From: an uncultured bacterium
Lineage (GTDB): Bacteria > Patescibacteriota > Patescibacteriia > Patescibacteriales > UBA12465
Assembly (NCBI GenBank): GCA_938003925.1
Contig: CALKWQ010000015.1
Span: 1,627 to 65,626, forward strand
Direction of reading: 5' to 3'
Length of the DNA stretch: 64,000 nt
The position numbers and the translations under genes are program-made. Below the pieces are notes generated by a model. It was not told the origin of the DNA, searched no databases, and saw nothing but the letters and a program-made list of their open reading frames with translations. Positions 1-64,000 of the stretch are shown here, piece after piece; position 1 is the stretch's first letter; each line of letters begins with the position of its first letter.

Positions 1-529
1 CCTTGATAATTGCCTCTTTAATTATTTGCCAGTGTTCGCTGTTTTGCCAGGTGTAGGCACTGTTGGTTGTCGTTTGATTTAGAACTTCTACCAATCTAAC
101 TTCATTCCACTCTCCGACTTCATTGCGACAGTTACTTAGTGCAACACTAAAAGCACTACCCTGCCCTAAACGTAATTCTAGAGCTAGCAGCATTCGTTTT
201 AATAACTCTTCCGACTTGGAGAAGAGATAAGCCTGCAGCATACCGGCAGCATCATAAGGAGAAGCTTCGGCAGCCGCGCCCAGCCGGCACCAGTTTAATT
301 GCTCGTGCTCGCCATAGATAGATAGATTTTCAGGTAATCCGGGTGAAATAAATTCCGCTACTGGCGCTGTTACCGCAATTTCGTTATAGGCGGCTGAATT
401 AAAATCTTCTTCCCCGGCTACATTAGTCCAGCCCCAGCGCACAGCAAAGAAGCCGGCCGCTAATAGTAATAGTACAGCGAATAGTAAAATTAATATTGAT
501 TTGTAGAGATAGCGTAATACGGATTTCAT
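1..529 (-). CDS. hypothetical membrane-anchored protein, N-terminal ~176 codons (rest lies beyond window start)
   Basis: Not in the ORF track. ATG at 529 (plus-strand cat 527-529). Hand translation MKSVLRYLYKSILILLFAVLLLLAAGFFAVRWGW... stays open to position 1. Hydrophobic N-terminal helix. Confidence 0.45.
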   Translation of the reverse strand, partial: MKSVLRYLYKSILILLFAVLLLLAAGFFAVRWGWTNVAGEEDFNSAAYNEIAVTAPVAEFISPGLPENLSIYGEHEQLNWCRLGAAAEASPYDAAGMLQAYLFSKSEELLKRMLLALELRLGQGSAFSVALSNCRNEVGEWNEVRLVEVLNQTTTNSAYTWQNSEHWQIIKEAIIK

Positions 530-630
530 ACCGAACTTAATTATACTAGATAAACCAGACAAAATAAAGAAAAGATTAACAAAAAGACTGCTTCTAACTG
601 CAGTCTAATTGTTATTTTAAAGTGATTGTT

Positions 631-1554
631 TTATTGCAAATCTTTTTCGGCTGTTCTTAATTTTTCGGCTGAACGTTGGAGTAATCTTTTTTCTTCAGCG
701 GAAATATCCATGTCTACTTTGCGAATAATACCTTTAGCTCCGATTACCATTGGTAGGCTCAAAGAAACTCCTTTAATCCCCAATTCTCCGTTTAAAGTAT
801 GAGATACGGTATAAACCGTTTTTTTGTCATACAAGACAGCCTTGGTTAATTTGACGATACCGGCCGCAATAGCGTAGTAAGTGGCTTGCTTACCCTCAAT
901 AATAGCATAGGCAGCATTCTTAGCGTGTTCAAAAATACGTTTTTTATCTCGGTTAGATATTTTAGAGAAGCGATTAATAGGAGTGTTGCCTACTGTAGCA
1001 GTGCTCCACAGTGGCACTTCGCTGTCTCCATGTTCGCCCACAATATAAGCGTGAATGCTTTTAGGATTAACACTCATCTTTTCTCCGAGCAGAAAGCGGA
1101 ATCTGGCTGTGTCTAAGATGGTGCCGGAACCAAAAATTTGATTTTTTTTACTTGGGAACATCTTAATCGCAATGTTAGTCAGAATATCTACCGGGTTAGT
1201 AACCATAATCACCACCGCATTAGGGTTACGCTTGAATATTTCCGGCATAATACTCTTAATGATGCCGGAATTCTTCTTTAACAGATCTAAGCGAGTCTCT
1301 CCAGGTTTTTGGGCAGCCCCGCAAGTGATTACTACTACATGACTATCTTTGATATCGCTATAATCACCAGCCTTTACCTCTGTATAACCCCAGAAAGGCA
1401 CAGAGTGCTGCAAATCCATCGCTTGCGACACGGCTAATTTTTTATTGAGGTCAATTAAAGCAATCTCTTCTGTGATGTTGGCGGCGATAAGGCCGTAAGC
1501 AGCCGTACTGCCGACTAAACCGGCGCCGATGATAGTGACTTTATTTTTACCCAT
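631..1554 (-). CDS. ldh: L-lactate dehydrogenase
   Basis: Rossmann motif VTIIGAGLVGSTAAY, substrate loop GAAQKPGETRLDL (Gln as in LDH rather than MDH), catalytic GEHGDS. I prefer the start at MGKNK (cat 1552-1554) over the track start at 1599, which would overlap the upstream gene. Confidence 0.85.
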   Translation of the reverse strand: MGKNKVTIIGAGLVGSTAAYGLIAANITEEIALIDLNKKLAVSQAMDLQHSVPFWGYTEVKAGDYSDIKDSHVVVITCGAAQKPGETRLDLLKKNSGIIKSIMPEIFKRNPNAVVIMVTNPVDILTNIAIKMFPSKKNQIFGSGTILDTARFRFLLGEKMSVNPKSIHAYIVGEHGDSEVPLWSTATVGNTPINRFSKISNRDKKRIFEHAKNAAYAIIEGKQATYYAIAAGIVKLTKAVLYDKKTVYTVSHTLNGELGIKGVSLSLPMVIGAKGIIRKVDMDISAEEKRLLQRSAEKLRTAEKDLQ

Positions 1555-1586
1555 AGAGCGTTGATGCTTAGACAAAATTAAAAAAT

Positions 1587-4340
1587 TTAATTTTGCCATA
1601 AACCGATATTGATATTATTAGTTAGAGGAGTAACGTAAAAATCATGAGTTTCACCAACATTAACCCCTGCCCCGATAGCTGGCGAATTGGCCTGCAAGCG
1701 AAAATCTCCAGCACTGGGATTAATAAAGAGAGGATCGGCAATAATATTAGTGGTTGAACTACCAGCGCCTCTAAAGTTAGGATAGTAGAGATTGTGCTCA
1801 GTGATGACGGTGTATGTTGATGAATTCTGCAGTCCGTAGGCGGTATCGTTAGTAAAAAAGAAAATATTATTACGCAAATCCAGATTATCACGCCACATAG
1901 AAACAGAATATAAATCTACAGCTGTATCGTAGAAGACGTTGTTGTAAACCACATAACTAGAGTTAGGCTCACCAAAAGAAGCGCGAGAATTTAGAAATAA
2001 GTTGTAGGAAACATTTAAATCGGTGGCGTGGGTAAAGACGCCTCGACCGTCCTTAAAGGTATTATACCTTATTTTTATCCCTACAGCACCCCTCTCTACA
2101 TAAAACCCTTGAGTGCCAAGACCCATTTTACAATAATTATGTTCTAATAGGCCGTTGGTATTAGTGGGGCTAGATAGTAGACCCACTAGGACACAGAATT
2201 TGTTACCGGTATCTGATCGGTCCATGATATTGTGATGGATATTAAAACCGAAAGCAGTACCATTTAATTGAATGCTATCACCAGGAGATTCATTCTCGGT
2301 TTTACCATTATACCAGTAGCTATTTTCATTCCATTTTTGATTGACGTGGTGGATATAATTATGAGCAATCTCCATGTTATTATGATTCTGGTTATAGTGA
2401 CCATCATCACCAATATAAGCTATTTCTGAATTTATAATTTTAGTGCCATCACCACTAATCATAGTTCGTAAACCCCATTCGCTGTTTTGTAGGCGACAGT
2501 TGTCTATTGTTGTATCTGTGCTTGCTCCTATGTAGATACTGCTAGTAGAAAGCTGGGCGTCAATATCAAGGTCGCGAATAGTAGTATTATTACCACCAAT
2601 ACCGATAGCACCGTTGTTACTGCCGGTAAGATTGTGGGCAATTATTACTGGTCTATCATCATGGCTGCCATAGGCACCAAGTAGTATATTGTTAGCGAAG
2701 ATACTGATGCGCGCGTTGATGGTAGCCTGGGTACCGCGTTTCTGTAGATAATTTTTACCAGCCGCTATAGACACATCACTCCAGTTTTTATAAGGGTTTT
2801 CTCTACTACCATTACCGCTCACCGCTACACTGGGGTCGATAAAATAAGTGTCAGCGGCGGGCAATATTTTGACGTTAATCTGAGCGGTTTCGTAGATTTG
2901 TTGTGCCTGATTTTGCGCCTGAACATTGATGATAATATTATTCTGTCCATTTAAGGCTGTATTATCAATCAAAGTGATTTGGCCCTCACTATCAATACTA
3001 AAAGCACTACCCTGACCTACTAGGGTGTAGCTAACTGTAGCGCCGTCCCAAGTTGGCCAAAAGTTATTAATTTTTCCAACCACATCGCCATTGATGGCAT
3101 TGCTGGGTATGGCTAATGTTTGATTATGAATTAAGCGTTGTTGGTAGGCTAAATCTAAATTACTACCGCTAGCCACACAGGCGTTACCATTAGGTTGATA
3201 GCCGTTATTACAGGAAACTAAAGCACAAGCGTTCCAGTCTGACCAAGTGCCTAAAGTACAGGTTCTAGTTTGTGTGCCAAGACCATTGTCGATACTACAA
3301 CTTTGGCTAGAGCTACCGCTGCAAGTCATGGCCGCGCAAGAGTTATCAGTAATTTGATAGCCATTATCACAGGCACTGACAGTGCAATTATTCCAATTAG
3401 ACCAGACTCCTAAAGTACAGGTACGAGTTTGGAAGCCTTGTCCGTTGCTGACAGCGCATACTTGCGTGTCGACGCCAGTACAAGTAGTTGCGGAACCGCC
3501 ACCACCACCAGAACTGCCCCCTCCTCCTCCACCACCAATAACAATTGGGGTGCTACTAGAATTAGCGCCGATGTTTACAGAACCATTGACGCTATTTGAT
3601 CTAACTCTCTCTTTAATTAAAGCTAACAGCACCTGGTCACCATTTTGCAAGGGTTCACCGTTATTAGTTATGCTCTGATTAGACTCCAAAATGTAATTTG
3701 TATAAAAACGGTTAGCCCGAAAAGCTTCTGCACTAGTAATTTTTCTAAAAGTAGCACCATCGTAGTAATAATAGGCGTTTTCCGTGTTAGCTTTAATTAG
3801 TGAGCCCGCAGGAAATTGATTATCCGCTAAGATAGGGCCGAGACTGTAATCATTAAAAAAAGCATCTGGTACATCACTGACTCGTTGAGCCCAGCTATCA
3901 CCATACAGCCGTCTAGCCTGGTTTTCGTCTTTAATCTTTCTAAGTAGCCCCCCGGGCTCGACGGCATAAACAGCCTGATCAGTGGTAATTTTTATCAACT
4001 TGGTGCCCGCCCTCATGACAATGTTGCCGCCCAAAGGATAGCTTTGTAGAGTGGTGGCTGGAATAGTAAGAACATCTTTGAAATCTTGATACCAGGAAAA
4101 ATACACGCTTTCAGAGGGAAAGACATACCTTTTGTTATCGTCACCTAAATAGTAGACCGAGGAAATACCATCCATTTTAATTAAAGAACCAGTGCCGGTT
4201 GCTTGAGCTGCTCTAGCTTTTAACCAGTATCCGCCGCTACCTAAAGTATTTAAAACCCTTATTACATTAAATGAATATAAGCCTAGAAATAATATCGCCA
4301 ACACCCCCAGCTTTAGAATTATTTTGTTTTTATTTATCAT
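1587..4340 (-). CDS. secreted/surface protein: signal anchor, N-terminal repeat region, poly-Gly linker, two Cys-rich WSxW repeats, C-terminal right-handed beta-helix (pectate-lyase-like)
   Basis: 917-aa ORF. N-terminal hydrophobic segment. GGGGGGGSSGGGGG linker (nt 3495-3536). Repeated His/Asn-rich turns (IAHNYIHHV, NIHHNIMDRSD) typical of parallel beta-helix proteins. Confidence 0.8.
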   Translation of the reverse strand: MINKNKIILKLGVLAILFLGLYSFNVIRVLNTLGSGGYWLKARAAQATGTGSLIKMDGISSVYYLGDDNKRYVFPSESVYFSWYQDFKDVLTIPATTLQSYPLGGNIVMRAGTKLIKITTDQAVYAVEPGGLLRKIKDENQARRLYGDSWAQRVSDVPDAFFNDYSLGPILADNQFPAGSLIKANTENAYYYYDGATFRKITSAEAFRANRFYTNYILESNQSITNNGEPLQNGDQVLLALIKERVRSNSVNGSVNIGANSSSTPIVIGGGGGGGSSGGGGGSATTCTGVDTQVCAVSNGQGFQTRTCTLGVWSNWNNCTVSACDNGYQITDNSCAAMTCSGSSSQSCSIDNGLGTQTRTCTLGTWSDWNACALVSCNNGYQPNGNACVASGSNLDLAYQQRLIHNQTLAIPSNAINGDVVGKINNFWPTWDGATVSYTLVGQGSAFSIDSEGQITLIDNTALNGQNNIIINVQAQNQAQQIYETAQINVKILPAADTYFIDPSVAVSGNGSRENPYKNWSDVSIAAGKNYLQKRGTQATINARISIFANNILLGAYGSHDDRPVIIAHNLTGSNNGAIGIGGNNTTIRDLDIDAQLSTSSIYIGASTDTTIDNCRLQNSEWGLRTMISGDGTKIINSEIAYIGDDGHYNQNHNNMEIAHNYIHHVNQKWNENSYWYNGKTENESPGDSIQLNGTAFGFNIHHNIMDRSDTGNKFCVLVGLLSSPTNTNGLLEHNYCKMGLGTQGFYVERGAVGIKIRYNTFKDGRGVFTHATDLNVSYNLFLNSRASFGEPNSSYVVYNNVFYDTAVDLYSVSMWRDNLDLRNNIFFFTNDTAYGLQNSSTYTVITEHNLYYPNFRGAGSSTTNIIADPLFINPSAGDFRLQANSPAIGAGVNVGETHDFYVTPLTNNINIGLWQN

Positions 4341-4419
4341 AAAAATATTTATATTATAAACACTATAATTTTAGCATAAAATTAAGCAGATGACCAAATA
4401 AAAAAGGCCATTATTTGTG

Positions 4420-4863
4420 TTAAATAATGGCCTTAGCAGTGGAATAATACTTTCTTACTCTGTCTAGGATATAACCGTAGAGCCAACCTAACAGCAAGTT
4501 ATCTGCTACGTAAAGACTGGAGCTAATCAGTATGCTTGCAATCGGAACACCCATCAAAATAGCACTCAAGCAATAGATGGGTAGCTGGTAGACAGACAGA
4601 GCCAAGAAATCAGCTATAGCTTTGGCTAGCAGGTATTTACGTTTTGACAGTAGTTGGCGAAACCAGTCTATTAAATAGCCTAGCATGAAAGCGCCGCTAA
4701 AACGTATAATGGTGTAGATTATTCTTACCCCTAGCCACTGCTCCGTGCTAGCACCAGCTAGTAGCACTTCGTAGATAAGAGTTAATCCGCCGGCTATTAG
4801 ATTATAGACCAGCATAGCCACGATATCGTTGCGATATCGTTGCCAAAATTGACGCTTTTTCAT
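4420..4863 (-). CDS. small 4-TM membrane protein, AlaE-like L-alanine exporter family (tentative)
   Basis: 147 aa. From recall it aligns to E. coli AlaE (149 aa): DIVAMLVYNL.. / ADFLALSVYQLPIY.. / LLGWLYGYILDRVRK resemble the AlaE segments. No search was run. Confidence 0.55.
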   Translation of the reverse strand: MKKRQFWQRYRNDIVAMLVYNLIAGGLTLIYEVLLAGASTEQWLGVRIIYTIIRFSGAFMLGYLIDWFRQLLSKRKYLLAKAIADFLALSVYQLPIYCLSAILMGVPIASILISSSLYVADNLLLGWLYGYILDRVRKYYSTAKAII

Positions 4864-5003
4864 GGTTACTAACTTAGAAATGAAAAGATCTGATGAAAGT
4901 CACTCTATATTCCCATAAAAGACGATAAAAGTCAAAATTGAACGGCATCACAAAAACAACCCGCTTAGCAGGGGTCGTTTTTAAGAGTCAGCTGTTTTTA
5001 TTC

Positions 5004-5138
5004 TTACTTAGTCTTACCTCTCTTTAAAGCTTTAGCTGCCTTTTCTTCCAGCATGACGCGTTTGATTTCTAAACGCTTCTTAGTCTTGTGGGAATGGGAT
5101 TTCTTGCCCTTTCCTACTCCAGTGCTTCTTTTGGCCAT
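5004..5138 (-). CDS. possible 44-aa highly basic small protein
   Basis: Hand-found ORF below the track threshold: MAKRSTGVGKGKKSHSHKTKKRLEIKRVMLEEKAAKALKRGKTK*. Lies in an otherwise empty 330-nt gap. No family recognised. Confidence 0.3.
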   Translation of the reverse strand: MAKRSTGVGKGKKSHSHKTKKRLEIKRVMLEEKAAKALKRGKTK

Positions 5139-5197
5139 ATTAGTATGAATTAAGATAATAATTTAAAGGTTAAATGATTTTATTAATAAAATCAAGT

Positions 5198-6151
5198 TTA
5201 TATCCGACCAGCATATATCTCAAAAGCCATTCTTAAAATGGCTATAGTAAAAATGATAATACCCTCTTTGCGACTTATCTTCCAACCAGTTCTCATAAAA
5301 ATCAATAACATAATCAAAGTCACTATCAAAATTAATACGGAAAATAAAGAATCCGCTAGTCCTAAAATTTGGGTCTTAGATTGCAGGATTACAGGCGTAA
5401 TCACACTGCTGATACCAATAATGCCGAAGGTGTTAAAAATATCCGAACCAATAACGTTGCCGATGGACAGCCCGAACTTTTTCTTAATGGTAGCAATCAC
5501 GGAAGTGGCCACTTCGGGTAAGCTGGTACCAGCAGCTACAATGGTGGCGCCAATGGCCCAAGCAGAAACTTTGAAATACTCTGCAATATAAACCGCTGCT
5601 GAAACTGTAAAATCTGACGACTTTACCAAAATCACTAGACTGACTATAAAAATTAGGTAATCTTTCCAGTTGCCCACTTCTCCCTTTTGCTCCTCTTCGG
5701 TAGGGACGTCTTTCTTAGCCCACAACAAGCCCAAATAAGAGACTAGGGAGGCTAATAATATTAAGCCTTCCCAGAATACTATTTTCAAATCAAACATGAA
5801 TAAGAAAATCATGACCGTTGATGCTAATAGAACCATTCCATCCCGACGCACCATTTTTTTAGGCACTATTTGTGGAGCAATAATTGCTACTAAACCTAAA
5901 ATAAAGCCCAAGTTGAAAATATTAGAACCAATAACATTGCCAACGGATAAATCTCCCTGACCCTTTAAAGCCGCGAAGACTGATACCGCAATTTCGGGGG
6001 CTGAGGTACCCATGGCCACAATGGTTAGACCAATGAATAGTTCCGACACCTTCCATTTACGGGCAATTTTGATACTGGAATTAACTAGGTAGTTGGCCGC
6101 AAAACCTAGCACCACCAAAGAAGCGATTAAAATAAACACCTGGATGAGCAT
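5198..6151 (-). CDS. Ca2+/cation antiporter, CaCA (YrbG-type) family
   Basis: Two alpha-repeats, GTSAPEIAVSV...GNVIGSNIFN and GTSLPEVATSV...GNVIGSDIFN. About 10 predicted TM helices. Confidence 0.85.
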   Translation of the reverse strand: MLIQVFILIASLVVLGFAANYLVNSSIKIARKWKVSELFIGLTIVAMGTSAPEIAVSVFAALKGQGDLSVGNVIGSNIFNLGFILGLVAIIAPQIVPKKMVRRDGMVLLASTVMIFLFMFDLKIVFWEGLILLASLVSYLGLLWAKKDVPTEEEQKGEVGNWKDYLIFIVSLVILVKSSDFTVSAAVYIAEYFKVSAWAIGATIVAAGTSLPEVATSVIATIKKKFGLSIGNVIGSDIFNTFGIIGISSVITPVILQSKTQILGLADSLFSVLILIVTLIMLLIFMRTGWKISRKEGIIIFTIAILRMAFEIYAGRI

Positions 6152-6284
6152 AATTTTGTATTTAATTATTTTATATTAGCGATTATAACATTATTCTTAA
6201 AACTTGAAAACTAAGCAGCTCCTTATCAGATTGACATGCTTGATTTTTTAAAATACCATGAATAAGTAATTAAATTAAATATTT

Positions 6285-6731
6285 ATGGTCAAAGATTGTG
6301 ATTATTCTCAAAAACACGGACGTTTCATGTGCTGGCTGCACGATATCATCATTATTTCTATTAAGGCCTTAGCCATCTTAACGGTTTTGGTGATTATTTT
6401 GGGCACCATCAGCTCCCTACTAGTTATCTATCAGGTCCTACGTGACACTGGTTTCATCCTTGACACCAAGGGTTTTTTCCAAATATTCAGTGAGATTATG
6501 CTGGTTTTGATAGCTGTAGAGATTTTCCAAAATATTGCCATGTATATACGTACCGATGTTATTCCTATTAAATTGGTTTTAGCTACTGCCCTAATCGCAG
6601 TGGCACGTAAATTCATCATTATAGACGCCAGTAAAGACAGTTATTGGCATATTATCGCCTTAGCGTTAGCGGTGGTAGCGATCGGATTCTCTTATTGGCT
6701 GGTTAATCGACATCATCAAAAACAACTATAA
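6285..6731 (+). CDS. PsiE-like (phosphate-starvation-inducible E family) membrane protein
   Basis: 148 aa, 4 TM. LIAVEIFQNI...KLVLATALIAVARKFIIID resembles the PsiE family core. The start could be the internal Met (MCWLHD). Confidence 0.5.
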   Translation: MVKDCDYSQKHGRFMCWLHDIIIISIKALAILTVLVIILGTISSLLVIYQVLRDTGFILDTKGFFQIFSEIMLVLIAVEIFQNIAMYIRTDVIPIKLVLATALIAVARKFIIIDASKDSYWHIIALALAVVAIGFSYWLVNRHHQKQL

Positions 6732-6756
6732 ACAATTCTATTTAAACAATATCAAT

Positions 6757-6787
6757 CAAAAAACCGCTAATTAGAAGCGGTTTTTTT
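6757..6787. terminator. bidirectional intrinsic terminator between convergent genes
   Basis: aaaaaaCCGCTaattagaAGCGGttttttt: 5-bp GC core stem extended by A/T pairs, with A-run and T-run flanks. Confidence 0.6.
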
Positions 6788-6824
6788 GTGTAATACCGAA
6801 TTAGTTAATTCTTAAACCAGATTT

Positions 6825-7541
6825 TTACTTTAAACCAAAAGTAGCTTTTACTGTAACCATCACTTCTTTTTCAATACTGGAAGTGTCGTAAGAGCCATAA
6901 TCTGATATTTCAATAGCTCCTACCGGCATAACTTGCACCACCCCCATGCTAACTGATTTAACCGTGCCAACTCGTTGCCCACTGCTAGCAGCAATTGCTT
7001 CGGCTCGCGCCGCTGCATCTTTAATTGCCTCTGGTAAAAGTGAAATCCTGACAGCTGGCAGCTGATTATAATAGTATTCTACGGGACTAGCTGAAAAAAT
7101 AATCCCCTGCTCTACTAACTTTTCTACACTCTTAGCTAATTCTTTCATGGCCTGCACGTCATCAGACTTAACTTCTAAATTTTGTGTTAACGTATATTCT
7201 TTAGGAGCATTTTGGTCGTTTTTGTAAATTTCATACATAAAAACTGGTGAAATTTCAAATTTACCACTTAGGCCGCGAGCAGATAAAAAGGCGTTAACGG
7301 CCTTTTCGTCAGCCTTCATCTGAGCATAACCTTCTTTAAGACGAGAAGCTTCTGCTACGCGAGTAAAATTGCCCGTCCAACGAGCCGCATCAGCGGTAAC
7401 TGCCTGTTTAGCTGAGCCCGAGACTGAGAGCGAGTCATCTAATTTTCTGATGTTCAAAAAAGTTCCAGCAATAATTAAAGCTGCTAACACCAGACTAACA
7501 CCTAAAATCGCGCCCATCGTTACCAATTTATTTTTTTCCAT
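6825..7541 (-). CDS. SIMPL (DUF541) domain periplasmic/secreted protein
   Basis: 238 aa. N-terminal TM anchor. C-terminal ...MVTVKATFGLK and overall pattern typical of SIMPL/26-kDa periplasmic immunogenic protein family. Confidence 0.7.
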   Translation of the reverse strand: MEKNKLVTMGAILGVSLVLAALIIAGTFLNIRKLDDSLSVSGSAKQAVTADAARWTGNFTRVAEASRLKEGYAQMKADEKAVNAFLSARGLSGKFEISPVFMYEIYKNDQNAPKEYTLTQNLEVKSDDVQAMKELAKSVEKLVEQGIIFSASPVEYYYNQLPAVRISLLPEAIKDAAARAEAIAASSGQRVGTVKSVSMGVVQVMPVGAIEISDYGSYDTSSIEKEVMVTVKATFGLK

Positions 7542-7610
7542 ATATTTATTTTTAAATCTTTATATTATAAAAATACTACTAAAGACAGCTTTTGTCTATG
7601 GTGAAGTTAA

Positions 7611-7642
7611 TAAAAAAGCCTATTCTTGTTTAAGAACAGGCT
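7611..7642 (-). terminator. intrinsic terminator of 7662..8078
   Basis: Minus strand GCCTGTTCTT-AAAC-AAGAATAGGC (9/10 bp paired) followed by TTTTTT. Confidence 0.55.
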
Positions 7643-7661
7643 AAATCTTGCCAACGAAGAG

Positions 7662-8078
7662 CTAGACTAGGCCAAGCTCTCTCACTATTTTGGTAATTTC
7701 TTCCAGGGTATTATCACCACCTGAACTTTTGCGGAAAAATCCGTCCAGATATTCCGCTGATAGAGGCTGACAGCTGGAGAAGGCATAAACACGGGCTCGC
7801 GGGTTAATTTTCTTAATCTCTTGGGCTAAGCGACCGCTGTTTTTTTCTTCGCGTCTAAAGAGTATGTCTTCTTTGTCGTGAAAAAAATCACTAGTGATAA
7901 CTACTAAGTCTTGCGTTTTTGGTACCACTTCCAAGGATTTTTCAAACTCACTTTCGTATAGTACCTGCCCGTTTAATTGCGGGAAAGCAATATTTAACTC
8001 TTCCCTAACCAATTCTAGGACATAAGGTATCGACTGTATTACTAACATTTTCATGGCAATTAGTTTTAAATGAAACAA
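7662..8078 (-). CDS. hypothetical protein
   Basis: 138-aa ORF, no motif recognised. Start may be the MKMLVIQ Met. Confidence 0.5.
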   Translation of the reverse strand: MFHLKLIAMKMLVIQSIPYVLELVREELNIAFPQLNGQVLYESEFEKSLEVVPKTQDLVVITSDFFHDKEDILFRREEKNSGRLAQEIKKINPRARVYAFSSCQPLSAEYLDGFFRKSSGGDNTLEEITKIVRELGLV

Positions 8079-8152
8079 TAAAAGACTGGACTAAGCAATA
8101 TAACAGAATCAAGTCACATTGTCAATAATTTGACCACTTGATAAACATCAAA

Positions 8153-8476
8153 TCATTTTTTATAACCCGCCACTAAATATAAAATTCCCGGAAATAAGGG
8201 GGCAAGTAAATTAATACTTAGGTTAGCTGACGTTAGCCAGCCTATTGTCCAGCTTAAAATAACAGCGATTACTATCAATAGGCCACCTATTTTCTCATTT
8301 TTCCAACCCCAAGCTAAGCCAAAGAAAATTATAGGCATCATAGTGAGCGTTAGGTTTTCCCACCAGGAATAATCTGGATTAATAAAGGGCAAAGGATTGC
8401 CGTAGCCAAAATAAAACGGCAGAGTAAAAATTAACAGCCCCAGGGCGCTAATCCTGGCTACCCATTTGATAATCAT
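8153..8476 (-). CDS. hypothetical small membrane protein (3-4 TM)
   Basis: 107-aa ORF, strongly hydrophobic. Confidence 0.5.
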   Translation of the reverse strand: MIIKWVARISALGLLIFTLPFYFGYGNPLPFINPDYSWWENLTLTMMPIIFFGLAWGWKNEKIGGLLIVIAVILSWTIGWLTSANLSINLLAPLFPGILYLVAGYKK

Positions 8477-8540
8477 ATTTTTAATTTTAAAATTACGAAC
8501 TTAAAAATAAAAGCTAGTGACTGCAGTAATAGCTATAATA

Positions 8541-9083
8541 TTATAGTAGTGGCGGGAAAGTGGTCTCTAAATATTGATCACTGCTACTGTCTAAGGCCGT
8601 GATTTTAAAGCCTAGTCCCTCATGTTCCATTAAAGCTTTTATTTGCTCTTTTGCCCAATCCCTGCAAACTTCCTTGGTCATGGTTTTGCGCCACCATTTT
8701 TTAGTCTTATATCTCTGATATAAAGTATCAAAATCAACGGACAAAAAAATAATCTCGTGCTCGTCATTAATTAGCAATTTCTTAGTTTTGTTAAGCGTGT
8801 CATAATCCAGATCTAAATCTTGACCTTTAATCACAATAACGGCTTCCCTATTACTTTGTGCGTAAGCTTCAATAATTTTACTTAAATCCTGACGCCGCAA
8901 TTCATTGCCGTCATCGTCTGCCTGAACTACCCAATCTAAGCTTTCCTGGCAAACAACAATTTGTTTCTCCAACCAACCTAGTCTAGCTAACAGCGCTGGT
9001 GACTGATTATTCTTTACGTATCTAATAAAGGTTTCTTTGCCCACAGCACTGGGTCCAAAAATCCAAACAATTTTAGCGCTCAT
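8541..9083 (-). CDS. P-loop NTPase/kinase-like protein
   Basis: Walker A IFGPSAVGKETF at the N-terminus. 180 aa. Confidence 0.6.
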   Translation of the reverse strand: MSAKIVWIFGPSAVGKETFIRYVKNNQSPALLARLGWLEKQIVVCQESLDWVVQADDDGNELRRQDLSKIIEAYAQSNREAVIVIKGQDLDLDYDTLNKTKKLLINDEHEIIFLSVDFDTLYQRYKTKKWWRKTMTKEVCRDWAKEQIKALMEHEGLGFKITALDSSSDQYLETTFPPLL

Positions 9084-9144
9084 AATTTAAGATTAGTTGA
9101 TAATTAGAGGTTTCTCCTGATATCAGTCTACCCTATCAAGATAA

Positions 9145-10251
9145 TTATTTACTGTTACTCATCATTAAAATAGTTTCCTTAAGTTTGTTCTCGGTTGCAC
9201 ACTTTTTTTCTAGTGCATTATTTAAGGCTAATTCGGGGATATAGGTTGAATATTTACCGATTAAATTTTCTGTAAAGTACATTTTTATTAAACTATTTTC
9301 TACTCGCGGCTCTGCGGATACTTGCACTTTTGTTGAATCAAAACAGTCCTTCTCCGCTTCTACAGCTAGTTGATTATAGAAATCAAAGTAGTAACTAATA
9401 GTCAGATTTTTCTTGAAATAAAATTTATTCTTTATTAAAATTTTTGAGACTAATCCAAATTGATTATTATCGTCCCTTTCTAGATTATTCCAGGCCTGTT
9501 TAGAAATAAGGTATTCAGTTACAAAAGGTGTTGCATTACCTATTGCTTGATAATTTGCTAATTTTAATTTATATTCTTCTAAAACTGAAGAATCTCTCGG
9601 AATCATGGCAATAACTTTTTGCAAAGTGTCCAAACCAGTATCTTTAATCCCGATGCCAACCAGATAAGTAATCAATAATCCCTGTGAATTCTCTATGGCA
9701 TTACCAATAGCAATTGACTTGAGAGCTTCATCAAGCGCCACCTTATCTTCACCATTGCGAGCTAACCAGATTGCCTTTATACTGCTTAAACAACTTGCTT
9801 CCCGCCAATTATTTAACGGGGTAACAGGCATATCTCTAGATATCTTAGCGGGATGGTTGGCATCTGGTAGTTGAAATTTACTCTTAGTAGCAGCGTCTGT
9901 AAAATATTGTAAAGCTTTGTCATTGTCATCTAAAAGCTTTTTAACTACTGCCTGGTCCCACTCGTCGCTTTTTAAATAGTCAGTGGCAAGATTCTTCCCC
10001 TTAGGTATGTTATTTATATTAATCAAATCTCTCGTTTTATCTAAATCATAAAAAGCGTTGTCTGCGTCCGGAATATTAATTACCTGGAGTTGTAATTTGG
10101 AATCATCGACGGGCGGGATATCTTTTCCTTTAATCACGCTCAAAAAGAAAGGAATAATAACAATTATAATTACAAGAAAAAAAGTTGTTATTGCTAGAAA
10201 TTTTAAACCACCACTAATAGTTTGGGCAATTATCGTCTGATTTTTTTGCAT
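9145..10251 (-). CDS. hypothetical membrane-anchored protein
   Basis: 368-aa ORF with an N-terminal TM helix (LKFLAITTFFLVIIIVIIPFFL). No family recognised. Confidence 0.6.
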   Translation of the reverse strand: MQKNQTIIAQTISGGLKFLAITTFFLVIIIVIIPFFLSVIKGKDIPPVDDSKLQLQVINIPDADNAFYDLDKTRDLININNIPKGKNLATDYLKSDEWDQAVVKKLLDDNDKALQYFTDAATKSKFQLPDANHPAKISRDMPVTPLNNWREASCLSSIKAIWLARNGEDKVALDEALKSIAIGNAIENSQGLLITYLVGIGIKDTGLDTLQKVIAMIPRDSSVLEEYKLKLANYQAIGNATPFVTEYLISKQAWNNLERDDNNQFGLVSKILIKNKFYFKKNLTISYYFDFYNQLAVEAEKDCFDSTKVQVSAEPRVENSLIKMYFTENLIGKYSTYIPELALNNALEKKCATENKLKETILMMSNSK

Positions 10252-10334
10252 AACTTTAATTATTAATTATATAACTAATTATAGCAAAAAAATCGCATTG
10301 ATGACAAAATTAGGCTATTGTGGATAATTTATAC

Positions 10335-11060
10335 TTAATTATTTCCTCTCTCCTGACTTGAATTTAAAATATCATTAATTTCCTCTTGAGATAAATATTG
10401 AGCTGAATAAGTCTCACCCTGCTTTGCTAGTTGCTTAGAGAATGATCTTAAATGATTGCGGGAGCCCCTGCTTAAATTAGCGTAGATTTCTAAGATATCT
10501 TGATTATCAACTTTTAAAGATAGTTCTTTTAAGTCTTTAATATCCAAATCTTCAATAGTGGCACCAACAATTAGGGCTGAAATCAGAGATTCCTCCCCCT
10601 TATTTACTAATTCGTTATACAAATCAGAGAACACTTGACTTGAGAAAACTCCAACGGTATTTTCTTGAACTGGATCCGCAATACCATATTTTTCCAATAA
10701 GTATCTAACGGATTCAGTGTGAGTTAACTCGCTTTTTGCTATATTATTAAAAGCGTTAATACCCCATTTTTCATATAAAGTGATATAAACATCATGGGCC
10801 AACTTTTCTTCTTCCCTCATCATTATTAAGCCATCTCTTTCTTCCGTGCTTAAATTTTCCATTGGTAAATTAGCTATTTGCTGGTGAGCGACAATATAAT
10901 CATCGCTATCTACAACATTGATATTGTCTTCTTTGTTATTTGTTATCACACTCTCGTCTGCGCCTCGGATAATAGTTTTACCGCCTTGCATAACTACTGC
11001 GGTAGCAACAAAAATTACTATCACAACTACCGCGAGAACTATGATTTTATTTTTTTTCAT
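10335..11060 (-). CDS. DUF2202 ferritin-like domain protein, membrane-anchored
   Basis: EEEKLAHDVYITLYEKWG..FNNIAKSELTHTESV..LLEKYGIADP and SRGSRNHLRSF match the DUF2202 pattern as I recall it. Confidence 0.7.
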   Translation of the reverse strand: MKKNKIIVLAVVVIVIFVATAVVMQGGKTIIRGADESVITNNKEDNINVVDSDDYIVAHQQIANLPMENLSTEERDGLIMMREEEKLAHDVYITLYEKWGINAFNNIAKSELTHTESVRYLLEKYGIADPVQENTVGVFSSQVFSDLYNELVNKGEESLISALIVGATIEDLDIKDLKELSLKVDNQDILEIYANLSRGSRNHLRSFSKQLAKQGETYSAQYLSQEEINDILNSSQERGNN

Positions 11061-11074
11061 AAGTATTTTTTTTA

Positions 11075-11587
11075 TTATTTATATTTTATTTGATTATAGT
11101 GGTTGAGTTGTCGCCCTTCTCCGCTACCATTACCGAAATTGATACCATTTTCTTGCTTATATATTTTATTCATATAGCCACGTTGGTAAAAAATTTCGTT
11201 TAAACCAGTAGTATCAAGTAGGTAGCCGGCAACAGCTAGAACGGCAATAAACCAAAAAATTACCAATTTAAAATTTAGCTTATAAGAAAAATTATAACGA
11301 CGCACTAGCCAAAGGCCAATCGCTAACCCCAAAATCGCTAATATTAAAATCCACCAAGGAAAACTTTCTACTATCTGAGCAAGCCTATATTCCCCCATTG
11401 GCCCGTGCGTTCGCAAAGAGAATCTCAATAGACCAATTAAAAAAACTGAACTTAAAATAGATGACACTAAACCAATAAATGTTAAAATTGATCCAGCAAT
11501 GAAATATATTTTAGGGCGCATTTTTAACCTACCTAAGCGTATCTCATTCATGACATTGCCAGAGATGCTGTTTAATTCTTTTGACAT
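11075..11587 (-). CDS. membrane protein, putative anti-sigma partner
   Basis: 170 aa, 4 TM. Overlaps the end of the sigma gene by 16 nt (translational coupling). The role is inferred from position only. Confidence 0.45.
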   Translation of the reverse strand: MSKELNSISGNVMNEIRLGRLKMRPKIYFIAGSILTFIGLVSSILSSVFLIGLLRFSLRTHGPMGEYRLAQIVESFPWWILILAILGLAIGLWLVRRYNFSYKLNFKLVIFWFIAVLAVAGYLLDTTGLNEIFYQRGYMNKIYKQENGINFGNGSGEGRQLNHYNQIKYK

Positions 11588-12114
11588 ATGTGTTTTATTA
11601 ATATTTTTCCACGACTAATCCTAGTCGCCACTGTGCCCATTGGTAATCTCAAGATGTCGCTTATTTCTTCATAGGATTTTTCGTCAATATAATACAAACG
11701 TAGCGGTTCGGCGTATAACAAGGGTATTTTTTCAAAACATTTTTCAACCTGATCAATAATTTCTTGACGCTCAAAATCCTTTTCTAAATTTTCACTACTC
11801 TGAAAATCCACATTATCTAAGATGGGTATTTCTTTTCTATATTTTTTAGCTGCATTTATTGCTTCGTTATGAACAATGCGATAAATCCAACTAGAAAACT
11901 TCTTTTTGGTGTTAAATCCATTGAGGTTAATAAAGGCCTTAATGAATGATTCTTGAACGACATCAGCTGAATTTTGCTCATCTTTAACTAAGCTAAAAGC
12001 ATAGCGCAAAAGCTTATCCTGGTATCTAGTCATTATGACGGCATAAAGTTCCTGATCTTTAGACCTAACAAGCTCAATAATTTCTTCGTCAGAATATGTA
12101 TCTTTTTCATTCAT
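11572..12114 (-). CDS. ECF-type RNA polymerase sigma-70 factor
   Basis: Region 2 (DVVQESFIKAFINL, FSSWIYRIVHNEAINAAKK) and region 4 HTH (SYEEISDILRLPMGTVATRISRGK). I prefer the start at MNEKD (12114), because the longer ORF runs into the 12144-12179 hairpin. Confidence 0.8.
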   Translation of the reverse strand: MNEKDTYSDEEIIELVRSKDQELYAVIMTRYQDKLLRYAFSLVKDEQNSADVVQESFIKAFINLNGFNTKKKFSSWIYRIVHNEAINAAKKYRKEIPILDNVDFQSSENLEKDFERQEIIDQVEKCFEKIPLLYAEPLRLYYIDEKSYEEISDILRLPMGTVATRISRGKILIKHICQKN

Positions 12115-12143
12115 ATGCTTATTATAGCAAAATATGGTTAACG

Positions 12144-12179
12144 ACACACCAAGCTCGGTCTTTACCGAGCTTGGTGTGT
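12144..12179 (-). promoter_or_regulatory. perfect 16-bp stem-loop between the secreted-protein gene and the sigma gene
   Basis: acacaccaagctcggt-cttt-accgagcttggtgtgt. No clean U-tract on the minus strand, so it may be a terminator/attenuator or an RNA-stability element. Confidence 0.5.
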
Positions 12180-12209
12180 ATCTAGATGTTATTGGTAATA
12201 AATTTAAAT

Positions 12210-12614
12210 TTAGCGATTTAATCCCCGGCCCTGTCTATTGGTGTTAACACCGGAGTGATTTCCTGTGTGTTGACTAGCTCCTGATCCATTACGTAAACCC
12301 AACCCCAAATCTTTACGTAGTTGTTGAGCCTCAATAGTTTTTCCTTCAGCGGATAGTTTGTGAGCTTCAGCAAATTTGGAGAAATTATCCTGATTTACTA
12401 CTTGTAAAAACCTACCGTTACCACTCATCAAACTCTTCCAAGCATTGTAATCATTATTTGCAAAAGCCTGTTCCATAGCGGTATGACGATCGGCTGAATA
12501 ATTTGGACCCTTAACTGTAGAGTCACCCTGATAAGCTAAAGCTGAGCTAGCGAATATACTGGTTGCACCAATGGTTAAAGCCAGGGCACCCAAACTTAAT
12601 GTAATTTTTTTCAT
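12210..12614 (-). CDS. small secreted protein (signal peptide), unknown function
   Basis: 134 aa. MKKITLSLGALALTIGATSIFASSALA signal-like N-terminus. First gene of the sigma cluster. Confidence 0.55.
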   Translation of the reverse strand: MKKITLSLGALALTIGATSIFASSALAYQGDSTVKGPNYSADRHTAMEQAFANNDYNAWKSLMSGNGRFLQVVNQDNFSKFAEAHKLSAEGKTIEAQQLRKDLGLGLRNGSGASQHTGNHSGVNTNRQGRGLNR

Positions 12615-12749
12615 ATTTTTATATGTTAATTTTAATTATTTATAATTCACTTACTCGACCTTTGCCTCTAATACAAAGCTTAACTAGATTTTTTTTCATT
12701 AGTTTGTTTAATACACCTCCTATTAACTTAAATATATCTAATATTAAAA

Positions 12750-12780
12750 CAAAAAACAGGTATTAAAAACCTGTTTTTGT
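12750..12780 (-). terminator. intrinsic terminator of ileS
   Basis: Minus strand AACAGGT-TTTTAAT-ACCTGTT followed by TTTTGTTTT. Confidence 0.6.
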
Positions 12781-12826
12781 GTTCTGACCTGTAGAGTAAA
12801 TAGGATTATGATCGCAATTATGGTTA

Positions 12827-15763
12827 TCAAATTAGTTTTACGCCTAACCAGATTTTATTACCATCCAAGGCCACTTCTCTCTTATCGTCAATCGCCGATA
12901 CATCATCGGTTATGATTAATTCATCACATAGAGTATCTTTTTTGATGGCTTCCCCAATAATATTAAGTAAGGCTTGTAAATCAGCGTTAGCGCCACTAAT
13001 ATAAATCTGAGCACGATCGTTAACCGAAAGATTTGAGTCTTTGCGCAACATGTTAATAAAGCGCACTAAATCACGTTTTGAACCCTCTTGCTTCAACTCT
13101 GGGGTTATCTCTAAATCAAGCTCAACGGACAGATTATCATCACCACCAATCTGCCACTTCACTTCTTTAACATTTAACTCATCCGCAATTAAGTTTAGAT
13201 ATTCTTGACCACTGATATTTTTAGAGTCTGGACCCTTAACAATGGCCCGATTAAGCATCTGTCTAACTTTAATTTTAGCTTCATCTCTCTTCGCTAAACC
13301 CAACTCTACCACCTGGCGAACCAAATACATCTTTTCTAAGATTTCTTTCGACTGAATATCCTCATCAGCCTTGATCCAAGACTGAAGGTGAACTGATTTT
13401 TCGCCATCCTGGAAATTATATCCAGTCACTTTTTGCCACAAGTTTTCAGCCATAAATGGCATAAAAGGAGCAATTACTACTGATAATCTGCCTAGCACAT
13501 AACTAATGGTGCTTAAAGCCTGGACTCTATCCGCCCCAGCTTCATCCTTGAAACGATCACGCGAACGACGGAGATACCAAGTTGAAAGCTCGTTAATAAA
13601 TTCGGTAATTGGTCGCATAGCTTTAACCAGATTATAGCCTTCCATTGCCTGCATCACCTCGGCTACCAATAAATTGAGTTTAGCTGTAATCCAAATATCC
13701 AAAACATTGTTAGAATTTGGTTGTGCCATTACAGCATTACTATCTCTTTCTTCAGCATACATTTCGTAGAATTTATAAACATTCCACAACAACATCACAT
13801 TTTTGCGTAAAGACTCTTCAACTCCTTTCTCTGAAAAATTCAAATTTTCAGAAAGCATTACCGGTGACGCTAATAAATATGAGCGCAGAGCATCAGCTCC
13901 ATATTTTTCCAAGACAAACATTGGATCAGGATAGTTCTTTAATTTTTTGGCCATCTTCTTGCCATCTTCGGCTAAAACAATTCCATTAGCAATAACATTA
14001 TTGAAGGCGCGAATATCCTTAATTCCACTAGCAATAGCATGGAGATAATAAAACCAAGCCCGCGTTTGGTCTATGCCTTCGGCAATAAATTGGGCTGGAA
14101 AATTATTATCAAATTTTTCCTTATTTTCATAGGGATAATGTAGTTGGGCGTAAGGCATGGAGCCTGATTCAAACCAGCAATCTAAAACATCAGGAATTCT
14201 TTCCATTAATTGACCGCATTTCTGACATTTGAATTTTATCTTATCCACTTTATCTTTATGGATGTCAGTAATCTTTTCGCCGGACAATTCTTCTAATTCC
14301 TTAACTCCTCCAACCACTAGACGTTCTCCGCAACTGCATTCCCAGATTGGAATAGCGCTAGCCCAAAATCTTTGGCGAGAAATAGACCAATCACGGGCGC
14401 CCTCCAACCAATTGCCGAAACGACCTTCCTTTAAATAATCTGGGGACCAATTAATCTCTTTGGCGGTTTCTAACAATTTGGCCTTAATTTTAGTGATGGC
14501 CACAAACCAAGAGGAAGTAGCGTAATTGATAAGAGGAGTGTCGCAACGCCAGCAATGAGGGTAGCTATGTTCATATTTAGCCTTAGAGAACAATAGACCA
14601 CGTCCGGCTAAATATTTAATTATCTCAATGTCAGTAGAGGTGTGATCGTCTGCCGGCTTAACGTGAAGGCCCTGAAAATCTTTAACTTCTGCTTTAAAAA
14701 TACCATCTAAACCAACGTGTTGAACAAAGGGCAGATTATTATCCCGACCAAGCTTCATATCATCTTCACCGAAAGCAGGAGCAATGTGGACAATACCGAC
14801 ACCGTCAGTAGTAGTAACGAAATCGGCTGGATATATCTGCCAACCGTTAGCAACATTATTTAGAGTTGAATCGCTAGCGTAATAGTCAAATAACGGTTGA
14901 TACTTCTTGCCCACCAAAGCGGCACCATCCATTTCTTCAATCACCCGATACTCCTTATCTTTAAAATTTTCAGACACTCTTTCCTGGGCCAGTATATACT
15001 TAACACCTTCGCTTTCTACTTTGACGTACTTAATGCTACTACCAACCGCTAAAGCCACATTCCCAACCAAAGTCCAGGGAGTGGTTGTCCAGGCCAAGAC
15101 AAAAACTCCCGGTTCATCCACTAGCTCAAATTTGGCAGTGCAAGATAAATCTTTAATGTCTTTATAGCCCTCGGTCACCTCCGATTGAGATAAAGTGGTT
15201 TCGCAGCGCGGACAGATATGCATGGAGCGATAATCTTTGTAAATCAAGCCTTTATCCCATAATTCTTTAAAGACCCACCAGACAGACTCCATAAAGTCAA
15301 TATCCATCGTTTTGTACGGGTTGCTCATATCTACCCAGCGTCCCAACTTATTGGCCATTTCATACCAGGCTGGAGCATAGGTTAATACTTTTTCTCGGCA
15401 GTAGTTGTTAAATTTCTCAATGCCTAAATTTTCAATATCTTTCTTGCTGCCCATCCCTAATTCTTTTTCAACAATATTCTCAATGGGCAGGCCGTGGCAA
15501 TCCCAGCCCCATTTTCTTTCCACGCGATAACCGTGCATTGTATAATAACGCGGAACCACATCTTTCATTATTTGACCCACAATATGTCCGTAGTGTGGCG
15601 TGCCGGTAGCGAAAGGTGGACCATCATAAAAAACATAATCCCCTTGAGGCGCTTCACGTTCTACTGATTTTAGGAAAATCTTGTTTTCTTCCCAAAAATT
15701 TAAAATTTCCGCCTCCATTTGCGGAAAAGATGTTGGCTTTAATTCGTTTTTTTCTGTATTCAT
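12827..15763 (-). CDS. ileS: isoleucine--tRNA ligase (type 2, eukaryote-like form)
   Basis: 978 aa. PPFATGTPHYGHIVG (HIGH region), WGWDCHGLPIE, KMAKKLKNYPDP (KMSKS variant), Zn-finger-like CPRC..CWRC. Confidence 0.92.
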   Translation of the reverse strand: MNTEKNELKPTSFPQMEAEILNFWEENKIFLKSVEREAPQGDYVFYDGPPFATGTPHYGHIVGQIMKDVVPRYYTMHGYRVERKWGWDCHGLPIENIVEKELGMGSKKDIENLGIEKFNNYCREKVLTYAPAWYEMANKLGRWVDMSNPYKTMDIDFMESVWWVFKELWDKGLIYKDYRSMHICPRCETTLSQSEVTEGYKDIKDLSCTAKFELVDEPGVFVLAWTTTPWTLVGNVALAVGSSIKYVKVESEGVKYILAQERVSENFKDKEYRVIEEMDGAALVGKKYQPLFDYYASDSTLNNVANGWQIYPADFVTTTDGVGIVHIAPAFGEDDMKLGRDNNLPFVQHVGLDGIFKAEVKDFQGLHVKPADDHTSTDIEIIKYLAGRGLLFSKAKYEHSYPHCWRCDTPLINYATSSWFVAITKIKAKLLETAKEINWSPDYLKEGRFGNWLEGARDWSISRQRFWASAIPIWECSCGERLVVGGVKELEELSGEKITDIHKDKVDKIKFKCQKCGQLMERIPDVLDCWFESGSMPYAQLHYPYENKEKFDNNFPAQFIAEGIDQTRAWFYYLHAIASGIKDIRAFNNVIANGIVLAEDGKKMAKKLKNYPDPMFVLEKYGADALRSYLLASPVMLSENLNFSEKGVEESLRKNVMLLWNVYKFYEMYAEERDSNAVMAQPNSNNVLDIWITAKLNLLVAEVMQAMEGYNLVKAMRPITEFINELSTWYLRRSRDRFKDEAGADRVQALSTISYVLGRLSVVIAPFMPFMAENLWQKVTGYNFQDGEKSVHLQSWIKADEDIQSKEILEKMYLVRQVVELGLAKRDEAKIKVRQMLNRAIVKGPDSKNISGQEYLNLIADELNVKEVKWQIGGDDNLSVELDLEITPELKQEGSKRDLVRFINMLRKDSNLSVNDRAQIYISGANADLQALLNIIGEAIKKDTLCDELIITDDVSAIDDKREVALDGNKIWLGVKLI

Positions 15764-15915
15764 ATAAAAAATTTAAAAACTTTCAAACACAGAAGTATTA
15801 TACAAAATTTAATCATATTTTACCAGTAATTCAGAGCTTTTGACTTAAATTAAGTTTTATGGCAAAAGTAAGCACTCCAGTGAAGTAAATATTGAACTAT
15901 TTTATAAGTAAACTA

Positions 15916-15941
15916 ACAAAAACGAGCTAAAATGCTCGTTT
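15916..15941 (-). terminator. intrinsic terminator of the HD/PRTase/kinase operon
   Basis: Minus strand AACGAGC-ATTTTA-GCTCGTT followed by TTTTG. Confidence 0.55.
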
Positions 15942-16007
15942 GTGTACATATAAATCTAAAAGCCAAGCGCTAGAGCTTAAATAGCTAATTAAAAAAATCA
16001 AAACTTA

Positions 16008-16574
16008 CTATCTTGTGGCATTTTTGATTAATTTCTTGAAAGTGTGATAATTGTCTTCTACTTCTTGTTGGCAGATATCTAAAGATATAATATTATACTT
16101 TTCCTCTACTTTATTATCTAAATTACTTAAAACTTCATTAAAATTTGTAGTTCTATTACCAAATATCATCAGACCATGAAAAAATCCCTCAGGACTTAAA
16201 AATCGATAGCAATCAGAGTTAGCACAAATTTCTGCCTCCAAACAATAATAATTTTCTACTCCGTGGTGCGACTCAATACAACTAACTATTTTTTTAAAAA
16301 CTTCATCATCTAAATCAAATTGTTTCAAAAATTCTTGAGCAGCTAAAGAACTGTCTTTGACGTGTTCTGCTAGCCGCCCCTCTTGTATGCACTGCCCTAT
16401 CTTTAAATCCATTAACATAGTGCCAAGCAAGACTATGTCTTTATCTGCACCGAGAGCTTTAGCTAACTGTTGGCCTTTTTCATTAGCCAAAACAAAGTGT
16501 TCCTTTTTGGGGACGCCGTACTTATTAATTTCACTAATAGCCAACTCTCTGGCTAAATCTATAATTGCTTGCAT
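16008..16574 (-). CDS. HD-domain phosphohydrolase
   Basis: 188 aa. H..HD-type metal ligands (ESHHG and others). Confidence 0.65.
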   Translation of the reverse strand: MQAIIDLARELAISEINKYGVPKKEHFVLANEKGQQLAKALGADKDIVLLGTMLMDLKIGQCIQEGRLAEHVKDSSLAAQEFLKQFDLDDEVFKKIVSCIESHHGVENYYCLEAEICANSDCYRFLSPEGFFHGLMIFGNRTTNFNEVLSNLDNKVEEKYNIISLDICQQEVEDNYHTFKKLIKNATR

Positions 16575-16589
16575 ATTTTCAGAGCTTAA

Positions 16590-17258
16590 TTAATTAACAA
16601 ACTTGTCTAGAAATATTTTCATATCTGCGCTAATAAGGTCTGGATATTCCTCTTTATAAGTCTCATATAATTCTCTCCAAGTGAACACGGGGTGCAAATT
16701 TACTCCTAACTGAGCTAAATTCTCTCGAGCAGATTTTTCAATATCTAAAACAGTGATAACATCGTTAATTTGTAAGTTACTGGCTTGTAATTTATTAACA
16801 AATTCAATTACAGTCTTGGCGGTCACGGTAGCATCTTCAATCATTAAAACCCTATCTCCTGCCTGATATTCACCGAGTAATTCGCCCTGAGTGCTATAAT
16901 TCTTATAACCCTCTTTCCTAATGCTTAGACCCGGAACTCTTAACATGCTGGTGACACCGTAACTAAATGGCAACCCACCATAAGGAATACCGATTATCTG
17001 GTCAAAAATAATAGATTTATCTTCAATTATCTCGATAATGAGACGATTCACTTGCTCTAATAGGTCTGGAAAAGAAATAAATTTTGAAGTATCTAAAAAG
17101 ATTGGGGTACGGCTGTTATTTTTCAACAAAATCCAATCCTTCTCATCAATATTAGGTGAAATATATAAAAGTTTATGATCAATTATAGCTTTTATAACAT
17201 CTTTTTTCATATCTGGTTTTAAAAAAATCATTGTAATTATGAATAATAACTTAAACAA
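16590..17258 (-). CDS. type I phosphoribosyltransferase, orotate PRTase (PyrE)-like
   Basis: PRPP loop VLMIEDATVTAKT, GIPYGGLPFS, LLKNNSRTPIFLD resemble PyrE. Alternative start at 17210 (MKKDV). The track start overlaps the upstream gene by 8 nt. Confidence 0.65.
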   Translation of the reverse strand: MFKLLFIITMIFLKPDMKKDVIKAIIDHKLLYISPNIDEKDWILLKNNSRTPIFLDTSKFISFPDLLEQVNRLIIEIIEDKSIIFDQIIGIPYGGLPFSYGVTSMLRVPGLSIRKEGYKNYSTQGELLGEYQAGDRVLMIEDATVTAKTVIEFVNKLQASNLQINDVITVLDIEKSARENLAQLGVNLHPVFTWRELYETYKEEYPDLISADMKIFLDKFVN

Positions 17259-17826
17259 CCTGTTCTTTAAGTAATTTTATCACTTCTTTAAATGCCTTTA
17301 CCCCAGAAACCTCATCTGTAATTTCCAAAAAATAATCAGCTTCCTTTTTATTTGGGGCTTCAAAACGCTGTTTCTGCTTATTAACAAGTAAATCAATAAA
17401 GTCTTTAGAGTGATAGAGGCATTTTTGCGAACGCTGAGATGCTTTAATGCGACCTACCAATAAGGTTTCTGGCAAATTAAAATAAACCATAATTACTTTT
17501 CTGCCAGATTTTTTTGCCAAACGTCTAACTTCAGTTCTTATTTTTTTAGTTGAATTCGCACTAGTTGAAATGATTGGTAATTTTGTTTTTAAAGCTTGTC
17601 GGTAAACATCTAATACAACCATTCGTTTTAGGTGGTATCCAGAAGCTAATTCGTTAGAACCTTTAACAAAGTCCTTATCATATAAGTCTGGGTATTTATC
17701 CCTTAAGAACTCGGCTATTTCATCAGAATCTAACAGGCAAACGTGCTTCAATTTCTTGGCTATCTCCTTGCCGAAAGTAGTTTTGCCTGAGTGAGTCTTG
17801 CCAACCGTCATGATAACAAATGACAT
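17251..17826 (-). CDS. P-loop kinase (AAA_33 / polynucleotide-kinase-like fold)
   Basis: Walker A MTVGKTHSGKTTFG at the extreme N-terminus. 191 aa. Confidence 0.65.
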   Translation of the reverse strand: MSFVIMTVGKTHSGKTTFGKEIAKKLKHVCLLDSDEIAEFLRDKYPDLYDKDFVKGSNELASGYHLKRMVVLDVYRQALKTKLPIISTSANSTKKIRTEVRRLAKKSGRKVIMVYFNLPETLLVGRIKASQRSQKCLYHSKDFIDLLVNKQKQRFEAPNKKEADYFLEITDEVSGVKAFKEVIKLLKEQVV

Positions 17827-17956
17827 ATTATTAATGATATTAAATCAATATTTATATTATACCGAATAATTGATATTTTAAGAATACTAAGATAATTAGA
17901 ACAATTTATTCCTATATACTTAAAATTTATTAATTACCTTTAGGGCCCTTAACCTA

Positions 17957-17980
17957 AGAAAAAAGAGCCTTTCGGCTCAA
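17957..17980 (-). terminator. intrinsic terminator downstream of X1
   Basis: Minus strand GAGCC-GAAA-GGCTC followed by TTTTTT. Part of a 37-nt repeat shared with 25092-25128. Confidence 0.6.
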
Positions 17981-17992
17981 TTTTGATGTTTT

Positions 17993-18056
17993 GCTCGGGG
18001 TCGCGGACAAAGTTCGAACCAAAGTCATTCAATATACCCATTATAAGAGACTGGGC
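17993..18056 (-). repeat. X1: tRNA-3'-end-like repeat (family X), begins right after the stop codon of 18057..19088
   Basis: Minus strand ...TTTGGTTCGAACTTTGTCCGCGACCCCGAGCAA. 25/27 identity to the X core gctcggggtcgtggacgaagttcgaac. Confidence 0.6.
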
Positions 18057-19088
18057 TTAATTCCTAGACTCATCTTCCCTGCCGATCTCTTCACAAACTT
18101 CTAGTCCTATGTTTTTAAGTGAAGCTTCTAGATCTTTATCATTAATTACTCTAGCTTCATTGTGTTTAGTAAATATTCCTCTATTTTTAGTGGTAAAGCC
18201 ATCTTTTGGTAAATTAACAGCTGTAGATGTCTTATCGCCTAACAGAGTTAATCTTCCTCTCTTAATATATGATTTAACTAACTTAATCACTGCTTTATCA
18301 TTATAGTTCTCTAGAATTGTACTCATGGCTCTCTTAACACTGTCAAAATCACCCTTAGAACGTCTAAATTCTTCTGATCCAATACTCATAATAAAGTCTA
18401 GAATATCAGTAGCTTTCTTTTCTTTTTCACCAATCTTTTTATCTTTGTTAAAAACAATATCAGGCATATTTAAAACTGGCTCACTAACTTCACCATCTTC
18501 ATGATTCTTAAAGATAATATCTCCAGCAAGAACTTCTCCCACTCCACCGTGTTCATCATGTATTTTTCTTAGATATTTACCTGATTCAGCTAAAGCTTGA
18601 AATCTATCAAAACCTTCTACTTTATCACTATTTATTAAATCAGAACGATAAAGGTCCTGTAAGGGTAAACCTTTTAGGTAAAGACCCTTATCTTTGATCT
18701 CAATACCCTTCTCATGAATATCATAGGCATATTCCAATCCTAATCTTTTTATATTCTCAAAAATCTCTTCCTTGCCACCCCTATATCTTTTTGTGCCCGG
18801 AGCTAAAAACTTAAAAAATAGCTTTGGATGACGGCTAAAAAGCTCACTTAAATCTTTAACAACATGTTCATCATAAGTTCTCAGTATAGCATCACCAAAT
18901 TTATCTATTTTAGAAACAATTCCTTTATTATTCCAAATCAGCTTGCCATCATCTTCTATCTCCATTTTTCCACCATAAACACCCACAGTGCTTTCAAAGT
19001 CCTCAGTTGGAACTCTTGATTCATTAACTTGTTCATTAACAGAGTCTCTAATCTTATTTAACGGATTAAAATTTTCAAATTTAAACAT
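18057..19088 (-). CDS. hypothetical protein (343 aa)
   Basis: Long ORF. Weak kinase-like flavour (YLRKIHDEHGGVGEVLAGDIIF), but catalytic residues are not recognisable. Confidence 0.6.
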   Translation of the reverse strand: MFKFENFNPLNKIRDSVNEQVNESRVPTEDFESTVGVYGGKMEIEDDGKLIWNNKGIVSKIDKFGDAILRTYDEHVVKDLSELFSRHPKLFFKFLAPGTKRYRGGKEEIFENIKRLGLEYAYDIHEKGIEIKDKGLYLKGLPLQDLYRSDLINSDKVEGFDRFQALAESGKYLRKIHDEHGGVGEVLAGDIIFKNHEDGEVSEPVLNMPDIVFNKDKKIGEKEKKATDILDFIMSIGSEEFRRSKGDFDSVKRAMSTILENYNDKAVIKLVKSYIKRGRLTLLGDKTSTAVNLPKDGFTTKNRGIFTKHNEARVINDKDLEASLKNIGLEVCEEIGREDESRN

Positions 19089-19138
19089 ATTTTTATATTA
19101 TAATAACTAAATTATATCATCTTTAAAAAGAGCCAACA

Positions 19139-19172
19139 ATAAAAAAAGAGGATGTTTTTACATTCCTCTTTA
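19139..19172 (-). terminator. intrinsic terminator (minus strand) inside the 720-nt non-coding gap
   Basis: Minus strand AGAGGAATG-TAAAAA-CATCCTCT (one bulge) followed by TTTTTTT. Confidence 0.5.
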
Positions 19173-19209
19173 ATCCAAGCATATTATTTTAGGAAAAAAT
19201 CTTCAATAT

Positions 19210-19311
19210 TTATTTATACATATCTCGAGTTGCACGCTCAGTAAAATGCCAAATTAAGGGGTGAAATAGAGAAGTTATCCCTATCATCACGCCGGCAAAT
19301 AATTTGGCCAT
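19210..19311 (-). CDS. possible 33-aa hydrophobic micro-ORF
   Basis: Hand-found: MAKLFAGVMIGITSLFHPLIWHFTERATRDMYK*. Sits between the T3a module and the 19139-19172 terminator. No other support. Confidence 0.2.
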   Translation of the reverse strand: MAKLFAGVMIGITSLFHPLIWHFTERATRDMYK

Positions 19312-19411
19312 TAATTTTAATGTTCTGTGTTTTTTTCATTTCTATCTATTTTTTAAGATTAAAAAAACTATTTTTTACTAACAAAAAAGCATGCCACACG
19401 GTATATTTTTT

Positions 19412-19453
19412 GACAGAACTCGGATTCGAACTAACAATCCCCTTTATTTTCAG
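19412..19453 (-). repeat. T3a: tRNA 3'-half-like fragment (family T3)
   Basis: Minus strand AAATAAAGGGGATTGTTAGTTCGAATCCGAGTTCTGTC, followed by a decayed copy of the TTGACA-N17-TATACT module. Confidence 0.5.
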
Positions 19454-19474
19454 CTCTTTTTACACATTTGACGT

Positions 19475-19505
19475 AAACAAAAAACATGACCTAAATCATG
19501 TTTCT
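19475..19505 (-). terminator. terminator-like hairpin between X2 and T3a
   Basis: Minus strand AAACATGA-TTTAGG-TCATGTTT followed by TTTGTTT. Confidence 0.5.
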
Positions 19506-19537
19506 TTGTATTTTGGCTAATGTTTAATACCTTGTAC

Positions 19538-19630
19538 CGGTCTTAAACACCAAAACGTTGTTGGCTCGGGGTCGTGGACGAAGTTCGAACCAGTGTGGCT
19601 AAGATTAAATAAGAATTAAGGGGATCATCT
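19538..19630 (-). repeat. X2 (19564-19630) plus 32-nt linker repeat (19538-19569)
   Basis: 27-nt core gctcggggtcgtggacgaagttcgaac at 19564-19590, identical to X3. Linker cggtcttaaacaccaaaacgttgttggctcgg is 31/32 identical to 22859-22890. Confidence 0.65.
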
Positions 19631-19809
19631 TAATGCGCTAAAGTTCAACTGAGGAATTTAATTATTTTCTACATGGCCTGGATTTCTATTATCAAGTCTC
19701 CTTTTTCCAGGGAGGTGCTAAACACTTCATAAGCCAGAAACACTTATTTTAATAATATCATTTTTTTGATATAATTAAATATATATAATAATATTTAATA
19801 ATATTTAGT

Positions 19810-21585
19810 ATGATAAATTTTTACAAAAAATTATTTTTTGTTTTAATGATTTTTATAGGGCTCCATTTCGCATCATCAGCTAAAGCGTCAGAATCATTTA
19901 CCGTCCTTACTCCAGTTGATGGAGTATCAGCTTCTATTGGTGATAATTTAAATATTTCTTGGTCAACCACTATCAATCAAAGCGATATTATTATGCAGAA
20001 AATTTCTTTTCAAGATGCTTATGGTCAATCTTATACAAACGCCTTACCCGATAATCATCATTTTACCATGGTTCCCGCCGGGACCAATAACTATAATTGG
20101 AAAATTCCTTCTGACGCAAATGGACTAATGGAAATTGAGCTATATAGCAGCTATTATGATTCTGAACAAAATGTAGCTATTTATTCTAAAAAAGTAAAAA
20201 TTAATGTAAGTCAGAATGCAAGCATTACCTTCCAGGAACCTAAATCTGGAGCTATTTATAATTTTAATGACAACATTCCTGTTAACTATGAATATAGTGG
20301 CTCAGGCAATGATGCTACTTTGCCAAAGAAATTTTATTTATACCGTGGAGACGATCTAATGGAAGATGATATATATATATCTGGCTCTAATAAATTCTGG
20401 ATCCAAAAAAGTCATTTAAGCGGAGATAATTACCGAATTAAAGTCCGCATCGGCTCTACCGAAGCTTTCAGTCCTTATTTTACAATAAAATATCCGGCTA
20501 TTGATGAAGTTAATGTTAATCTAGACAATACTAAATCATACATAATCGGTAGTAATTATGATATTACCTGGAGTTCCAACTGCAAGGGCGGAGTGGCTAC
20601 GATTTGGTTTTCAACTACACCTGAAGCATCTACTGAGGGCCAAATTATCTTTCCTCTAAGCAACTTTCAGAGTGCTAAAAATTTATTGGGAACAGATGCT
20701 TTTTACACTTATCAGAACGCCTTTATGTTCAACACTCTTGCCAACACAATGTTAAGCCCTAATCTCGAAAAAATAAATTGGTCAGTTCCAGAACAAATGA
20801 GTTTTTCAAATTATTCTTTTAACAATCAACTTACTAATTCATATTACATTTTTCGTCGCCCAAACAATGAATATGTAATTGCAGAAAAATCAAAAAACCC
20901 AGTCATTCTCACTGTCACCCCTGGACAATATGTAGTCCGTGTTGATATTAAGGGTGCTAATGGCTGTTTTGCTACTGGACAGAGCCAAATAATTAATGTT
21001 GCTGCTAAAGGCTCGCAAGATGCTCCTAAAATCGTAATACCTACTAAAATCACCACACCAATCAAATCTGACGTTGATAAAAACTCTTATGATTATTCTT
21101 TTTCAAAAAAACAGGCCGGAAAAATCTTACTGCAAGTTGAGTCTCGAGGAGAAGCTTGGTATGTAAATCCTAAAGATGGACGAAGACAATACATGGCTGA
21201 TGGCGCTACAGCTTATAGTATTTTGAGAAGTTATGGCGTTGGCATTACCAATAAAGATTTAAATAAGATTCTGGTAGCCACTGATTTTATTGATAATCTT
21301 GCAAACCTAGACTCAGATAATGATGGTTATAACGATAAACAAGAATTGCAGAACGGTTATAATCCATATGCTAGCGGAAAACTAGTGATAGATAAAAGTT
21401 TTTCTAACATACATAAGGGAAAAATATTTTTACAAGTTGAGTCTCATGGCGAAGCTTGGTATATAAATCCGATTGATGGTTTAAGATATTATTTAGGGGG
21501 GGCAAGTGATGCCTTTAACGTCATGAGAAGTTTGGGGCTAGGCATTACAAATACCAACTTAAATAAAATACCAATTAACAATTAA
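19810..21585 (+). CDS. secreted repeat protein (signal peptide; Ig-like-looking N-terminal repeats; two C-terminal ~55-aa repeats flanking a DxDxDG Ca-binding-type motif)
   Basis: 591 aa. Tandem KILLQVESRGEAWYVNPKDGRRQYM...GVGITNKDLNKI and KIFLQVESHGEAWYINPIDGLRYYL...GLGITNTNLNKI, with DSDNDGYNDKQE between them. Confidence 0.8.
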   Translation: MINFYKKLFFVLMIFIGLHFASSAKASESFTVLTPVDGVSASIGDNLNISWSTTINQSDIIMQKISFQDAYGQSYTNALPDNHHFTMVPAGTNNYNWKIPSDANGLMEIELYSSYYDSEQNVAIYSKKVKINVSQNASITFQEPKSGAIYNFNDNIPVNYEYSGSGNDATLPKKFYLYRGDDLMEDDIYISGSNKFWIQKSHLSGDNYRIKVRIGSTEAFSPYFTIKYPAIDEVNVNLDNTKSYIIGSNYDITWSSNCKGGVATIWFSTTPEASTEGQIIFPLSNFQSAKNLLGTDAFYTYQNAFMFNTLANTMLSPNLEKINWSVPEQMSFSNYSFNNQLTNSYYIFRRPNNEYVIAEKSKNPVILTVTPGQYVVRVDIKGANGCFATGQSQIINVAAKGSQDAPKIVIPTKITTPIKSDVDKNSYDYSFSKKQAGKILLQVESRGEAWYVNPKDGRRQYMADGATAYSILRSYGVGITNKDLNKILVATDFIDNLANLDSDNDGYNDKQELQNGYNPYASGKLVIDKSFSNIHKGKIFLQVESHGEAWYINPIDGLRYYLGGASDAFNVMRSLGLGITNTNLNKIPINN

Positions 21586-21629
21586 ACCGTATAACGTTAC
21601 CTTTAAAATTCGGATTAATTAAATATTTA

Positions 21630-21657
21630 AAAAAACGAGCATTTCTGCTCGTTTTTA
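21630..21657. terminator. bidirectional intrinsic terminator
   Basis: aaaaACGAGCA-tttc-TGCTCGTttttt: 7-bp stem with A-run and T-run flanks. Serves the plus gene and, on the minus strand, follows module Ya. Confidence 0.7.
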
Positions 21658-21660
21658 TAT

Positions 21661-21720
21661 CAATGCTCCCGCAGTAATATTCGAACCGGAGTCGGTCTTA
21701 AAACATGAATATCCACTGCC
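21661..21720 (-). repeat. Ya: tRNA-like fragment (family Y)
   Basis: Minus strand CGGCAGTGGATATTCATGTTTTAAGACCGACTCCGGTTCGAATATTACTGCGGGAGCATTG. 6/7 acceptor-like pairing CGGCAGT/ACTGCGG, but only 39 nt lie between the arms. Confidence 0.5.
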
Positions 21721-21844
21721 GTATATAACGTTAGCTAAGTTTAAGACCTAACACTAATTACTATTAACATTTAACTTAATAACTCCTTCTTTATCCTAGC
21801 TGAACATTCTTCACAAATACTTTGGCAAAATATTTGTATTAAAA

Positions 21845-22252
21845 TTACAATATGGAGTTTAAATCAAAATCATTAAATTTTTCTGGCAAGCGGCCGACAC
21901 TTTTTAAAAAAGGAATACCGACTCGCAAAAAATTTTTTTGTATATCCATATAACCATTTTTTCTAAGATTTTCGTTGTTTTCATTTATAGTATCAATTGC
22001 CTCGCTCAAATAACTTTCGATTTCTTCATCTGACATTATTTCATATTGGGATTTACCAAAATTACCTTCTAATTCTTCATCTGGCGTACTTCCTAAAGCT
22101 TTGTGATCTTCGCTAGTTAAAGAAAAAAATCCTTGTTCTTTTGATTTCTTAGCAGCTTGTTCAAATGCAGATATCTTTTGTTTTTCAAAATTTTCCATAC
22201 TATTAAAAAAATTACATATCCCTTGGTAATACCATACCACTATACGATTCAT
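21845..22252 (-). CDS. hypothetical protein (135 aa)
   Basis: ORF. Its ATG overlaps the TGA of the upstream Nudix gene (ATGA overlap), which supports co-translation. Confidence 0.5.
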   Translation of the reverse strand: MNRIVVWYYQGICNFFNSMENFEKQKISAFEQAAKKSKEQGFFSLTSEDHKALGSTPDEELEGNFGKSQYEIMSDEEIESYLSEAIDTINENNENLRKNGYMDIQKNFLRVGIPFLKSVGRLPEKFNDFDLNSIL

Positions 22253-22689
22253 TTAGCCTGGTATATCTTTCCGGCTTTTAAATTGCGAATCATAAGTTCT
22301 GTTCCTTCGAAAATTTTATCAGGCAAATCATCTATGCTAAACCACCTCCATTCCCCCCATTTATCTGGCTCTTCAACATTTGGCACCCCGCCTTTATAAA
22401 CACCTTCAGTTCCTATGTTTAAATAGTGTTTACCATCTGTTTCTATGTATCTCATTTCATCTGCAACTGATATTAATTTGAACTCATCAATATCCAAGCC
22501 AGTTTCTTCTTTAACTTCTCGCTTTGCTGTTTCAAATATAGTCTCGCCGAACTCCAGATGACCCCCAGGAAATGACCATTCTCCAGCTCCATGAGATCCT
22601 TTTCTTAACCCTAATAAAACTTCTCCCTTATCATTTTTTATCATTACCCCGATGCCAACTTTAGGATATTTTTTTTCTAAATTATTCAT
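22249..22689 (-). CDS. NUDIX hydrolase (MutT-like)
   Basis: Nudix box GGHLEFGETIFETAKREVKEETGL. 146 aa. Confidence 0.8.
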   Translation of the reverse strand: MNNLEKKYPKVGIGVMIKNDKGEVLLGLRKGSHGAGEWSFPGGHLEFGETIFETAKREVKEETGLDIDEFKLISVADEMRYIETDGKHYLNIGTEGVYKGGVPNVEEPDKWGEWRWFSIDDLPDKIFEGTELMIRNLKAGKIYQAK

Positions 22690-22709
22690 ATTTATTATCT
22701 GATGCTTTA

Positions 22710-22718
22710 ATTATAGCA
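22710..22718 (-). promoter_or_regulatory. extended -10 element (TGcTATAAT) for 22249..22689
   Basis: Minus strand TATGCTATAAT, 20 nt upstream of the ATG. Confidence 0.4.
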
Positions 22719-22731
22719 TAAATATTAATTG

Positions 22732-22772
22732 GACAGGAGTGGGATTCGAACCAAAAACCCCTTTATTTACAG
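22732..22772 (-). repeat. T3b: tRNA 3'-half-like fragment (family T3)
   Basis: Minus strand AAATAAAGGGGTTTTTGGTTCGAATCCCACTCCTGTCCAA: canonical-looking T-loop and 3' acceptor strand, with a decayed 5' T-stem. Confidence 0.55.
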
Positions 22773-22791
22773 ACCTTTCCGCTTATTTGAC

Positions 22792-22826
22792 TAAAACAAA
22801 AGAACTCAGCACAAACTGAGTTCTTT
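22792..22826 (-). terminator. intrinsic terminator between X5 and T3b
   Basis: Minus strand AGAACTCAG-TTTGTG-CTGAGTTCT (perfect 9 bp) followed by TTTGTTTT. Confidence 0.65.
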
Positions 22827-22858
22827 CGATTTTTTTGGTAATATTAGACCTCTCCTGT

Positions 22859-22929
22859 CGGTCTTAAACACCAAAATGTTGTTGGCTCGGAGACTGGGAT
22901 AAAATTGGAACTTTTTTGTAATAAATTAC
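22859..22929 (-). repeat. X5 (degenerate family X copy, 22884-22929) plus 32-nt linker repeat (22859-22890)
   Basis: ggctcggagactgggataaaattggaac aligns to the X core with many A/T substitutions. Starts right after the stop codon of 22930..23277. Confidence 0.5.
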
Positions 22930-23277
22930 TTAATTTTCTCTAATAATTGTCGGTTTAAAAAATCTTTCCTGGAATTCAACCAAAGACAGAATTTGCTCAT
23001 CAGAATAACTAACTCCATCTGGCACAACTATTAATTTATCATCGTCATCATCTAATCTATGAATTATGGCAATACATTTTCCAGTAAATTCTTCTTTTGG
23101 TTCAAATACTCCTAAAATATAAGCATCAACTCCTTCACCATCAGGAGCTAATTCATTTTCAATATAACCGTAATTAAAAGAATAATAGATATCGTATTTA
23201 GGGTGCTTAGACCCCAAAGCTCTATCTACTTTAACATTAACAATTTTATTTAAAAATTTAGTGGCATAATTATTCAT
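22930..23277 (-). CDS. small inorganic-pyrophosphatase-like protein (family I PPase fold, truncated type)
   Basis: 115 aa. DGEGVDAYILG...IIHRLDDDDDKLIVVP resembles the DGDPLD / acidic metal-binding cluster of soluble PPases. Assigned from recall. Confidence 0.55.
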   Translation of the reverse strand: MNNYATKFLNKIVNVKVDRALGSKHPKYDIYYSFNYGYIENELAPDGEGVDAYILGVFEPKEEFTGKCIAIIHRLDDDDDKLIVVPDGVSYSDEQILSLVEFQERFFKPTIIREN

Positions 23278-23283
23278 GAAATA

Positions 23284-23292
23284 ATTATAACA
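23284..23292 (-). promoter_or_regulatory. extended -10 (TGtTATAAT) only 6 nt from the ATG of 22930..23277; possible leaderless mRNA
   Basis: Minus strand TGTTATAAT-TATTTC-ATG. Confidence 0.35.
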
Positions 23293-23319
23293 TATAGTTC
23301 TAAAGCTATAAACTCCCTA

Positions 23320-23350
23320 CTAAAAATAGCCCCTAAAATAGGGCTATTTA
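23320..23350 (-). terminator. intrinsic terminator downstream of X3
   Basis: Minus strand ATAGCCC-(8-nt loop)-GGGCTAT followed by TTTTTAG. Confidence 0.55.
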
Positions 23351-23355
23351 AAAGT

Positions 23356-23421
23356 GCTCGGGGTCGTGGACGAAGTTCGAACTAATGTGACTAATATTTA
23401 AGAAAAACTAGAAGTATAATC
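23356..23421 (-). repeat. X3: tRNA-3'-end-like repeat (family X), begins right after the stop codon of 23422..23964
   Basis: 27-nt core at 23356-23382, identical to X2. Flank ...actaatgtgactaatatttaag aligns with X2/X4. Confidence 0.65.
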
Positions 23422-23964
23422 CTACTTAGAATCTTGAAAATCAATAAGATACTTATAAATGCCTTCAAAACCCTCTAAACTAGGGGCCCAATCATTAGAA
23501 TCATTTTTAATTCCCTCTACTATATCTTGCGCTGGCAACCACTTCACTTCTTGAACCTCATTATCAGCAAATTTTAAACTACTAATATCCTCTAATCCTG
23601 GATAATAATAAACATAAGTAAATTCATTGTTTGGCAAATCATCTCTTTTTAAAATTGGCCCGGGAATAAATTTATTAATATCAGCCCTTAATCCAATTTC
23701 TTCTTCTAACTCAGATATAAGTGTTTGTTTTACATCCTGACCTGATTTTAAATGGCCACCAAAACGTGTGTCCCACATGTTTGGGCACAAATCTTTTGCT
23801 TTAGACCTGAGATGAACGAGAAAATAATATTCATTATTCTTCTTCATAAAATAATAAATATGAACCGTTCTGTGCCAAGAGCCGTCTTTGTGAATTAGAG
23901 ATCTCAATTTCTTTTCTCCCGTAATATTATTATTTTCATCAACAATATCTAAATATTCTTCCAT
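23422..23964 (-). CDS. NUDIX hydrolase (IDI/ADP-ribose-pyrophosphatase-like subgroup)
   Basis: Nudix box GGHLKSGQDVKQTLISELEEEIGL. 180 aa. Confidence 0.75.
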   Translation of the reverse strand: MEEYLDIVDENNNITGEKKLRSLIHKDGSWHRTVHIYYFMKKNNEYYFLVHLRSKAKDLCPNMWDTRFGGHLKSGQDVKQTLISELEEEIGLRADINKFIPGPILKRDDLPNNEFTYVYYYPGLEDISSLKFADNEVQEVKWLPAQDIVEGIKNDSNDWAPSLEGFEGIYKYLIDFQDSK

Positions 23965-23986
23965 AGTAATTAAGATAAGAGCTTTT

Positions 23987-24913
23987 TTAATGTTCTAGTT
24001 CCTCTTTAATTAGTGGAACGATTTGCTTGCGCATGATTAAATTTGGCCTTTTGGCAACAGCCTCATTAAATTTAATATTTAAAACTTTTTCCAATAGTTT
24101 CTGTGTTTTTAGATCTGGACTGATAAAATAATTACATTCTAACTCTAACTCGATAGTATTTTGAAAAATATAATCTAGTCCCATATCTTGCCTTATTTTC
24201 TCAAGTACCTTAATAATTTCTTCAATTCTTTCTTTGATAAGCATCTCAGCTCCGACAATTTCAATTTGAGCAATGCCAACTTTTTTATCAGCAAAAGTAA
24301 ACCACGCAAAATCGCCTTCAATTCTTTCACTCAACTTGCTTCCTGATAAATCTGACTTGGCCATAAAAAGATCTTTCCAGAAATTATCTGGCAAGAGTGC
24401 TATTTTATCAAGATACTCTACGGCCTTTTTATCTCTGTCTGTTGTAACTCCACCCTTAAAATTAAGAGTATTGGATATAATGGCTCCACAAAGTAAAATT
24501 GCTGACTCTTTGGAAATATTAATATTATTTTCAATAAACTTTTCTGCTATTAAAGTAGCAGCTGAGCCGACTAATTCAATTTGCACCCTAGCATTAGGAA
24601 ATTTATCAGCTTCATTAATTTTTCTGTGATCAATAATCTCAACTACTTTTTCCGGCGCAATATTTCCCTCAAGACCATTTAAATCGCTGGCGTCAACCAG
24701 GACGACCTCATCAAAATTATCAGCATTAATTATTTTCTGGGGATATGGAATATTATAACGATCTAAAATATATTTAGCTTCGTCGTGCGGCTCTCCGATA
24801 ATACCAACAATAGATTCTCTGCCCGTCTTCTGTAAAAATTCACCATAGGCAAAGGCTCCAGCCACCCCATCTAAGTCTGGATTTACATAACATGTGATAA
24901 GTGTTGGTTTCAT
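23987..24913 (-). CDS. DHH-family phosphoesterase, family II (Mn-dependent) inorganic pyrophosphatase-like
   Basis: NPDLDGVAGAFAY, VLVDASD, IIDHRK and the C-terminal LFMAKSDLSG...VGIAQIE segment resemble PpaC/DHHA2 proteins. Assigned from recall. Confidence 0.7.
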   Translation of the reverse strand: MKPTLITCYVNPDLDGVAGAFAYGEFLQKTGRESIVGIIGEPHDEAKYILDRYNIPYPQKIINADNFDEVVLVDASDLNGLEGNIAPEKVVEIIDHRKINEADKFPNARVQIELVGSAATLIAEKFIENNINISKESAILLCGAIISNTLNFKGGVTTDRDKKAVEYLDKIALLPDNFWKDLFMAKSDLSGSKLSERIEGDFAWFTFADKKVGIAQIEIVGAEMLIKERIEEIIKVLEKIRQDMGLDYIFQNTIELELECNYFISPDLKTQKLLEKVLNIKFNEAVAKRPNLIMRKQIVPLIKEELEH

Positions 24914-24921
24914 ATATCACT

Positions 24922-24927
24922 ATTATA
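24922..24927 (-). promoter_or_regulatory. -10 box TATAAT 8 nt from the ATG of 23987..24913; possible leaderless mRNA
   Basis: Minus strand TAGGTTATAAT-AGTGATAT-ATG. Confidence 0.35.
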
Positions 24928-24957
24928 ACCTAAAAATTAAAATATAAAAACCAAAAA

Positions 24958-25001
24958 CACAGGACGTGGATTCGAACCAATATTGACCAATGAAATCAAG
25001 G
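24958..25001 (-). repeat. T3c: tRNA 3'-half-like fragment (family T3)
   Basis: Minus strand TTGGTCAATATTGGTTCGAATCCACGTCCTGTG. Confidence 0.5.
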
Positions 25002-25029
25002 TTTTTATATAAATTACTGTAGATTATCT

Positions 25030-25078
25030 AAAATATCCCAAAAATATTCGAACCGCTTTGGAACTTAAAATGTATCTA
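25030..25078 (-). repeat. Yb: tRNA-like fragment (family Y)
   Basis: Minus strand TAGATACATTTTAAGTTCCAAAGCGGTTCGAATATTTTTGGGAT aligns with Ya (GGATA..CAT.TTTTAAG....CGGTTCGAATATT). Confidence 0.5.
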
Positions 25079-25086
25079 ATATTAAA

Positions 25087-25111
25087 ACAAAAAAAGAGCC
25101 TTTCGGCTCAA
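25087..25111 (-). terminator. intrinsic terminator downstream of X6
   Basis: Minus strand GAGCC-GAAA-GGCTC followed by TTTTTTT. Same hairpin as at 17957-17980. Confidence 0.6.
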
Positions 25112-25123
25112 TTTTGTTGTTTT

Positions 25124-25183
25124 GCTCGCCTGGAGAGACAGCTTCCGAACTTGGATGGCTAATAATAAATAATATTTTGACCC
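25124..25183 (-). repeat. X6: degenerate family X copy, begins right after the stop codon of 25184..26869
   Basis: gctcgcctggagagacagcttccgaacttggatggctaataat aligns to X1/X2 (gctcg...ttcgaac...tggcta) with substitutions. Confidence 0.45.
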
Positions 25184-26869
25184 CTAATTCTTCATTCGCC
25201 TAACTTCCAAATCTACTAAATTATCTAGATTAAAATTTTCTCTTTCCGTTTCACATTCTTTTCTCTCTTTATCCGGATAGTTACTGCAGTTGGGATAACG
25301 GGCTACAAATTGCACCAAATAAACATTATTTTCTATTACTGTTGTATAAGCATATTGCGTATAGACAGATCCCGCCGCGCCCTCGCTAGAAGCACCTATG
25401 CAATATTTCTGGCCGTTTATTTCCTTTTTACTTATTCGAAGAGGTAAGCTAGATTCTAGAGGGGTTTCATTACACTCTATTTCACCATTTTCTATCCAAG
25501 ATTCTAACTTGGGGTATTCTTCGGCTTTAAATATGTTCGAACTATAATTTTGAAATGAAATATAACTAGCCTTAAAACTATCTGGTAAATTTGATTCTAT
25601 ATTCCCTTCTTCGGTATATAAATATTTAACCCCTATCACCTTGATTGTGCCTAAAGTTTTATAAATATCGCTTTCTTCGTTAACCAGCTCGCCGCTAATT
25701 TCTATTTTTTGCCCCTTTCTTATCTTATTAACTATATTATTTTTATCATCACTGGGCGCTTGCAAGCGATAATAATCACTATTACTATTCTTAATACCAA
25801 ATACACACAAATCATTATGCGATATATTCTCATCTTTTAGAGGCAGGCAAACAAACTCTCCAGAAACAACAAATAAATTATCATCTCCGCTCATCCCCTT
25901 ATATTCGCTTAAAAAATGAAAAGACTCCGATATTTTTTGATCAAAGCAATTATCATAAAAGAACCCCAGGCCAATCTGACATTCTTGTCCCGTACTCCAA
26001 AAAGCGACTCTTTTTTGAACCGGACTATAAATTATATAATTTGTATAATTGACCGGACATAAAGTCGACCCCAAATCTTTACCATCTCCATCTATTTCTA
26101 CGCGATAATTTCCACTGAATTGAGTCGGTATTTTGGCCTTATAACTACAACCAGAGCCAAGTTTTTGTTTAATAATTTTGTCTAAATCATCTTCATTTTC
26201 AACATTTAAAATCACGAAATGCCAAGACAAGGGATACTTAGAAGTATTATCATATTCAGGAATAAAAGTATTTTCTGTCTTCACCGATTCTCCGGTTTGC
26301 CAATCAAATGATATATCGTATTTTTGATGGAGATAAAAATTGTTATTTTTACTTAATACTTGGTTAGGGAGTAAAACGTCTAAGCCTTCCGGTAAATTAG
26401 TCCAAAGTTTACTATCAATAGACAATGACGGGTAACGAAACATAAAACCATATTCTTCATTTTTATAGTCAATCCATTCAATCGATTCTCTGGCATTTTT
26501 GATTATAATAAGACTCCAAATAGAGTAAAAACGAGAATAATGGCGATGCGTAGCCAATAGCGCATTATCATTTTTATCTTTAAAAAAATAACCAGAACCC
26601 ATCTGGCTGATAAATTCGTAGCCTTGATCTTTCAATAAACTAACTAAAACTTCTTGACCATTTTTGCCTTTAGTTAAATATTTATCTCCACCTATGTCTA
26701 ATTTAACAATTTTATTGCTAGCGAAATTTAATTGTATTATCCCTTTTAGTAGAGGGGTCGGGTTGCCTTCCTGAAAAATTACTGGCCGATATAACAAAAA
26801 AGCTAAAATAAAAATAATAATTAAGCCGCCAAAAAAAATTGATACTACCTTTTTATTTATTTTTAGCAT
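25184..26869 (-). CDS. hypothetical membrane-anchored protein (561 aa)
   Basis: Long ORF with N-terminal TM (VVSIFFGGLIIIFILAFLL). No family recognised. Confidence 0.6.
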   Translation of the reverse strand: MLKINKKVVSIFFGGLIIIFILAFLLYRPVIFQEGNPTPLLKGIIQLNFASNKIVKLDIGGDKYLTKGKNGQEVLVSLLKDQGYEFISQMGSGYFFKDKNDNALLATHRHYSRFYSIWSLIIIKNARESIEWIDYKNEEYGFMFRYPSLSIDSKLWTNLPEGLDVLLPNQVLSKNNNFYLHQKYDISFDWQTGESVKTENTFIPEYDNTSKYPLSWHFVILNVENEDDLDKIIKQKLGSGCSYKAKIPTQFSGNYRVEIDGDGKDLGSTLCPVNYTNYIIYSPVQKRVAFWSTGQECQIGLGFFYDNCFDQKISESFHFLSEYKGMSGDDNLFVVSGEFVCLPLKDENISHNDLCVFGIKNSNSDYYRLQAPSDDKNNIVNKIRKGQKIEISGELVNEESDIYKTLGTIKVIGVKYLYTEEGNIESNLPDSFKASYISFQNYSSNIFKAEEYPKLESWIENGEIECNETPLESSLPLRISKKEINGQKYCIGASSEGAAGSVYTQYAYTTVIENNVYLVQFVARYPNCSNYPDKERKECETERENFNLDNLVDLEVRRMKN

Positions 26870-27233
26870 AGTTTTTTATTAATAAATTAGCACCTCTAAT
26901 AACAATTCCTACCAGTCCGCCAAAAATGATTATGGCAGCAAAGAATAGAGTCGTATATAAAGCTTCTGGAATATAAAAATTTTCGCCAGAGTTGTAGACA
27001 ATTATTTGCCAGATAACTACGAATACAAAACTAGTTATAATTGAGCCAATAATCAGTTTGGGCAAAAAACAATAACTTTTATGTTCATTTTGCACCAAAA
27101 CCATTAAAACTCCGGCGACCAAAGGCAATAATATTATTTGCCAACCCCAAAAAAATGTAAACCAATCTGGTTTAAGGGTAAACATAAAGCTAACTATTAC
27201 TGTCAGCGCAGAAATAAAATAAATTTTTTTCAT
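26853..27233 (-). CDS. hypothetical 4-TM membrane protein
   Basis: 126-aa hydrophobic ORF. Overlaps the downstream gene by 17 nt. Confidence 0.5.
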   Translation of the reverse strand: MKKIYFISALTVIVSFMFTLKPDWFTFFWGWQIILLPLVAGVLMVLVQNEHKSYCFLPKLIIGSIITSFVFVVIWQIIVYNSGENFYIPEALYTTLFFAAIIIFGGLVGIVIRGANLLIKNYAKNK

Positions 27234-27297
27234 ATAATAATTATATCCTATAACTGTTACTTTAAAAACAGCGATACAAATTATACTTTTTTACTTA

Positions 27298-27326
27298 AAT
27301 AAAAAATAGGCTATTATTAGCCTATT
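27298..27326 (-). terminator. intrinsic terminator of 27326..28201
   Basis: Minus strand AATAGGCTA-ATAA-TAGCCTATT followed by TTTTTATTT. The stem abuts the stop codon. Confidence 0.6.
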
Positions 27327-28201
27327 TATTTTTTTACGTTCTCCTGCAAAATCTTATCTCTTAGCTTATCTCCCCCTATTTCATAGGCGGCTTTAACTAC
27401 AGATTCTTGGGTATTATCAACATTTTTAATAATCCGCAATACCTCGGGCATTTCTTGTTTTACAAGCTCAAGGAAATCATTGGATCCATCGAAATAAGAC
27501 TTAAAAAAGGGCCAGATGAATTTTTCACTTTTGTTGAGAAAAACCTCCTCAATTAAATGCACATGCAACGCATAGGCAAATTCATAAAAAATCCGACCCT
27601 TCTCTTCTTTACTAAATAAATTATCAAAAGCTCCGACTCTTTCCATTTCTCGTAATACAACTTTAGACCAAAGATCTGTGGCGGCTTCATTTAATCCAAA
27701 GCATGGACTATTTCCTTTTTCGCTTAAAGAATGAAAGCCTAGTTGATAAAAATCAATAGATCTACATTCCTTATTTTCTTTAACAGAAACAGAATAAAAT
27801 GAAAAAAGGTGGGAGATTTCATGAGCAATATCAATTACAAAATGACACCTATCTTTATTCTTCCTAAGGAAAATGTAACCAAACGAGCAGTTGCCGCCCT
27901 CATTTTCTGACATTTTAACATTTTTCTCATAAACTTCGTCATCTAAAATAATGATTTGATTATCAAATATTCTCATTGGCTTAAAACCATTAACTTTAAG
28001 AAGATTATTTCCCGCCTTTATAGCCGCAGCAATAATATGCTTCTCAAAGGTGGTCCAAATGAAAGACGAGACTTGGTGCACATTCATAACACGAGCAATT
28101 AAAAAATCATTTTTTGTTTCCTCGCTTACGGGCCCAATAAACTTTGGGGCATAGTTCCATTTTTCCTTCCAATAACCATTTCCAATATCTTTCGCACTCA
28201 T
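27326..28201 (-). CDS. hypothetical protein with HExxH zinc-metalloprotease-type motif
   Basis: 291 aa. VIDIAHEISHLF contains HEISH. No further family assignment. Confidence 0.55.
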   Translation of the reverse strand: MSAKDIGNGYWKEKWNYAPKFIGPVSEETKNDFLIARVMNVHQVSSFIWTTFEKHIIAAAIKAGNNLLKVNGFKPMRIFDNQIIILDDEVYEKNVKMSENEGGNCSFGYIFLRKNKDRCHFVIDIAHEISHLFSFYSVSVKENKECRSIDFYQLGFHSLSEKGNSPCFGLNEAATDLWSKVVLREMERVGAFDNLFSKEEKGRIFYEFAYALHVHLIEEVFLNKSEKFIWPFFKSYFDGSNDFLELVKQEMPEVLRIIKNVDNTQESVVKAAYEIGGDKLRDKILQENVKK

Positions 28202-28246
28202 TTGTACAAATTTTTAAGGTTCAACAATCATTTTAATTATCAAAAA

Positions 28247-28275
28247 AGTATACTATACGTATGCCTTTTTGTCAA
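28247..28275 (-). promoter_or_regulatory. sigma70-type promoter TTGACA-N17-TATACT for 27326..28201
   Basis: Minus strand TTGACA (28270-28275), 17-nt spacer, TATACT (28247-28252). Lies directly after X4. Homologous to 29255-29283. Confidence 0.55.
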
Positions 28276-28276
28276 T

Positions 28277-28342
28277 GCTCGGGGTCGTGGACGAAGTTAG
28301 AACTAGTGTGGCTAAAATTAAGGAAGAATTCAAGGGTTAATC
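28277..28342 (-). repeat. X4: tRNA-3'-end-like repeat (family X)
   Basis: Core at 28277-28303 is 26/27 identical to X2/X3. Its 3' end CCCCGAGCA-TTGACAAAA matches the tRNA-Gln 3' end plus flank. Confidence 0.65.
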
Positions 28343-28395
28343 TTTTATTTATATCTAAGTTACTAGAAAAATAACTATATATCCCCATTTCTCTA

Positions 28396-28428
28396 AAGAA
28401 AAAGGGCGCTCATGTTTGAACACCCCTC
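28396..28428 (-). terminator. weak terminator-like hairpin after 28484..28849
   Basis: Minus strand AGGGGTG...CGCCCT (6 bp with bulge and wobble) followed by TTTTTCTTT. Confidence 0.35.
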
Positions 28429-28483
28429 TAAATAATATAAGTTCATTTTTACCTTGTGTCGCCCCAGAAACCATCATTAACCT

Positions 28484-28849
28484 TTATCTTACCGACATCA
28501 GGCATTCTACACTGGAATAGAAGCCAGACATGACGTATGGTCGAATAATACACTCAACCAAAGCAGCTTTGGGAAAAGTTTGATGTACCTCATCAACCAG
28601 GTCAAGCACTAATCGTCTTTTAACTTTTTCGGTTCTTTCCGGTTTTTCAGTTAAGCCATCGATAAAAACAATGATTTCTTCGCCCAAACCTTTAGTCATA
28701 AGGTTTTGAGGAAAAAATATTGAAACCTGTTCTCTTTTAATTCTCAAATCTGCAATATCAGCAGCTCTTTGACACATAAGATCGGAAAAAATTTCCAATG
28801 TTTCTTTATCCGTTTCCGTTGGAATTCCATAAACAATCAAGATCGGCAT
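28484..28849 (-). CDS. hypothetical protein; possible tautomerase-superfamily fold (N-terminal Met-Pro)
   Basis: 121 aa. Begins MPILIVYGIP and has two beta-alpha-beta-like halves. Strong SD (GGAGGG) upstream. The family call is speculative. Confidence 0.5.
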   Translation of the reverse strand: MPILIVYGIPTETDKETLEIFSDLMCQRAADIADLRIKREQVSIFFPQNLMTKGLGEEIIVFIDGLTEKPERTEKVKRRLVLDLVDEVHQTFPKAALVECIIRPYVMSGFYSSVECLMSVR

Positions 28850-28892
28850 GATACCCTCCTTTTTTTAAGTGAATAATTAATTTTTTTAAATT

Positions 28893-29207
28893 TTAAGATA
28901 AAAATCTAACCCAAACGCCTCCAGCCGCAAAACAAAGTATATTGAAAAATGTTACAATAACAAAATTTTCAAGCGGCCAGCTCGATAAATAGAATATCAA
29001 ACTATGACCTATAATACCTAATACCGTTGGTATATAAGCATCGGCTAATCTTTGCACCTCTCCCATCTTTATTATTCTGTAAATTATAAACCCCAGAAAT
29101 GCTGGGCCAAGAAAAGGAATAACAGTGCAAATAAAAGCGAAGAAGAAAAACACAAGCCATAATATAATTTTAGGCTGGTAAGTCATTTGATGAACTAAAT
29201 TTCTCAT
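28893..29207 (-). CDS. hypothetical 3-TM membrane protein
   Basis: 104-aa hydrophobic ORF. First gene after the tRNA-Gln promoter module. Confidence 0.5.
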   Translation of the reverse strand: MRNLVHQMTYQPKIILWLVFFFFAFICTVIPFLGPAFLGFIIYRIIKMGEVQRLADAYIPTVLGIIGHSLIFYLSSWPLENFVIVTFFNILCFAAGGVWVRFLS

Positions 29208-29247
29208 TTTATGAATTTTTAAAGGTTCGACAATACAATTTTAACTA

Positions 29248-29283
29248 TCAAAAAAGTATACCACATAGGTATACTTTTGTCAA
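29248..29283 (-). promoter_or_regulatory. overlapping tRNA-Gln terminator hairpin and TTGACA-N17-TATACT promoter
   Basis: Minus strand TTGACA(29278-83)-AAAGTATACCTATGTGG-TATACT(29255-60)-TTTTTT. AGTATACC/GGTATACT also forms a perfect 8-bp hairpin followed by T6. Confidence 0.6.
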
Positions 29284-29287
29284 CTTG

Positions 29288-29358
29288 CTCGGGGACAGGG
29301 ATTCGAACCCCGATAAACAGGACCAGAACCTGTTGTCCTACCATTAGACGATCCCCGA
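29288..29358 (-). tRNA. tRNA-Gln (anticodon CUG)
   Basis: Hand-folded cloverleaf. Acceptor UCGGGGA/UCCCCGA (U1-A72), D arm GUCU..GGAC, anticodon arm ACAGG-UUCUGGU-CCUGU, T arm CGGGG-UUCGAAU-CCCUG, discriminator G. No encoded CCA. Confidence 0.9.
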
Positions 29359-29388
29359 ATAAAGGCGGCTATCGGTATTAAGCCGCCA
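29359..29388 (-). terminator. intrinsic terminator of lysS, abutting the tRNA 5' end
   Basis: Minus strand GGCGGCT-(10-nt loop)-AGCCGCC followed by TTTATT. Confidence 0.55.
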
Positions 29389-29415
29389 TATTGATATCGG
29401 TATTATAACAACTAA

Positions 29416-30930
29416 TTATTTTTTTTCAAGGGCAGAATTATCAGTTTCTTCAATTAGTTCTCTTTTAGGACGCATCAGCGGGAAAAGAGTTGTTTCTCTC
29501 ACTGGTTTATCCACCATAAAGGCAAACAAACGTTCACCAAAACCAAAGCCACAAGTTGGCGGCATGCCGTGCTCTAGCATCTCGACAAATTCCCAATCTG
29601 GCATCATTGCCTCTTTATCACCACGGTCAATCAATTGTTGTTGTAATTCAAAGCGCTGACGCTGGTCAACAGGGTCATTAAGTTCAGAGAAGCCGTTACC
29701 CACCTCACTGCCCGCGATAATAACTTGGAAACGTTCAGTCAACTCTGGATTTTCCGGCTTTGCTTTAGATAAAGGAGATACTAGTTTTGGGTGATTAACT
29801 AGGAACGCTGGTCCTGCGATAGTGCGACGGCAATACTTCCATAAAGTATCAGTCAGGCGTTCTCGGTTAACTCCCTCATATTTAACTTTTAATTCATCTA
29901 ATTTAGACTTCATCTGCTCTTCGGTAGCGGTGAGCACATCAATGCCGGTGCGCTCCAAGACTTCGGTGCGATAATCAATTAAAGGCCAATCACCAGCTAA
30001 ATCATACACCATACCCTTGGTGTTAAATTTAGTTTGACCAAACACCTTAAGGGCAATTTCTTGATATAACTCTTGCACTAACTTCATGCCTAGTTCGTAA
30101 TTAGCATAGGCCCAATAGAACTCCATGTTGGTAAACTCCTGTAGATGGTCCGGGCTAGAACCTTCATTACGATAAACACGACCTATTTCAAAGACTTTCT
30201 CAAAACCAGCAGCCATTAGGCGCTTCTGCCATAGCTCGCCAACGGAAATACGTAAAAAGACGTCCAAATCAAAATCGTCATGATGGGTGCGAAAAGGATT
30301 AGCCTCAGCGCCTCCAGTGGTAGTTTCTAAGGTTGGCGTTTCTACTTCAAAAAAACCGTGTCGCTTCATGAAATCACGAGTCACTTCCCAAAATAAAGCT
30401 TTTTTAAAGAAAATATCTCTAGTCTCTGGGTTCAATAAAATATCTAAGTAACGATGGCGATAACGTTCATCTTCATCTTTGAGTCCATACCAAGCATCAG
30501 GAATAGGAGCGATTGCTTTGCTTAAAATCTGCCAAGAAGACAACATTAAACTCTTTTCACCCTTATGGGTCAAAAAGGCCGTACCTGTAGCTTCTAAAAA
30601 ATCACCACTATCAATTAATTTAATGAAGCGTTTATAACTATCGTCGCCCAGCTCTTTCTTGGACAGCGCCAATTGGATGCGACCAGAAACATCTTCTAGG
30701 TCGGCAAAACTAAGGTTGCCGTGGCTGCGTAAGCTGCGCAATCTACCCGCTAAAGTAACGCTGGTCTGAGTGGTCTGCAAGTTGTCAAAGGTATCCAAAA
30801 CTTCCGCCACGCTATGATCACGTTGCGTAGTAGCAGGATAGGGGTTGATACCCACCGACTGTAATCCGCTTAATTTTTTCAAGCGCTCTTCTCGCTCACT
30901 ACCCGGCGCTGATTGATTAGGTGCAGACAT
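29416..30930 (-). CDS. lysS: lysine--tRNA ligase (class II)
   Basis: 504 aa. Class II motifs (FFEVETPTL, RVYRNEGSSPDHLQEFTNMEFY, GFGFGERL) and N-terminal OB anticodon-binding domain. Confidence 0.92.
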   Translation of the reverse strand: MSAPNQSAPGSEREERLKKLSGLQSVGINPYPATTQRDHSVAEVLDTFDNLQTTQTSVTLAGRLRSLRSHGNLSFADLEDVSGRIQLALSKKELGDDSYKRFIKLIDSGDFLEATGTAFLTHKGEKSLMLSSWQILSKAIAPIPDAWYGLKDEDERYRHRYLDILLNPETRDIFFKKALFWEVTRDFMKRHGFFEVETPTLETTTGGAEANPFRTHHDDFDLDVFLRISVGELWQKRLMAAGFEKVFEIGRVYRNEGSSPDHLQEFTNMEFYWAYANYELGMKLVQELYQEIALKVFGQTKFNTKGMVYDLAGDWPLIDYRTEVLERTGIDVLTATEEQMKSKLDELKVKYEGVNRERLTDTLWKYCRRTIAGPAFLVNHPKLVSPLSKAKPENPELTERFQVIIAGSEVGNGFSELNDPVDQRQRFELQQQLIDRGDKEAMMPDWEFVEMLEHGMPPTCGFGFGERLFAFMVDKPVRETTLFPLMRPKRELIEETDNSALEKK

Positions 30931-30934
30931 AAAT

Positions 30935-31393
30935 TTAATCTATTTTTACAATCTTATACTCCACTAAACCGCGAGGTGTTTCTACAGTCACCACCGCCCC
31001 TTTCTTTTTACCTAAAAAAGCCACACCCAGAGGTGATTCGTTAGAAATTTTACCATTAATAGGATCGGCTTCGTTAAAACTGACAATAGTGTATTGTTTA
31101 TCCTTACCATCGCACTTCACGGTGACTTGTGAGCCCATCGTTACCTCTTCCTTGCCGGCATGATTAGCCACTACCGTGACGTTTTTGAGAGTATTGGTCA
31201 GTTCTAGAATCCTGCCCTCGTTTAAAGCCTGAGCATCTTTAGCTTCGCTATATTCCGCATTCTCGCTTAAATCGCCCAAGTCTTTGGCGCGCTCAATTCG
31301 CTCGGCAATCTCACGACGTTTAATCGTGCTGAGGTTGGTAAGCTCATCTTGCAGCTTGTCGTAACCTTCTTGGGTAATAATTTGTTCAGACAT
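30935..31393 (-). CDS. greA: transcription elongation factor GreA
   Basis: 152 aa. N-terminal coiled coil with DLSENAEY acidic tip, C-terminal FKBP-like domain ending in VEYKIV. Confidence 0.9.
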   Translation of the reverse strand: MSEQIITQEGYDKLQDELTNLSTIKRREIAERIERAKDLGDLSENAEYSEAKDAQALNEGRILELTNTLKNVTVVANHAGKEEVTMGSQVTVKCDGKDKQYTIVSFNEADPINGKISNESPLGVAFLGKKKGAVVTVETPRGLVEYKIVKID

Positions 31394-31404
31394 AGATAAA
31401 AATT

Positions 31405-31443
31405 AAGATTAAAGCGTCCGGATAAAAGTTTAGTCCGGGCGCG
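31405..31443 (-). terminator. terminator-like hairpin after the O-antigen-ligase-like gene
   Basis: Minus strand GCGCCCGGA-(11-nt loop)-TCCGGACGC (8/9 bp) followed by a T-rich tract. Confidence 0.45.
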
Positions 31444-31457
31444 ACAATTAGTATGTA

Positions 31458-32933
31458 TTATAAAGAATTTTTACGAATAAAACAAGAGGAAAATAAGACG
31501 AAGCTAAGCCCTAGGGGATGATTCAAATAAGGGGTAAAAATATTGACCACTAGTAGAAATAATAGACCGGCGCCTAAGGCGGGATATAAAGAGTTCAAGC
31601 GACCACGCTCAGCTTGCATCAAATTAAATAATAGATAAAAGAGCCAGCCCAAATAAGGCAATAAGCCCAGTAAGCCAAGTTTCAACCAGGTGTCTAGGTA
31701 GGCCCACTCAAAAGCGTAAGTAGTATACCAGCCGTTTGGATTCTGCGCTAAAACTCTAGGATCCTGAGAATAATAGCTCACGGTCGCGCCAAAACCTTGC
31801 CCCAATATAGGCGCCGTCTGGATTTCTTGCCATAACTGGGGTAACAGCGCCCAACGTGAGGCTAGAGCGGCCTCATTGCCACTAAAATCTAAGCGGGCAG
31901 CCAAAGCATCAGCTGAGAGACCGGCTTGTGGGTCGGGGTAAGGAAACTTAACTACCATCAACATTAATAAGGCTGCTCCTAGCACCGCCACACCGCTATA
32001 TAATAGCGCCCTACCCCAGCTCAACCATTGTCCTCGCCAACTCCAAGCTGCCGCCACTAAGGCAGCTGTCGCAAAAGCCAGCCAGAAGCTTCTAGACATA
32101 CTAATCACGATGACAGACAACAATAAAGACAGAATGGCAAAGCGCGCTACTAAATACCAACGACTGTGCCTGACCGGTGCTACTAGGGGCCAGAGAGTCA
32201 AAAAGAAAGCAATGGGCGCATATACTTGCGACTGAATAAAAATACGCTGCCAGCTGCCACCCATAGCGGTAATCTCACCAATGCCACTGCGCCTGACCCA
32301 CAAATAAATATCGGGCATGATGACCAAATTGTGAGAAAAAATAAAGAGTAGTGCCAATGTTTTGAAACTTAACCAAATGACAGCGGTCAAAAATACTTGA
32401 CCTAAGCGTTGGCGCGCCTCCGAAGATGAGCGGGAATAGACTAACAGAATTGGCACTATAAGTGTCAAATAAAACCAAGCATTACCATCTGCCATTATTT
32501 CAGCCAGCATATGCGACTGACTCCAACCCTGGATAAAAGCGAGCAAAATAAAGAAAGATAAGGCTAATAAAAATGGCCAAAAACGAAAAACTTGACCAAA
32601 CTGCTGCCAACTTGTTTTCCAACCACGGCGGCTGATAAAAATCAGACTCGCCAGCATTAGCGCCAGCCAAATCACTAAACGCAATGATACCGGGAAAGAG
32701 CCGATAGCGGCAGAAAATAGATGGCCCTTAGAACCGATTACCAACTCCGTTACCGCTATCAATAAACCGGCCTCCAGAGAATATAAGCTTAACAAAAAAA
32801 CCGCGATTAAAGCGGCCGCTAAGAGATATATTTGCCAGGCAGGTAAGAAATAAGCGGTAAAAGACAAGAGTTCCGTAAGCAAAATGAGAATCAACATGAA
32901 GAAATAAGGATGGCGTGGTTTTAATGCTAACAT
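31458..32933 (-). CDS. O-antigen ligase/polymerase (Wzy_C) family membrane protein
   Basis: 491 aa, about 12 TM. Periplasmic-loop region with the SRSFW segment typical of the family. Confidence 0.7.
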   Translation of the reverse strand: MLALKPRHPYFFMLILILLTELLSFTAYFLPAWQIYLLAAALIAVFLLSLYSLEAGLLIAVTELVIGSKGHLFSAAIGSFPVSLRLVIWLALMLASLIFISRRGWKTSWQQFGQVFRFWPFLLALSFFILLAFIQGWSQSHMLAEIMADGNAWFYLTLIVPILLVYSRSSSEARQRLGQVFLTAVIWLSFKTLALLFIFSHNLVIMPDIYLWVRRSGIGEITAMGGSWQRIFIQSQVYAPIAFFLTLWPLVAPVRHSRWYLVARFAILSLLLSVIVISMSRSFWLAFATAALVAAAWSWRGQWLSWGRALLYSGVAVLGAALLMLMVVKFPYPDPQAGLSADALAARLDFSGNEAALASRWALLPQLWQEIQTAPILGQGFGATVSYYSQDPRVLAQNPNGWYTTYAFEWAYLDTWLKLGLLGLLPYLGWLFYLLFNLMQAERGRLNSLYPALGAGLLFLLVVNIFTPYLNHPLGLSFVLFSSCFIRKNSL

Positions 32934-32936
32934 AAT

Positions 32937-33407
32937 TTACCAAAAAATTTCACTATTTACCCCTAAACCACATTCCTGACTGCGACCAGCGGGTATTTCT
33001 AAGACCGTGTCGGCTAACGCGCCGCTGTGGTAAGAGATGGTAGGCGTTGCTCCCTCGGGAGCCAGGTCGCGATATAAATTAATGATGCGGTGATCACGAA
33101 TAAAAATAATGTCTAAAGGAAAATTCATATTCCTCATCACAAAGCTTAAATCTTGCGGTTGTTCATATAGAAAAAGCATGCCCCGATTAGCAGCCAAACT
33201 TTGACGTCCGGATAAGCCCTGATATTGCTTCGCCGCACTACTTACCGCCTCTACTTCAAACGTGCAAGTGCCCGCCTGCAAAGTGCGCCAATCTGTTTTA
33301 GTTAATAACAGAGAAACCGTTACTAATACAAGTCCAGATGCGCATATAATCAATACGGCGACTCGGTACTTATAAAAATATGAGCTAATTTTTTTAAGCC
33401 AGTCCAT
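32937..33407 (-). CDS. DUF192 domain protein
   Basis: 156 aa. N-terminal anchor. RGMLF...FVMRNMNFPLDIIFI...LEIPAG pattern of DUF192/COG1430. Confidence 0.7.
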   Translation of the reverse strand: MDWLKKISSYFYKYRVAVLIICASGLVLVTVSLLLTKTDWRTLQAGTCTFEVEAVSSAAKQYQGLSGRQSLAANRGMLFLYEQPQDLSFVMRNMNFPLDIIFIRDHRIINLYRDLAPEGATPTISYHSGALADTVLEIPAGRSQECGLGVNSEIFW

Positions 33408-34095
33408 GTTTTTGTTTGATAATCGCCATAGCGGCGCGATATTTTTTCACACTAGGCAAAAATGGTAACAGCTTATAGGCAAAGGACGGAACCCAAGAAC
33501 TAATAGTGCCGCCAGGAGCAATCTTAAATAGCACCTGATTTACCCATATCCCACTTTTACCAGCGCCTAACATCGTCAACCACAGATCCCAGTCTTGGAA
33601 CTTACGGATGCTTTCATCCCAACCTTGAGCGGGAAAATCAGCCCGCCTGATTAAAGCCATGGTGTGGATATAAGGGCCAGTCTGTAATTTAGTCGAGGAA
33701 AAAGGTCCTACCTTAAACAGCTTTTTGCCCCAGTGAAAAGATGGGTAGGCATAACTAGCCTGAGGATTGTCCACTAAAGCAGCCAGCAACTCGCGTAAAG
33801 CTGTCGGCTGCAAATCAGCGTCGGCATCACAAAAAAACAGATAATCACCTTGTGACTCTCGCCAACCACGATTACGAGCCGAGGGCGCCCCCTGATTAGC
33901 TTGGTTAAGAAAAACAAAACGATTATCCAGACTGACGCGACTAGTAAAAGCGGCAAAGATGGCTTCAGGATTATCTTGGGAACCATCATTAACCACAATA
34001 ACTTCCCAGTCGCGTAACTCTTGTCGAGCAATACTCTCCAACAAAACCCCTAGTTTTTTAGCTTGATTATATACGGGTACAATAATAGAAATCAT
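33394..34095 (-). CDS. glycosyltransferase family 2
   Basis: ISIIVPVYNQ...VIVVNDGSQD...FCDADA (DxD) motifs. Confidence 0.8.
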   Translation of the reverse strand: MISIIVPVYNQAKKLGVLLESIARQELRDWEVIVVNDGSQDNPEAIFAAFTSRVSLDNRFVFLNQANQGAPSARNRGWRESQGDYLFFCDADADLQPTALRELLAALVDNPQASYAYPSFHWGKKLFKVGPFSSTKLQTGPYIHTMALIRRADFPAQGWDESIRKFQDWDLWLTMLGAGKSGIWVNQVLFKIAPGGTISSWVPSFAYKLLPFLPSVKKYRAAMAIIKQKHGLA

Positions 34096-34099
34096 AAGT

Positions 34100-35170
34100 T
34101 CAATTTAACCTTAAGGATAAATACTGACGCAGTCTATCGGCCTGCTTGGGCCAAGAAAAATTAATTTCTGCCCGCTGCTTGCCGGTTGCGCCCAGATGGA
34201 AACATAAACGATCATCGGTTAGTAAGCGCTGTATAGCCGCGCTAATAGCCGAGACGTCTTCCGGATCAACCAATAAGCCATTTTCCCCATCCACTACCGC
34301 GTCGGTCACACCGCCGCTACGGCCGGCAATCACCGGCTTTGCCAACAAATTAGCTTCTAAATACACAATACCAAAACCTTCAAAGTCACCCTCTAAATCA
34401 CGGGAAGTTGTTATAAATATATCACACAAATCTAAACAAGACCACTTCTCTGCTTCACTTAAAGGACCGGTAAAAATAATTTGCTGGGCGACGCGACTCT
34501 TAGCTGCTAAATTGCGCAAGTTCTGCGCCTCGGGACCATCGCCGGCTAAAATGTAAACCCAATTAGTTGCGGGCAGGTTTTCTAAGGCTGCTATCACCTG
34601 ATCAAAGCCCTTACGCCGCACCAGACGACCCAGAGATAAAATAACTTTCTTCCCTGCCAACTGATAGCGTTCCTGCCAATTAGCCTTAATAATAGGATCA
34701 ACCTGGCCTAGTCGAGCCGCGGGATGCAGTAGTAATGTTTTCTGTTTTAGGCTCGGCATAAAGTCCCACGCCAAAGTCTGTACTCGCGAATTAGCACACA
34801 CCACTAACTCAGCTTTACTTAAAATCAAACGCGTTAAGAAGCGTTTGCGCTTAGTTTTAAGTGCCAGGGATAAATCCATACCATGCAGAAAAACACCAAA
34901 ACGTAGTGGTTTAACTATGCTCAACAACCACGCCGCCGTGCCTAAGGGTAGGATTTGTCCGACGAAGATGAAGTCGGCTTGTTGACGCCAGAGCGCTAAC
35001 AAGCTACGCCGCCACCGCCAAGACCCACGAGTTGCCAATAATTCACCGCGACCATTATCCAACACCGACCATTCTGACTTTGGCGACCAGGCTGCCAACA
35101 GATTAGCGTAATAGCTAGCTACGCCACCAATTTGCGGGGGATATTCTAGGGTACAAAGCAATAATTTCAT
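34100..35170 (-). CDS. glycosyltransferase family 4 (GT-B)
   Basis: EGFGIVYLEANLLAKPVIAGRSGGVTDAV: E(x7)E region. Confidence 0.8.
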   Translation of the reverse strand: MKLLLCTLEYPPQIGGVASYYANLLAAWSPKSEWSVLDNGRGELLATRGSWRWRRSLLALWRQQADFIFVGQILPLGTAAWLLSIVKPLRFGVFLHGMDLSLALKTKRKRFLTRLILSKAELVVCANSRVQTLAWDFMPSLKQKTLLLHPAARLGQVDPIIKANWQERYQLAGKKVILSLGRLVRRKGFDQVIAALENLPATNWVYILAGDGPEAQNLRNLAAKSRVAQQIIFTGPLSEAEKWSCLDLCDIFITTSRDLEGDFEGFGIVYLEANLLAKPVIAGRSGGVTDAVVDGENGLLVDPEDVSAISAAIQRLLTDDRLCFHLGATGKQRAEINFSWPKQADRLRQYLSLRLN

Positions 35171-35173
35171 AAT

Positions 35174-36613
35174 TTAAGTGCGGCGGAAAGAAGCAGCAAT
35201 ACTGCTTAAGTCTGCCTTCTTTAATCCGCCCAAAGCAATTAAACTGACAAAATAAACTAAACCACCGACAATCACTACCACAAAAATATTTAAATAAGGT
35301 TTACCCACAATAATAATCACGGCCATTAAAGCAGCAGCAGCCAAAGCTCTTAACAACATCTTTAAATTCCGAGCCGGTTGATAGGCAATCAGTCCGCGCA
35401 TGGACAATAGACCTAAAATAAACATTAAAGCGTTGCTCGCTAAAACCGTGATACTAGCACCCAAGGCCTGCCATGGCGGAATTAATAGTAAGTTCAACAA
35501 CACACTAAATATGGTTACCATAGCCATATTGGCTGTATTGCGCCGCTGGCGATCACAAGCGTTAAGCAAAGAGCCAACCGGAAAATTTAAAAAGATAAAA
35601 AATAAAGCTACAATAGCGACGCGCAAAGGCCAAATTGATTCCGGGCCAGCTTTAAATAAAGGCACAATCTGATCTGCTAAAGCAAAAATACCAAAAATGA
35701 TTGGCAGAGATACAATTAATAAATAGTTAAGAGCTCGTTCAAAAGAGATGCGCAACTGTCCGCGATTGTTAAGCCAGTAGGCGCTCATAGCCGGATACAA
35801 GGAAGCGGTAAAAGCCATGGGTAAAAACTGCAGAGCAAAAATCAGTTTGAAGGCGATTTGGTATAAACCAACCTGTCCATAACCAGCTATAAAGCCTAAC
35901 AGCAACGAGTCAAGATAAGTAAATAAGCGTTGAAAAATGTTATATAAGGCAAAGGGCCAACTGATGTTAAAAATCTGCCTTATCCTCTCCATTTGCCAAC
36001 GCGGGCGCAAACATAAAGATAAGCGCCGCTTCACAATGAAGGCCGAATATAAAAAATTGAATAAACTGGCTAAGGCTAAGGCGCCCAAAAGAGTCACTAA
36101 GGGCCAGCCCGCTCTCATGGCTAAATAACCTAAGGTCAGAACAATAAGCTGAAAAATAACCGAAGCAATGCTTTCATATTTTAAATTATGAAAACCGCGC
36201 ACCACCGCAAAAAAAGTACTAGTAAAGGAATCCAGCACCATGGAAATAGCTGACACTAAAATCAACCACCACAAAGCTTGATCATAAATAAAAGCTGCCG
36301 CACCTAAAGCTAACAATAAAGTTCCGGCCGCTAACGCTAATTTTAAGGCCAGCACTGTCCGCAACCAGTCAGCAGCACGATTCTGTTCTTTAGCCACCTC
36401 CCTGGTCAAAGTGTTAGCAAAACCTAAATCAATAAAAATGGCAAAGATAGTGGTAAAAGCGATAGCCGTGTAATATTGGCCCAAAGCGTCTAGACCCAGA
36501 AAGCGAGCTAGCAGGATAAAATACGAAAAAGAGATGACTTTTTGGATAATTAAAGCCAGAGTCAAATAAGAGGTATTTTTTGCAATATTAGCTACTTTAT
36601 TCATAAATATCAA
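35174..36613 (-). CDS. polysaccharide flippase (Wzx/MOP superfamily)
   Basis: 479 aa, about 12-14 TM. N-terminal NTSYLTLALIIQKVISFSYFILLARFLG pattern. Start may be MNKVAN (36601). Confidence 0.75.
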   Translation of the reverse strand: MIFMNKVANIAKNTSYLTLALIIQKVISFSYFILLARFLGLDALGQYYTAIAFTTIFAIFIDLGFANTLTREVAKEQNRAADWLRTVLALKLALAAGTLLLALGAAAFIYDQALWWLILVSAISMVLDSFTSTFFAVVRGFHNLKYESIASVIFQLIVLTLGYLAMRAGWPLVTLLGALALASLFNFLYSAFIVKRRLSLCLRPRWQMERIRQIFNISWPFALYNIFQRLFTYLDSLLLGFIAGYGQVGLYQIAFKLIFALQFLPMAFTASLYPAMSAYWLNNRGQLRISFERALNYLLIVSLPIIFGIFALADQIVPLFKAGPESIWPLRVAIVALFFIFLNFPVGSLLNACDRQRRNTANMAMVTIFSVLLNLLLIPPWQALGASITVLASNALMFILGLLSMRGLIAYQPARNLKMLLRALAAAALMAVIIIVGKPYLNIFVVVIVGGLVYFVSLIALGGLKKADLSSIAASFRRT

Positions 36614-36776
36614 GCGCCACCTCGCGCAATATGTCCTTAGTATAACAGGTATTGATTAATTTTTAAAGTTATGATATTATCGTAATACCAAAGAAAAAAT
36701 CAAATTCTTTTTTTTGTGCCTTTACCGCAAAAAAGGAAAAATTGCCGAGGCGTTTCCAGCCTCCCTTTAAATTTAT

Positions 36777-37112
36777 ATGAAAAAAGACATCCATCCTAAA
36801 TATTACGACGAGTGCCAAGTGAGTTGTGTCTGCGGCAACACTTTTTTAACTGGTTCCACCGTTCCTGAAATTAAGGTAGAACTTTGTTCTGCTTGTCATC
36901 CTTTCTATACTGGTAAACAGAAATTAGTTGATACTGCTCGTCGCGTAGAGAAATTTGGCGCTAAAGTAGCCGCCAAAGAAACTGCTGCTGTCGGCAAGAA
37001 AGGCAAGAAAGTAAAGAAAGCGGAGAGAGCTGAGGCTAAAGCAAGTAAAGAAGTAGTAGTGAAGACTAAAGACATTAAGAAGATTGCCCAAGTCACCCTC
37101 AACAAAAAATAA
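36777..37112 (+). CDS. rpmE: 50S ribosomal protein L31 (Zn-ribbon type) with Lys/Ala-rich C-terminal tail
   Basis: [10 protein letters not shown]...CVCGN...[13 protein letters not shown]. About 45 extra residues rich in K/A/E. Confidence 0.9.
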
Positions 37113-37206
37113 GAACTCTTTGAAGAATAATTAGCTCTTGGTTATTAAGCTTGGCGTGCCGGCAAAATAATCGCTACCGGGCTAATTATTTTTTATTCTT
37201 TAAGTT

Positions 37207-38247
37207 ATGTACGCAGAGATCAAACAAAAATTTGCCGATTTGGAGCAAAAACTCTCCGACCCAGAGCTCTTGAAGGAGCCCCAGGCAATGATTAAAATTT
37301 CCCAAGAACATGCAGCCATGAAACGCCTGATTCAATTAATCGCCGAGGAAGAATATTTAGAAAAAGAAATCTCTGCTAACCAGGAATTATTAGCCTCCAC
37401 TGACACTGATGCTGATTTTCAAGCTTTGGCCACTGAAGAATTAGCTGCTTTCGAAGCCAAATTAGAGACAGTCAAAGCTGAGATTGAAGAAGAGCGACAC
37501 CCCCAAGGACCTAATGACCATAAATCAGCTATTATTGAAATTAGAGCCGGCACCGGCGGCGACGAAGCCGCCATCTTTGCGGCTGATTTGTTTCGCATGT
37601 ACGTTCGTTTCTGTGAACGTCGGGGTTGGAAAACCGAAATGATTGATGCTAGCGCTTTAGGTATTGGCGGTTTTAAAGAAATTATCTTTGCCGTTAAAGG
37701 TAATGGTGCTTTTGGCTCTCTGAAATACGAAGCTGGCACTCATCGCGTCCAGCGTGTTCCCGAAACCGAAAAACAAGGCCGCATCCATACTTCTACCGCC
37801 ACCGTAGTGGTTTTGCCAGAAGCGGAAGAAGTTGATGTAGAAATTAAACCAGCCGATATCCGTATTGATACCTTCTGTTCCAGTGGTCCCGGCGGACAGA
37901 GCGTTAATACTACCTACTCCGCTATACGTATTTTACATTTACCCACTGGCTTGATTGTTAGCTGTCAGGATCAAAAATCACAACATCAAAACAGAGAGAA
38001 AGCCCTGCAGGTCTTGCGCTCTCGTTTATTAGCCAAGCAAGAAGAAGAACGTTTATTGGCCGAATCTAGTGCTCGTAAAGATCAAGTCGGGGCTGGCGAC
38101 CGCAGTGACAAAATCAAAACCTATAACTTCCCTCAAGATCGACTCACTGACCATCGCGCTGGCCAGTCTTGGCATAATCTCAGCGCTATTATGGACGGGG
38201 ATTTAGAAGATATTATTAAGACAGTTAAAAAAGCGCTGCGTTCCTAA
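37207..38247 (+). CDS. prfA: peptide chain release factor 1
   Basis: GGQ motif (GPGGQSVNTT). Tripeptide-anticodon region RVPETEKQGRIHTS (PxT type, as in RF1). Confidence 0.92.
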   Translation: MYAEIKQKFADLEQKLSDPELLKEPQAMIKISQEHAAMKRLIQLIAEEEYLEKEISANQELLASTDTDADFQALATEELAAFEAKLETVKAEIEEERHPQGPNDHKSAIIEIRAGTGGDEAAIFAADLFRMYVRFCERRGWKTEMIDASALGIGGFKEIIFAVKGNGAFGSLKYEAGTHRVQRVPETEKQGRIHTSTATVVVLPEAEEVDVEIKPADIRIDTFCSSGPGGQSVNTTYSAIRILHLPTGLIVSCQDQKSQHQNREKALQVLRSRLLAKQEEERLLAESSARKDQVGAGDRSDKIKTYNFPQDRLTDHRAGQSWHNLSAIMDGDLEDIIKTVKKALRS

Positions 38248-38253
38248 AAGTCT

Positions 38254-39111
38254 ATGACCATAGGACAAGGACTATCCCTAGATCAATCTTCCAGCTGGGA
38301 AGCTGCTAGCCTCCTGGCTTTTGTTTGCCGTCGTGACCCTAGTTACCTCTGGGCTCATCCGGAACAAATATTAACCAGAACCCAACAACAATTATTTGTC
38401 CACCATTTAAAACGCTTACGACGTGGCTATCCTTTAGCTTACCTACTAGGAGAAAAATCTTTTTATAATCACACCTTCAAGATTACTCCCTCCGTTCTAA
38501 TCCCGCGTCCAGAAAGTGAAACCATTATTGAGATTGCCCTGCAAGAACTGAAAACCAATCAATATACAGCTTATGCTGACATTGGTACTGGCAGCGGTGC
38601 CATTATTATTTCCTTAGCTACCGCTATTAAACAACAAGCGCCCGCAACTTATCGCCGCAGCCTCTTTATTGCTAGCGACGTCTCCGCTGCCGCTCTCAAA
38701 ATTGCTAACCTAAATACCCATCGTTATCGTTTGTCTAAAAAAATCACTTATCACCACGGTGATTTAATCTTACCTTTACTTAAAAAACTACTCGCAAATA
38801 GGAGTGGTAAAATCTTCTTGGCAGCTAATTTACCCTATCTCACTCCCCAGGAACGTCAGCAAGAACCTAGTATTGCCGCTGAGCCTACCCTAGCTTTAGT
38901 CGGCGGCCGAGATGGGCTCAGTCTTTATCGCCGTCTCTGCCAGCAACTCCAACAAAAACTTGCCCAACAATCTTTCTACTTAATGATGGAAATTAATCCA
39001 GCTCAAGCTCCTGCTCTCACCAAAATTGCTACCAAATATTTTCCGCAAGCCCAGATTAAAAAAATGTCCGACCTTAGTGGCCGGACACGCTTCTTGGCGG
39101 TAGACAAATAA
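38254..39111 (+). CDS. prmC: release factor N5-glutamine methyltransferase PrmC/HemK
   Basis: SAM motif DIGTGSGAI. Catalytic motif reads ANLPYL (NPPY variant). Lies immediately downstream of prfA. Confidence 0.85.
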   Translation: MTIGQGLSLDQSSSWEAASLLAFVCRRDPSYLWAHPEQILTRTQQQLFVHHLKRLRRGYPLAYLLGEKSFYNHTFKITPSVLIPRPESETIIEIALQELKTNQYTAYADIGTGSGAIIISLATAIKQQAPATYRRSLFIASDVSAAALKIANLNTHRYRLSKKITYHHGDLILPLLKKLLANRSGKIFLAANLPYLTPQERQQEPSIAAEPTLALVGGRDGLSLYRRLCQQLQQKLAQQSFYLMMEINPAQAPALTKIATKYFPQAQIKKMSDLSGRTRFLAVDK

Positions 39112-39113
39112 AA

Positions 39114-40211
39114 TTATTCCACACTAGTATTATTATCAGCTACTTCGATCCAGGTTACGCCTGGATTAAATTTTATCTCCTCACCCAAACTGTCATAATA
39201 ATGAGTACGACCGGTCTGACTCTTGCGCCAGGCTGCTTCCTGACACCATCCATCTATACAAACCTGAGCTCGTCCACTGCCCATTAGAGCCAAGTGGAGA
39301 CGACCGACTTCATCTAAAACCTCACTGTCTAAATGATGAATGATTAGATTTTTGGCGCTAATAATATTACCCTCATCTCTACTCTCTAAACCGTTAAAGA
39401 AACGCTGGTACCCATTGTTATCGGGCTGATAGCGCCAAGTAGCCCGAAAATTACTACTAAAACGAATGTTAATCTCGGCGCTAGAACTCGCATGCTCTCC
39501 TTCCGTCTTAAACAACCAGGCCTCAGCTGTCTTTTCTTGTAGGCCGCGCTTGCTTAAGTAGGAGCGCCAATTATCAGCACTAATTAAAACATTATGTGGC
39601 GCCACACGCACACTTGATTGATCTCGCCAAAAATAATTGCCGTTGTAAAATTCATTTAAATCATATAAACCGGCGGTTTTCACTTGATCTAAAGCTTCAG
39701 GACTGCCACCGCAATGCACGAACAGAGCACCTAACTCTTCAGCCCAAGCTACAAAATAGGGACGAGCGCTACGCACTGGGCCGACAGCACTCAGATCAGT
39801 ATCAGCAGGAAAAACCGCTAAGAAGCGAGTCATACCACCTTCAACCGGCGCTTCATAAACTAAAGAAGCTTTACTTAGACCATCTTGTGGTCGAGCTAGC
39901 ACATCATTATCAATTACCACCGCCACCGGAAAAGCCTGGGCCGCCTCAGCCGCTACCACTACGCCGTCTAGCCAGCGTGGCTGACAACCCATGCAAATGT
40001 TCTCCGCCTCTGGATTGACTATTGTTTCCACCACATCCACCTCAGGCTCAGCTGATTGACGCCAAAAACTTAACCAAGATAAATCTGGAGCAAAGATTAA
40101 ATAATAGACACCAGCCGCGGACAACACTAATACAAAAAGGGAGACCCCGAGTAGGAATCTGCCCTTTTGAGATAAGAATTGCGTGCCTTTATCCTCCATA
40201 AATGCCAGCAA
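39114..40211 (-). CDS. DUF3048 domain protein (YerB-like), membrane-anchored
   Basis: VVIDNDVLARPQDGLSKASLVYEAPVEGGMTRFLAVF matches the DUF3048 N-terminal pattern. Confidence 0.7.
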   Translation of the reverse strand: MLAFMEDKGTQFLSQKGRFLLGVSLFVLVLSAAGVYYLIFAPDLSWLSFWRQSAEPEVDVVETIVNPEAENICMGCQPRWLDGVVVAAEAAQAFPVAVVIDNDVLARPQDGLSKASLVYEAPVEGGMTRFLAVFPADTDLSAVGPVRSARPYFVAWAEELGALFVHCGGSPEALDQVKTAGLYDLNEFYNGNYFWRDQSSVRVAPHNVLISADNWRSYLSKRGLQEKTAEAWLFKTEGEHASSSAEINIRFSSNFRATWRYQPDNNGYQRFFNGLESRDEGNIISAKNLIIHHLDSEVLDEVGRLHLALMGSGRAQVCIDGWCQEAAWRKSQTGRTHYYDSLGEEIKFNPGVTWIEVADNNTSVE

Positions 40212-40218
40212 AAGCTAA

Positions 40219-40839
40219 TTATTTTTTCTCTTCAGAAGCTGCAGGAGCAGCTTTAGCATCAGTCGCAGGAGCAGCTTCAGCCACTACGGGCTCTGCTTCT
40301 ACCCTCTTAGGTTCTTCCACTACACAAACCACTTCGTTACCTTCATGCACGAAATCCATGCCTTCAGGTAGTTTCAAATCTTCAACTCTAATCATATCAC
40401 CCAATTCCTGTAAAACTGAGATATCTACATCAATGTGATCAACTAAATCACCAGGCAAACATTCGACAGCGATTTCAGTGAGATTGGCTAAGAATAAACC
40501 ACTCAGCTCGCGCACAGCTTTAGATTCGCCAACAAATTCTAAAGGTATTTCTGCCTTGACCTTTTCCTTCATGTTTACTTTATAAAAATCAATATGCAGA
40601 TAGGTGTTCTTTAACACATCCTTTTGTACAGCCTTGACTAATACTGGAAATTCTTTTCCTGATAAACTTAAGGTAATCAAATTAGATTCTCCCGCTTCGG
40701 CAAATAATTTACTGAAAGCATTATAATTCATTTTCAAAGAAGTCGTTTCTGTGCCGTGGCCATAAATAACACCAGCCAAGTCGTCGCGACCTAATTTCTC
40801 ATTTTTTTCTCTAATTTCAGCTAATAATTTTAATTCCAT
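40219..40839 (-). CDS. rplY: 50S ribosomal protein L25 / general stress protein Ctc
   Basis: LAGVIYGHG..., two beta-barrel halves, Ala/Glu-rich tail. I prefer the start at MELKL (40839), because the longer track ORF overlaps the upstream gene. Confidence 0.8.
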   Translation of the reverse strand: MELKLLAEIREKNEKLGRDDLAGVIYGHGTETTSLKMNYNAFSKLFAEAGESNLITLSLSGKEFPVLVKAVQKDVLKNTYLHIDFYKVNMKEKVKAEIPLEFVGESKAVRELSGLFLANLTEIAVECLPGDLVDHIDVDISVLQELGDMIRVEDLKLPEGMDFVHEGNEVVCVVEEPKRVEAEPVVAEAAPATDAKAAPAASEEKK

Positions 40840-40888
40840 AGATACATCTGGCTCGCCTAAGCTTAAAGTCTTCTCCAGCTGGCGGCGG

Positions 40889-41995
40889 CTAATAATTAAT
40901 TTTTGATTTGATAATGATGTTTTCAATAATACCTACTAGGATAAATAAGGAAAAAATAGAACTGCCTCCGTAACTAATAAAAGGTAAGGATAAACCAACT
41001 ACCGGCATAATCCCGATATTCATACCAATATTAATAAACATTTGAATAAAAATCAAGCCCGCCGCCCCTAAAACAAAATAAATACTGAAATCATTAGATA
41101 GGCTCTTAACGGCCACCAAACAGCGATGAAAAAACAGAGCAAAGAAAAAAAGCACCAAACTGACACCTAAAAATCCTAGTTCTTCAGCAATAACTGCAAA
41201 AATAAAGTCATTTTGCGCTTCGGGTAAAAATTTCAGTTGAGACTGCGAGCCAAAACCAACCCCCTTGCCATACCAAGAACCTGAGCCGACGGCGATGATG
41301 GCCTGAGAAATATTATAACCATCTGCTAAGGCGTTTTCGCCTGGATTCAAAAAAGTCATGACTCTCTGTTTTTGGTAGGGTTTAAAGAAAAAAGACCAGG
41401 AAATAATCAAGACTACCAAGGCAACCCCAGCCACTACCAGCAAGTACTTTTTAGGGAAACCGGCTAAAATTACCATTACTAACCAAATTGATCCCAGCAT
41501 CAAAGCGGAACCAAAATCTGGCTGCAGCAACACTAACAACATCAACAAGCCAGTGCTAACAGCTGAAATCAAAAAATGGCGTAAAGTCTTGACTCTGGTG
41601 GCCAAATCAGCGAAATAGCCGGCCAGAAAGATTAATAAAATGGTTTTAATTATTTCTACCGGCTGAATACCAAAGCCGCCGATGTAAAACCAGCCGCGAG
41701 TTCCACGAATATCTGAGCCTAAAAATAAAACTGCGACTAAAATCAAGATGCCAAAAACATAAAGGTAGCGCCGTAAGCTTTTTAAAAAACGATAATCAAG
41801 TAAAGAAAAGGTAAATAACAACACTAAGCCAATGCCTACAAACAAGCTCTGCTTATAAAAATTAAGCAGATTAACGTTGCCCTGCCCTAAGGCCACGCTA
41901 TATATTTCCATTAAGCCAAAGGCTGACAAAAGCACGACGGCTGCCAATAGCAGCCAGTCAAACTCTTTTAGATAAAGCTTGATTCTAGACCACAT
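40889..41995 (-). CDS. FtsW/RodA/SpoVE (SEDS) family peptidoglycan glycosyltransferase
   Basis: 368 aa, 10 TM. PEAQNDFIFAVIAEELGFLG and SYGGSS motifs. Confidence 0.85.
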   Translation of the reverse strand: MWSRIKLYLKEFDWLLLAAVVLLSAFGLMEIYSVALGQGNVNLLNFYKQSLFVGIGLVLLFTFSLLDYRFLKSLRRYLYVFGILILVAVLFLGSDIRGTRGWFYIGGFGIQPVEIIKTILLIFLAGYFADLATRVKTLRHFLISAVSTGLLMLLVLLQPDFGSALMLGSIWLVMVILAGFPKKYLLVVAGVALVVLIISWSFFFKPYQKQRVMTFLNPGENALADGYNISQAIIAVGSGSWYGKGVGFGSQSQLKFLPEAQNDFIFAVIAEELGFLGVSLVLFFFALFFHRCLVAVKSLSNDFSIYFVLGAAGLIFIQMFINIGMNIGIMPVVGLSLPFISYGGSSIFSLFILVGIIENIIIKSKINY

Positions 41996-41999
41996 AAGA

Positions 42000-42920
42000 C
42001 TACTTAACCGTCTCTCCTCGATAAGGCAAATAAACAGAACTATCTAAAATATTAACGTCAGGTAATATTTCCACCCTAGTAACTCTTTCTTTGCCAGAGG
42101 GCCAAGATAAGCGCACCTCCCTGGTCTCAGTAGACAGAAAATTATCTAAATTATAAACATTAACGCCGCTGACTTGTTCCCCGTTTAACAAAATAATATC
42201 TAGAGGTAAGCGCGCATAATGATAAGGATTATTATTTTGAACCTTGAAGCTAAGACTATGAAAAGGATTTTTCGCCGTATTGTCGGGGGCGCTATATTTC
42301 ACCTCACTAATCATAACGTTCAAGCGTTGAGCCACATAGGCCTCCCAGTCAGGAACATCATGAGCATTCAGGCGTTGCCAAGCAAAATTAGTAGCTTTAA
42401 ACTTTAAACTAGTCGGTGTTTGATCTAATTTCTGACCGGCGATAATTAAATATTTTCTAGCTCCCGGTAAAATAAAGTTGCTACCGCAAACAACATCAAC
42501 CTCTTGGCTGGTTTGTAGACAATAATTAAAGTTACTAAAATGTTTAGGATTAGGATTGTAAACCGGCACTAAAAAATCATAGCGCTCGCCTACAGAAAAA
42601 ATAGAGACTTCACCCACCGATAAAGGGCTGGGAGCGTTAGCCTCTCGATAACCCTGTATATCCAGCAGGCTGGAGGCAATGCTTTCTGCTACCGCCCGGT
42701 CCTCCGCTCGACCATACAAAAAATATACAACGTAGTTATAAGTGGAGTAAAAAACAGTGGCAGCCGAAATAGCGATTAAGAAGATAATGATTAATTTAAC
42801 CAGACGACGACGATTACTCGACAACCACAGGCCGAAATGCATCTGCCTCAAAGTGGTACCGCCCTGATCTTCGTATTTTTTTAAATCAATGCCGCTATGA
42901 GCTCTATTCTTATTTTTCAT
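42000..42920 (-). CDS. hypothetical membrane-anchored protein
   Basis: 306-aa ORF with a single TM (LVKLIIIFLIAISAATVFY). Lies 4 nt upstream of the SEDS gene. Confidence 0.6.
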   Translation of the reverse strand: MKNKNRAHSGIDLKKYEDQGGTTLRQMHFGLWLSSNRRRLVKLIIIFLIAISAATVFYSTYNYVVYFLYGRAEDRAVAESIASSLLDIQGYREANAPSPLSVGEVSIFSVGERYDFLVPVYNPNPKHFSNFNYCLQTSQEVDVVCGSNFILPGARKYLIIAGQKLDQTPTSLKFKATNFAWQRLNAHDVPDWEAYVAQRLNVMISEVKYSAPDNTAKNPFHSLSFKVQNNNPYHYARLPLDIILLNGEQVSGVNVYNLDNFLSTETREVRLSWPSGKERVTRVEILPDVNILDSSVYLPYRGETVK

Positions 42921-42985
42921 AAATATGATATAATTGAGAATATTCTGATTATAGCATAAGTATTTAAGTTTTTAAACTAAACCAT

Positions 42986-43942
42986 ATGTCTAACCCGCTC
43001 GTGCCCTTATCCGTCCCTAGTCGCCAGCGCAGTAATTACCTGCGCAATTTCCGCATCGCTACTCGTGGTACTGGCCGCTTATTTCTATTTGCCGGCGATC
43101 AAAAAGTTGAACACCTAAACCACGATTTTTACGGACCGGGAATCGCAGCTGCGGATGCTAACCCAGAACATTTATTTACCATCGCCGCTCAAGTGCCTGG
43201 CGCAGTCTTGGCAGTCCATATCGGCCTATTAGATCGCTACGGACAAGACTATCGCCAATTGCCCTATATCTTAAAAGTTAACGGCCGCACTCCTTTGGAT
43301 TCTAGAACTGATGACACCTATAGCGGCAGCTGGCTGGCTTTAAACGACATTATTCGTTTTCAACAGGAGAGCAAACTAAAGATTGTTGGCCTGGGCTACA
43401 CCGTCTATTTGGGTAGCAGCCAAGAAGCTCAGATGCTCAAAGAAGCTGCTGCCACCATTCAAGCCGCTCACCAAGCCGGCCTACTCGCTATTATTTGGAT
43501 GTACCCCCGTAATAGTAAGATAAAAAATGAAGACGATTTACACCTAATCGCCGGCGGCGCTGGCGTAGCCGCTTGTCTAGGAGCAGATTTTGTTAAGGTT
43601 AAATATCCCTACAAGACAGCCACGACAGACAAAAAAGCCGAGGAATTTAAAGAAGTTATCCAAGCAGCCGGCCGTACTAACGTTATTTGTGTCGGCGGCA
43701 GCAAACAAGCGGCAGCCGAACTCTTAAAACACCTCTCACGCCAACTGAAAAATGGCTCCACTGGTTTAGCCATCGGCCGCAACCTGCACCAACGCTCTCT
43801 ACCGGAAGCCACCGCCTTAGGCAAAGCTATTGCTGGCATGTTACACCAAGGACTTAAAGTTCAGGAAGCTCTAAAATTATTAAATACCAAGTCAGCCGCC
43901 CCTAAAAAGAAAACTAAAAGTAAAATTTTAGGTATCTTCTAA
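42986..43942 (+). CDS. class I fructose-bisphosphate aldolase (DhnA/FbaB, archaeal type)
   Basis: GADFVKVKYP Schiff-base lysine region, GGS...GRN phosphate-binding end. 318 aa with a Lys-rich tail. Confidence 0.75.
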   Translation: MSNPLVPLSVPSRQRSNYLRNFRIATRGTGRLFLFAGDQKVEHLNHDFYGPGIAAADANPEHLFTIAAQVPGAVLAVHIGLLDRYGQDYRQLPYILKVNGRTPLDSRTDDTYSGSWLALNDIIRFQQESKLKIVGLGYTVYLGSSQEAQMLKEAAATIQAAHQAGLLAIIWMYPRNSKIKNEDDLHLIAGGAGVAACLGADFVKVKYPYKTATTDKKAEEFKEVIQAAGRTNVICVGGSKQAAAELLKHLSRQLKNGSTGLAIGRNLHQRSLPEATALGKAIAGMLHQGLKVQEALKLLNTKSAAPKKKTKSKILGIF

Positions 43943-43965
43943 AATTACTTGCTATCTACTGTAAT

Positions 43966-43996
43966 CAAAAAAGACGCTGTTAACAGCGTCTTTTTA
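43966..43996. terminator. bidirectional intrinsic terminator
   Basis: aaaaaaGACGCTGTtaACAGCGTCttttt: 8-bp perfect palindrome between convergent genes. Confidence 0.7.
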
Positions 43997-44012
43997 TTTA
44001 TATCCATATTAT

Positions 44013-45533
44013 TTATTGCACCACCTCCACCTTGATGCGATCAGCTAAACTGGGCGCGCGCTTGATAAAAGCTGGAAAAAAGATGAGTTCATAGCTCTCT
44101 ACTTCGGGAAAAGCGCTGAGATATTCTGAAATTTGCGCTTGATTGAGATTAACCAATTGTCGCTTATCAATAATATCAGCATCGGTACGCAAAGACATAC
44201 TACCTTTAAAACTGGCTGTAACCGTGCCTGAAGTGGTGGCTGCATCAACTACGTCTAAACGATAATTGATATCGTCCCCGGTAAACGAAGACAGGCGTTT
44301 GTCGTCGGGGAGCAAGAAAGCCAATTTGGCCTTCACCAAAGATTCCGCTTGTTCTTTAGCAAACAAAGCTACGGTTAGATTATTTTCAGCCGAAACAATA
44401 AATTCGGCTTTTTCCTCACCCAGTTTGGCGTCAACAGTGATAACGGCGGCATTGTCATCTAAAGCATAAGCTACGGCTTGATTACCGCCACCTAAGCCAC
44501 TGAGAGCTTTTTCTGCTTTAGCGCTTAAGGTCTTCTTAATGTCGCTCATAGCCTGATCTAAGTCACGCTGCTTGACATAGTGTTTAACTTGGTGACGATA
44601 TTCAAAAGCTTCTTCACTGGTAGCATAAATCTTATCCTGCAAACCTAACCAGAGACCAGGAATAGTAAAACGGGTTGGAGCAATCGCCATATCTTCAGTG
44701 GCTTGATCGGCATAGACCGCCACCTTTACCGTGCCTCCCGCTGGAATGTTAACAGCCTCTTGTAAACGGAATAATTTATTATCAGCGCTTAATAAGCGAG
44801 TTTTAGCTACCAACGGCTGCGCCTTGTTATATTCATTATGTAAAGTCACTTCTCCTACCACCTCTTCACCCAAAATCTCTTCCCCGCTGGCCTCATAAAC
44901 TTTTTCGGCACTTAGAGGCAAGACCTGAATTTCTCCGGCTAAGTTACGACTGTTATTAGTTTCTAATTCATCATCTTCACTGCCCGGAGCAGCAATACGG
45001 AAAGACATGGTGTCAGCCACTACCTCCGCGCTCGGATAGAGTTTAATGGTTAAGCTGGGTAGAAAAAAATAGGCTACAACCAATAATAATAAAACCGTCA
45101 AAGCAATAAACTGAAAAGCGATGCGACGATAAAGATTGAGGGATTTGTGTTTACCAATTTTATCACCTAAAACGAGACCAGTTTCGGGCAAAGTTCCGCG
45201 CAAAGACTTTCCGCCTTTCTTGTCTTTCATCTCAGCTACTAAATCGGAAAAGAATTTTTTCTGTACATCTAAACCGGCGCGCTCTTCAGCATCATCAGCC
45301 GGCAACTCTGCTAAAGGCTGGCGAAACAAAACTTCTTCGTCGTCCGCTATAACATCAATAGTAATGGGTCGGGCTTTGGGTAGTGACGACTCTTTTTTGT
45401 CTACTCGCTTCACGCGAGGTTTTTTGACCGATACCTTTTTAGTGGCATCTTTTTTTAATTTAGGCATAAGCTTGTTTCCTCCGGACAAGCCGGTTACGTA
45501 TGAAGAATAATGAGGCTGCATAATAACAGCCAA
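44013..45533 (-). CDS. hypothetical membrane-anchored protein (506 aa)
   Basis: Long ORF with a basic N-terminal region and a single TM (FIALTVLLLLVVAYFF). Start uncertain (MPKLKKD is possible). Confidence 0.6.
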   Translation of the reverse strand: MAVIMQPHYSSYVTGLSGGNKLMPKLKKDATKKVSVKKPRVKRVDKKESSLPKARPITIDVIADDEEVLFRQPLAELPADDAEERAGLDVQKKFFSDLVAEMKDKKGGKSLRGTLPETGLVLGDKIGKHKSLNLYRRIAFQFIALTVLLLLVVAYFFLPSLTIKLYPSAEVVADTMSFRIAAPGSEDDELETNNSRNLAGEIQVLPLSAEKVYEASGEEILGEEVVGEVTLHNEYNKAQPLVAKTRLLSADNKLFRLQEAVNIPAGGTVKVAVYADQATEDMAIAPTRFTIPGLWLGLQDKIYATSEEAFEYRHQVKHYVKQRDLDQAMSDIKKTLSAKAEKALSGLGGGNQAVAYALDDNAAVITVDAKLGEEKAEFIVSAENNLTVALFAKEQAESLVKAKLAFLLPDDKRLSSFTGDDINYRLDVVDAATTSGTVTASFKGSMSLRTDADIIDKRQLVNLNQAQISEYLSAFPEVESYELIFFPAFIKRAPSLADRIKVEVVQ

Positions 45534-45585
45534 CAGATATTTTTATTATAACAAATTTTTTCCGGACTAACAATTTATTTATTTT

Positions 45586-48500
45586 TTATACCGACATCTC
45601 TTCCGTCTCTGGTTCTATCACCTGTACAGTTTCACCTAAAGCGGAACGCAAGCGCAACCTGAGTGCGGTTGAATTCTCAACAGTGAGCGCAATTTTTAAC
45701 ACGTGATCGTTTTTCCCCTCCGGCACCCGTAGATAAACCGAGTTTGGTCCGGGATAAGCACTTAAAATATCTTTTAAAATAAGCTGCTCGGACGCTGTTG
45801 GTGGCACAGGAAAAGCTATGCGTAAAGCTGGTTCAACCACCGCCGATGTTACCGTTGGCGCCGGTGTTGGTTGAACGACTGATGCCGTTGCCGAGGGGCG
45901 CTGCCAAGTGGCTCCACCAGCCTGTCTATGATTACGCCAGCGATTATTGTCCTTATTAGCCAACAGGGTACGCTTAAAATCATCAATGGAAGTTTGTGGC
46001 TGGTCTGGATCCAAAGGCCCGGCTTGATCGACTAAAATTTTTAAATCTGTATCTTTTTCGGACAAACGACCGCGAGCGATAACCAAGCGTCCATCACGCC
46101 ATAATTCTAGAGTGTTTTTCAATAAACCAGGAAAGATTAAAAGCTCCACACTGCCACTCTTATCTTCAATTTTTACAAACATCATAGTCTCGCCTTTGCG
46201 CGTTATAATCTTCTTCATCGTAGTAATTACCCCAGCTACTGCCACCGCGTCATCGCCACGATGTTGACCTAAGCGGGATAAAGGAATACAAAATCCCTGT
46301 AGGTATGAAGCGAACATAGACAAAGGATTGTCACTGATATAGAGTCCGAGTAATTCTTTTTCCCAAGTCAACTTATCCATCGGCGCTACTGCTGGGGCAT
46401 CTAATAACTGAGGCCTGGCTAAACCGCTGAAATCAGCACTGGCAGCAAACAGACTGCTTTGCCGACTCTCCTGCTGTTTAGACTGCTCTTTATTAAACAA
46501 CAAGAATTTTTCCAAATTAGCTAACAATAATCCGCGCTCGCCAAAGCTTTCGCAGGCGCCGCTTTTGATCAAACTTTCCAAGGATTTTTTATTCAAATCT
46601 TTGTCATTAACTCGTTCCAGTAAGTCAAACATATCAGCAAAAGGACCGTGCTGTTTGCGCTCATTAATCAAAACTTCCACAATGTGCTCCCCGACATTTT
46701 TAATAGCATTGAGTCCGAAGCGAATAGTGTCCACCTTTTCATCGGCGGCGGCTGCCCGATTTTCTTTAGTCCCAGCGGTGACCACTGTAAACGAGTCAAA
46801 CGATTCATTCACGTCTGGAGCCATAACCTTAAGTCCCATGCTGCGACACTCCTCAATTTCAATCGCGACCCGATCACTATCATGCTGATCTGAAGTCAGA
46901 AGAGCGGCCATGAATTCCACCGGCCAATGAGCTTTAAGATAAGCGGTTTGATAACCAATCATGGCATAACAAGCCGCGTGACTACGGTTAAAACCATAAC
47001 CAGCGAAAGGTTCGATAAACGAAAAGACTTTTTCCGCTAATTCCTTATGGATACCATTTTTAACGCAACCGTCGATAAACTTCTCTTTCTGCTCAGCTAA
47101 CAAGGCGGGAATTTTTTTGCCCATCGCTTTGCGCAACACGTCTGCTTCACCGGGGGTAAAGCCAGCCAAGGCGCGAGAAATTTGCATGACTTGCTCCTGA
47201 TAAATAGCCACACCATAAGTACGAGCCAAAATAGGTTCCAGCTTCGGATGCAGATAAGAAACCTTTTTGTCGCCATGCTTGCCGCTAATATAATCGGGAA
47301 TCCACTCCATCGGTCCGGGACGATACAGCGCCACCATCGCAATAATATCTTCAAATTCATTAGGTTTCAGTTCGCGCAAGTAGCGCTTCATGCCCGATGA
47401 TTCAAACTGAAAGACACCGGTAGTTTCCCCTTTTTGAAATAAATGGTAAGTTTCTTGATCGTGTAGCGGTAAATTATCAATATCTATTTCTAGGCCACGG
47501 GTTTTTTTAATAATCCTTAAAGCGGACTCAATAATGGTTAAATTTTTTAAACCTAAAAAGTCCATTTTCAATAAACCCAAATCTTCTACCGGGTGTAAAG
47601 AATATTGAGAAATAATACTTTTATCCGCAGAAGAGGCATATTGAATCGGCACATATTCAGTCAATGGCTTAGGTGTAATCAGCACTCCGCAAGCATGGGT
47701 GGAAGAATGACGGGCTACACCTTCTAAGCGCTTGGCATAATCCAAAATTCGCTTCGCCTCTGGATCATTCTGATACATTTCCTTCACTTCCGGCACCTCG
47801 GCTAAAGCTTTACTGAGGGTGGTGAACATGGGTATGCTCTTGGAAATCTTATCGCAAAAATCATAGGGCGCTCCTAACACGCGGCCAACATCGCGAACAG
47901 CCGCACGGGCTGCCATGGTTCCGAAAGTAATAATCTGAGCTACGTGATCTTGCCCGTATTTCTGTTCCACGTAATTTAACACATCGGCTCGACGGATATC
48001 GGCAAAATCCATATCAATATCAGGCATGGAGATGCGATCCGGATTTAAGAAACGCTCAAACAACAAATCATACAACAAGGGGTCAAGGTTAGTAATACCG
48101 GTCAAATAACAGACCAAAGAACCAGCCGCACTACCACGGCCAGGTCCAACCACCACTTTATTGTCTTTAGCCCAGTTAACAAAATCGGAAACGATTAAAA
48201 AGTAAGCCGGCCAACCCATTTTTGCCACCACTCCTAACTCATAATCCAACCGCTCCCGAATCCTATCCACAGACAAACCGTGAGGAATTTCCGTCTGCCC
48301 CGCTTTTAAATGATAATCATCGCCTGATTTAATCAAGCCATATTTTTTCTCCAAACCACGCTCGCACAAATAACGCAAATAAGAATTACCGTCATGGCCT
48401 TCTGGCACCTCAAAGGAAGGTAGCTGAATTTCACCCAGAGGAATGTCTAAATTACACATCTCAGCAATTTTGACTGTATTAGCAATAGCTTCAGGCACGT

Positions 48501-49269
48501 GAGCAAAAGCTTTTTCCATCTCCGCCGCCGGACGCATAGAGTAATCGCCGTGGCCGATCATACGCATGCGGTCAGTATCATCAATCTTCTTCTTATTCTG
48601 CAAACACAACAAAATATCTTGCGCCTCCGCATCTTCCGGTCGGAAATAATGCACATCATTGGTAGCTACCAGGGGCACGCCTAACTCCTTAGAAAAAGCG
48701 ATTAACTGCTGATTGACTTTTTCCTGACCCTCTAGCTCCGGATGATCCATGATTTCTAAATAATAGTGATCGGGACCGAATAATTCACTATACTCCAAGA
48801 TTCTTTGCCTAGCTTTGGTTAATTCGCCATTTAAAATTAAGTGAGAAATTTCTCCCCCCAAACAAGCACTGGTAGCAATTAATCCTTCATGATGCTTAGT
48901 CAGCAAATCCCAGTCTATCCTCGGTTTGTAATAAAAGCCCTCTAAGTGCGCCAAAGACACCAACTTAATTAAATTCTTGTAACCGGTATTATTTTCAGCC
49001 AAGAGCACTAAGTGATGACTGCGACCATCAGCCCGAGTATTTTTATCGTGTCGCGAAGCCGGAGCTAAATATGCCTCTACCCCGATAATCGGCTTCACAC
49101 CCGCCTTCTTGCACTTTTGATAAAATTCAATGGCACCATAAAGTACACCGTGGTCGGTGATGGCAACAGCGTTACTACCCTCCTCTTTAGCGCGGCCAAC
49201 TAGCTCGTCTATTTTAGTTAAGCCGTCTAATAAAGAATAATGGGTATGATTATGGAGGTGGACAAACAT
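45586..49269 (-). CDS. dnaE: DNA polymerase III alpha subunit
   Basis: 1227 aa. N-terminal PHP domain (FVHLHNHTHYSLLDG), palm/fingers (DIDMDF, GLLKMDFLGL), OB fold near the C-terminus. Confidence 0.93.
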   Translation of the reverse strand: MFVHLHNHTHYSLLDGLTKIDELVGRAKEEGSNAVAITDHGVLYGAIEFYQKCKKAGVKPIIGVEAYLAPASRHDKNTRADGRSHHLVLLAENNTGYKNLIKLVSLAHLEGFYYKPRIDWDLLTKHHEGLIATSACLGGEISHLILNGELTKARQRILEYSELFGPDHYYLEIMDHPELEGQEKVNQQLIAFSKELGVPLVATNDVHYFRPEDAEAQDILLCLQNKKKIDDTDRMRMIGHGDYSMRPAAEMEKAFAHVPEAIANTVKIAEMCNLDIPLGEIQLPSFEVPEGHDGNSYLRYLCERGLEKKYGLIKSGDDYHLKAGQTEIPHGLSVDRIRERLDYELGVVAKMGWPAYFLIVSDFVNWAKDNKVVVGPGRGSAAGSLVCYLTGITNLDPLLYDLLFERFLNPDRISMPDIDMDFADIRRADVLNYVEQKYGQDHVAQIITFGTMAARAAVRDVGRVLGAPYDFCDKISKSIPMFTTLSKALAEVPEVKEMYQNDPEAKRILDYAKRLEGVARHSSTHACGVLITPKPLTEYVPIQYASSADKSIISQYSLHPVEDLGLLKMDFLGLKNLTIIESALRIIKKTRGLEIDIDNLPLHDQETYHLFQKGETTGVFQFESSGMKRYLRELKPNEFEDIIAMVALYRPGPMEWIPDYISGKHGDKKVSYLHPKLEPILARTYGVAIYQEQVMQISRALAGFTPGEADVLRKAMGKKIPALLAEQKEKFIDGCVKNGIHKELAEKVFSFIEPFAGYGFNRSHAACYAMIGYQTAYLKAHWPVEFMAALLTSDQHDSDRVAIEIEECRSMGLKVMAPDVNESFDSFTVVTAGTKENRAAAADEKVDTIRFGLNAIKNVGEHIVEVLINERKQHGPFADMFDLLERVNDKDLNKKSLESLIKSGACESFGERGLLLANLEKFLLFNKEQSKQQESRQSSLFAASADFSGLARPQLLDAPAVAPMDKLTWEKELLGLYISDNPLSMFASYLQGFCIPLSRLGQHRGDDAVAVAGVITTMKKIITRKGETMMFVKIEDKSGSVELLIFPGLLKNTLELWRDGRLVIARGRLSEKDTDLKILVDQAGPLDPDQPQTSIDDFKRTLLANKDNNRWRNHRQAGGATWQRPSATASVVQPTPAPTVTSAVVEPALRIAFPVPPTASEQLILKDILSAYPGPNSVYLRVPEGKNDHVLKIALTVENSTALRLRLRSALGETVQVIEPETEEMSV

Positions 49270-49414
49270 GAATTAGATAAAAATTAAGCTTATTTTATCT
49301 TTAAACTATACCAATTTTAAACGGAGCGGGCAATCTTGCCAAAAGCGCCTTAATCTGCCTTCGGAATATAAAAAAGAGGCTATTCCCTCCTTTTTTATAA
49401 TTTTTTACCAACCT

Positions 49415-50290
49415 TTATTGTTGAATCTTCTCTAAAATATTGCCCAACTCTTCCTCGCTATAAAAATCTAAAACCACTCGCCCGCCCCGACCAGCACGAA
49501 TAATTCTCGCCTTAGTGCCAAAGAAAGAGCGTAGAGTATTTTCCTTATCCTGATCAGCGTAATTAATCGTCACCCGTGCTGCCTTGGTACCGCCTAAACG
49601 CTTAGTCTCCTCGTAAGTCTGCAACACTGACAGATTTTGATTAATAATTTTCTTAAACAAGATAGATTGTTGCGTCGGATTAGTGATGCCCAGAAGATAT
49701 TTGGCATGAGCTTCAGTAATGCGACCGGCGCTTAGAGCAGTCTGTATGTCTACTGGTAGTTCCAATAGCCTCAAAGTATTGGCTAAACTAGAACGAGCTT
49801 TACCCGCTTTCTTTGCAGTCTCTTCTTGAGTGAGATTAAATTCATCCATTAAGCGTCGATAAGCGCGCGCGGTTTCAATCGGATCTAAATCTTGGCGTTG
49901 TAAATTTTCGATTAAAGCTAACTCCAATTTTTTTTGCTCGCTTGCTTCCCTAATCAATACCGGCACTGTTTTTAGGCCCAAGGCTTTAGCGCTGCGCCAA
50001 CGACGTTCGCCGGCAATCAACTCGTATGCACCTTCTTTCCGTGTTACCACCAAAGGCTGTAAAATTCCATGCTCCTTAATAGAATCCATTAATTCTTGCA
50101 AAGCAATTTCATTAAAATTATGTCTAGGCTGATAGGGATTTATGACAATTTCTTCCGGCCGAAGATGAAAAATCCTGTCAGCCTCAGTAATAACTGTGCT
50201 GCCGCTATTTTGATCGGCGCCACTAACAGCGGTCTCAAAAGTTTTCTTAGGAATCAGAGAGCCTAAACCGCGGCCTAAAGCTTGGGACAT
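49415..50290 (-). CDS. parB: chromosome partitioning protein ParB
   Basis: GILQPLVV...ELIAGERRWRSAK ParB box and HTH (LTQEETAKKAGKARSSLANTLRLL). Confidence 0.9.
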   Translation of the reverse strand: MSQALGRGLGSLIPKKTFETAVSGADQNSGSTVITEADRIFHLRPEEIVINPYQPRHNFNEIALQELMDSIKEHGILQPLVVTRKEGAYELIAGERRWRSAKALGLKTVPVLIREASEQKKLELALIENLQRQDLDPIETARAYRRLMDEFNLTQEETAKKAGKARSSLANTLRLLELPVDIQTALSAGRITEAHAKYLLGITNPTQQSILFKKIINQNLSVLQTYEETKRLGGTKAARVTINYADQDKENTLRSFFGTKARIIRAGRGGRVVLDFYSEEELGNILEKIQQ

Positions 50291-50313
50291 AATTTTAGAT
50301 TAAATAAAGTAAT

Positions 50314-51078
50314 TTAAGAGGTCAAAGCTAAAATTTCTTGAGCTAAATCAGCATAAGCTTTAGCGCCGCTAGACTTAGGATCGTAATGCAAAATACTACG
50401 ACCATAACTTGGCGCTTCAGCCAGTTTAACGCTACGAGGAATCACGGTGTTAAAAATCTTACCAGGGAAAAATTTACGCAATTCTTCCAAGACGGCGCCG
50501 GACAGTTTATTGCGCCGATCAAACATGGTCGCCACCGCACCCATAATGCTTAAAGACGGCTTTAAATTATCTTGCACCAACTGTACCGTTTCCAACAATT
50601 GACCCAATCCTTCTAAAGCATAATACTCGCTCTGAATAGGAATAAGGACTGTATCGGCTGCTACCAGGCTATTTACCGTTAATAAGCCCAAAGAAGGTGG
50701 ACCATCAATAATAACGTAATCATATTCCGCACGTATTTCTTCTAACAGTAGGGCTAAACGAAACTCGCGGTTTTCCAAGGATATCAGCTCAATGCCCGCA
50801 CCCGCTAATGAGACGGTGGCAGGAGCTACGCTGTAGCGTGGTTGCTTAGTGCGCTTAATAATCGCTGTCATCTTTTTCTGTCCTAACAAAGCCTCGTATA
50901 AACCAGCCTCAAGCTTCTGATGTTCAATGCCTAAGCCGGAAGTAGCATTAGCCTGGGGATCAAGATCAACCAACAAGACCTCTTTACCAGCTTCCGCTAG
51001 ATAAGCGCCCAAATTGACCGTGGTGGTAGTTTTGCCCACCCCACCCTTCTGATTCACAATTGCAATTATTTTCCCCAT
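50314..51078 (-). CDS. parA: chromosome partitioning ATPase ParA/Soj
   Basis: Deviant Walker A NQKGGVGKTTT. 254 aa. Confidence 0.9.
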   Translation of the reverse strand: MGKIIAIVNQKGGVGKTTTTVNLGAYLAEAGKEVLLVDLDPQANATSGLGIEHQKLEAGLYEALLGQKKMTAIIKRTKQPRYSVAPATVSLAGAGIELISLENREFRLALLLEEIRAEYDYVIIDGPPSLGLLTVNSLVAADTVLIPIQSEYYALEGLGQLLETVQLVQDNLKPSLSIMGAVATMFDRRNKLSGAVLEELRKFFPGKIFNTVIPRSVKLAEAPSYGRSILHYDPKSSGAKAYADLAQEILALTS

Positions 51079-51216
51079 AGAAGAAAAGCGTCAATTTTAG
51101 TAAAAAATTAATAAAATCAAGCAAACAGCTAAATTTATTATAACCTAAAAATTAGGCTTTGACAATTAAAAAAACTATCAAACAGGCGCGACTAGACATA
51201 AGCTCTAAATCTATCT

Positions 51217-51245
51217 TTGACAAGCAAAAAAATGTTTATTATACT
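51217..51245 (+). promoter_or_regulatory. sigma70-type promoter TTGACA-N17-TATACT for tRNA-Leu
   Basis: TTGACA at 51217-51222, 17-nt spacer, TATACT at 51240-51245, about 48 nt before the tRNA. Confidence 0.5.
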
Positions 51246-51293
51246 GATATCTGTAATAAATTGCCCCTAGTAATTAGGCAATTTATTCATATA

Positions 51294-51377
51294 GCCGCGG
51301 TGGCGGAACTGGTAGACGCGCACGACTCAAACTCGTGTGGGGGAGACTCCGTGAGGGTTCGATTCCCTCTCGCGGCA
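51294..51377 (+). tRNA. tRNA-Leu (anticodon CAA), type II with long variable arm
   Basis: Hand-folded. Acceptor GCCGCGG/UCGCGGC, anticodon arm CACGA-CUCAAAC-UCGUG, variable arm UGGGGGAGACUCCGU, T arm GAGGG-UUCGAUU-CCCUC, discriminator A. Confidence 0.9.
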
Positions 51378-51380
51378 CAT

Positions 51381-51406
51381 AAAAAAGACCCGTCAGGGTC
51401 TTTTTG
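51381..51406. terminator. bidirectional intrinsic terminator
   Basis: aaaaaaGACCCgtcaGGGTCttttt. Confidence 0.65.
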
Positions 51407-51425
51407 TTATCTTTATTTAAGATTA

Positions 51426-51779
51426 TTATTTAACTTTCTGGAACCTGACGGTAAATACCGGTTCATATTCAACCTTATTATCATCTACCACCTTAACTTC
51501 CTCGCCTTTAGTTAGTTGAGTTAGGGCAATATCACTCAGCATTTGTTTGTCACCAGCAATGTTCAGTTTTAGCCCTTCCAACTTATCAAACTCTTCTTTT
51601 AAATCCGCCTTAACGGCGGCCTCAATTTGCTTTTTCTTAATCTTTAAAGCTTCTAATTCGTCTACAGCCGCTTGATAATTGCCATTGATGGATAAGGCGT
51701 CACGATACATTTTTTTTAAATCGCGCTGGCTTTTCTGCTGTTCTTGCAAGCGACGGAAAACTTCATTTAGTTGAGACAT
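51426..51779 (-). CDS. hypothetical coiled-coil protein (117 aa)
   Basis: ORF rich in heptad-like K/E/L. No family recognised. Confidence 0.55.
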   Translation of the reverse strand: MSQLNEVFRRLQEQQKSQRDLKKMYRDALSINGNYQAAVDELEALKIKKKQIEAAVKADLKEEFDKLEGLKLNIAGDKQMLSDIALTQLTKGEEVKVVDDNKVEYEPVFTVRFQKVK

Positions 51780-51835
51780 AGAGTAATATAAAAAATGAAT
51801 GAATAAGAATGATTATAGCACAAGCCAAATAGAAA

Positions 51836-51865
51836 AGAAAAAAGAGTTGCTAAAACTCTTTTTTA
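51836..51865 (-). terminator. intrinsic terminator of mnmA
   Basis: Minus strand AAGAGTT-TTAGC-AACTCTT followed by TTTTTC. Confidence 0.55.
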
Positions 51866-51881
51866 TTAATCACTTACCCTA

Positions 51882-52967
51882 TTAATCAATCACCCCGCCA
51901 CCCAAAACTCGCCGGTTCTGATAAAAAACTGCACTCTGACCAACAGTCACCGCTCTAGTAGTTTGACGCAAATGCACTGATAGTTCTCCGGCTTTTTTAC
52001 CCTTTACAACAACACAGGCGATTGGTGGATGACCATAACGAATAACTACCTGGCAGCGTAAAGGCAGTACTGGCGCCTTCCGATCCAACCAGCCAGCTCT
52101 CACCACTCTGAAATCGCGACGATACAATAATTGATCATCCCAAGTCCTCACCACCCACAAGGTATTGGTCGCGTGATCTATATCGGAGACATAATAAGGT
52201 CCAGTGCCGCCAACTTCAATGCCGCGACGCTGGCCGACAGTATATAAAGGCAAGCCCTGATGCTCGCCAATGACTACTCCATCCTCTAAGCGCTTAATTT
52301 TACCAGGCTTTAACTTTAAATGACGCTTTAAAAAATTATTGTGCGGCCCTGATAAAAAACAGATATCTTGGCTTTCGGATTTAGAGGCGGTAGGTAATCC
52401 GTACTTAGCCGCTAAAGCCCGAACTTGGGGTTTAGTATAATTACCCAAGGGAAAATACAAATGTTTGAGTTCAGACTGGGTAAAGGTGTATAGAAAATAG
52501 GACTGATCTTTATGCGCATCTTTAGCTCGGAAAACCCTAGCCTCACCCTCTTTATCCAATCTTTTTAAATAATGACCACTAGCCACTCCGTCATAACCCA
52601 AGGCGCGAGCATGCTTTAAGAGTAATCCCAACTTAATCTGTTTGTTACAAACTACACAAGGATTAGGCGTGCGTCCCGCAGCATATTCTGCTAAAAAATA
52701 ATCAACCACCGCAGCTTTGAATTCACGCGCAAAATTAAAAGAGAAAATAGGTATGCCAATTTTAGTCGCTACAGTCTTGGCGTCTAAAAACGATTCCAAA
52801 GAACAGCATTTATTCTCCGCTTTATCCGGAGACGTCTCGTCCTTCCAAAAATGCAAAAAAACACCAGCCACTTCATGACCCTGGTTCTTTAACAACTGAG
52901 CCGCCACCGAAGAATCAACCCCGCCTGACATAGCCACCAATATTTTTAATTTTTTCTGTTTAGTCAT
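51882..52967 (-). CDS. mnmA: tRNA 2-thiouridine(34) synthase MnmA
   Basis: PP-loop VAMSGGVDSSV, catalytic Cys regions (NPCVVCN, DICFL). Start at MTKQKK (52967), 4 nt after the dtd stop. Confidence 0.9.
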   Translation of the reverse strand: MTKQKKLKILVAMSGGVDSSVAAQLLKNQGHEVAGVFLHFWKDETSPDKAENKCCSLESFLDAKTVATKIGIPIFSFNFAREFKAAVVDYFLAEYAAGRTPNPCVVCNKQIKLGLLLKHARALGYDGVASGHYLKRLDKEGEARVFRAKDAHKDQSYFLYTFTQSELKHLYFPLGNYTKPQVRALAAKYGLPTASKSESQDICFLSGPHNNFLKRHLKLKPGKIKRLEDGVVIGEHQGLPLYTVGQRRGIEVGGTGPYYVSDIDHATNTLWVVRTWDDQLLYRRDFRVVRAGWLDRKAPVLPLRCQVVIRYGHPPIACVVVKGKKAGELSVHLRQTTRAVTVGQSAVFYQNRRVLGGGVID

Positions 52968-52971
52968 GAAT

Positions 52972-53409
52972 TTAAACTTCCACAATGACGGTGGTTGGAC
53001 CGTCGTTAACGAGACTAATTTGCATATAAGCTCCAAAAGAGCCCAATAAAGTCTGTACACCCTGAGCTCGCAGCGATTCAGCTACCAATTCAAATAAAAG
53101 CAGGGCTGCTTCCGGACGGGCTGAGTGCACAAAACTAGGGCGATTGCCCTGACTGCAGTCACCGTAAAGAGTGAACTGGGAGACTAACAGCAAGGGCTGT
53201 TGTTTATCCAACAAAGATAAATTTAGCTTGCCATCACCATCTTCAATAATGCGCAACTTCGCTAACTTATCTGCCATTTTCTTAGCTTGTTCAGGTTGAT
53301 CGCCCACCTTAACGGCCAATAAAACTAAAAAGCCCTCATCAATACGGTTAATCTCTAAGCCATCTACACTGACGGCGGCATTTTTAACTTTTTGCACGAC
53401 AGCGCGCAT
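52972..53409 (-). CDS. dtd: D-aminoacyl-tRNA deacylase
   Basis: MRAVVQKV...LLVSQFTLYGD...GRPSF...NDGPTT(V): classic Dtd motifs. 145 aa. Confidence 0.9.
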   Translation of the reverse strand: MRAVVQKVKNAAVSVDGLEINRIDEGFLVLLAVKVGDQPEQAKKMADKLAKLRIIEDGDGKLNLSLLDKQQPLLLVSQFTLYGDCSQGNRPSFVHSARPEAALLLFELVAESLRAQGVQTLLGSFGAYMQISLVNDGPTTVIVEV

Positions 53410-53412
53410 ACT

Positions 53413-54555
53413 CTAAAGTTTATTAAATAATTCTAAATACTGTTTAGCAGTTTTTTCCCAAGAAAACTGCTTGACTTGTTCTTGGCCAGCCTTAATTAAA
53501 TGAGTCTTTAACTCTGAGCTAGTCACCACCAGTTCCATCGCTTTAGCTATTTCATTAATGTCGTGCGGATTAATGGCTAAGGCTGCTGATCCCACCACTT
53601 CTGGCAAGCTAGACACATTACTGGTAATAACCGGCAAATTGCGCGACATCGCCTCTAAAGGGGGTAAGCCAAAACCCTCGTAATAGGAAGGATAAACAAA
53701 CACTTCGGCGCGCCTGTATAACAACTCTTTCTCCCGAGGCGAAACGTAGCCTAAAAATTTAATATCGCGACGATAAGGCGAGGCTTCCCAAGCGCGATAA
53801 ATATGACGATTGCGCCAGCCGTTAGCGCCAGCTAGGACTAACTGCACATCAACCAAATTTACATTATCGTCACGCAAACGATTGTAGGCATAAATCAAAC
53901 CGGCAATATTTTTACGCGGCTCAATCGTCCCTAAATACAAGATAAAACGTGCTTTTAAGTCATGGCGACGAAAAAAATTACGTTCCTCCTCCGGCCCTGG
54001 CATCGGTACGCCCAGATTTAAACCAGAATAAATAGTATAGACCTTGTCTTCCGGCACCTGCAGTAATTCAATAATGTCTTGACGGGTATTTTCCGACACC
54101 GCTACGATAGCGGCGCACTTAGCCGCTAATTTCTTCAGGGCCAAAGCGCGGTGCCAAAAATTCTTGCGGTAACTGAAAAATTCTGGATAGTGCAAAAAAG
54201 AAATATCATGAATAGTTAAAACATGTTTAGTCGCTGGCGAAAGACGGGTAAAATTAATGTGTGGCGACCAAAAAATATCAGCTCCGCCAATCAATCGATC
54301 CAATCTTGGCCAGGCAGCGCCTTTCTGCAACAAGTAGTTAAAGAGACGATTGGGATAATGAGTCTGCTTGATGCTTAGGTGTGGGTGATCAAAAGTGCCA
54401 ACGCGCAAACTAACATCACGAAAAGAGTTATAGAACAGGCGGTAATCGTTATCCTGATCCAAGCGCAACATGGTCCGCAATAAAACAGAGCTGTATTCGG
54501 AAACTCCGCTATACTGCTTATCCATCAATACCCTAATGTCAACGCCGATCTTCAT
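53413..54555 (-). CDS. glycosyltransferase family 4
   Basis: YEGFGLPPLEAMSRNLPVITS E(x7)E region. Confidence 0.8.
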   Translation of the reverse strand: MKIGVDIRVLMDKQYSGVSEYSSVLLRTMLRLDQDNDYRLFYNSFRDVSLRVGTFDHPHLSIKQTHYPNRLFNYLLQKGAAWPRLDRLIGGADIFWSPHINFTRLSPATKHVLTIHDISFLHYPEFFSYRKNFWHRALALKKLAAKCAAIVAVSENTRQDIIELLQVPEDKVYTIYSGLNLGVPMPGPEEERNFFRRHDLKARFILYLGTIEPRKNIAGLIYAYNRLRDDNVNLVDVQLVLAGANGWRNRHIYRAWEASPYRRDIKFLGYVSPREKELLYRRAEVFVYPSYYEGFGLPPLEAMSRNLPVITSNVSSLPEVVGSAALAINPHDINEIAKAMELVVTSSELKTHLIKAGQEQVKQFSWEKTAKQYLELFNKL

Positions 54556-54558
54556 AGG

Positions 54559-55704
54559 TTAAAGCTTCTGATTTTCGGCTTGTTTAGCCTGAAGGTAAGA
54601 GTTAAGTTGCTTTTTAAAATTAGCCACCGAATATTGCTCGGCATGCTCTCTGATTTTTTTACTATCCCATAATTGCTCGCCGCTATCATAATCATCTACA
54701 AAACGACGTATAGCAGCCATTACCGCTTCGGGCGTCTGTTCTTCAAAAAAGACGCCACTTATTTTCTCTACCACCGTTTCGGTCGCTCCGCCGCGTCGAT
54801 AAGCAATGACTGGACGTCCCGAGGCCATGGCCTCGACGGCAGTAATGCCAAAATCTTCTTCCTGGGGGTTAATAAAAGCTAGGGCGCGTGCATACAAATC
54901 AGCTTTTCGCTCCTCGCTAACTCGTCCTAAAAATTCAATGTTAGTCGCGGCACCAGCTAATTTTTGCAAACGAGGCAAATCCAGGCCATCGCCAAAAATT
55001 TTTAAGCGGTAATTAGCGCCCAGAGCCTTGAAAGCCTGTACCACCATATCCACCCGCTTATAAGGAGCTAACCGGCAACCAACCAAAAAATAGCGCTCGC
55101 CCCGAGGCTGTTGGCTCAAATCGGCAATTTTAAATTTAGAGGTTTCTACCGGGGGATAAATAATAGTCGCTTCACGGCGATAAAATTTAGCAATACGACG
55201 CCGCACTGTTTCTGAGTTGGCAATAAAATAATCCACTCTTTGCGCTGCTGCAAAATCCCACACCCTTAACCGTCCGAGAGTCAAAGAAATAATTTTCTTA
55301 ATCCACTTATTATATTTTAATTCATTCAAGTATTGATGGGCGTCGCTCCACAAATAGCGGGTAGGCGTATGACAATAGCAAATATGTATGGTTTCGGGGG
55401 TGGTAATTACACCTTTAGCAAAAGCGCTGGCGTCAGAAATAACTAAATCGTAAGGACGTAAATCAAAAAATTCCACCGCCATGGGCATGAAATATAAATA
55501 CCATTTATAGTGACGCACTCCTCCGGGTAAACGCTGGATAATGGAACTTTCGATGCGACGACCGGCAAAATTCTTATCCACCTTTTTTTGGTCGTAAAGC
55601 AAGGTATAGATAGGAGCCTCCGGAAACATGTCTGCTAAGATTTTCAAGACTTTTTCCGCCCCGCCCTCTTGAGCGAGATGGTCGTGAATTAAAGCGACTT
55701 TCAT
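54559..55704 (-). CDS. glycosyltransferase family 4
   Basis: EDFGITAVEAMASGRPVIA. I prefer the start at MKVALIHDHL (55704). Confidence 0.8.
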   Translation of the reverse strand: MKVALIHDHLAQEGGAEKVLKILADMFPEAPIYTLLYDQKKVDKNFAGRRIESSIIQRLPGGVRHYKWYLYFMPMAVEFFDLRPYDLVISDASAFAKGVITTPETIHICYCHTPTRYLWSDAHQYLNELKYNKWIKKIISLTLGRLRVWDFAAAQRVDYFIANSETVRRRIAKFYRREATIIYPPVETSKFKIADLSQQPRGERYFLVGCRLAPYKRVDMVVQAFKALGANYRLKIFGDGLDLPRLQKLAGAATNIEFLGRVSEERKADLYARALAFINPQEEDFGITAVEAMASGRPVIAYRRGGATETVVEKISGVFFEEQTPEAVMAAIRRFVDDYDSGEQLWDSKKIREHAEQYSVANFKKQLNSYLQAKQAENQKL

Positions 55705-55763
55705 GTGGTCTTGGCGGTTGTTGCCAATATTTAGTCTCAAACAACAACCGAACTTTAATTATA

Positions 55764-57179
55764 TTATTCCGCAGCGCGATGCTTGAGCACTGCCAAAGGA
55801 GTTTTGAGCAAAATAGAAACATCTAATAACAATGACCAATTTTCCAAATAGTAAACATCCAGCTTCACCTCTTCTTCAAACAGCAAGTCGCTGCGTCCAG
55901 AAATTTGCGCCATCCCGGTAATGCCCGGCTTAACAGTTAAAGTCTTACGATGATGATGTTCGTATTTAGCCACCTCTTCCGGCAGATGCGGTCTTGGCCC
56001 CACTAAACTCATCTTGCCGGCAAACACTAAAAACAGCTCAGGCAGTTCATCAAGCGACCAGCGACGAATAATGCTGCCCACCCGCGTCACCCGAGGGTCA
56101 TCCTTGATTTTTACCAACGGACCATCGGTACGCAGATTGCGGTCAGCTAATTCCTGATAGCGCATACTGTCAGAATTAACAATCATGGAACGGAATTTAA
56201 AATAGCGAAACGGCCGACCGCCCTCACCTACTCGTGTGACAACGCTACCGTCATCACGTCGGGAGAAAAAAATCGGACCCCGGGAATCAAGTTTAATAGC
56301 CAGGGCTACTATCAATAAAATGGGGGAAAAAATAATAATCAACACAGAAGAGCCAAAAATATCCACGGCCCTTTTTAAGATTCGCCCCCAGCCATCTAAA
56401 GTGGTCTTTTTGACTTCTACAATCGGAATTCCTGCCAAATCACTAACTTCCGTCCGCAACACTTTTACCTCCAATAAATCAGCCACGTACTTATAAACCA
56501 GATGCTGTTCAGCGGCAAAATCATATAAACGCAGGGCTTCAGCTTTGCTTAAATTAGGATCACTTTGTATGATTTCATCCACCCGTTGCAGCCGCATAAT
56601 CTCCGTTAATTCCTGCACGCTTTCTAGAGAAAAATCACGTAGACGTTTGATGACCACGTAGCCCAATCTAGGATTAGCGGCAAATTCGGAGAGTAACTTG
56701 TCGGTCGTCTTGCTGTTACCGACTAAAACTAAATGGCGCACACCAACGCCGAAGCGGAATAAATAACGGCGCAACCAGCGTACAAACAAACGACCGAAAC
56801 TCACGTAAATTACGGACAATAAAGAGGCCGCAATTACGATAAAACGGGAATCAAATAATTCCCGGCGAAAAAAGATGTAAATAGCGATAAGAGCCAAACC
56901 GGTAAAACAAGCCAGGACCACTCGAGCCAGTTCCCGAGCCACATTGGCGGGACGGCGGATACGATACATGCCGGCAAAAGCAAAAACCAAAATCCAGACA
57001 GCGGCAATAACTAGCACCAAACTGAAATAACGATCAAAGTGCAGATTGAAAATTACCGGGCGAATGTCTGTCGAAAAGCTAGAAAAACGTAGTTGGTAGG
57101 CGGATAAACCGGCTAAAACCAATAAAACGTAATCTAAGGGCACAAGCAAGAAACTAAAAAATAGTTCCGTTTTTTTCAT
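55764..57179 (-). CDS. polyprenyl-phosphate sugar phosphotransferase (WbaP/bacterial sugar transferase family)
   Basis: C-terminal catalytic domain DELPELFLVFAGKMSLVGPRP...PGITGMAQISGR. 4-5 N-terminal TM. Start at MKKTELFF (57179). Confidence 0.85.
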   Translation of the reverse strand: MKKTELFFSFLLVPLDYVLLVLAGLSAYQLRFSSFSTDIRPVIFNLHFDRYFSLVLVIAAVWILVFAFAGMYRIRRPANVARELARVVLACFTGLALIAIYIFFRRELFDSRFIVIAASLLSVIYVSFGRLFVRWLRRYLFRFGVGVRHLVLVGNSKTTDKLLSEFAANPRLGYVVIKRLRDFSLESVQELTEIMRLQRVDEIIQSDPNLSKAEALRLYDFAAEQHLVYKYVADLLEVKVLRTEVSDLAGIPIVEVKKTTLDGWGRILKRAVDIFGSSVLIIIFSPILLIVALAIKLDSRGPIFFSRRDDGSVVTRVGEGGRPFRYFKFRSMIVNSDSMRYQELADRNLRTDGPLVKIKDDPRVTRVGSIIRRWSLDELPELFLVFAGKMSLVGPRPHLPEEVAKYEHHHRKTLTVKPGITGMAQISGRSDLLFEEEVKLDVYYLENWSLLLDVSILLKTPLAVLKHRAAE

Positions 57180-57232
57180 ATTTATATAAAACTGGAGCCA
57201 AGCTAGCGCTAGACTCAAGTTGTAAAAACGAG

Positions 57233-57594
57233 GTTAAAGGGGCAAGCGATAAGCCGGATTCTGTCGTGAGCGGCCATTTATCTAGCCTAAACGTCACCGC
57301 TTAGGTCATGCGAGCTACTTTTTACTGCCTAGTAAACTAAACAGCTTTGCTCTTGCTCCAGGCAGGGTTTACCGCGGACACGCCGTTACCGGCGGCCGAA
57401 GCCTGTAGCCCCAAAGGAACTTCAGGCAACTTTTCACCTTTCTTCCCATCCGAAGATGAAAATAGTATTGTCTCTGTGGCACTTTCCCTAAGATTACTCT
57501 TGGCGGACGTTATCCGCTGCCTTGTTTATGAAGTCCGGACTTTCCTCTTCTTAGCGCCAATAGCGCAAAAAAGCGGCCGCTTACTTGCCCCGAT
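57233..57594 (-). ncRNA. rnpB: RNase P RNA, bacterial type A
   Basis: Minus strand carries GAGGAAAGUCCGG (RC of 57535-57547), GGUAACGGCGUGUCCGCGGUAAACCCUGCCUGGAGCAAG and ACAGAAUCCGGCUUAUCG (RC of 57247-57264). P1 pairs GGGGCAAG (5') with CUUGCCCC (3'). Ends are good to about +/-5 nt. Confidence 0.88.
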
Positions 57595-57669
57595 TAACAC
57601 CTTTATCGTACTAAAAATAACAGAAAAAATCAAATCTTAGCACAATATTTAACGATTCTTGACAAGGTA

Positions 57670-57698
57670 TTGACATATATTATTAAATATGCTATTAT
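57670..57698 (+). promoter_or_regulatory. sigma70-type promoter TTGACA-N17-TATTAT for 57768..58871
   Basis: TTGACA at 57670-57675, 17-nt spacer, TATTAT at 57693-57698. Confidence 0.4.
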
Positions 57699-57767
57699 TA
57701 TCCCCATGAGCAGCGGTAGTTACCGGCAAAACTGTTCATTAACAATCAAACCAAACAAATAATCCGC

Positions 57768-58871
57768 ATGAAAAAAGCAGCTATTGCTATTGCCCTCTTT
57801 CTGGGCGTGATCGTGCTGTCCGTAGGACAGACTGGTCAAAAAACCACAACCACCAACACCTCTGCCAGCACCACCTTGCTGATGAAATCCTTCAACCAGG
57901 TTTATCTGGAAACTCTTGACCTCAACCGCGGGCGCTTCAACAATTTGAACGAAATTCAGATTGGAGACAGCGTTCTGGTAAGTTCCAAGTATTTCGGTCA
58001 GCTAAACCGATGGTTTATTGCCGACGCCCCCTGGGTAAACAACGGAAGACATGATTGTATCTGGGTGTTGGTCGAAAAGTACATGGCCAATGACCTCTAT
58101 ACCGAGCCCGTGTATGTTCCCGAGGAGCCTAAAAAAGAACCCGTAGCCCCGGCAGTGGAAACACCTGTAGTGACAACCGAAAAAACAGCCATACCCTGGT
58201 GGGCATGGTTAATACTAGGCCTGCTAGCCGGAACGATGCTGGTAATTTTTCTCCGCAGCCAAATTCGGCAGCGTGAAAACATCCGTAACAACCCGGACGC
58301 TTTTCCACCGGTAGTAAGTGGTGGTCTCAGTAACAACGATGCAGAAGCAATCAATCAGATTGCCAGTCATCGCCACGTAGAGCCCAGCAACGTAGCTGGC
58401 ATCAGAAGAGGAACAATCGTTCGTGAGTACGGACCGACCGAAGTATTGGCAATAATGGAGTTTGGCGACCGTAACAACAGGCGCACCTACATCAGGCCGG
58501 GCGAAAGAGTCACAGAAGTAACCTTCTTGAGGAACGGACAACGCTCAGTGGAGTACTGGCGTGACCATTGCGGCAACCCATTCGGTGTTATTGCCCACGG
58601 ACACTTTGTGATGCCTACCGGCTGGAGATTTGAAGAAAATGCAACTCCTGTAACCGCCGCCAGCGACAATGCCGCTCCCGCAGTCATTCCTGCTCCCGCC
58701 ACGCCCGCAGTATCAGAGTTCGCCCCCATGGCACCGGTGGTGGATAATCAATTTATCCCTACCATCGTGCGCTCAGTGCCAAAAAATACCGAAAGCATTG
58801 ACATGAAAGTTACCACTGAGGGTATCAATATTTTTATCAAAATGCACAATCAGGAAGAGGTAAAGAAATAA
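57768..58871 (+). CDS. hypothetical bitopic membrane protein (367 aa)
   Basis: Signal-like N-terminus, Thr-rich stretch, central TM (IPWWAWLILGLLAGTMLVIFL), Pro/Ala-rich linkers. No family recognised. Confidence 0.65.
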   Translation: MKKAAIAIALFLGVIVLSVGQTGQKTTTTNTSASTTLLMKSFNQVYLETLDLNRGRFNNLNEIQIGDSVLVSSKYFGQLNRWFIADAPWVNNGRHDCIWVLVEKYMANDLYTEPVYVPEEPKKEPVAPAVETPVVTTEKTAIPWWAWLILGLLAGTMLVIFLRSQIRQRENIRNNPDAFPPVVSGGLSNNDAEAINQIASHRHVEPSNVAGIRRGTIVREYGPTEVLAIMEFGDRNNRRTYIRPGERVTEVTFLRNGQRSVEYWRDHCGNPFGVIAHGHFVMPTGWRFEENATPVTAASDNAAPAVIPAPATPAVSEFAPMAPVVDNQFIPTIVRSVPKNTESIDMKVTTEGINIFIKMHNQEEVKK

Positions 58872-58891
58872 TTCCGCCACTTCCCCTTATC

Positions 58892-58922
58892 GGACCAGCG
58901 CTCAAGTAATTGAGCCTGGTCC
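58892..58922. terminator. bidirectional intrinsic terminator
   Basis: GGACCAG-C-GCTCAA-gtaa-TTGAGC-CTGGTCC followed by TTTTTTT. Lies between convergent genes. Confidence 0.65.
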
Positions 58923-58938
58923 TTTTTTTATAATCACA

Positions 58939-61900
58939 CTACTGCGGTTTTTCCGCCTCATACTCCGCCCAAACTTGAGCAGCATCTAAAGCACCCTGCC
59001 AGATTTTAAAATTATCTAACTTGTAATCAGTAACCATGGTCTCCAAAGTCAGCCGATCAAAGCCTTGGTTGATTAGCGGTAAACGCTGGCTTTCCATACT
59101 AAGGACGCCATCGATAAACAATTGCCAACGATAACGATAATCGTCATAAGCTAAAGCGAAATGATGCCAACCCTTATCATCTAATAACTTAATTGAACCT
59201 TTTTCAAAATCGTTATTACTGTGATTTAAAGTACCTAGCTGCCGTTTATTCTCACTAAAGACTAAATTAGCCGCCAGCTGATCTTGATGGTGTAACATCA
59301 ACCTCATCTTGCCGCTAAATTCTCCAGGGGCGAAACTTTGCCACCAGCCAGAAAGTGAAAAATTATTAGCAGTCTTTAACGGCAAGTTTAACTGATACGA
59401 CTCACCCAAGGGCGGAAAATTTAAGGCCCGTCCGCTTAAACCGTTGTAGACCAGAGAACCACTAGGCAAAGACCAATCCAAGGAACCTGCACTATCATGG
59501 GCTATTTTGCCACTAGCCTCATCAAAATTCCAAGCATGTAATAACTTGAGGACTGGGGGCTCATAGCGCTGTATTTGAGGATTAAAAGGCTGTTGAGCTT
59601 GAAATATAGCAACAATCTCAGCAGACTCTAAGGCTCGGTTCCATAAAGCCAATTCATCTAAGAAAAAATCACCCGACATTGAGCCCAGACGCAAACCGTC
59701 AAAACCAGGGGCCAGGCCGCTAAATGCTTGTCTGATTATTTCTGCGCCATCAGTAAACAGAGACCAGTAACCAGCAGCTGCATTCCAAACTAACACCGCC
59801 TGATGCCAATCATTATCAGCATAGTTAGGTAGCTGGTATTGACCTTCTAGACCGGGAAAACCATAAAATTCCACCACTTCTTTCGATATATCAAACCGTA
59901 ACTGGATATTATCCGTGTGGTTTTCTAAGAAAAAATAAGCATGACTATATTCATCACGCAATTTAAACTGAAAAGCGAGGCTAAAGTTTTCACCACTTAA
60001 CCATGGATCCAGGCTGGCCCGCAAATCATCTTCTGGATAAGGCAACTTTTGACCGCAACCCCAGCGACCGATAGACCAAGTCCCGCTCACGCGCAAAGCT
60101 TTAGCTGCTTGACCGCTAATCATTTCCGCCGTTGTACTACCCTGACACTCTTCAAAAGACCATAAGCGCCACAAGCCATTGCTATCTATCCCCGGTAAAA
60201 TAGTAAAAGGAGTGGAGGTATCGGTATTACCGCCCGACTGATTGTTGTTGTCATCTGTTGCTTCATCTTCTTCTTCCTCTACCTCATCAATTTCGTCGTC
60301 GTCATTTTCCTCCTGAGAACTGGGTAATGCCCCACCTAAGGGCCAAAGCAGCCAATCATGAGCATTATCATCGCTATCATAATTCGGTGGCCACTGAGCC
60401 TGAGCGCCGCCAGTCAAAATATCAGCTAGCTGGGTATCGGCCTTGGCTTTACGGCGTAATAAATAGCCGGCAGTCAAAGCTGGAGCTGGTCCGCTACCTT
60501 CAAAATAAGCAGCTTCACCATAACCGACAAAATCAATAATATCATCGTCATTAGGGCTGCTCACCGCCCCAGAGGCTAAATAAATAGTGTAAGCGCTATC
60601 GGTAAAAGTGAAATCGCTACGCAAGGCAATAGCTTGGGCCGCAGCTAATAAATCCGCAGAAGCATCATCGCGCACTATCCGATAAGCTTCGCCAGCCCTT
60701 AACAGCGTACCGCCAGGGAAAGAAGCATCGCTCTCAGCGTCAAAACGCAGGATGATTCCAGGATCACTAGCCGTTCGGCTTTTCTCCAAGCGAATTTTTC
60801 TAGCTGCTAAATCAATATCCTGATCGCCATAATTCCAGATTTCTAACCAGTCATCATTGCCCTCAACGTATAAACGACTAAGCACCAGAGTCAGTGGCGG
60901 CAACACTATCTCACTCTCAGTAGTGGTATTAACCACCGTACTGGTAGCCGTGGTAGTGCTGGTTAATTTATTAACTAAAGGTGACCATAAAGCTACCTGG
61001 CTAGATGGGTTAGTGGTCACAATTTTAGCTGTAGTCTTAGTATCGGCCACGGGACTAATCACAGGCTGACTAGTGCTAGAAATAATAGTAGTCGTTGTTA
61101 CCGGACGTGCGGCGCTAAAAATATCAGTCTGATTATCATTATTAGCGCTCCCATTAGTTGTGGTTGAGCTGGGAGGCACAGGACTAGCCTCAGCTTTTAC
61201 AGCCAACGCCGTTGCAACCGGCTTCGCCGCTAGAGCCGGGTTAGCTACCGCTACTAAGGGGCTATTTACCTGCGCCTTATTATTTTCTGCCGCCGGAGCC
61301 TTAACAATCTCCTCGCCCTCATCCCACACTAAAGCATCTCCTTCTTCGCTGGGAAATAATACTTCCGACCAGCCATCACCAAAAAGTCCCGCCAGACGTT
61401 TGAGACTTGAGGTAGGGTTGTTAACCAAACTCCACTTTAAAATCAAGCCCAGATTATTAACCTTCCCCCGTACAGCGGTGTCGGGAAAATCGCTGCTCAA
61501 ATCAATATCTACCGGAACATCTATTAAGGTGGCTTGCACCGCCTGTGTATAGGGTAGAAAAATATAACGCTGACCATTCTGTTCTTTGCCGGCGTTATAA
61601 CCAATAATTTCAGGCAAGGGCAAGATAGTGGTAGCTCGCCGCGCAATTTTAGAAAATTCTCGGCGAGTGGAAAAACAATCACCCTGTTCGTTATAAATGC
61701 TATCGCCATCATACCCGTCCGGAGTAATATCGACCGCATAATACTGCGGATTATATTCCAGGGCGCCTAAGCGCTCGGGATTGGCAGCGTTAGCGCTTTC
61801 ATAAACTTTTTCCGTCAAACCCACACAGGTCCAATCACCGGTCCAAGGGCCTTTCTGGGCTGAAAAATCAAAATCATAAGCTAAATCAGCGGTGGTCAGA

Positions 61901-62280
61901 TATTTAGCTAGAGCCACCGCTCGAGCCCGTTGCCACCTGCTCGCTCCCTTTGGTAATTTAGCGGCCACTAAGGCTTCACCCGCACTATTATTGATAAAAT
62001 AATGGGCCGGGGTTTTGACAATACCGGTACCTAAAGCTTCAACTACATAATCAACTCCATCCTCTTTGCCAATATAGATGGCGGCATGTCCTGGATAAAT
62101 ATTGGTAATCACTCCATAACTCTCGGCAATTAATTCTTTGCTACTTAGACCATACATTCTGCCCTCGCTGGAAGTGCGGTATAAAATAGTACCAGGCTCT
62201 AAAGCTAAAGCGGGCAGATAATTTAAGAACCAATAAACTAGGCAGCAGCCAAATAAAAATATTAATTTATAAACTCTCAT
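58939..62280 (-). CDS. large secreted multidomain protein: N-terminal papain/NlpC-like-looking domain, Thr/Ser/Ala-rich linker, lamin-tail-like domain, acidic linker, two LamG/concanavalin-A-like domains
   Basis: 1113 aa. Signal peptide. LYVEGNDDWLEIWNYGDQDIDL (LTD-like). SSQEENDDDEIDEVEEEEDEATDD linker. DNDWHQAVLVW and KGWHHFALAYD cores typical of LamG_3 domains. Domain calls are from recall. Confidence 0.8.
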   Translation of the reverse strand: MRVYKLIFLFGCCLVYWFLNYLPALALEPGTILYRTSSEGRMYGLSSKELIAESYGVITNIYPGHAAIYIGKEDGVDYVVEALGTGIVKTPAHYFINNSAGEALVAAKLPKGASRWQRARAVALAKYLTTADLAYDFDFSAQKGPWTGDWTCVGLTEKVYESANAANPERLGALEYNPQYYAVDITPDGYDGDSIYNEQGDCFSTRREFSKIARRATTILPLPEIIGYNAGKEQNGQRYIFLPYTQAVQATLIDVPVDIDLSSDFPDTAVRGKVNNLGLILKWSLVNNPTSSLKRLAGLFGDGWSEVLFPSEEGDALVWDEGEEIVKAPAAENNKAQVNSPLVAVANPALAAKPVATALAVKAEASPVPPSSTTTNGSANNDNQTDIFSAARPVTTTTIISSTSQPVISPVADTKTTAKIVTTNPSSQVALWSPLVNKLTSTTTATSTVVNTTTESEIVLPPLTLVLSRLYVEGNDDWLEIWNYGDQDIDLAARKIRLEKSRTASDPGIILRFDAESDASFPGGTLLRAGEAYRIVRDDASADLLAAAQAIALRSDFTFTDSAYTIYLASGAVSSPNDDDIIDFVGYGEAAYFEGSGPAPALTAGYLLRRKAKADTQLADILTGGAQAQWPPNYDSDDNAHDWLLWPLGGALPSSQEENDDDEIDEVEEEEDEATDDNNNQSGGNTDTSTPFTILPGIDSNGLWRLWSFEECQGSTTAEMISGQAAKALRVSGTWSIGRWGCGQKLPYPEDDLRASLDPWLSGENFSLAFQFKLRDEYSHAYFFLENHTDNIQLRFDISKEVVEFYGFPGLEGQYQLPNYADNDWHQAVLVWNAAAGYWSLFTDGAEIIRQAFSGLAPGFDGLRLGSMSGDFFLDELALWNRALESAEIVAIFQAQQPFNPQIQRYEPPVLKLLHAWNFDEASGKIAHDSAGSLDWSLPSGSLVYNGLSGRALNFPPLGESYQLNLPLKTANNFSLSGWWQSFAPGEFSGKMRLMLHHQDQLAANLVFSENKRQLGTLNHSNNDFEKGSIKLLDDKGWHHFALAYDDYRYRWQLFIDGVLSMESQRLPLINQGFDRLTLETMVTDYKLDNFKIWQGALDAAQVWAEYEAEKPQ

Positions 62281-63316
62281 AAAATTGCTGCCAATCTCCA
62301 GCTGAAGGAGCGGGCGTATTAATTTGTACTTGAAATAAAGTCAGCAGTGTCTCAGCTGCCAGACCCCGGCTAACAGCATCCAAGGACTGATTCTCCGCTA
62401 TTTCCATCAAGTGAGACCGCGCGCTTAAATCCCCTTCCTCCGCTGCTGCGTTTAACAACCACAGACGCCGCCATCGTCCTGGTCCAGCTGGCGAGGCTAC
62501 AATTAACTGCCGCAAACGCTGTAACTCTTCTGTTGACCAAGTTTGAACACTCAAAGACGAGTAAATCCTAACAGCTAAAGTTAATAAATTTATTGGCGAA
62601 TCTTGCAAAATTAATTTTTTAAGCAGACTCACGGTAGCCTCGTCCGGAAAAGCAGCAAGCAAACTGAGAGCGTATTCCCTCTCCGCTAAATTTACATTTT
62701 CAGCCAAGACTTGGGCGCGGACACTATTCAACCAAGCTTCATCCTGAAAAGCGCCGGCAAAAAAAGTTACAATCAGCTTTTTATTCTCCGCCGAAGCCGA
62801 AGGGTCGGCAATCACTTCGGCTAAAAATGGCGGCAATGATTTGGTATTGCCATCAGCCGCCATAATTTTGATAATCGCCGCTTGCAATTCCCCGCCTCCC
62901 TTGGCAAACGCCTGCCTAAATAAGGCTGCGGCCAACTCCGGCTCACGACGATAGAAAGGTCGCCAAATAGCTGCATAAGCTTGACGTTCAGCCAGACACT
63001 CTTCGCGACAAACTCCAGTAAAGGAAGCTTGAAAATAACGCCAAGCAATTTCGGCCCGCAAAGGCTCAGGATAACGTGTCCAAGGACGAAAAAGATAAGG
63101 AGTTAACAACAAAAATATCACCAAAGCTAACAAGCCGGCGCTTAACCAAACCCAATGGGCTCGGATAAACGACCGCCATCGTGGCATCTTTTTTGGTGGT
63201 AATTTAGTTAATAATGGTAAAAGCATAAATTTGGTGCCGACAGCTACCGCCGCGGACTCGGCGCATGAATACGCGGCGGTAGCTTGTTCGGCCTTAACGG
63301 TACCGCTTCTTAGCAT
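62267..63316 (-). CDS. hypothetical membrane-anchored, alpha-helical repeat protein
   Basis: 349-aa ORF with TM (WVWLSAGLLALVIFLLL). Overlaps the downstream 1113-aa gene by 14 nt. Start uncertain. Confidence 0.55.
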   Translation of the reverse strand: MLRSGTVKAEQATAAYSCAESAAVAVGTKFMLLPLLTKLPPKKMPRWRSFIRAHWVWLSAGLLALVIFLLLTPYLFRPWTRYPEPLRAEIAWRYFQASFTGVCREECLAERQAYAAIWRPFYRREPELAAALFRQAFAKGGGELQAAIIKIMAADGNTKSLPPFLAEVIADPSASAENKKLIVTFFAGAFQDEAWLNSVRAQVLAENVNLAEREYALSLLAAFPDEATVSLLKKLILQDSPINLLTLAVRIYSSLSVQTWSTEELQRLRQLIVASPAGPGRWRRLWLLNAAAEEGDLSARSHLMEIAENQSLDAVSRGLAAETLLTLFQVQINTPAPSAGDWQQFYESL

Positions 63317-63374
63317 AACAAATCCGACCTGAAATCACTTACACTTATATTTAAACCTGAGTTAAATTAAACTA

Positions 63375-63406
63375 TCAAAAAACGCCCGTGAATACGGGCG
63401 TTTTTC
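63375..63406 (-). terminator. intrinsic terminator of the TPR gene
   Basis: Minus strand CGCCCGT-ATTC-ACGGGCG followed by TTTTTTG. Confidence 0.7.
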
Positions 63407-63421
63407 TTATCAAGCCTTATA

Positions 63422-64000
63422 TTACTCTATCGGTTCAGCACCGGTACTGCTAGCAGGCTGAGCTCCCTGTAAAAAAGCCTGTACTGCTGGCCGCAAAGAT
63501 GGGTCAATATCAGCCGCTTTAACAGCGGCGTTTAAAGCAGCCTCTAAATTGCCGGCCGCCAGTTCGGCTTTAGCTAAATTAACATACAACAAAGGGTCAA
63601 CGCTGCCTTGTTCTGCCAACAGACGATAAGACACCAACAAACGAACTTCATCCTGGTTTTCCTGGTAGTGAGTAACGGCAGCATTTAAAGCATCGGGTAA
63701 AACGTGCTCACCTTTTTTATCCAGACAAGTATCTATATAACCTTGAGCACGATCATCTTCGGTTAAGAAATAAAAATTACCCAACTGACAATGAGTTTCC
63801 ACGTAATCAGGATTAAGCGCCAAGGCTTTCAAGAAAGACTGCTCAGCCCCCTCCATATCGCCCCGGTTAGCCTGAATTTGCGCCATGATATAATAAACAG
63901 GCAGGCGCCGAGGGCTAGCCGCCAATGAATTTTCAGCGGCAGCCAAAGCTTTATCCGAGTACAACTTAAAAGTAGCCGGTTCCTGAGAATAATAACGGGA
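63422..64000 (-). CDS. TPR-repeat protein, C-terminal part (frame open to window end)
   Basis: TPR-like repeats (FLKALALNPDYVETHCQLGNFYF; AGNLEAALNAAVKAADIDPS). The track's Met is a TTG codon, and the frame continues upstream to 64000. Confidence 0.65.
   Translation of the reverse strand, partial: SRYYSQEPATFKLYSDKALAAAENSLAASPRRLPVYYIMAQIQANRGDMEGAEQSFLKALALNPDYVETHCQLGNFYFLTEDDRAQGYIDTCLDKKGEHVLPDALNAAVTHYQENQDEVRLLVSYRLLAEQGSVDPLLYVNLAKAELAAGNLEAALNAAVKAADIDPSLRPAVQAFLQGAQPASSTGAEPIE

Follow-up and report, generated by a model that had tools for sequence, protein, structure and literature searches.

Results

The tRNA-Gln locus and its tandem cassettes

The window, by which we mean the whole stretch of 64,000 nucleotides of DNA analysed here, from a genome of uncultured Falkowbacteria, contains an intact tRNA-Gln gene whose 3' end is followed by a tandem series of about 11 cassettes located between 18 and 29.3 kb (Table 1). 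The GC content of this array is 29-35%, against approximately 40-51% for the 1-kb windows that lie right of the tRNA. Protein comparisons reveal little about the cargo: orf104, the first gene of the tRNA-proximal cassette C1, has only its weak holin-like Pfam match and none in PHROGs or PADLOC, and orf121 of the same cassette, as well as orf291, orf126 and orf561 of the next cassette C2, match nothing in Pfam, PHROGs or PADLOC. Pfam scans of the 20 largest island ORFs found no recombinase, including no Phage_integrase domain of the kind expected for a tyrosine integrase, and the window likewise has neither a Zot-like ATPase nor a rolling-circle Rep. On the flanks of the insertion point lie lysS and greA, which are conserved in 76-80 loci, and no integrase. 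A tblastn search with six large serine recombinases (LSRs) matched the window at a single place, the element that we call X4.

Table 1. Coordinates of the features at the tRNA-Gln locus, in window positions
Feature	Position	Strand	Basis or remark
tRNA-Gln(CUG), intact	29287..29358	-	ARAGORN; Rfam tRNA model, 59 bits
Core copy 1, CCCCGAGC	29287..29294	-	acceptor 3' strand, discriminator base and one further C
Core copy 2, CCCCGAGC, at end of X4	28277..28284	-	L136 ends and L139 diverges here
Cassette C1 (head A, orf104, orf121, X4), 1,010 bp	28277..29286	-
Head A of C1	29208..29286	-	hairpin, promoter, leader
Head A, A-tract/11-bp hairpin/T-tract	29252-29278	-	hairpin overlaps promoter; region folds with z = -3.3
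Head A, sigma-70-like promoter	TTGACA 29278-29283, TATACT 29255-29260	-	17-nt spacer; 11/12 consensus positions
Head A, leader to ATG		-	47 nt
C1 gene 1 (orf104), 104-aa membrane protein	28893..29207	-	only Pfam match weak, holin-like, E = 0.007
C1 gene 2 (orf121), 121-aa protein	28484..28849	-	identical protein encoded in L136 and L139
X4, right end of C1	28277..28347	-	nhmmer X model, 62.5 bits
X4, plus-strand reading	28275-28340	+	translates to MLGVVDEVRTSVAKIKEEFKG, then stop; LSR C-terminal stub
Head A' of C2	28202..28276	-	hairpin degenerate; fold z = -0.97
Head A', promoter	TTGACA 28270-28275, TATACT 28247-28252	-	17-nt spacer; 11/12 positions
C2 body	25124..28201	-	three ORFs and terminal stub
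C2 orf291	27326-28201	-
C2 orf126	26853-27233	-
C2 orf561	25184-26869	-
C2 terminal stub, another recombinase type	25124-25175		translation; plus strand reads LLAWRDSFRTWMANNK, then stop
Remaining array, roughly nine units	17993..25123	-	repeat families D1, D4, D7, D17; nhmmer X matches; stub translations
X3	23356-23427	-	repeat family / nhmmer
X2	19564-19634	-	repeat family / nhmmer
X1	17993-18068	-	repeat family / nhmmer
Further pseudo-tRNA stubs bounding array units	near 25045, 24960, 22885, 22731, 21665, 19416

X is a 71-76-nt element present in the window in four copies (X1-X4), and X copies in general have 45-70 nt in common at about 90% identity. It has the shape of the tRNA-Gln 3' end, with a 5-nt T-loop insertion and different acceptor bases, and tRNA-Gln and all four X copies end with CCCCGAGC; these 8 contiguous nucleotides are the sole stretch common to the tRNA and X. 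Candidate RNA functions were rejected: ARAGORN recognised no tRNA in X, Rfam returned no tRNA, tRNA-like or other non-coding RNA even at E <= 10, and as a folded RNA or attC-like site X was no better than shuffled sequence (z = +0.7 and +2.2 on the two strands).

A repeat composed of a short core and a cassette head

The preliminary description of this DNA had matched by hand two segments of about 85 nt, 1 kb apart, and estimated their identity at about 80% with two small gaps. When the minus strands of 29205-29294 and 28199-28284 are aligned globally, 76 of 93 columns are identical (82%); the gaps, all small, are five rather than two and amount to 10 columns. The local score of the two copies, 90-94, is far above that of shuffled sequences (15.4 +/- 2.5, maximum 27 in 500 shuffles). 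The aligned part begins precisely with CCCCGAGC, the 8-nt end of tRNA-Gln, and stops 2 nt beyond the ATG, with no gain when 300 nt more are added on each side. The proteins encoded downstream had been called unrelated, and indeed their Smith-Waterman score of 25 does not exceed that of shuffles (27.8 +/- 5). A decayed third copy, which had been placed at about 19375-19415, is genuine but weaker: it occupies 19348-19412 on the minus strand, behind a pseudo-tRNA 3' end, with a score of 49 against head A (shuffles, 15.9 +/- 2.5) and an nhmmer E-value of 0.006. Each repeat copy is composed of the 8-nt core CCCCGAGC and a cassette head of about 77 nt.

The predicted activities of a head are twofold: an intrinsic terminator would stop transcription arriving from upstream, that is, from the tRNA, while the overlapping consensus sigma-70 promoter and the leader would drive the cassette's own genes. 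In an nhmmer search with the head, each of the 15 matches immediately follows a tRNA, an X or some other pseudo-tRNA stub, with none in the remaining ~50 kb of the window. Head A also occurs behind tRNA-Ser in locus L104, and the A' version in L138 has a perfect hairpin, several of the ~6 mismatches that separate L138 from the window over 1.7 kb being located in the head hairpin. Heads group into a few families, and the 82% likeness of heads A and A' is explained only by shared ancestry or exchange of cassette heads, the att model not requiring it. To the right of the core we counted 63 distinct heads, with only an A-rich tract and a hairpin as common features, and a search there for a conserved motif that might act as a second half-site found none beyond A-richness, then hairpin and T-run. 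For the widespread "head 3" unit, RNAalifold gave no consensus fold that would mark it as a structured RNA. The window genome's other tRNA, tRNA-Leu (51294-51378), is likewise followed by an A-tract, a hairpin and a T-tract.

The same cassette in different contexts

Comparison with other assemblies identifies tRNA-Gln as the integration target, corresponding to the attB-side half of the site. The arrangement of lysS and tRNA-Gln is kept in 61 of 80 Falkowbacteria loci; 67-80 loci retain synteny on the lysS/greA side of the tRNA, synteny breaks down on the 3' side, and divergence sets in directly after the core in 60 relatives and in L135. Seventeen of 61 MAG contigs stop within 150 nt (<=150 nt) past tRNA-Gln because X and head sequences are repeated. 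In some relatives tRNA-Asn also serves as a target.

The strain L135 matches the window at 98.4% identity over 8.3 kb, lysS and tRNA-Gln included, with another cassette right behind CCCCGAGC. The order tRNA-Gln, C1, head A' seen in the window is replaced in L139 by another X, C1 (99.9% over 1,018 nt) and a type-4 head. In L136, C1 (98.4%) stands directly behind the tRNA-Gln of another species, whose lysS 3' end has only 82% nucleotide identity to that of the window, and in L133 a C1 homologue (80% over 1,039 nt) lies between two X elements, followed by unrelated DNA. The length and content of C1 are equal in L139, L136 and L133, and its neighbours differ each time. On these comparisons C1 (28277-29286) is shown to behave as a discrete mobile unit that has spread between species. 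C2, for its part, is matched by L137 and L138 at 99.6-99.96% identity. The junction between X4 and head A' in the window is spanned by no independent assembly: L138 starts, L136 ends and L139 diverges there. Exact-protein look-ups for an empty C1 site (tRNA-Gln followed by head A') or a circle returned integrated contexts only.

A similar picture arises from 54 metagenome contigs, in which identical X variants and upstream DNA are followed by differing sequence exactly past CCCCGAGC; groups that share an X and have different downstream DNA are L131/L096/L105/L115 and L081/L102/L082/L112. Variant bases of X go with the cassette on its left, as with TTCTAAC in the C1 of the window, L136 and L139. 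Arrays are always co-oriented, and the 34 boundary-to-next-X intervals span 0.8-9.1 kb; many are only ~1 kb and a single one contains an intact LSR. As the metagenome scan for X required 26 near-exact bases, its strong conservation is partly a matter of ascertainment and does not alone prove a functional site; codon periodicity, with the first 26 nt fixed by the pattern, is likewise uninformative on constraint at the protein or DNA level. An exact-pattern scan of IMG/VR viral contigs for X gave no match.

The initial reading of the repeats as an attL/attR pair or a cassette junction gains support from an alignment score far above that of shuffles and from population variants whose junctions fall exactly at the repeats (L135, L136 and L139), with three amendments, the last of which, on X4, is taken up below. 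What can be retained of the 85-nt copies as an att pair is the 8-nt core, the other ~77 nt being the heads of two different cassettes; and the direct repeats do mark the junctions of the two-gene segment, yet this segment is one of ~11 units of a tandem array and not bracketed by an isolated pair.

Element X and the end of a serine recombinase gene

The origin of X became apparent in relatives that encode an LSR. The C-terminus of the 513-aa LSR of L123 (positions 1566-3107 of that locus), ...SMLGVVDEVRTSVAKIKEELEV followed by a stop, runs across an X, and X4 matches residues 490-511 of this protein at 91% identity (tblastn). At the level of sequence, these comparisons identify X4 as the final ~21 codons of an LSR gene in reverse complement. 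X4 had been proposed to occupy the position of a tRNA gene: it does stand at the place of a tRNA 3' end, but is in fact a displaced C-terminal stub of the recombinase.

LSRs were found by tblastn in L123, L100, L034, L021 and L125, encoded at the end of the element nearest the target. Intact genes adjoin tRNA-Gln in L034 and L021, where the tRNA, read on its antisense strand, codes for the C-terminal residues, and follow an X in L123 and L100; at least 10 other loci have truncated remnants behind a tRNA-Gln or an X, and LSR genes are cut at one same codon in dozens of contexts. The L123 protein matches solved serine recombinases including the TP901-1 integrase, and its relative in L087 has the Pfam domains Resolvase, Recombinase and Zn_ribbon_recom. 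L087 also encodes Zot (E = 6.8e-10) and REP_ORF2-G2P, and L123 has, of this Rep/Zot pair, the G2P-type Rep only, so that from their gene content the LSR-bearing relatives look like inovirus-type prophages (rolling-circle Rep, Zot-like ATPase). A search of IMG/VR for close relatives of the L123 LSR gave none; a profile search found relatives at 30-38%, convergent with or overlapping tRNA genes for Asp, Ser, Gln, Trp, Glu and Gly. For 259 island-protein clusters of relatives, Phage_integrase does not appear among the listed families, a listing that includes single-member families only in part; an LSR is the one recombinase that we could connect with the junctions.

Discussion

A model for cassette movement

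Taken together, the 85-nt copies are likely to be the two junctions, left and right, of a mobile cassette of 1,010 bp inserted site-specifically at the extreme 3' end of tRNA-Gln, and a serine recombinase borne by filamentous-phage-like elements probably effects the movement. Each junction consists of a tRNA-like 3' end terminating in CCCCGAGC, followed by a cassette head, and the 8-nt core would be the crossover region; since the core is the only sequence common to tRNA-Gln and X4, only the core can play this part. X, at the right end of the cassette, would represent the attP-side arm of the LSR element, whose LSR gene, when free or intact, extends through the core and has X as its final ~21 codons. 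Upon integration, the body of the LSR gene would come to lie beside the tRNA, with X left at the far junction, and repeated integration at the regenerated tRNA end would push older units outward, leading to the low-GC array of ~11 units.

We infer catalysis by the LSR, and movement of the LSR-less window cassettes either by hitch-hiking or in trans. In the former case, a cassette would be co-excised with a neighbouring LSR element by way of the distal X, integrated elsewhere, and left there when the LSR element is precisely excised by itself; in the latter, an LSR supplied from elsewhere would act on the cassettes. Textbook LSRs require a defined half-site to either side of the crossover, and the great diversity of the sequence to the right of the core (63 heads) counts against the LSR model. 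To be set against it as well are the lack of any recombinase hit in the window apart from stubs, the failure of the look-ups to return a circle or an empty site, the X4-head A' junction that no independent assembly spans, and the likeness of heads A and A', for which the att model has no need.

Alternative explanations

A variant of this model sees the cassette, and not the phage, as the real mobile unit: as in an integron, the tRNA-Gln 3' end would be a fixed site, X a cassette-borne site, and minimal LSR-less circles composed of X, core and head would be moved singly by an LSR acting in trans. We regard this as possible but rather doubtful. It is favoured by the 33 of 34 X-bounded intervals that lack an LSR, many of them ~1 kb long, by the fact that C1 swaps both neighbours and yet stays 99.9% identical, and by the presence on every cassette of its own X, with variant bases that move with the cassette on the left. 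The head would then have to be the right half-site, yet heads are very diverse; X has no hairpin potential of the attC type, and exact-protein look-ups showed no circle. Moreover, hitch-hiking fits the same facts, and the X followed by an intact LSR in L123 and L100 is its predicted intermediate. Should the variant hold, a tentative proposition, gene capture of an integron-like kind may operate in Falkowbacteria, and probably in further Patescibacteria, with an LSR clade, a tRNA-end site and a portable 70-nt X, by which self-expressing cassettes of ~1 kb are exchanged between species, possibly packaged or replicated via inovirus-like elements.

Explanations that dispense with an LSR fare less well. 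Homologous recombination between repeated X and head sequences, for instance after DNA uptake, could exploit X copies that are ~90% identical over 45-70 nt and the small number of head families, and the L138 head does look as if an A-type hairpin had been patched onto an A'-type leader; we nevertheless find it improbable, as the cutting of LSR genes at the same codon in dozens of contexts indicates a site-specific break, and the 8 contiguous bases shared by tRNA-Gln and X cannot allow homology to make the junctions of tRNA and cassette seen in the window and L136. An ordinary local duplication, or a shared promoter/terminator/leader motif devoid of mobility, is more improbable still. Both copies do retain TTGACA-17-TATACT, and the tRNA-Leu trailer, together with head A behind tRNA-Ser in L104, implies that the head opens with an ordinary tRNA trailer. 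But such an explanation leaves the shared CCCCGAGC core, X4 and the other contexts and species of C1 unaccounted for, and as a complete explanation it is already contradicted by the L135, L136 and L139 contexts and by the placement of heads at tRNA or pseudo-tRNA ends (15/15, none in the other ~50 kb). We give equally little credit to a classical tDNA island formed by a tyrosine integrase, in which X would be what is left of a decayed tRNA piece: an intact tRNA and co-oriented 3' fragments do bound low-GC DNA, but X is in frame and continuous with LSR genes, Phage_integrase is missing from the families listed for the 259 clusters, and X and the tRNA have only 8 contiguous nt in common, against the usual displaced identical fragment of >=15-20 nt.

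Relation to known mobile elements

The closest precedents are the ssrA islands of Dehalococcoides and the SCC composite islands. The former are tandem, co-oriented, located behind the end of a tRNA-like gene and bounded by its short direct repeats (McMurdie et al. 2011, PMC3146451). They encode a CcrB-like serine recombinase of ~540 aa on the reverse strand beside attL, and have a conserved motif just upstream of each repeat that does not match the target gene; about half have no integration module, and movement by accretion has been proposed (PMC3146451). By comparison, the patescibacterial target is a true tRNA and the shared core measures 8 nt instead of 20; the LSR's own C-terminal codons span the att site; units are much smaller (0.8-5 kb), 33 of 34 without a recombinase, and each is opened by a terminator/promoter head; and the LSR elements are inovirus-like, with no second small serine recombinase.

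In staphylococci, SCC, SCCmec and pseudo-SCC elements integrate at the 3' end of rlmH (orfX) through CcrAB or CcrC, and form tandem composites bounded by short direct repeats in which units lacking a recombinase can be mobilised in trans. Tandem, direct-repeat-bounded units and, in the proposed model, LSR integration at the 3' end of a conserved gene are common to both systems; SCC differs by its protein-coding target and by elements of 20-60 kb, and is not known to have an overlap of recombinase gene and att site or tRNA mimicry. The arrays of CTX-phi, RS1 and TLC at dif in Vibrio cholerae are tandem filamentous prophages and satellites at one chromosomal site, and rely on the host XerCD and on a folded single-stranded attP. 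Here too, filamentous-phage-like elements and small deficient satellites would be stacked at one site, with an element-encoded LSR and a tRNA end in place of host XerCD. Integrons resemble the present system by ordered, co-oriented small cassettes that grow at one fixed site, with a recombination element at the 3' end of each cassette and a recombinase outside the cassettes; unlike integrons, it has no IntI tyrosine recombinase with attI and Pc, X is no foldable attC, and the cassettes bring their own promoters and terminators and are inserted at a tRNA end.

Islands at tRNA genes are a further point of reference. In tDNA islands the tRNA is regenerated, a displaced 3' fragment is left and tandem arrays occur (Islander, PMC4383910; TIGER, PMC7192596), and tycheposons are tyrosine-integrase islands at tRNA genes (Hackl et al., bioRxiv 10.1101/2020.12.28.424599). 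As in these, fragment arrays mark flexible islands and cargo-only units accumulate; the recombinase is a tyrosine recombinase there and an LSR here. The deep-branching tyrosine recombinase that is the hallmark of tycheposons was not found, an LSR alone being linked to the junctions. Serine integrases were not known at tRNA genes in the Islander and TIGER papers, with 14 of 297 candidates, unproven (PMC4383910, PMC7192596).

Implications for gene exchange in Patescibacteria

The loci compared here provide dense comparative evidence, drawn from assembled genomes and metagenomes, that one LSR clade would target tRNA genes, against the standard surveys (PMC4383910, PMC7192596), with an LSR gene that itself overlaps and mimics the tRNA end. 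The compact LSRs, with att sequences that are short and well bounded, offer candidate tools for genome engineering. In CPR/Patescibacteria, whose genomes are tiny and whose routes of gene exchange are poorly understood, the site behind tRNA-Gln turns over between 98%-identical strains, and a cassette is common to species at 98-99.9%. In this respect the tRNA-Gln site is a concrete path for horizontal transfer that lends itself to testing, and it serves as a store of accessory and defence genes.

Duplicated module and its copies

The preliminary description had reported an ~85-nt module present twice, 1 kb apart, with about 80% identity and two small gaps. Alignment of 29294-29205 with 28284-28199 (minus strand, as are all genes of the region) confirms the two copies, with 76 of 93 columns identical (82%) and five short gaps instead of two; its local score of 90-94 lies far above that of shuffled sequences (15.4 +/- 2.5). 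The alignment starts exactly at CCCCGAGC, the final eight bases of tRNA-Gln (hereafter the core), ends at the ATG of the next gene, and gains no length from 300 nt of additional flank at either end. Comparison of the two downstream proteins found them unrelated, as had been stated, and the decayed third copy is present at a weaker score of 49 (shuffles 15.9 +/- 2.5; nhmmer E = 0.006).

Features of the tRNA-Gln region and further elements of the window
Feature	Position	Strand	Remarks
tRNA-Gln(CUG)	29287-29358	minus	ARAGORN; Rfam 59 bits
Cassette C1	28277-29286	minus	head A, orf104, orf121, X4
Third module copy	19348-19412		
Hairpin of copy A	29252-29278		11-bp stem
X family (four copies)	17993, 19564, 23356, 28277 (X4)		
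Cassette array	29286 to 17993		about 11 units
Head 3	24960-25123	minus	~165 nt, non-coding
Head 4	22731-22884, 19416-19563		~150 nt, no ORF
591-aa gene	19810-21585	plus	match to bacterial TSP3 repeat
Direct repeat within 591-aa gene	21099-21191, 21399-21491		93 nt, 75% identity, 300 nt apart
Bacterial RNase P RNA class A	57234-57592	minus	236.6 bits

X elements as recombinase gene ends

X4 had been placed in the position of a tRNA gene, and one strand of X does look like the 3' end of tRNA-Gln, except that the T-loop carries 5 extra nt. X4 is not a tRNA, however, but the C-terminal stub of a large serine recombinase (LSR). We rejected a tRNA or known structured RNA since neither tRNA nor Rfam searches recognised X, even at E <= 10, and since its fold on either strand is no stronger than that of shuffled sequence. 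The plus-strand translation of X4 reads MLGVVDEVRTSVAKIKEEFKG-stop. On metagenome contig L123, a 513-aa ORF ending in ...SMLGVVDEVRTSVAKIKEELEV-stop runs across an X element, and window 28266-28331 matches residues 490-511 of this protein at 91% identity (tblastn). The L123 protein matches solved serine recombinases, TP901-1 integrase among them, and its relative on contig L087 has Resolvase, Recombinase and Zn_ribbon_recom domains. Taken together, these matches indicate that X corresponds, in reverse complement, to the final ~21 codons of an LSR gene.

At two related loci (L034 and L021), an intact LSR gene adjoins tRNA-Gln on its downstream side, its final residues (…SSSMLGDRDSNP…) being encoded by the antisense strand of the tRNA; L087 has the same arrangement at tRNA-Asn, and truncated LSR remnants follow tRNA-Gln or X at at least 10 further loci. 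From these loci, X/core/LSR body would be the uninterrupted, attP-like form, tRNA/core/LSR body the attL form, and X/core/anything else the attR form. LSR relatives in IMG/VR (30-38% identity) are repeatedly convergent with or overlapping tRNA genes (Asp, Ser, Gln, Trp, Glu, Gly), so that targeting of tRNA ends seems to be characteristic of the clade.

Arrays or prophages of this kind also occur behind tRNA-Asn(GTT), whose 3' end is ...CCCTCGGAGC (L087 55-129 with 88-1722; L134 5481-5553). The 12.4-kb inovirus-like element of L087 carries LSR, Rep, Zot, LexA-like repressor, MazG, C5 methylase and HNH genes and ends in an X-like stub. On nine small viral contigs from IMG/VR (L143, L153, L160, L162, L172, L190, L200, L201, L202), LSR relatives of 22-38% identity overlap a tRNA gene on the opposite strand or stop no more than ~200 nt from it, and several other IMG/VR LSR C-termini read like antisense tRNA (…GSDSNRRP…).

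Cassette mobility and crossover site

Population variants with junctions at the repeats were found on three contigs. A 1,018-nt stretch of L139 is 99.9% identical to 28277-29294 and has a different X before it and a different head (the 5' part of a cassette) after it. In L136, which comes from another species given that its lysS 3' end is only 82% identical, a different tRNA-Gln sequence precedes the C1 segment, itself 98.4% identical; L078 shares this tRNA variant, and its head begins identically. L135 matches the window at 98.4% identity across 8.3 kb, tRNA included, and has another cassette right after CCCCGAGC. With an 80% homologue of C1 between two X elements in L133, C1 thus behaves as a discrete unit, which bears out the essentials of the earlier reading as an att pair or cassette junction. 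For C1 itself, no recombinase, circle or empty site was found, and the window's X4/head A' junction is spanned by its own contig alone.

Among 54 contigs from an X-pattern search, a collection biased by the pattern itself, one and the same X variant with its upstream genes continues into different downstream DNA, the change falling exactly after CCCCGAGC. Variant bases within X travel with the left-hand cassette and heads diverge from the first or second base past the core, which, with the tRNA/X comparison, confines the crossover to the 8-nt core.

Genomic context and array

LysRS similarity points to Candidatus Falkowbacteria (best match 86%). In 67-80 related loci, gene order is kept on the lysS/greA side of tRNA-Gln, and the 3' side of the tRNA shows no conservation across them. 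GC content is 29-35% over 18-29.3 kb, against about 40-51% in 1-kb windows beyond the tRNA. As expected of a repeat-rich, strain-variable site, 17 of 61 MAG contigs stop <=150 nt past tRNA-Gln. What comes right behind tRNA-Gln in relatives belongs to one of a few recurring head types, all of which are also found in the window after X or another pseudo-tRNA stub. The units of the array are bounded by X4, X3, X2 and X1 and by other stubs that read like LSR C-termini when the plus strand is translated (e.g. LLAWRDSFRTWMANNK-stop, SRSNIRTGVGLKT-stop).

Two units lack ORFs. Head 3, with >35 copies at about 30 loci (L119 at 9118, 11390 and 12809, for instance) and 75-86% identity, always starts directly after the core of tRNA-Gln, X or another stub, ends in ...GGTTCGAATCCACGTCCTGTG and holds two T-loop-like GGTTCGAA motifs; no consensus RNA fold was found among its copies. 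Head 4, located directly after tRNA-Gln in L026, L046, L048, L009 and L049, starts with CAACAACGTTTTGGTGTTTAAGACCG, includes a terminator, ends in another pseudo-tRNA 3' end and behaves like an empty cassette. The 591-aa gene is the sole cassette gene oriented against the array.

Head anatomy and exchange

After the core come an A-tract, a hairpin and a T-tract. The region fold of copy A has z = -3.3; the hairpin of copy A' is degenerate (z = -0.97). A TTGACA-17-TATACT promoter, with 11 of 12 consensus positions in both copies, overlaps the hairpin, and a ~47-nt leader separates it from the ATG. Because the 3' arm of the hairpin doubles as the -10 hexamer, incoming upstream transcripts would meet a terminator that the promoter's own transcripts would not contain. 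The genome's other tRNA, tRNA-Leu, also has an A-tract, hairpin and T-tract directly 3', so the first part of the module is a normal tRNA trailer.

The att model leaves the 82% likeness of heads A and A' unaccounted for. All 15 detectable members of the head-A family lie directly 3' of a tRNA, X or stub, ahead of unrelated genes, and the head of contig L138 combines an A-type hairpin with the A' leader; heads therefore behave as exchangeable 5' modules of cassettes. L138 (positions 1-30 facing window 28247-28276) differs from the window at about 6 positions in 1.7 kb (99.6% identity). Comparison of the head sequences places several of these mismatches within the head A' hairpin, perfect in L138 and broken in the window; both promoter hexamers are retained.

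Proposed mechanism

The LSR is the only recombinase linked to these junctions; Phage_integrase had no match in the 20 largest island ORFs of the window and does not figure among the Pfam families listed for 259 island-protein clusters of relatives. An intact LSR gene occurs in 1 of 34 boundary-to-next-X intervals of 0.8-9.1 kb, and Pfam scans of island ORFs and tblastn detected none in the window; the cassettes in the other 33 and in the window thus have to rely for their movement on an enzyme whose gene lies elsewhere. LSR-bearing elements L123, L087 and L021 also encode a G2P-type rolling-circle Rep, and L087 adds a Zot-like ATPase and a LexA-like repressor, a set of predicted genes that is inovirus-like. 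Inoviruses have been reported in CPR bacteria.

Such an element could excise together with a neighbouring cassette via a distal X, the pair could integrate at another tRNA-Gln, and the LSR element could later leave alone, the cassette staying behind. The X/intact-LSR arrangement in L123 and L100 is the intermediate that this hitch-hiking predicts. Alternatively, the LSR might act in trans directly on X-core-head circles. The data fit both routes, and we favour hitch-hiking since the heads look too diverse for a specific half-site: A-richness, then a hairpin, is all that 63 distinct heads have in common.

Comparison with known systems

Nearest among the precedents are the ssrA islands of Dehalococcoides, which stand in tandem behind the tmRNA gene and are bounded by 20-bp repeats of the 3' end of that gene; a CcrB-like serine recombinase of 540 aa adjoins attL, encoded on the reverse strand, and is missing from about half of the islands (PMC3146451). 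SCC composite islands are similar in principle. The present arrays, which belong to Patescibacteria, differ in that the target is a true tRNA, the core has 8 nt, the recombinase gene's own C-terminus spans and mimics the target, the units are very small, self-expressed and mostly recombinase-less, and the carrier is inovirus-like. Both the Islander (PMC4383910) and TIGER (PMC7192596) surveys say that no use of tRNA genes by serine integrases was known. With the LSR as the recombinase linked to the junctions, the arrays do not fit integrons, tycheposons or classical tDNA islands; integrons fail also on attC folding and promoterless cassettes.

A ~2.53-kb cassette ending in X (L123 10713-13245; also L103, L098, L095 and L045; 8 contigs in all) encodes a reverse transcriptase (RVT_1, E = 6.6e-27), with the LGNxxSQ / YADD motif typical of diversity-generating retroelements, and a ~220-aa upstream gene. 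Island cargo in relatives (L001-L080 downstream of tRNA-Gln; L081-L134) is rich in restriction-modification genes (DpnII, NgoPII, McrBC, several methylases), Fic, AbiEii-type toxins, NUDIX hydrolases and HNH nucleases, which suggests that the site works as a defence and accessory island. The repeat is real and its first interpretation essentially right, and the pair opens onto a larger, little-described system.
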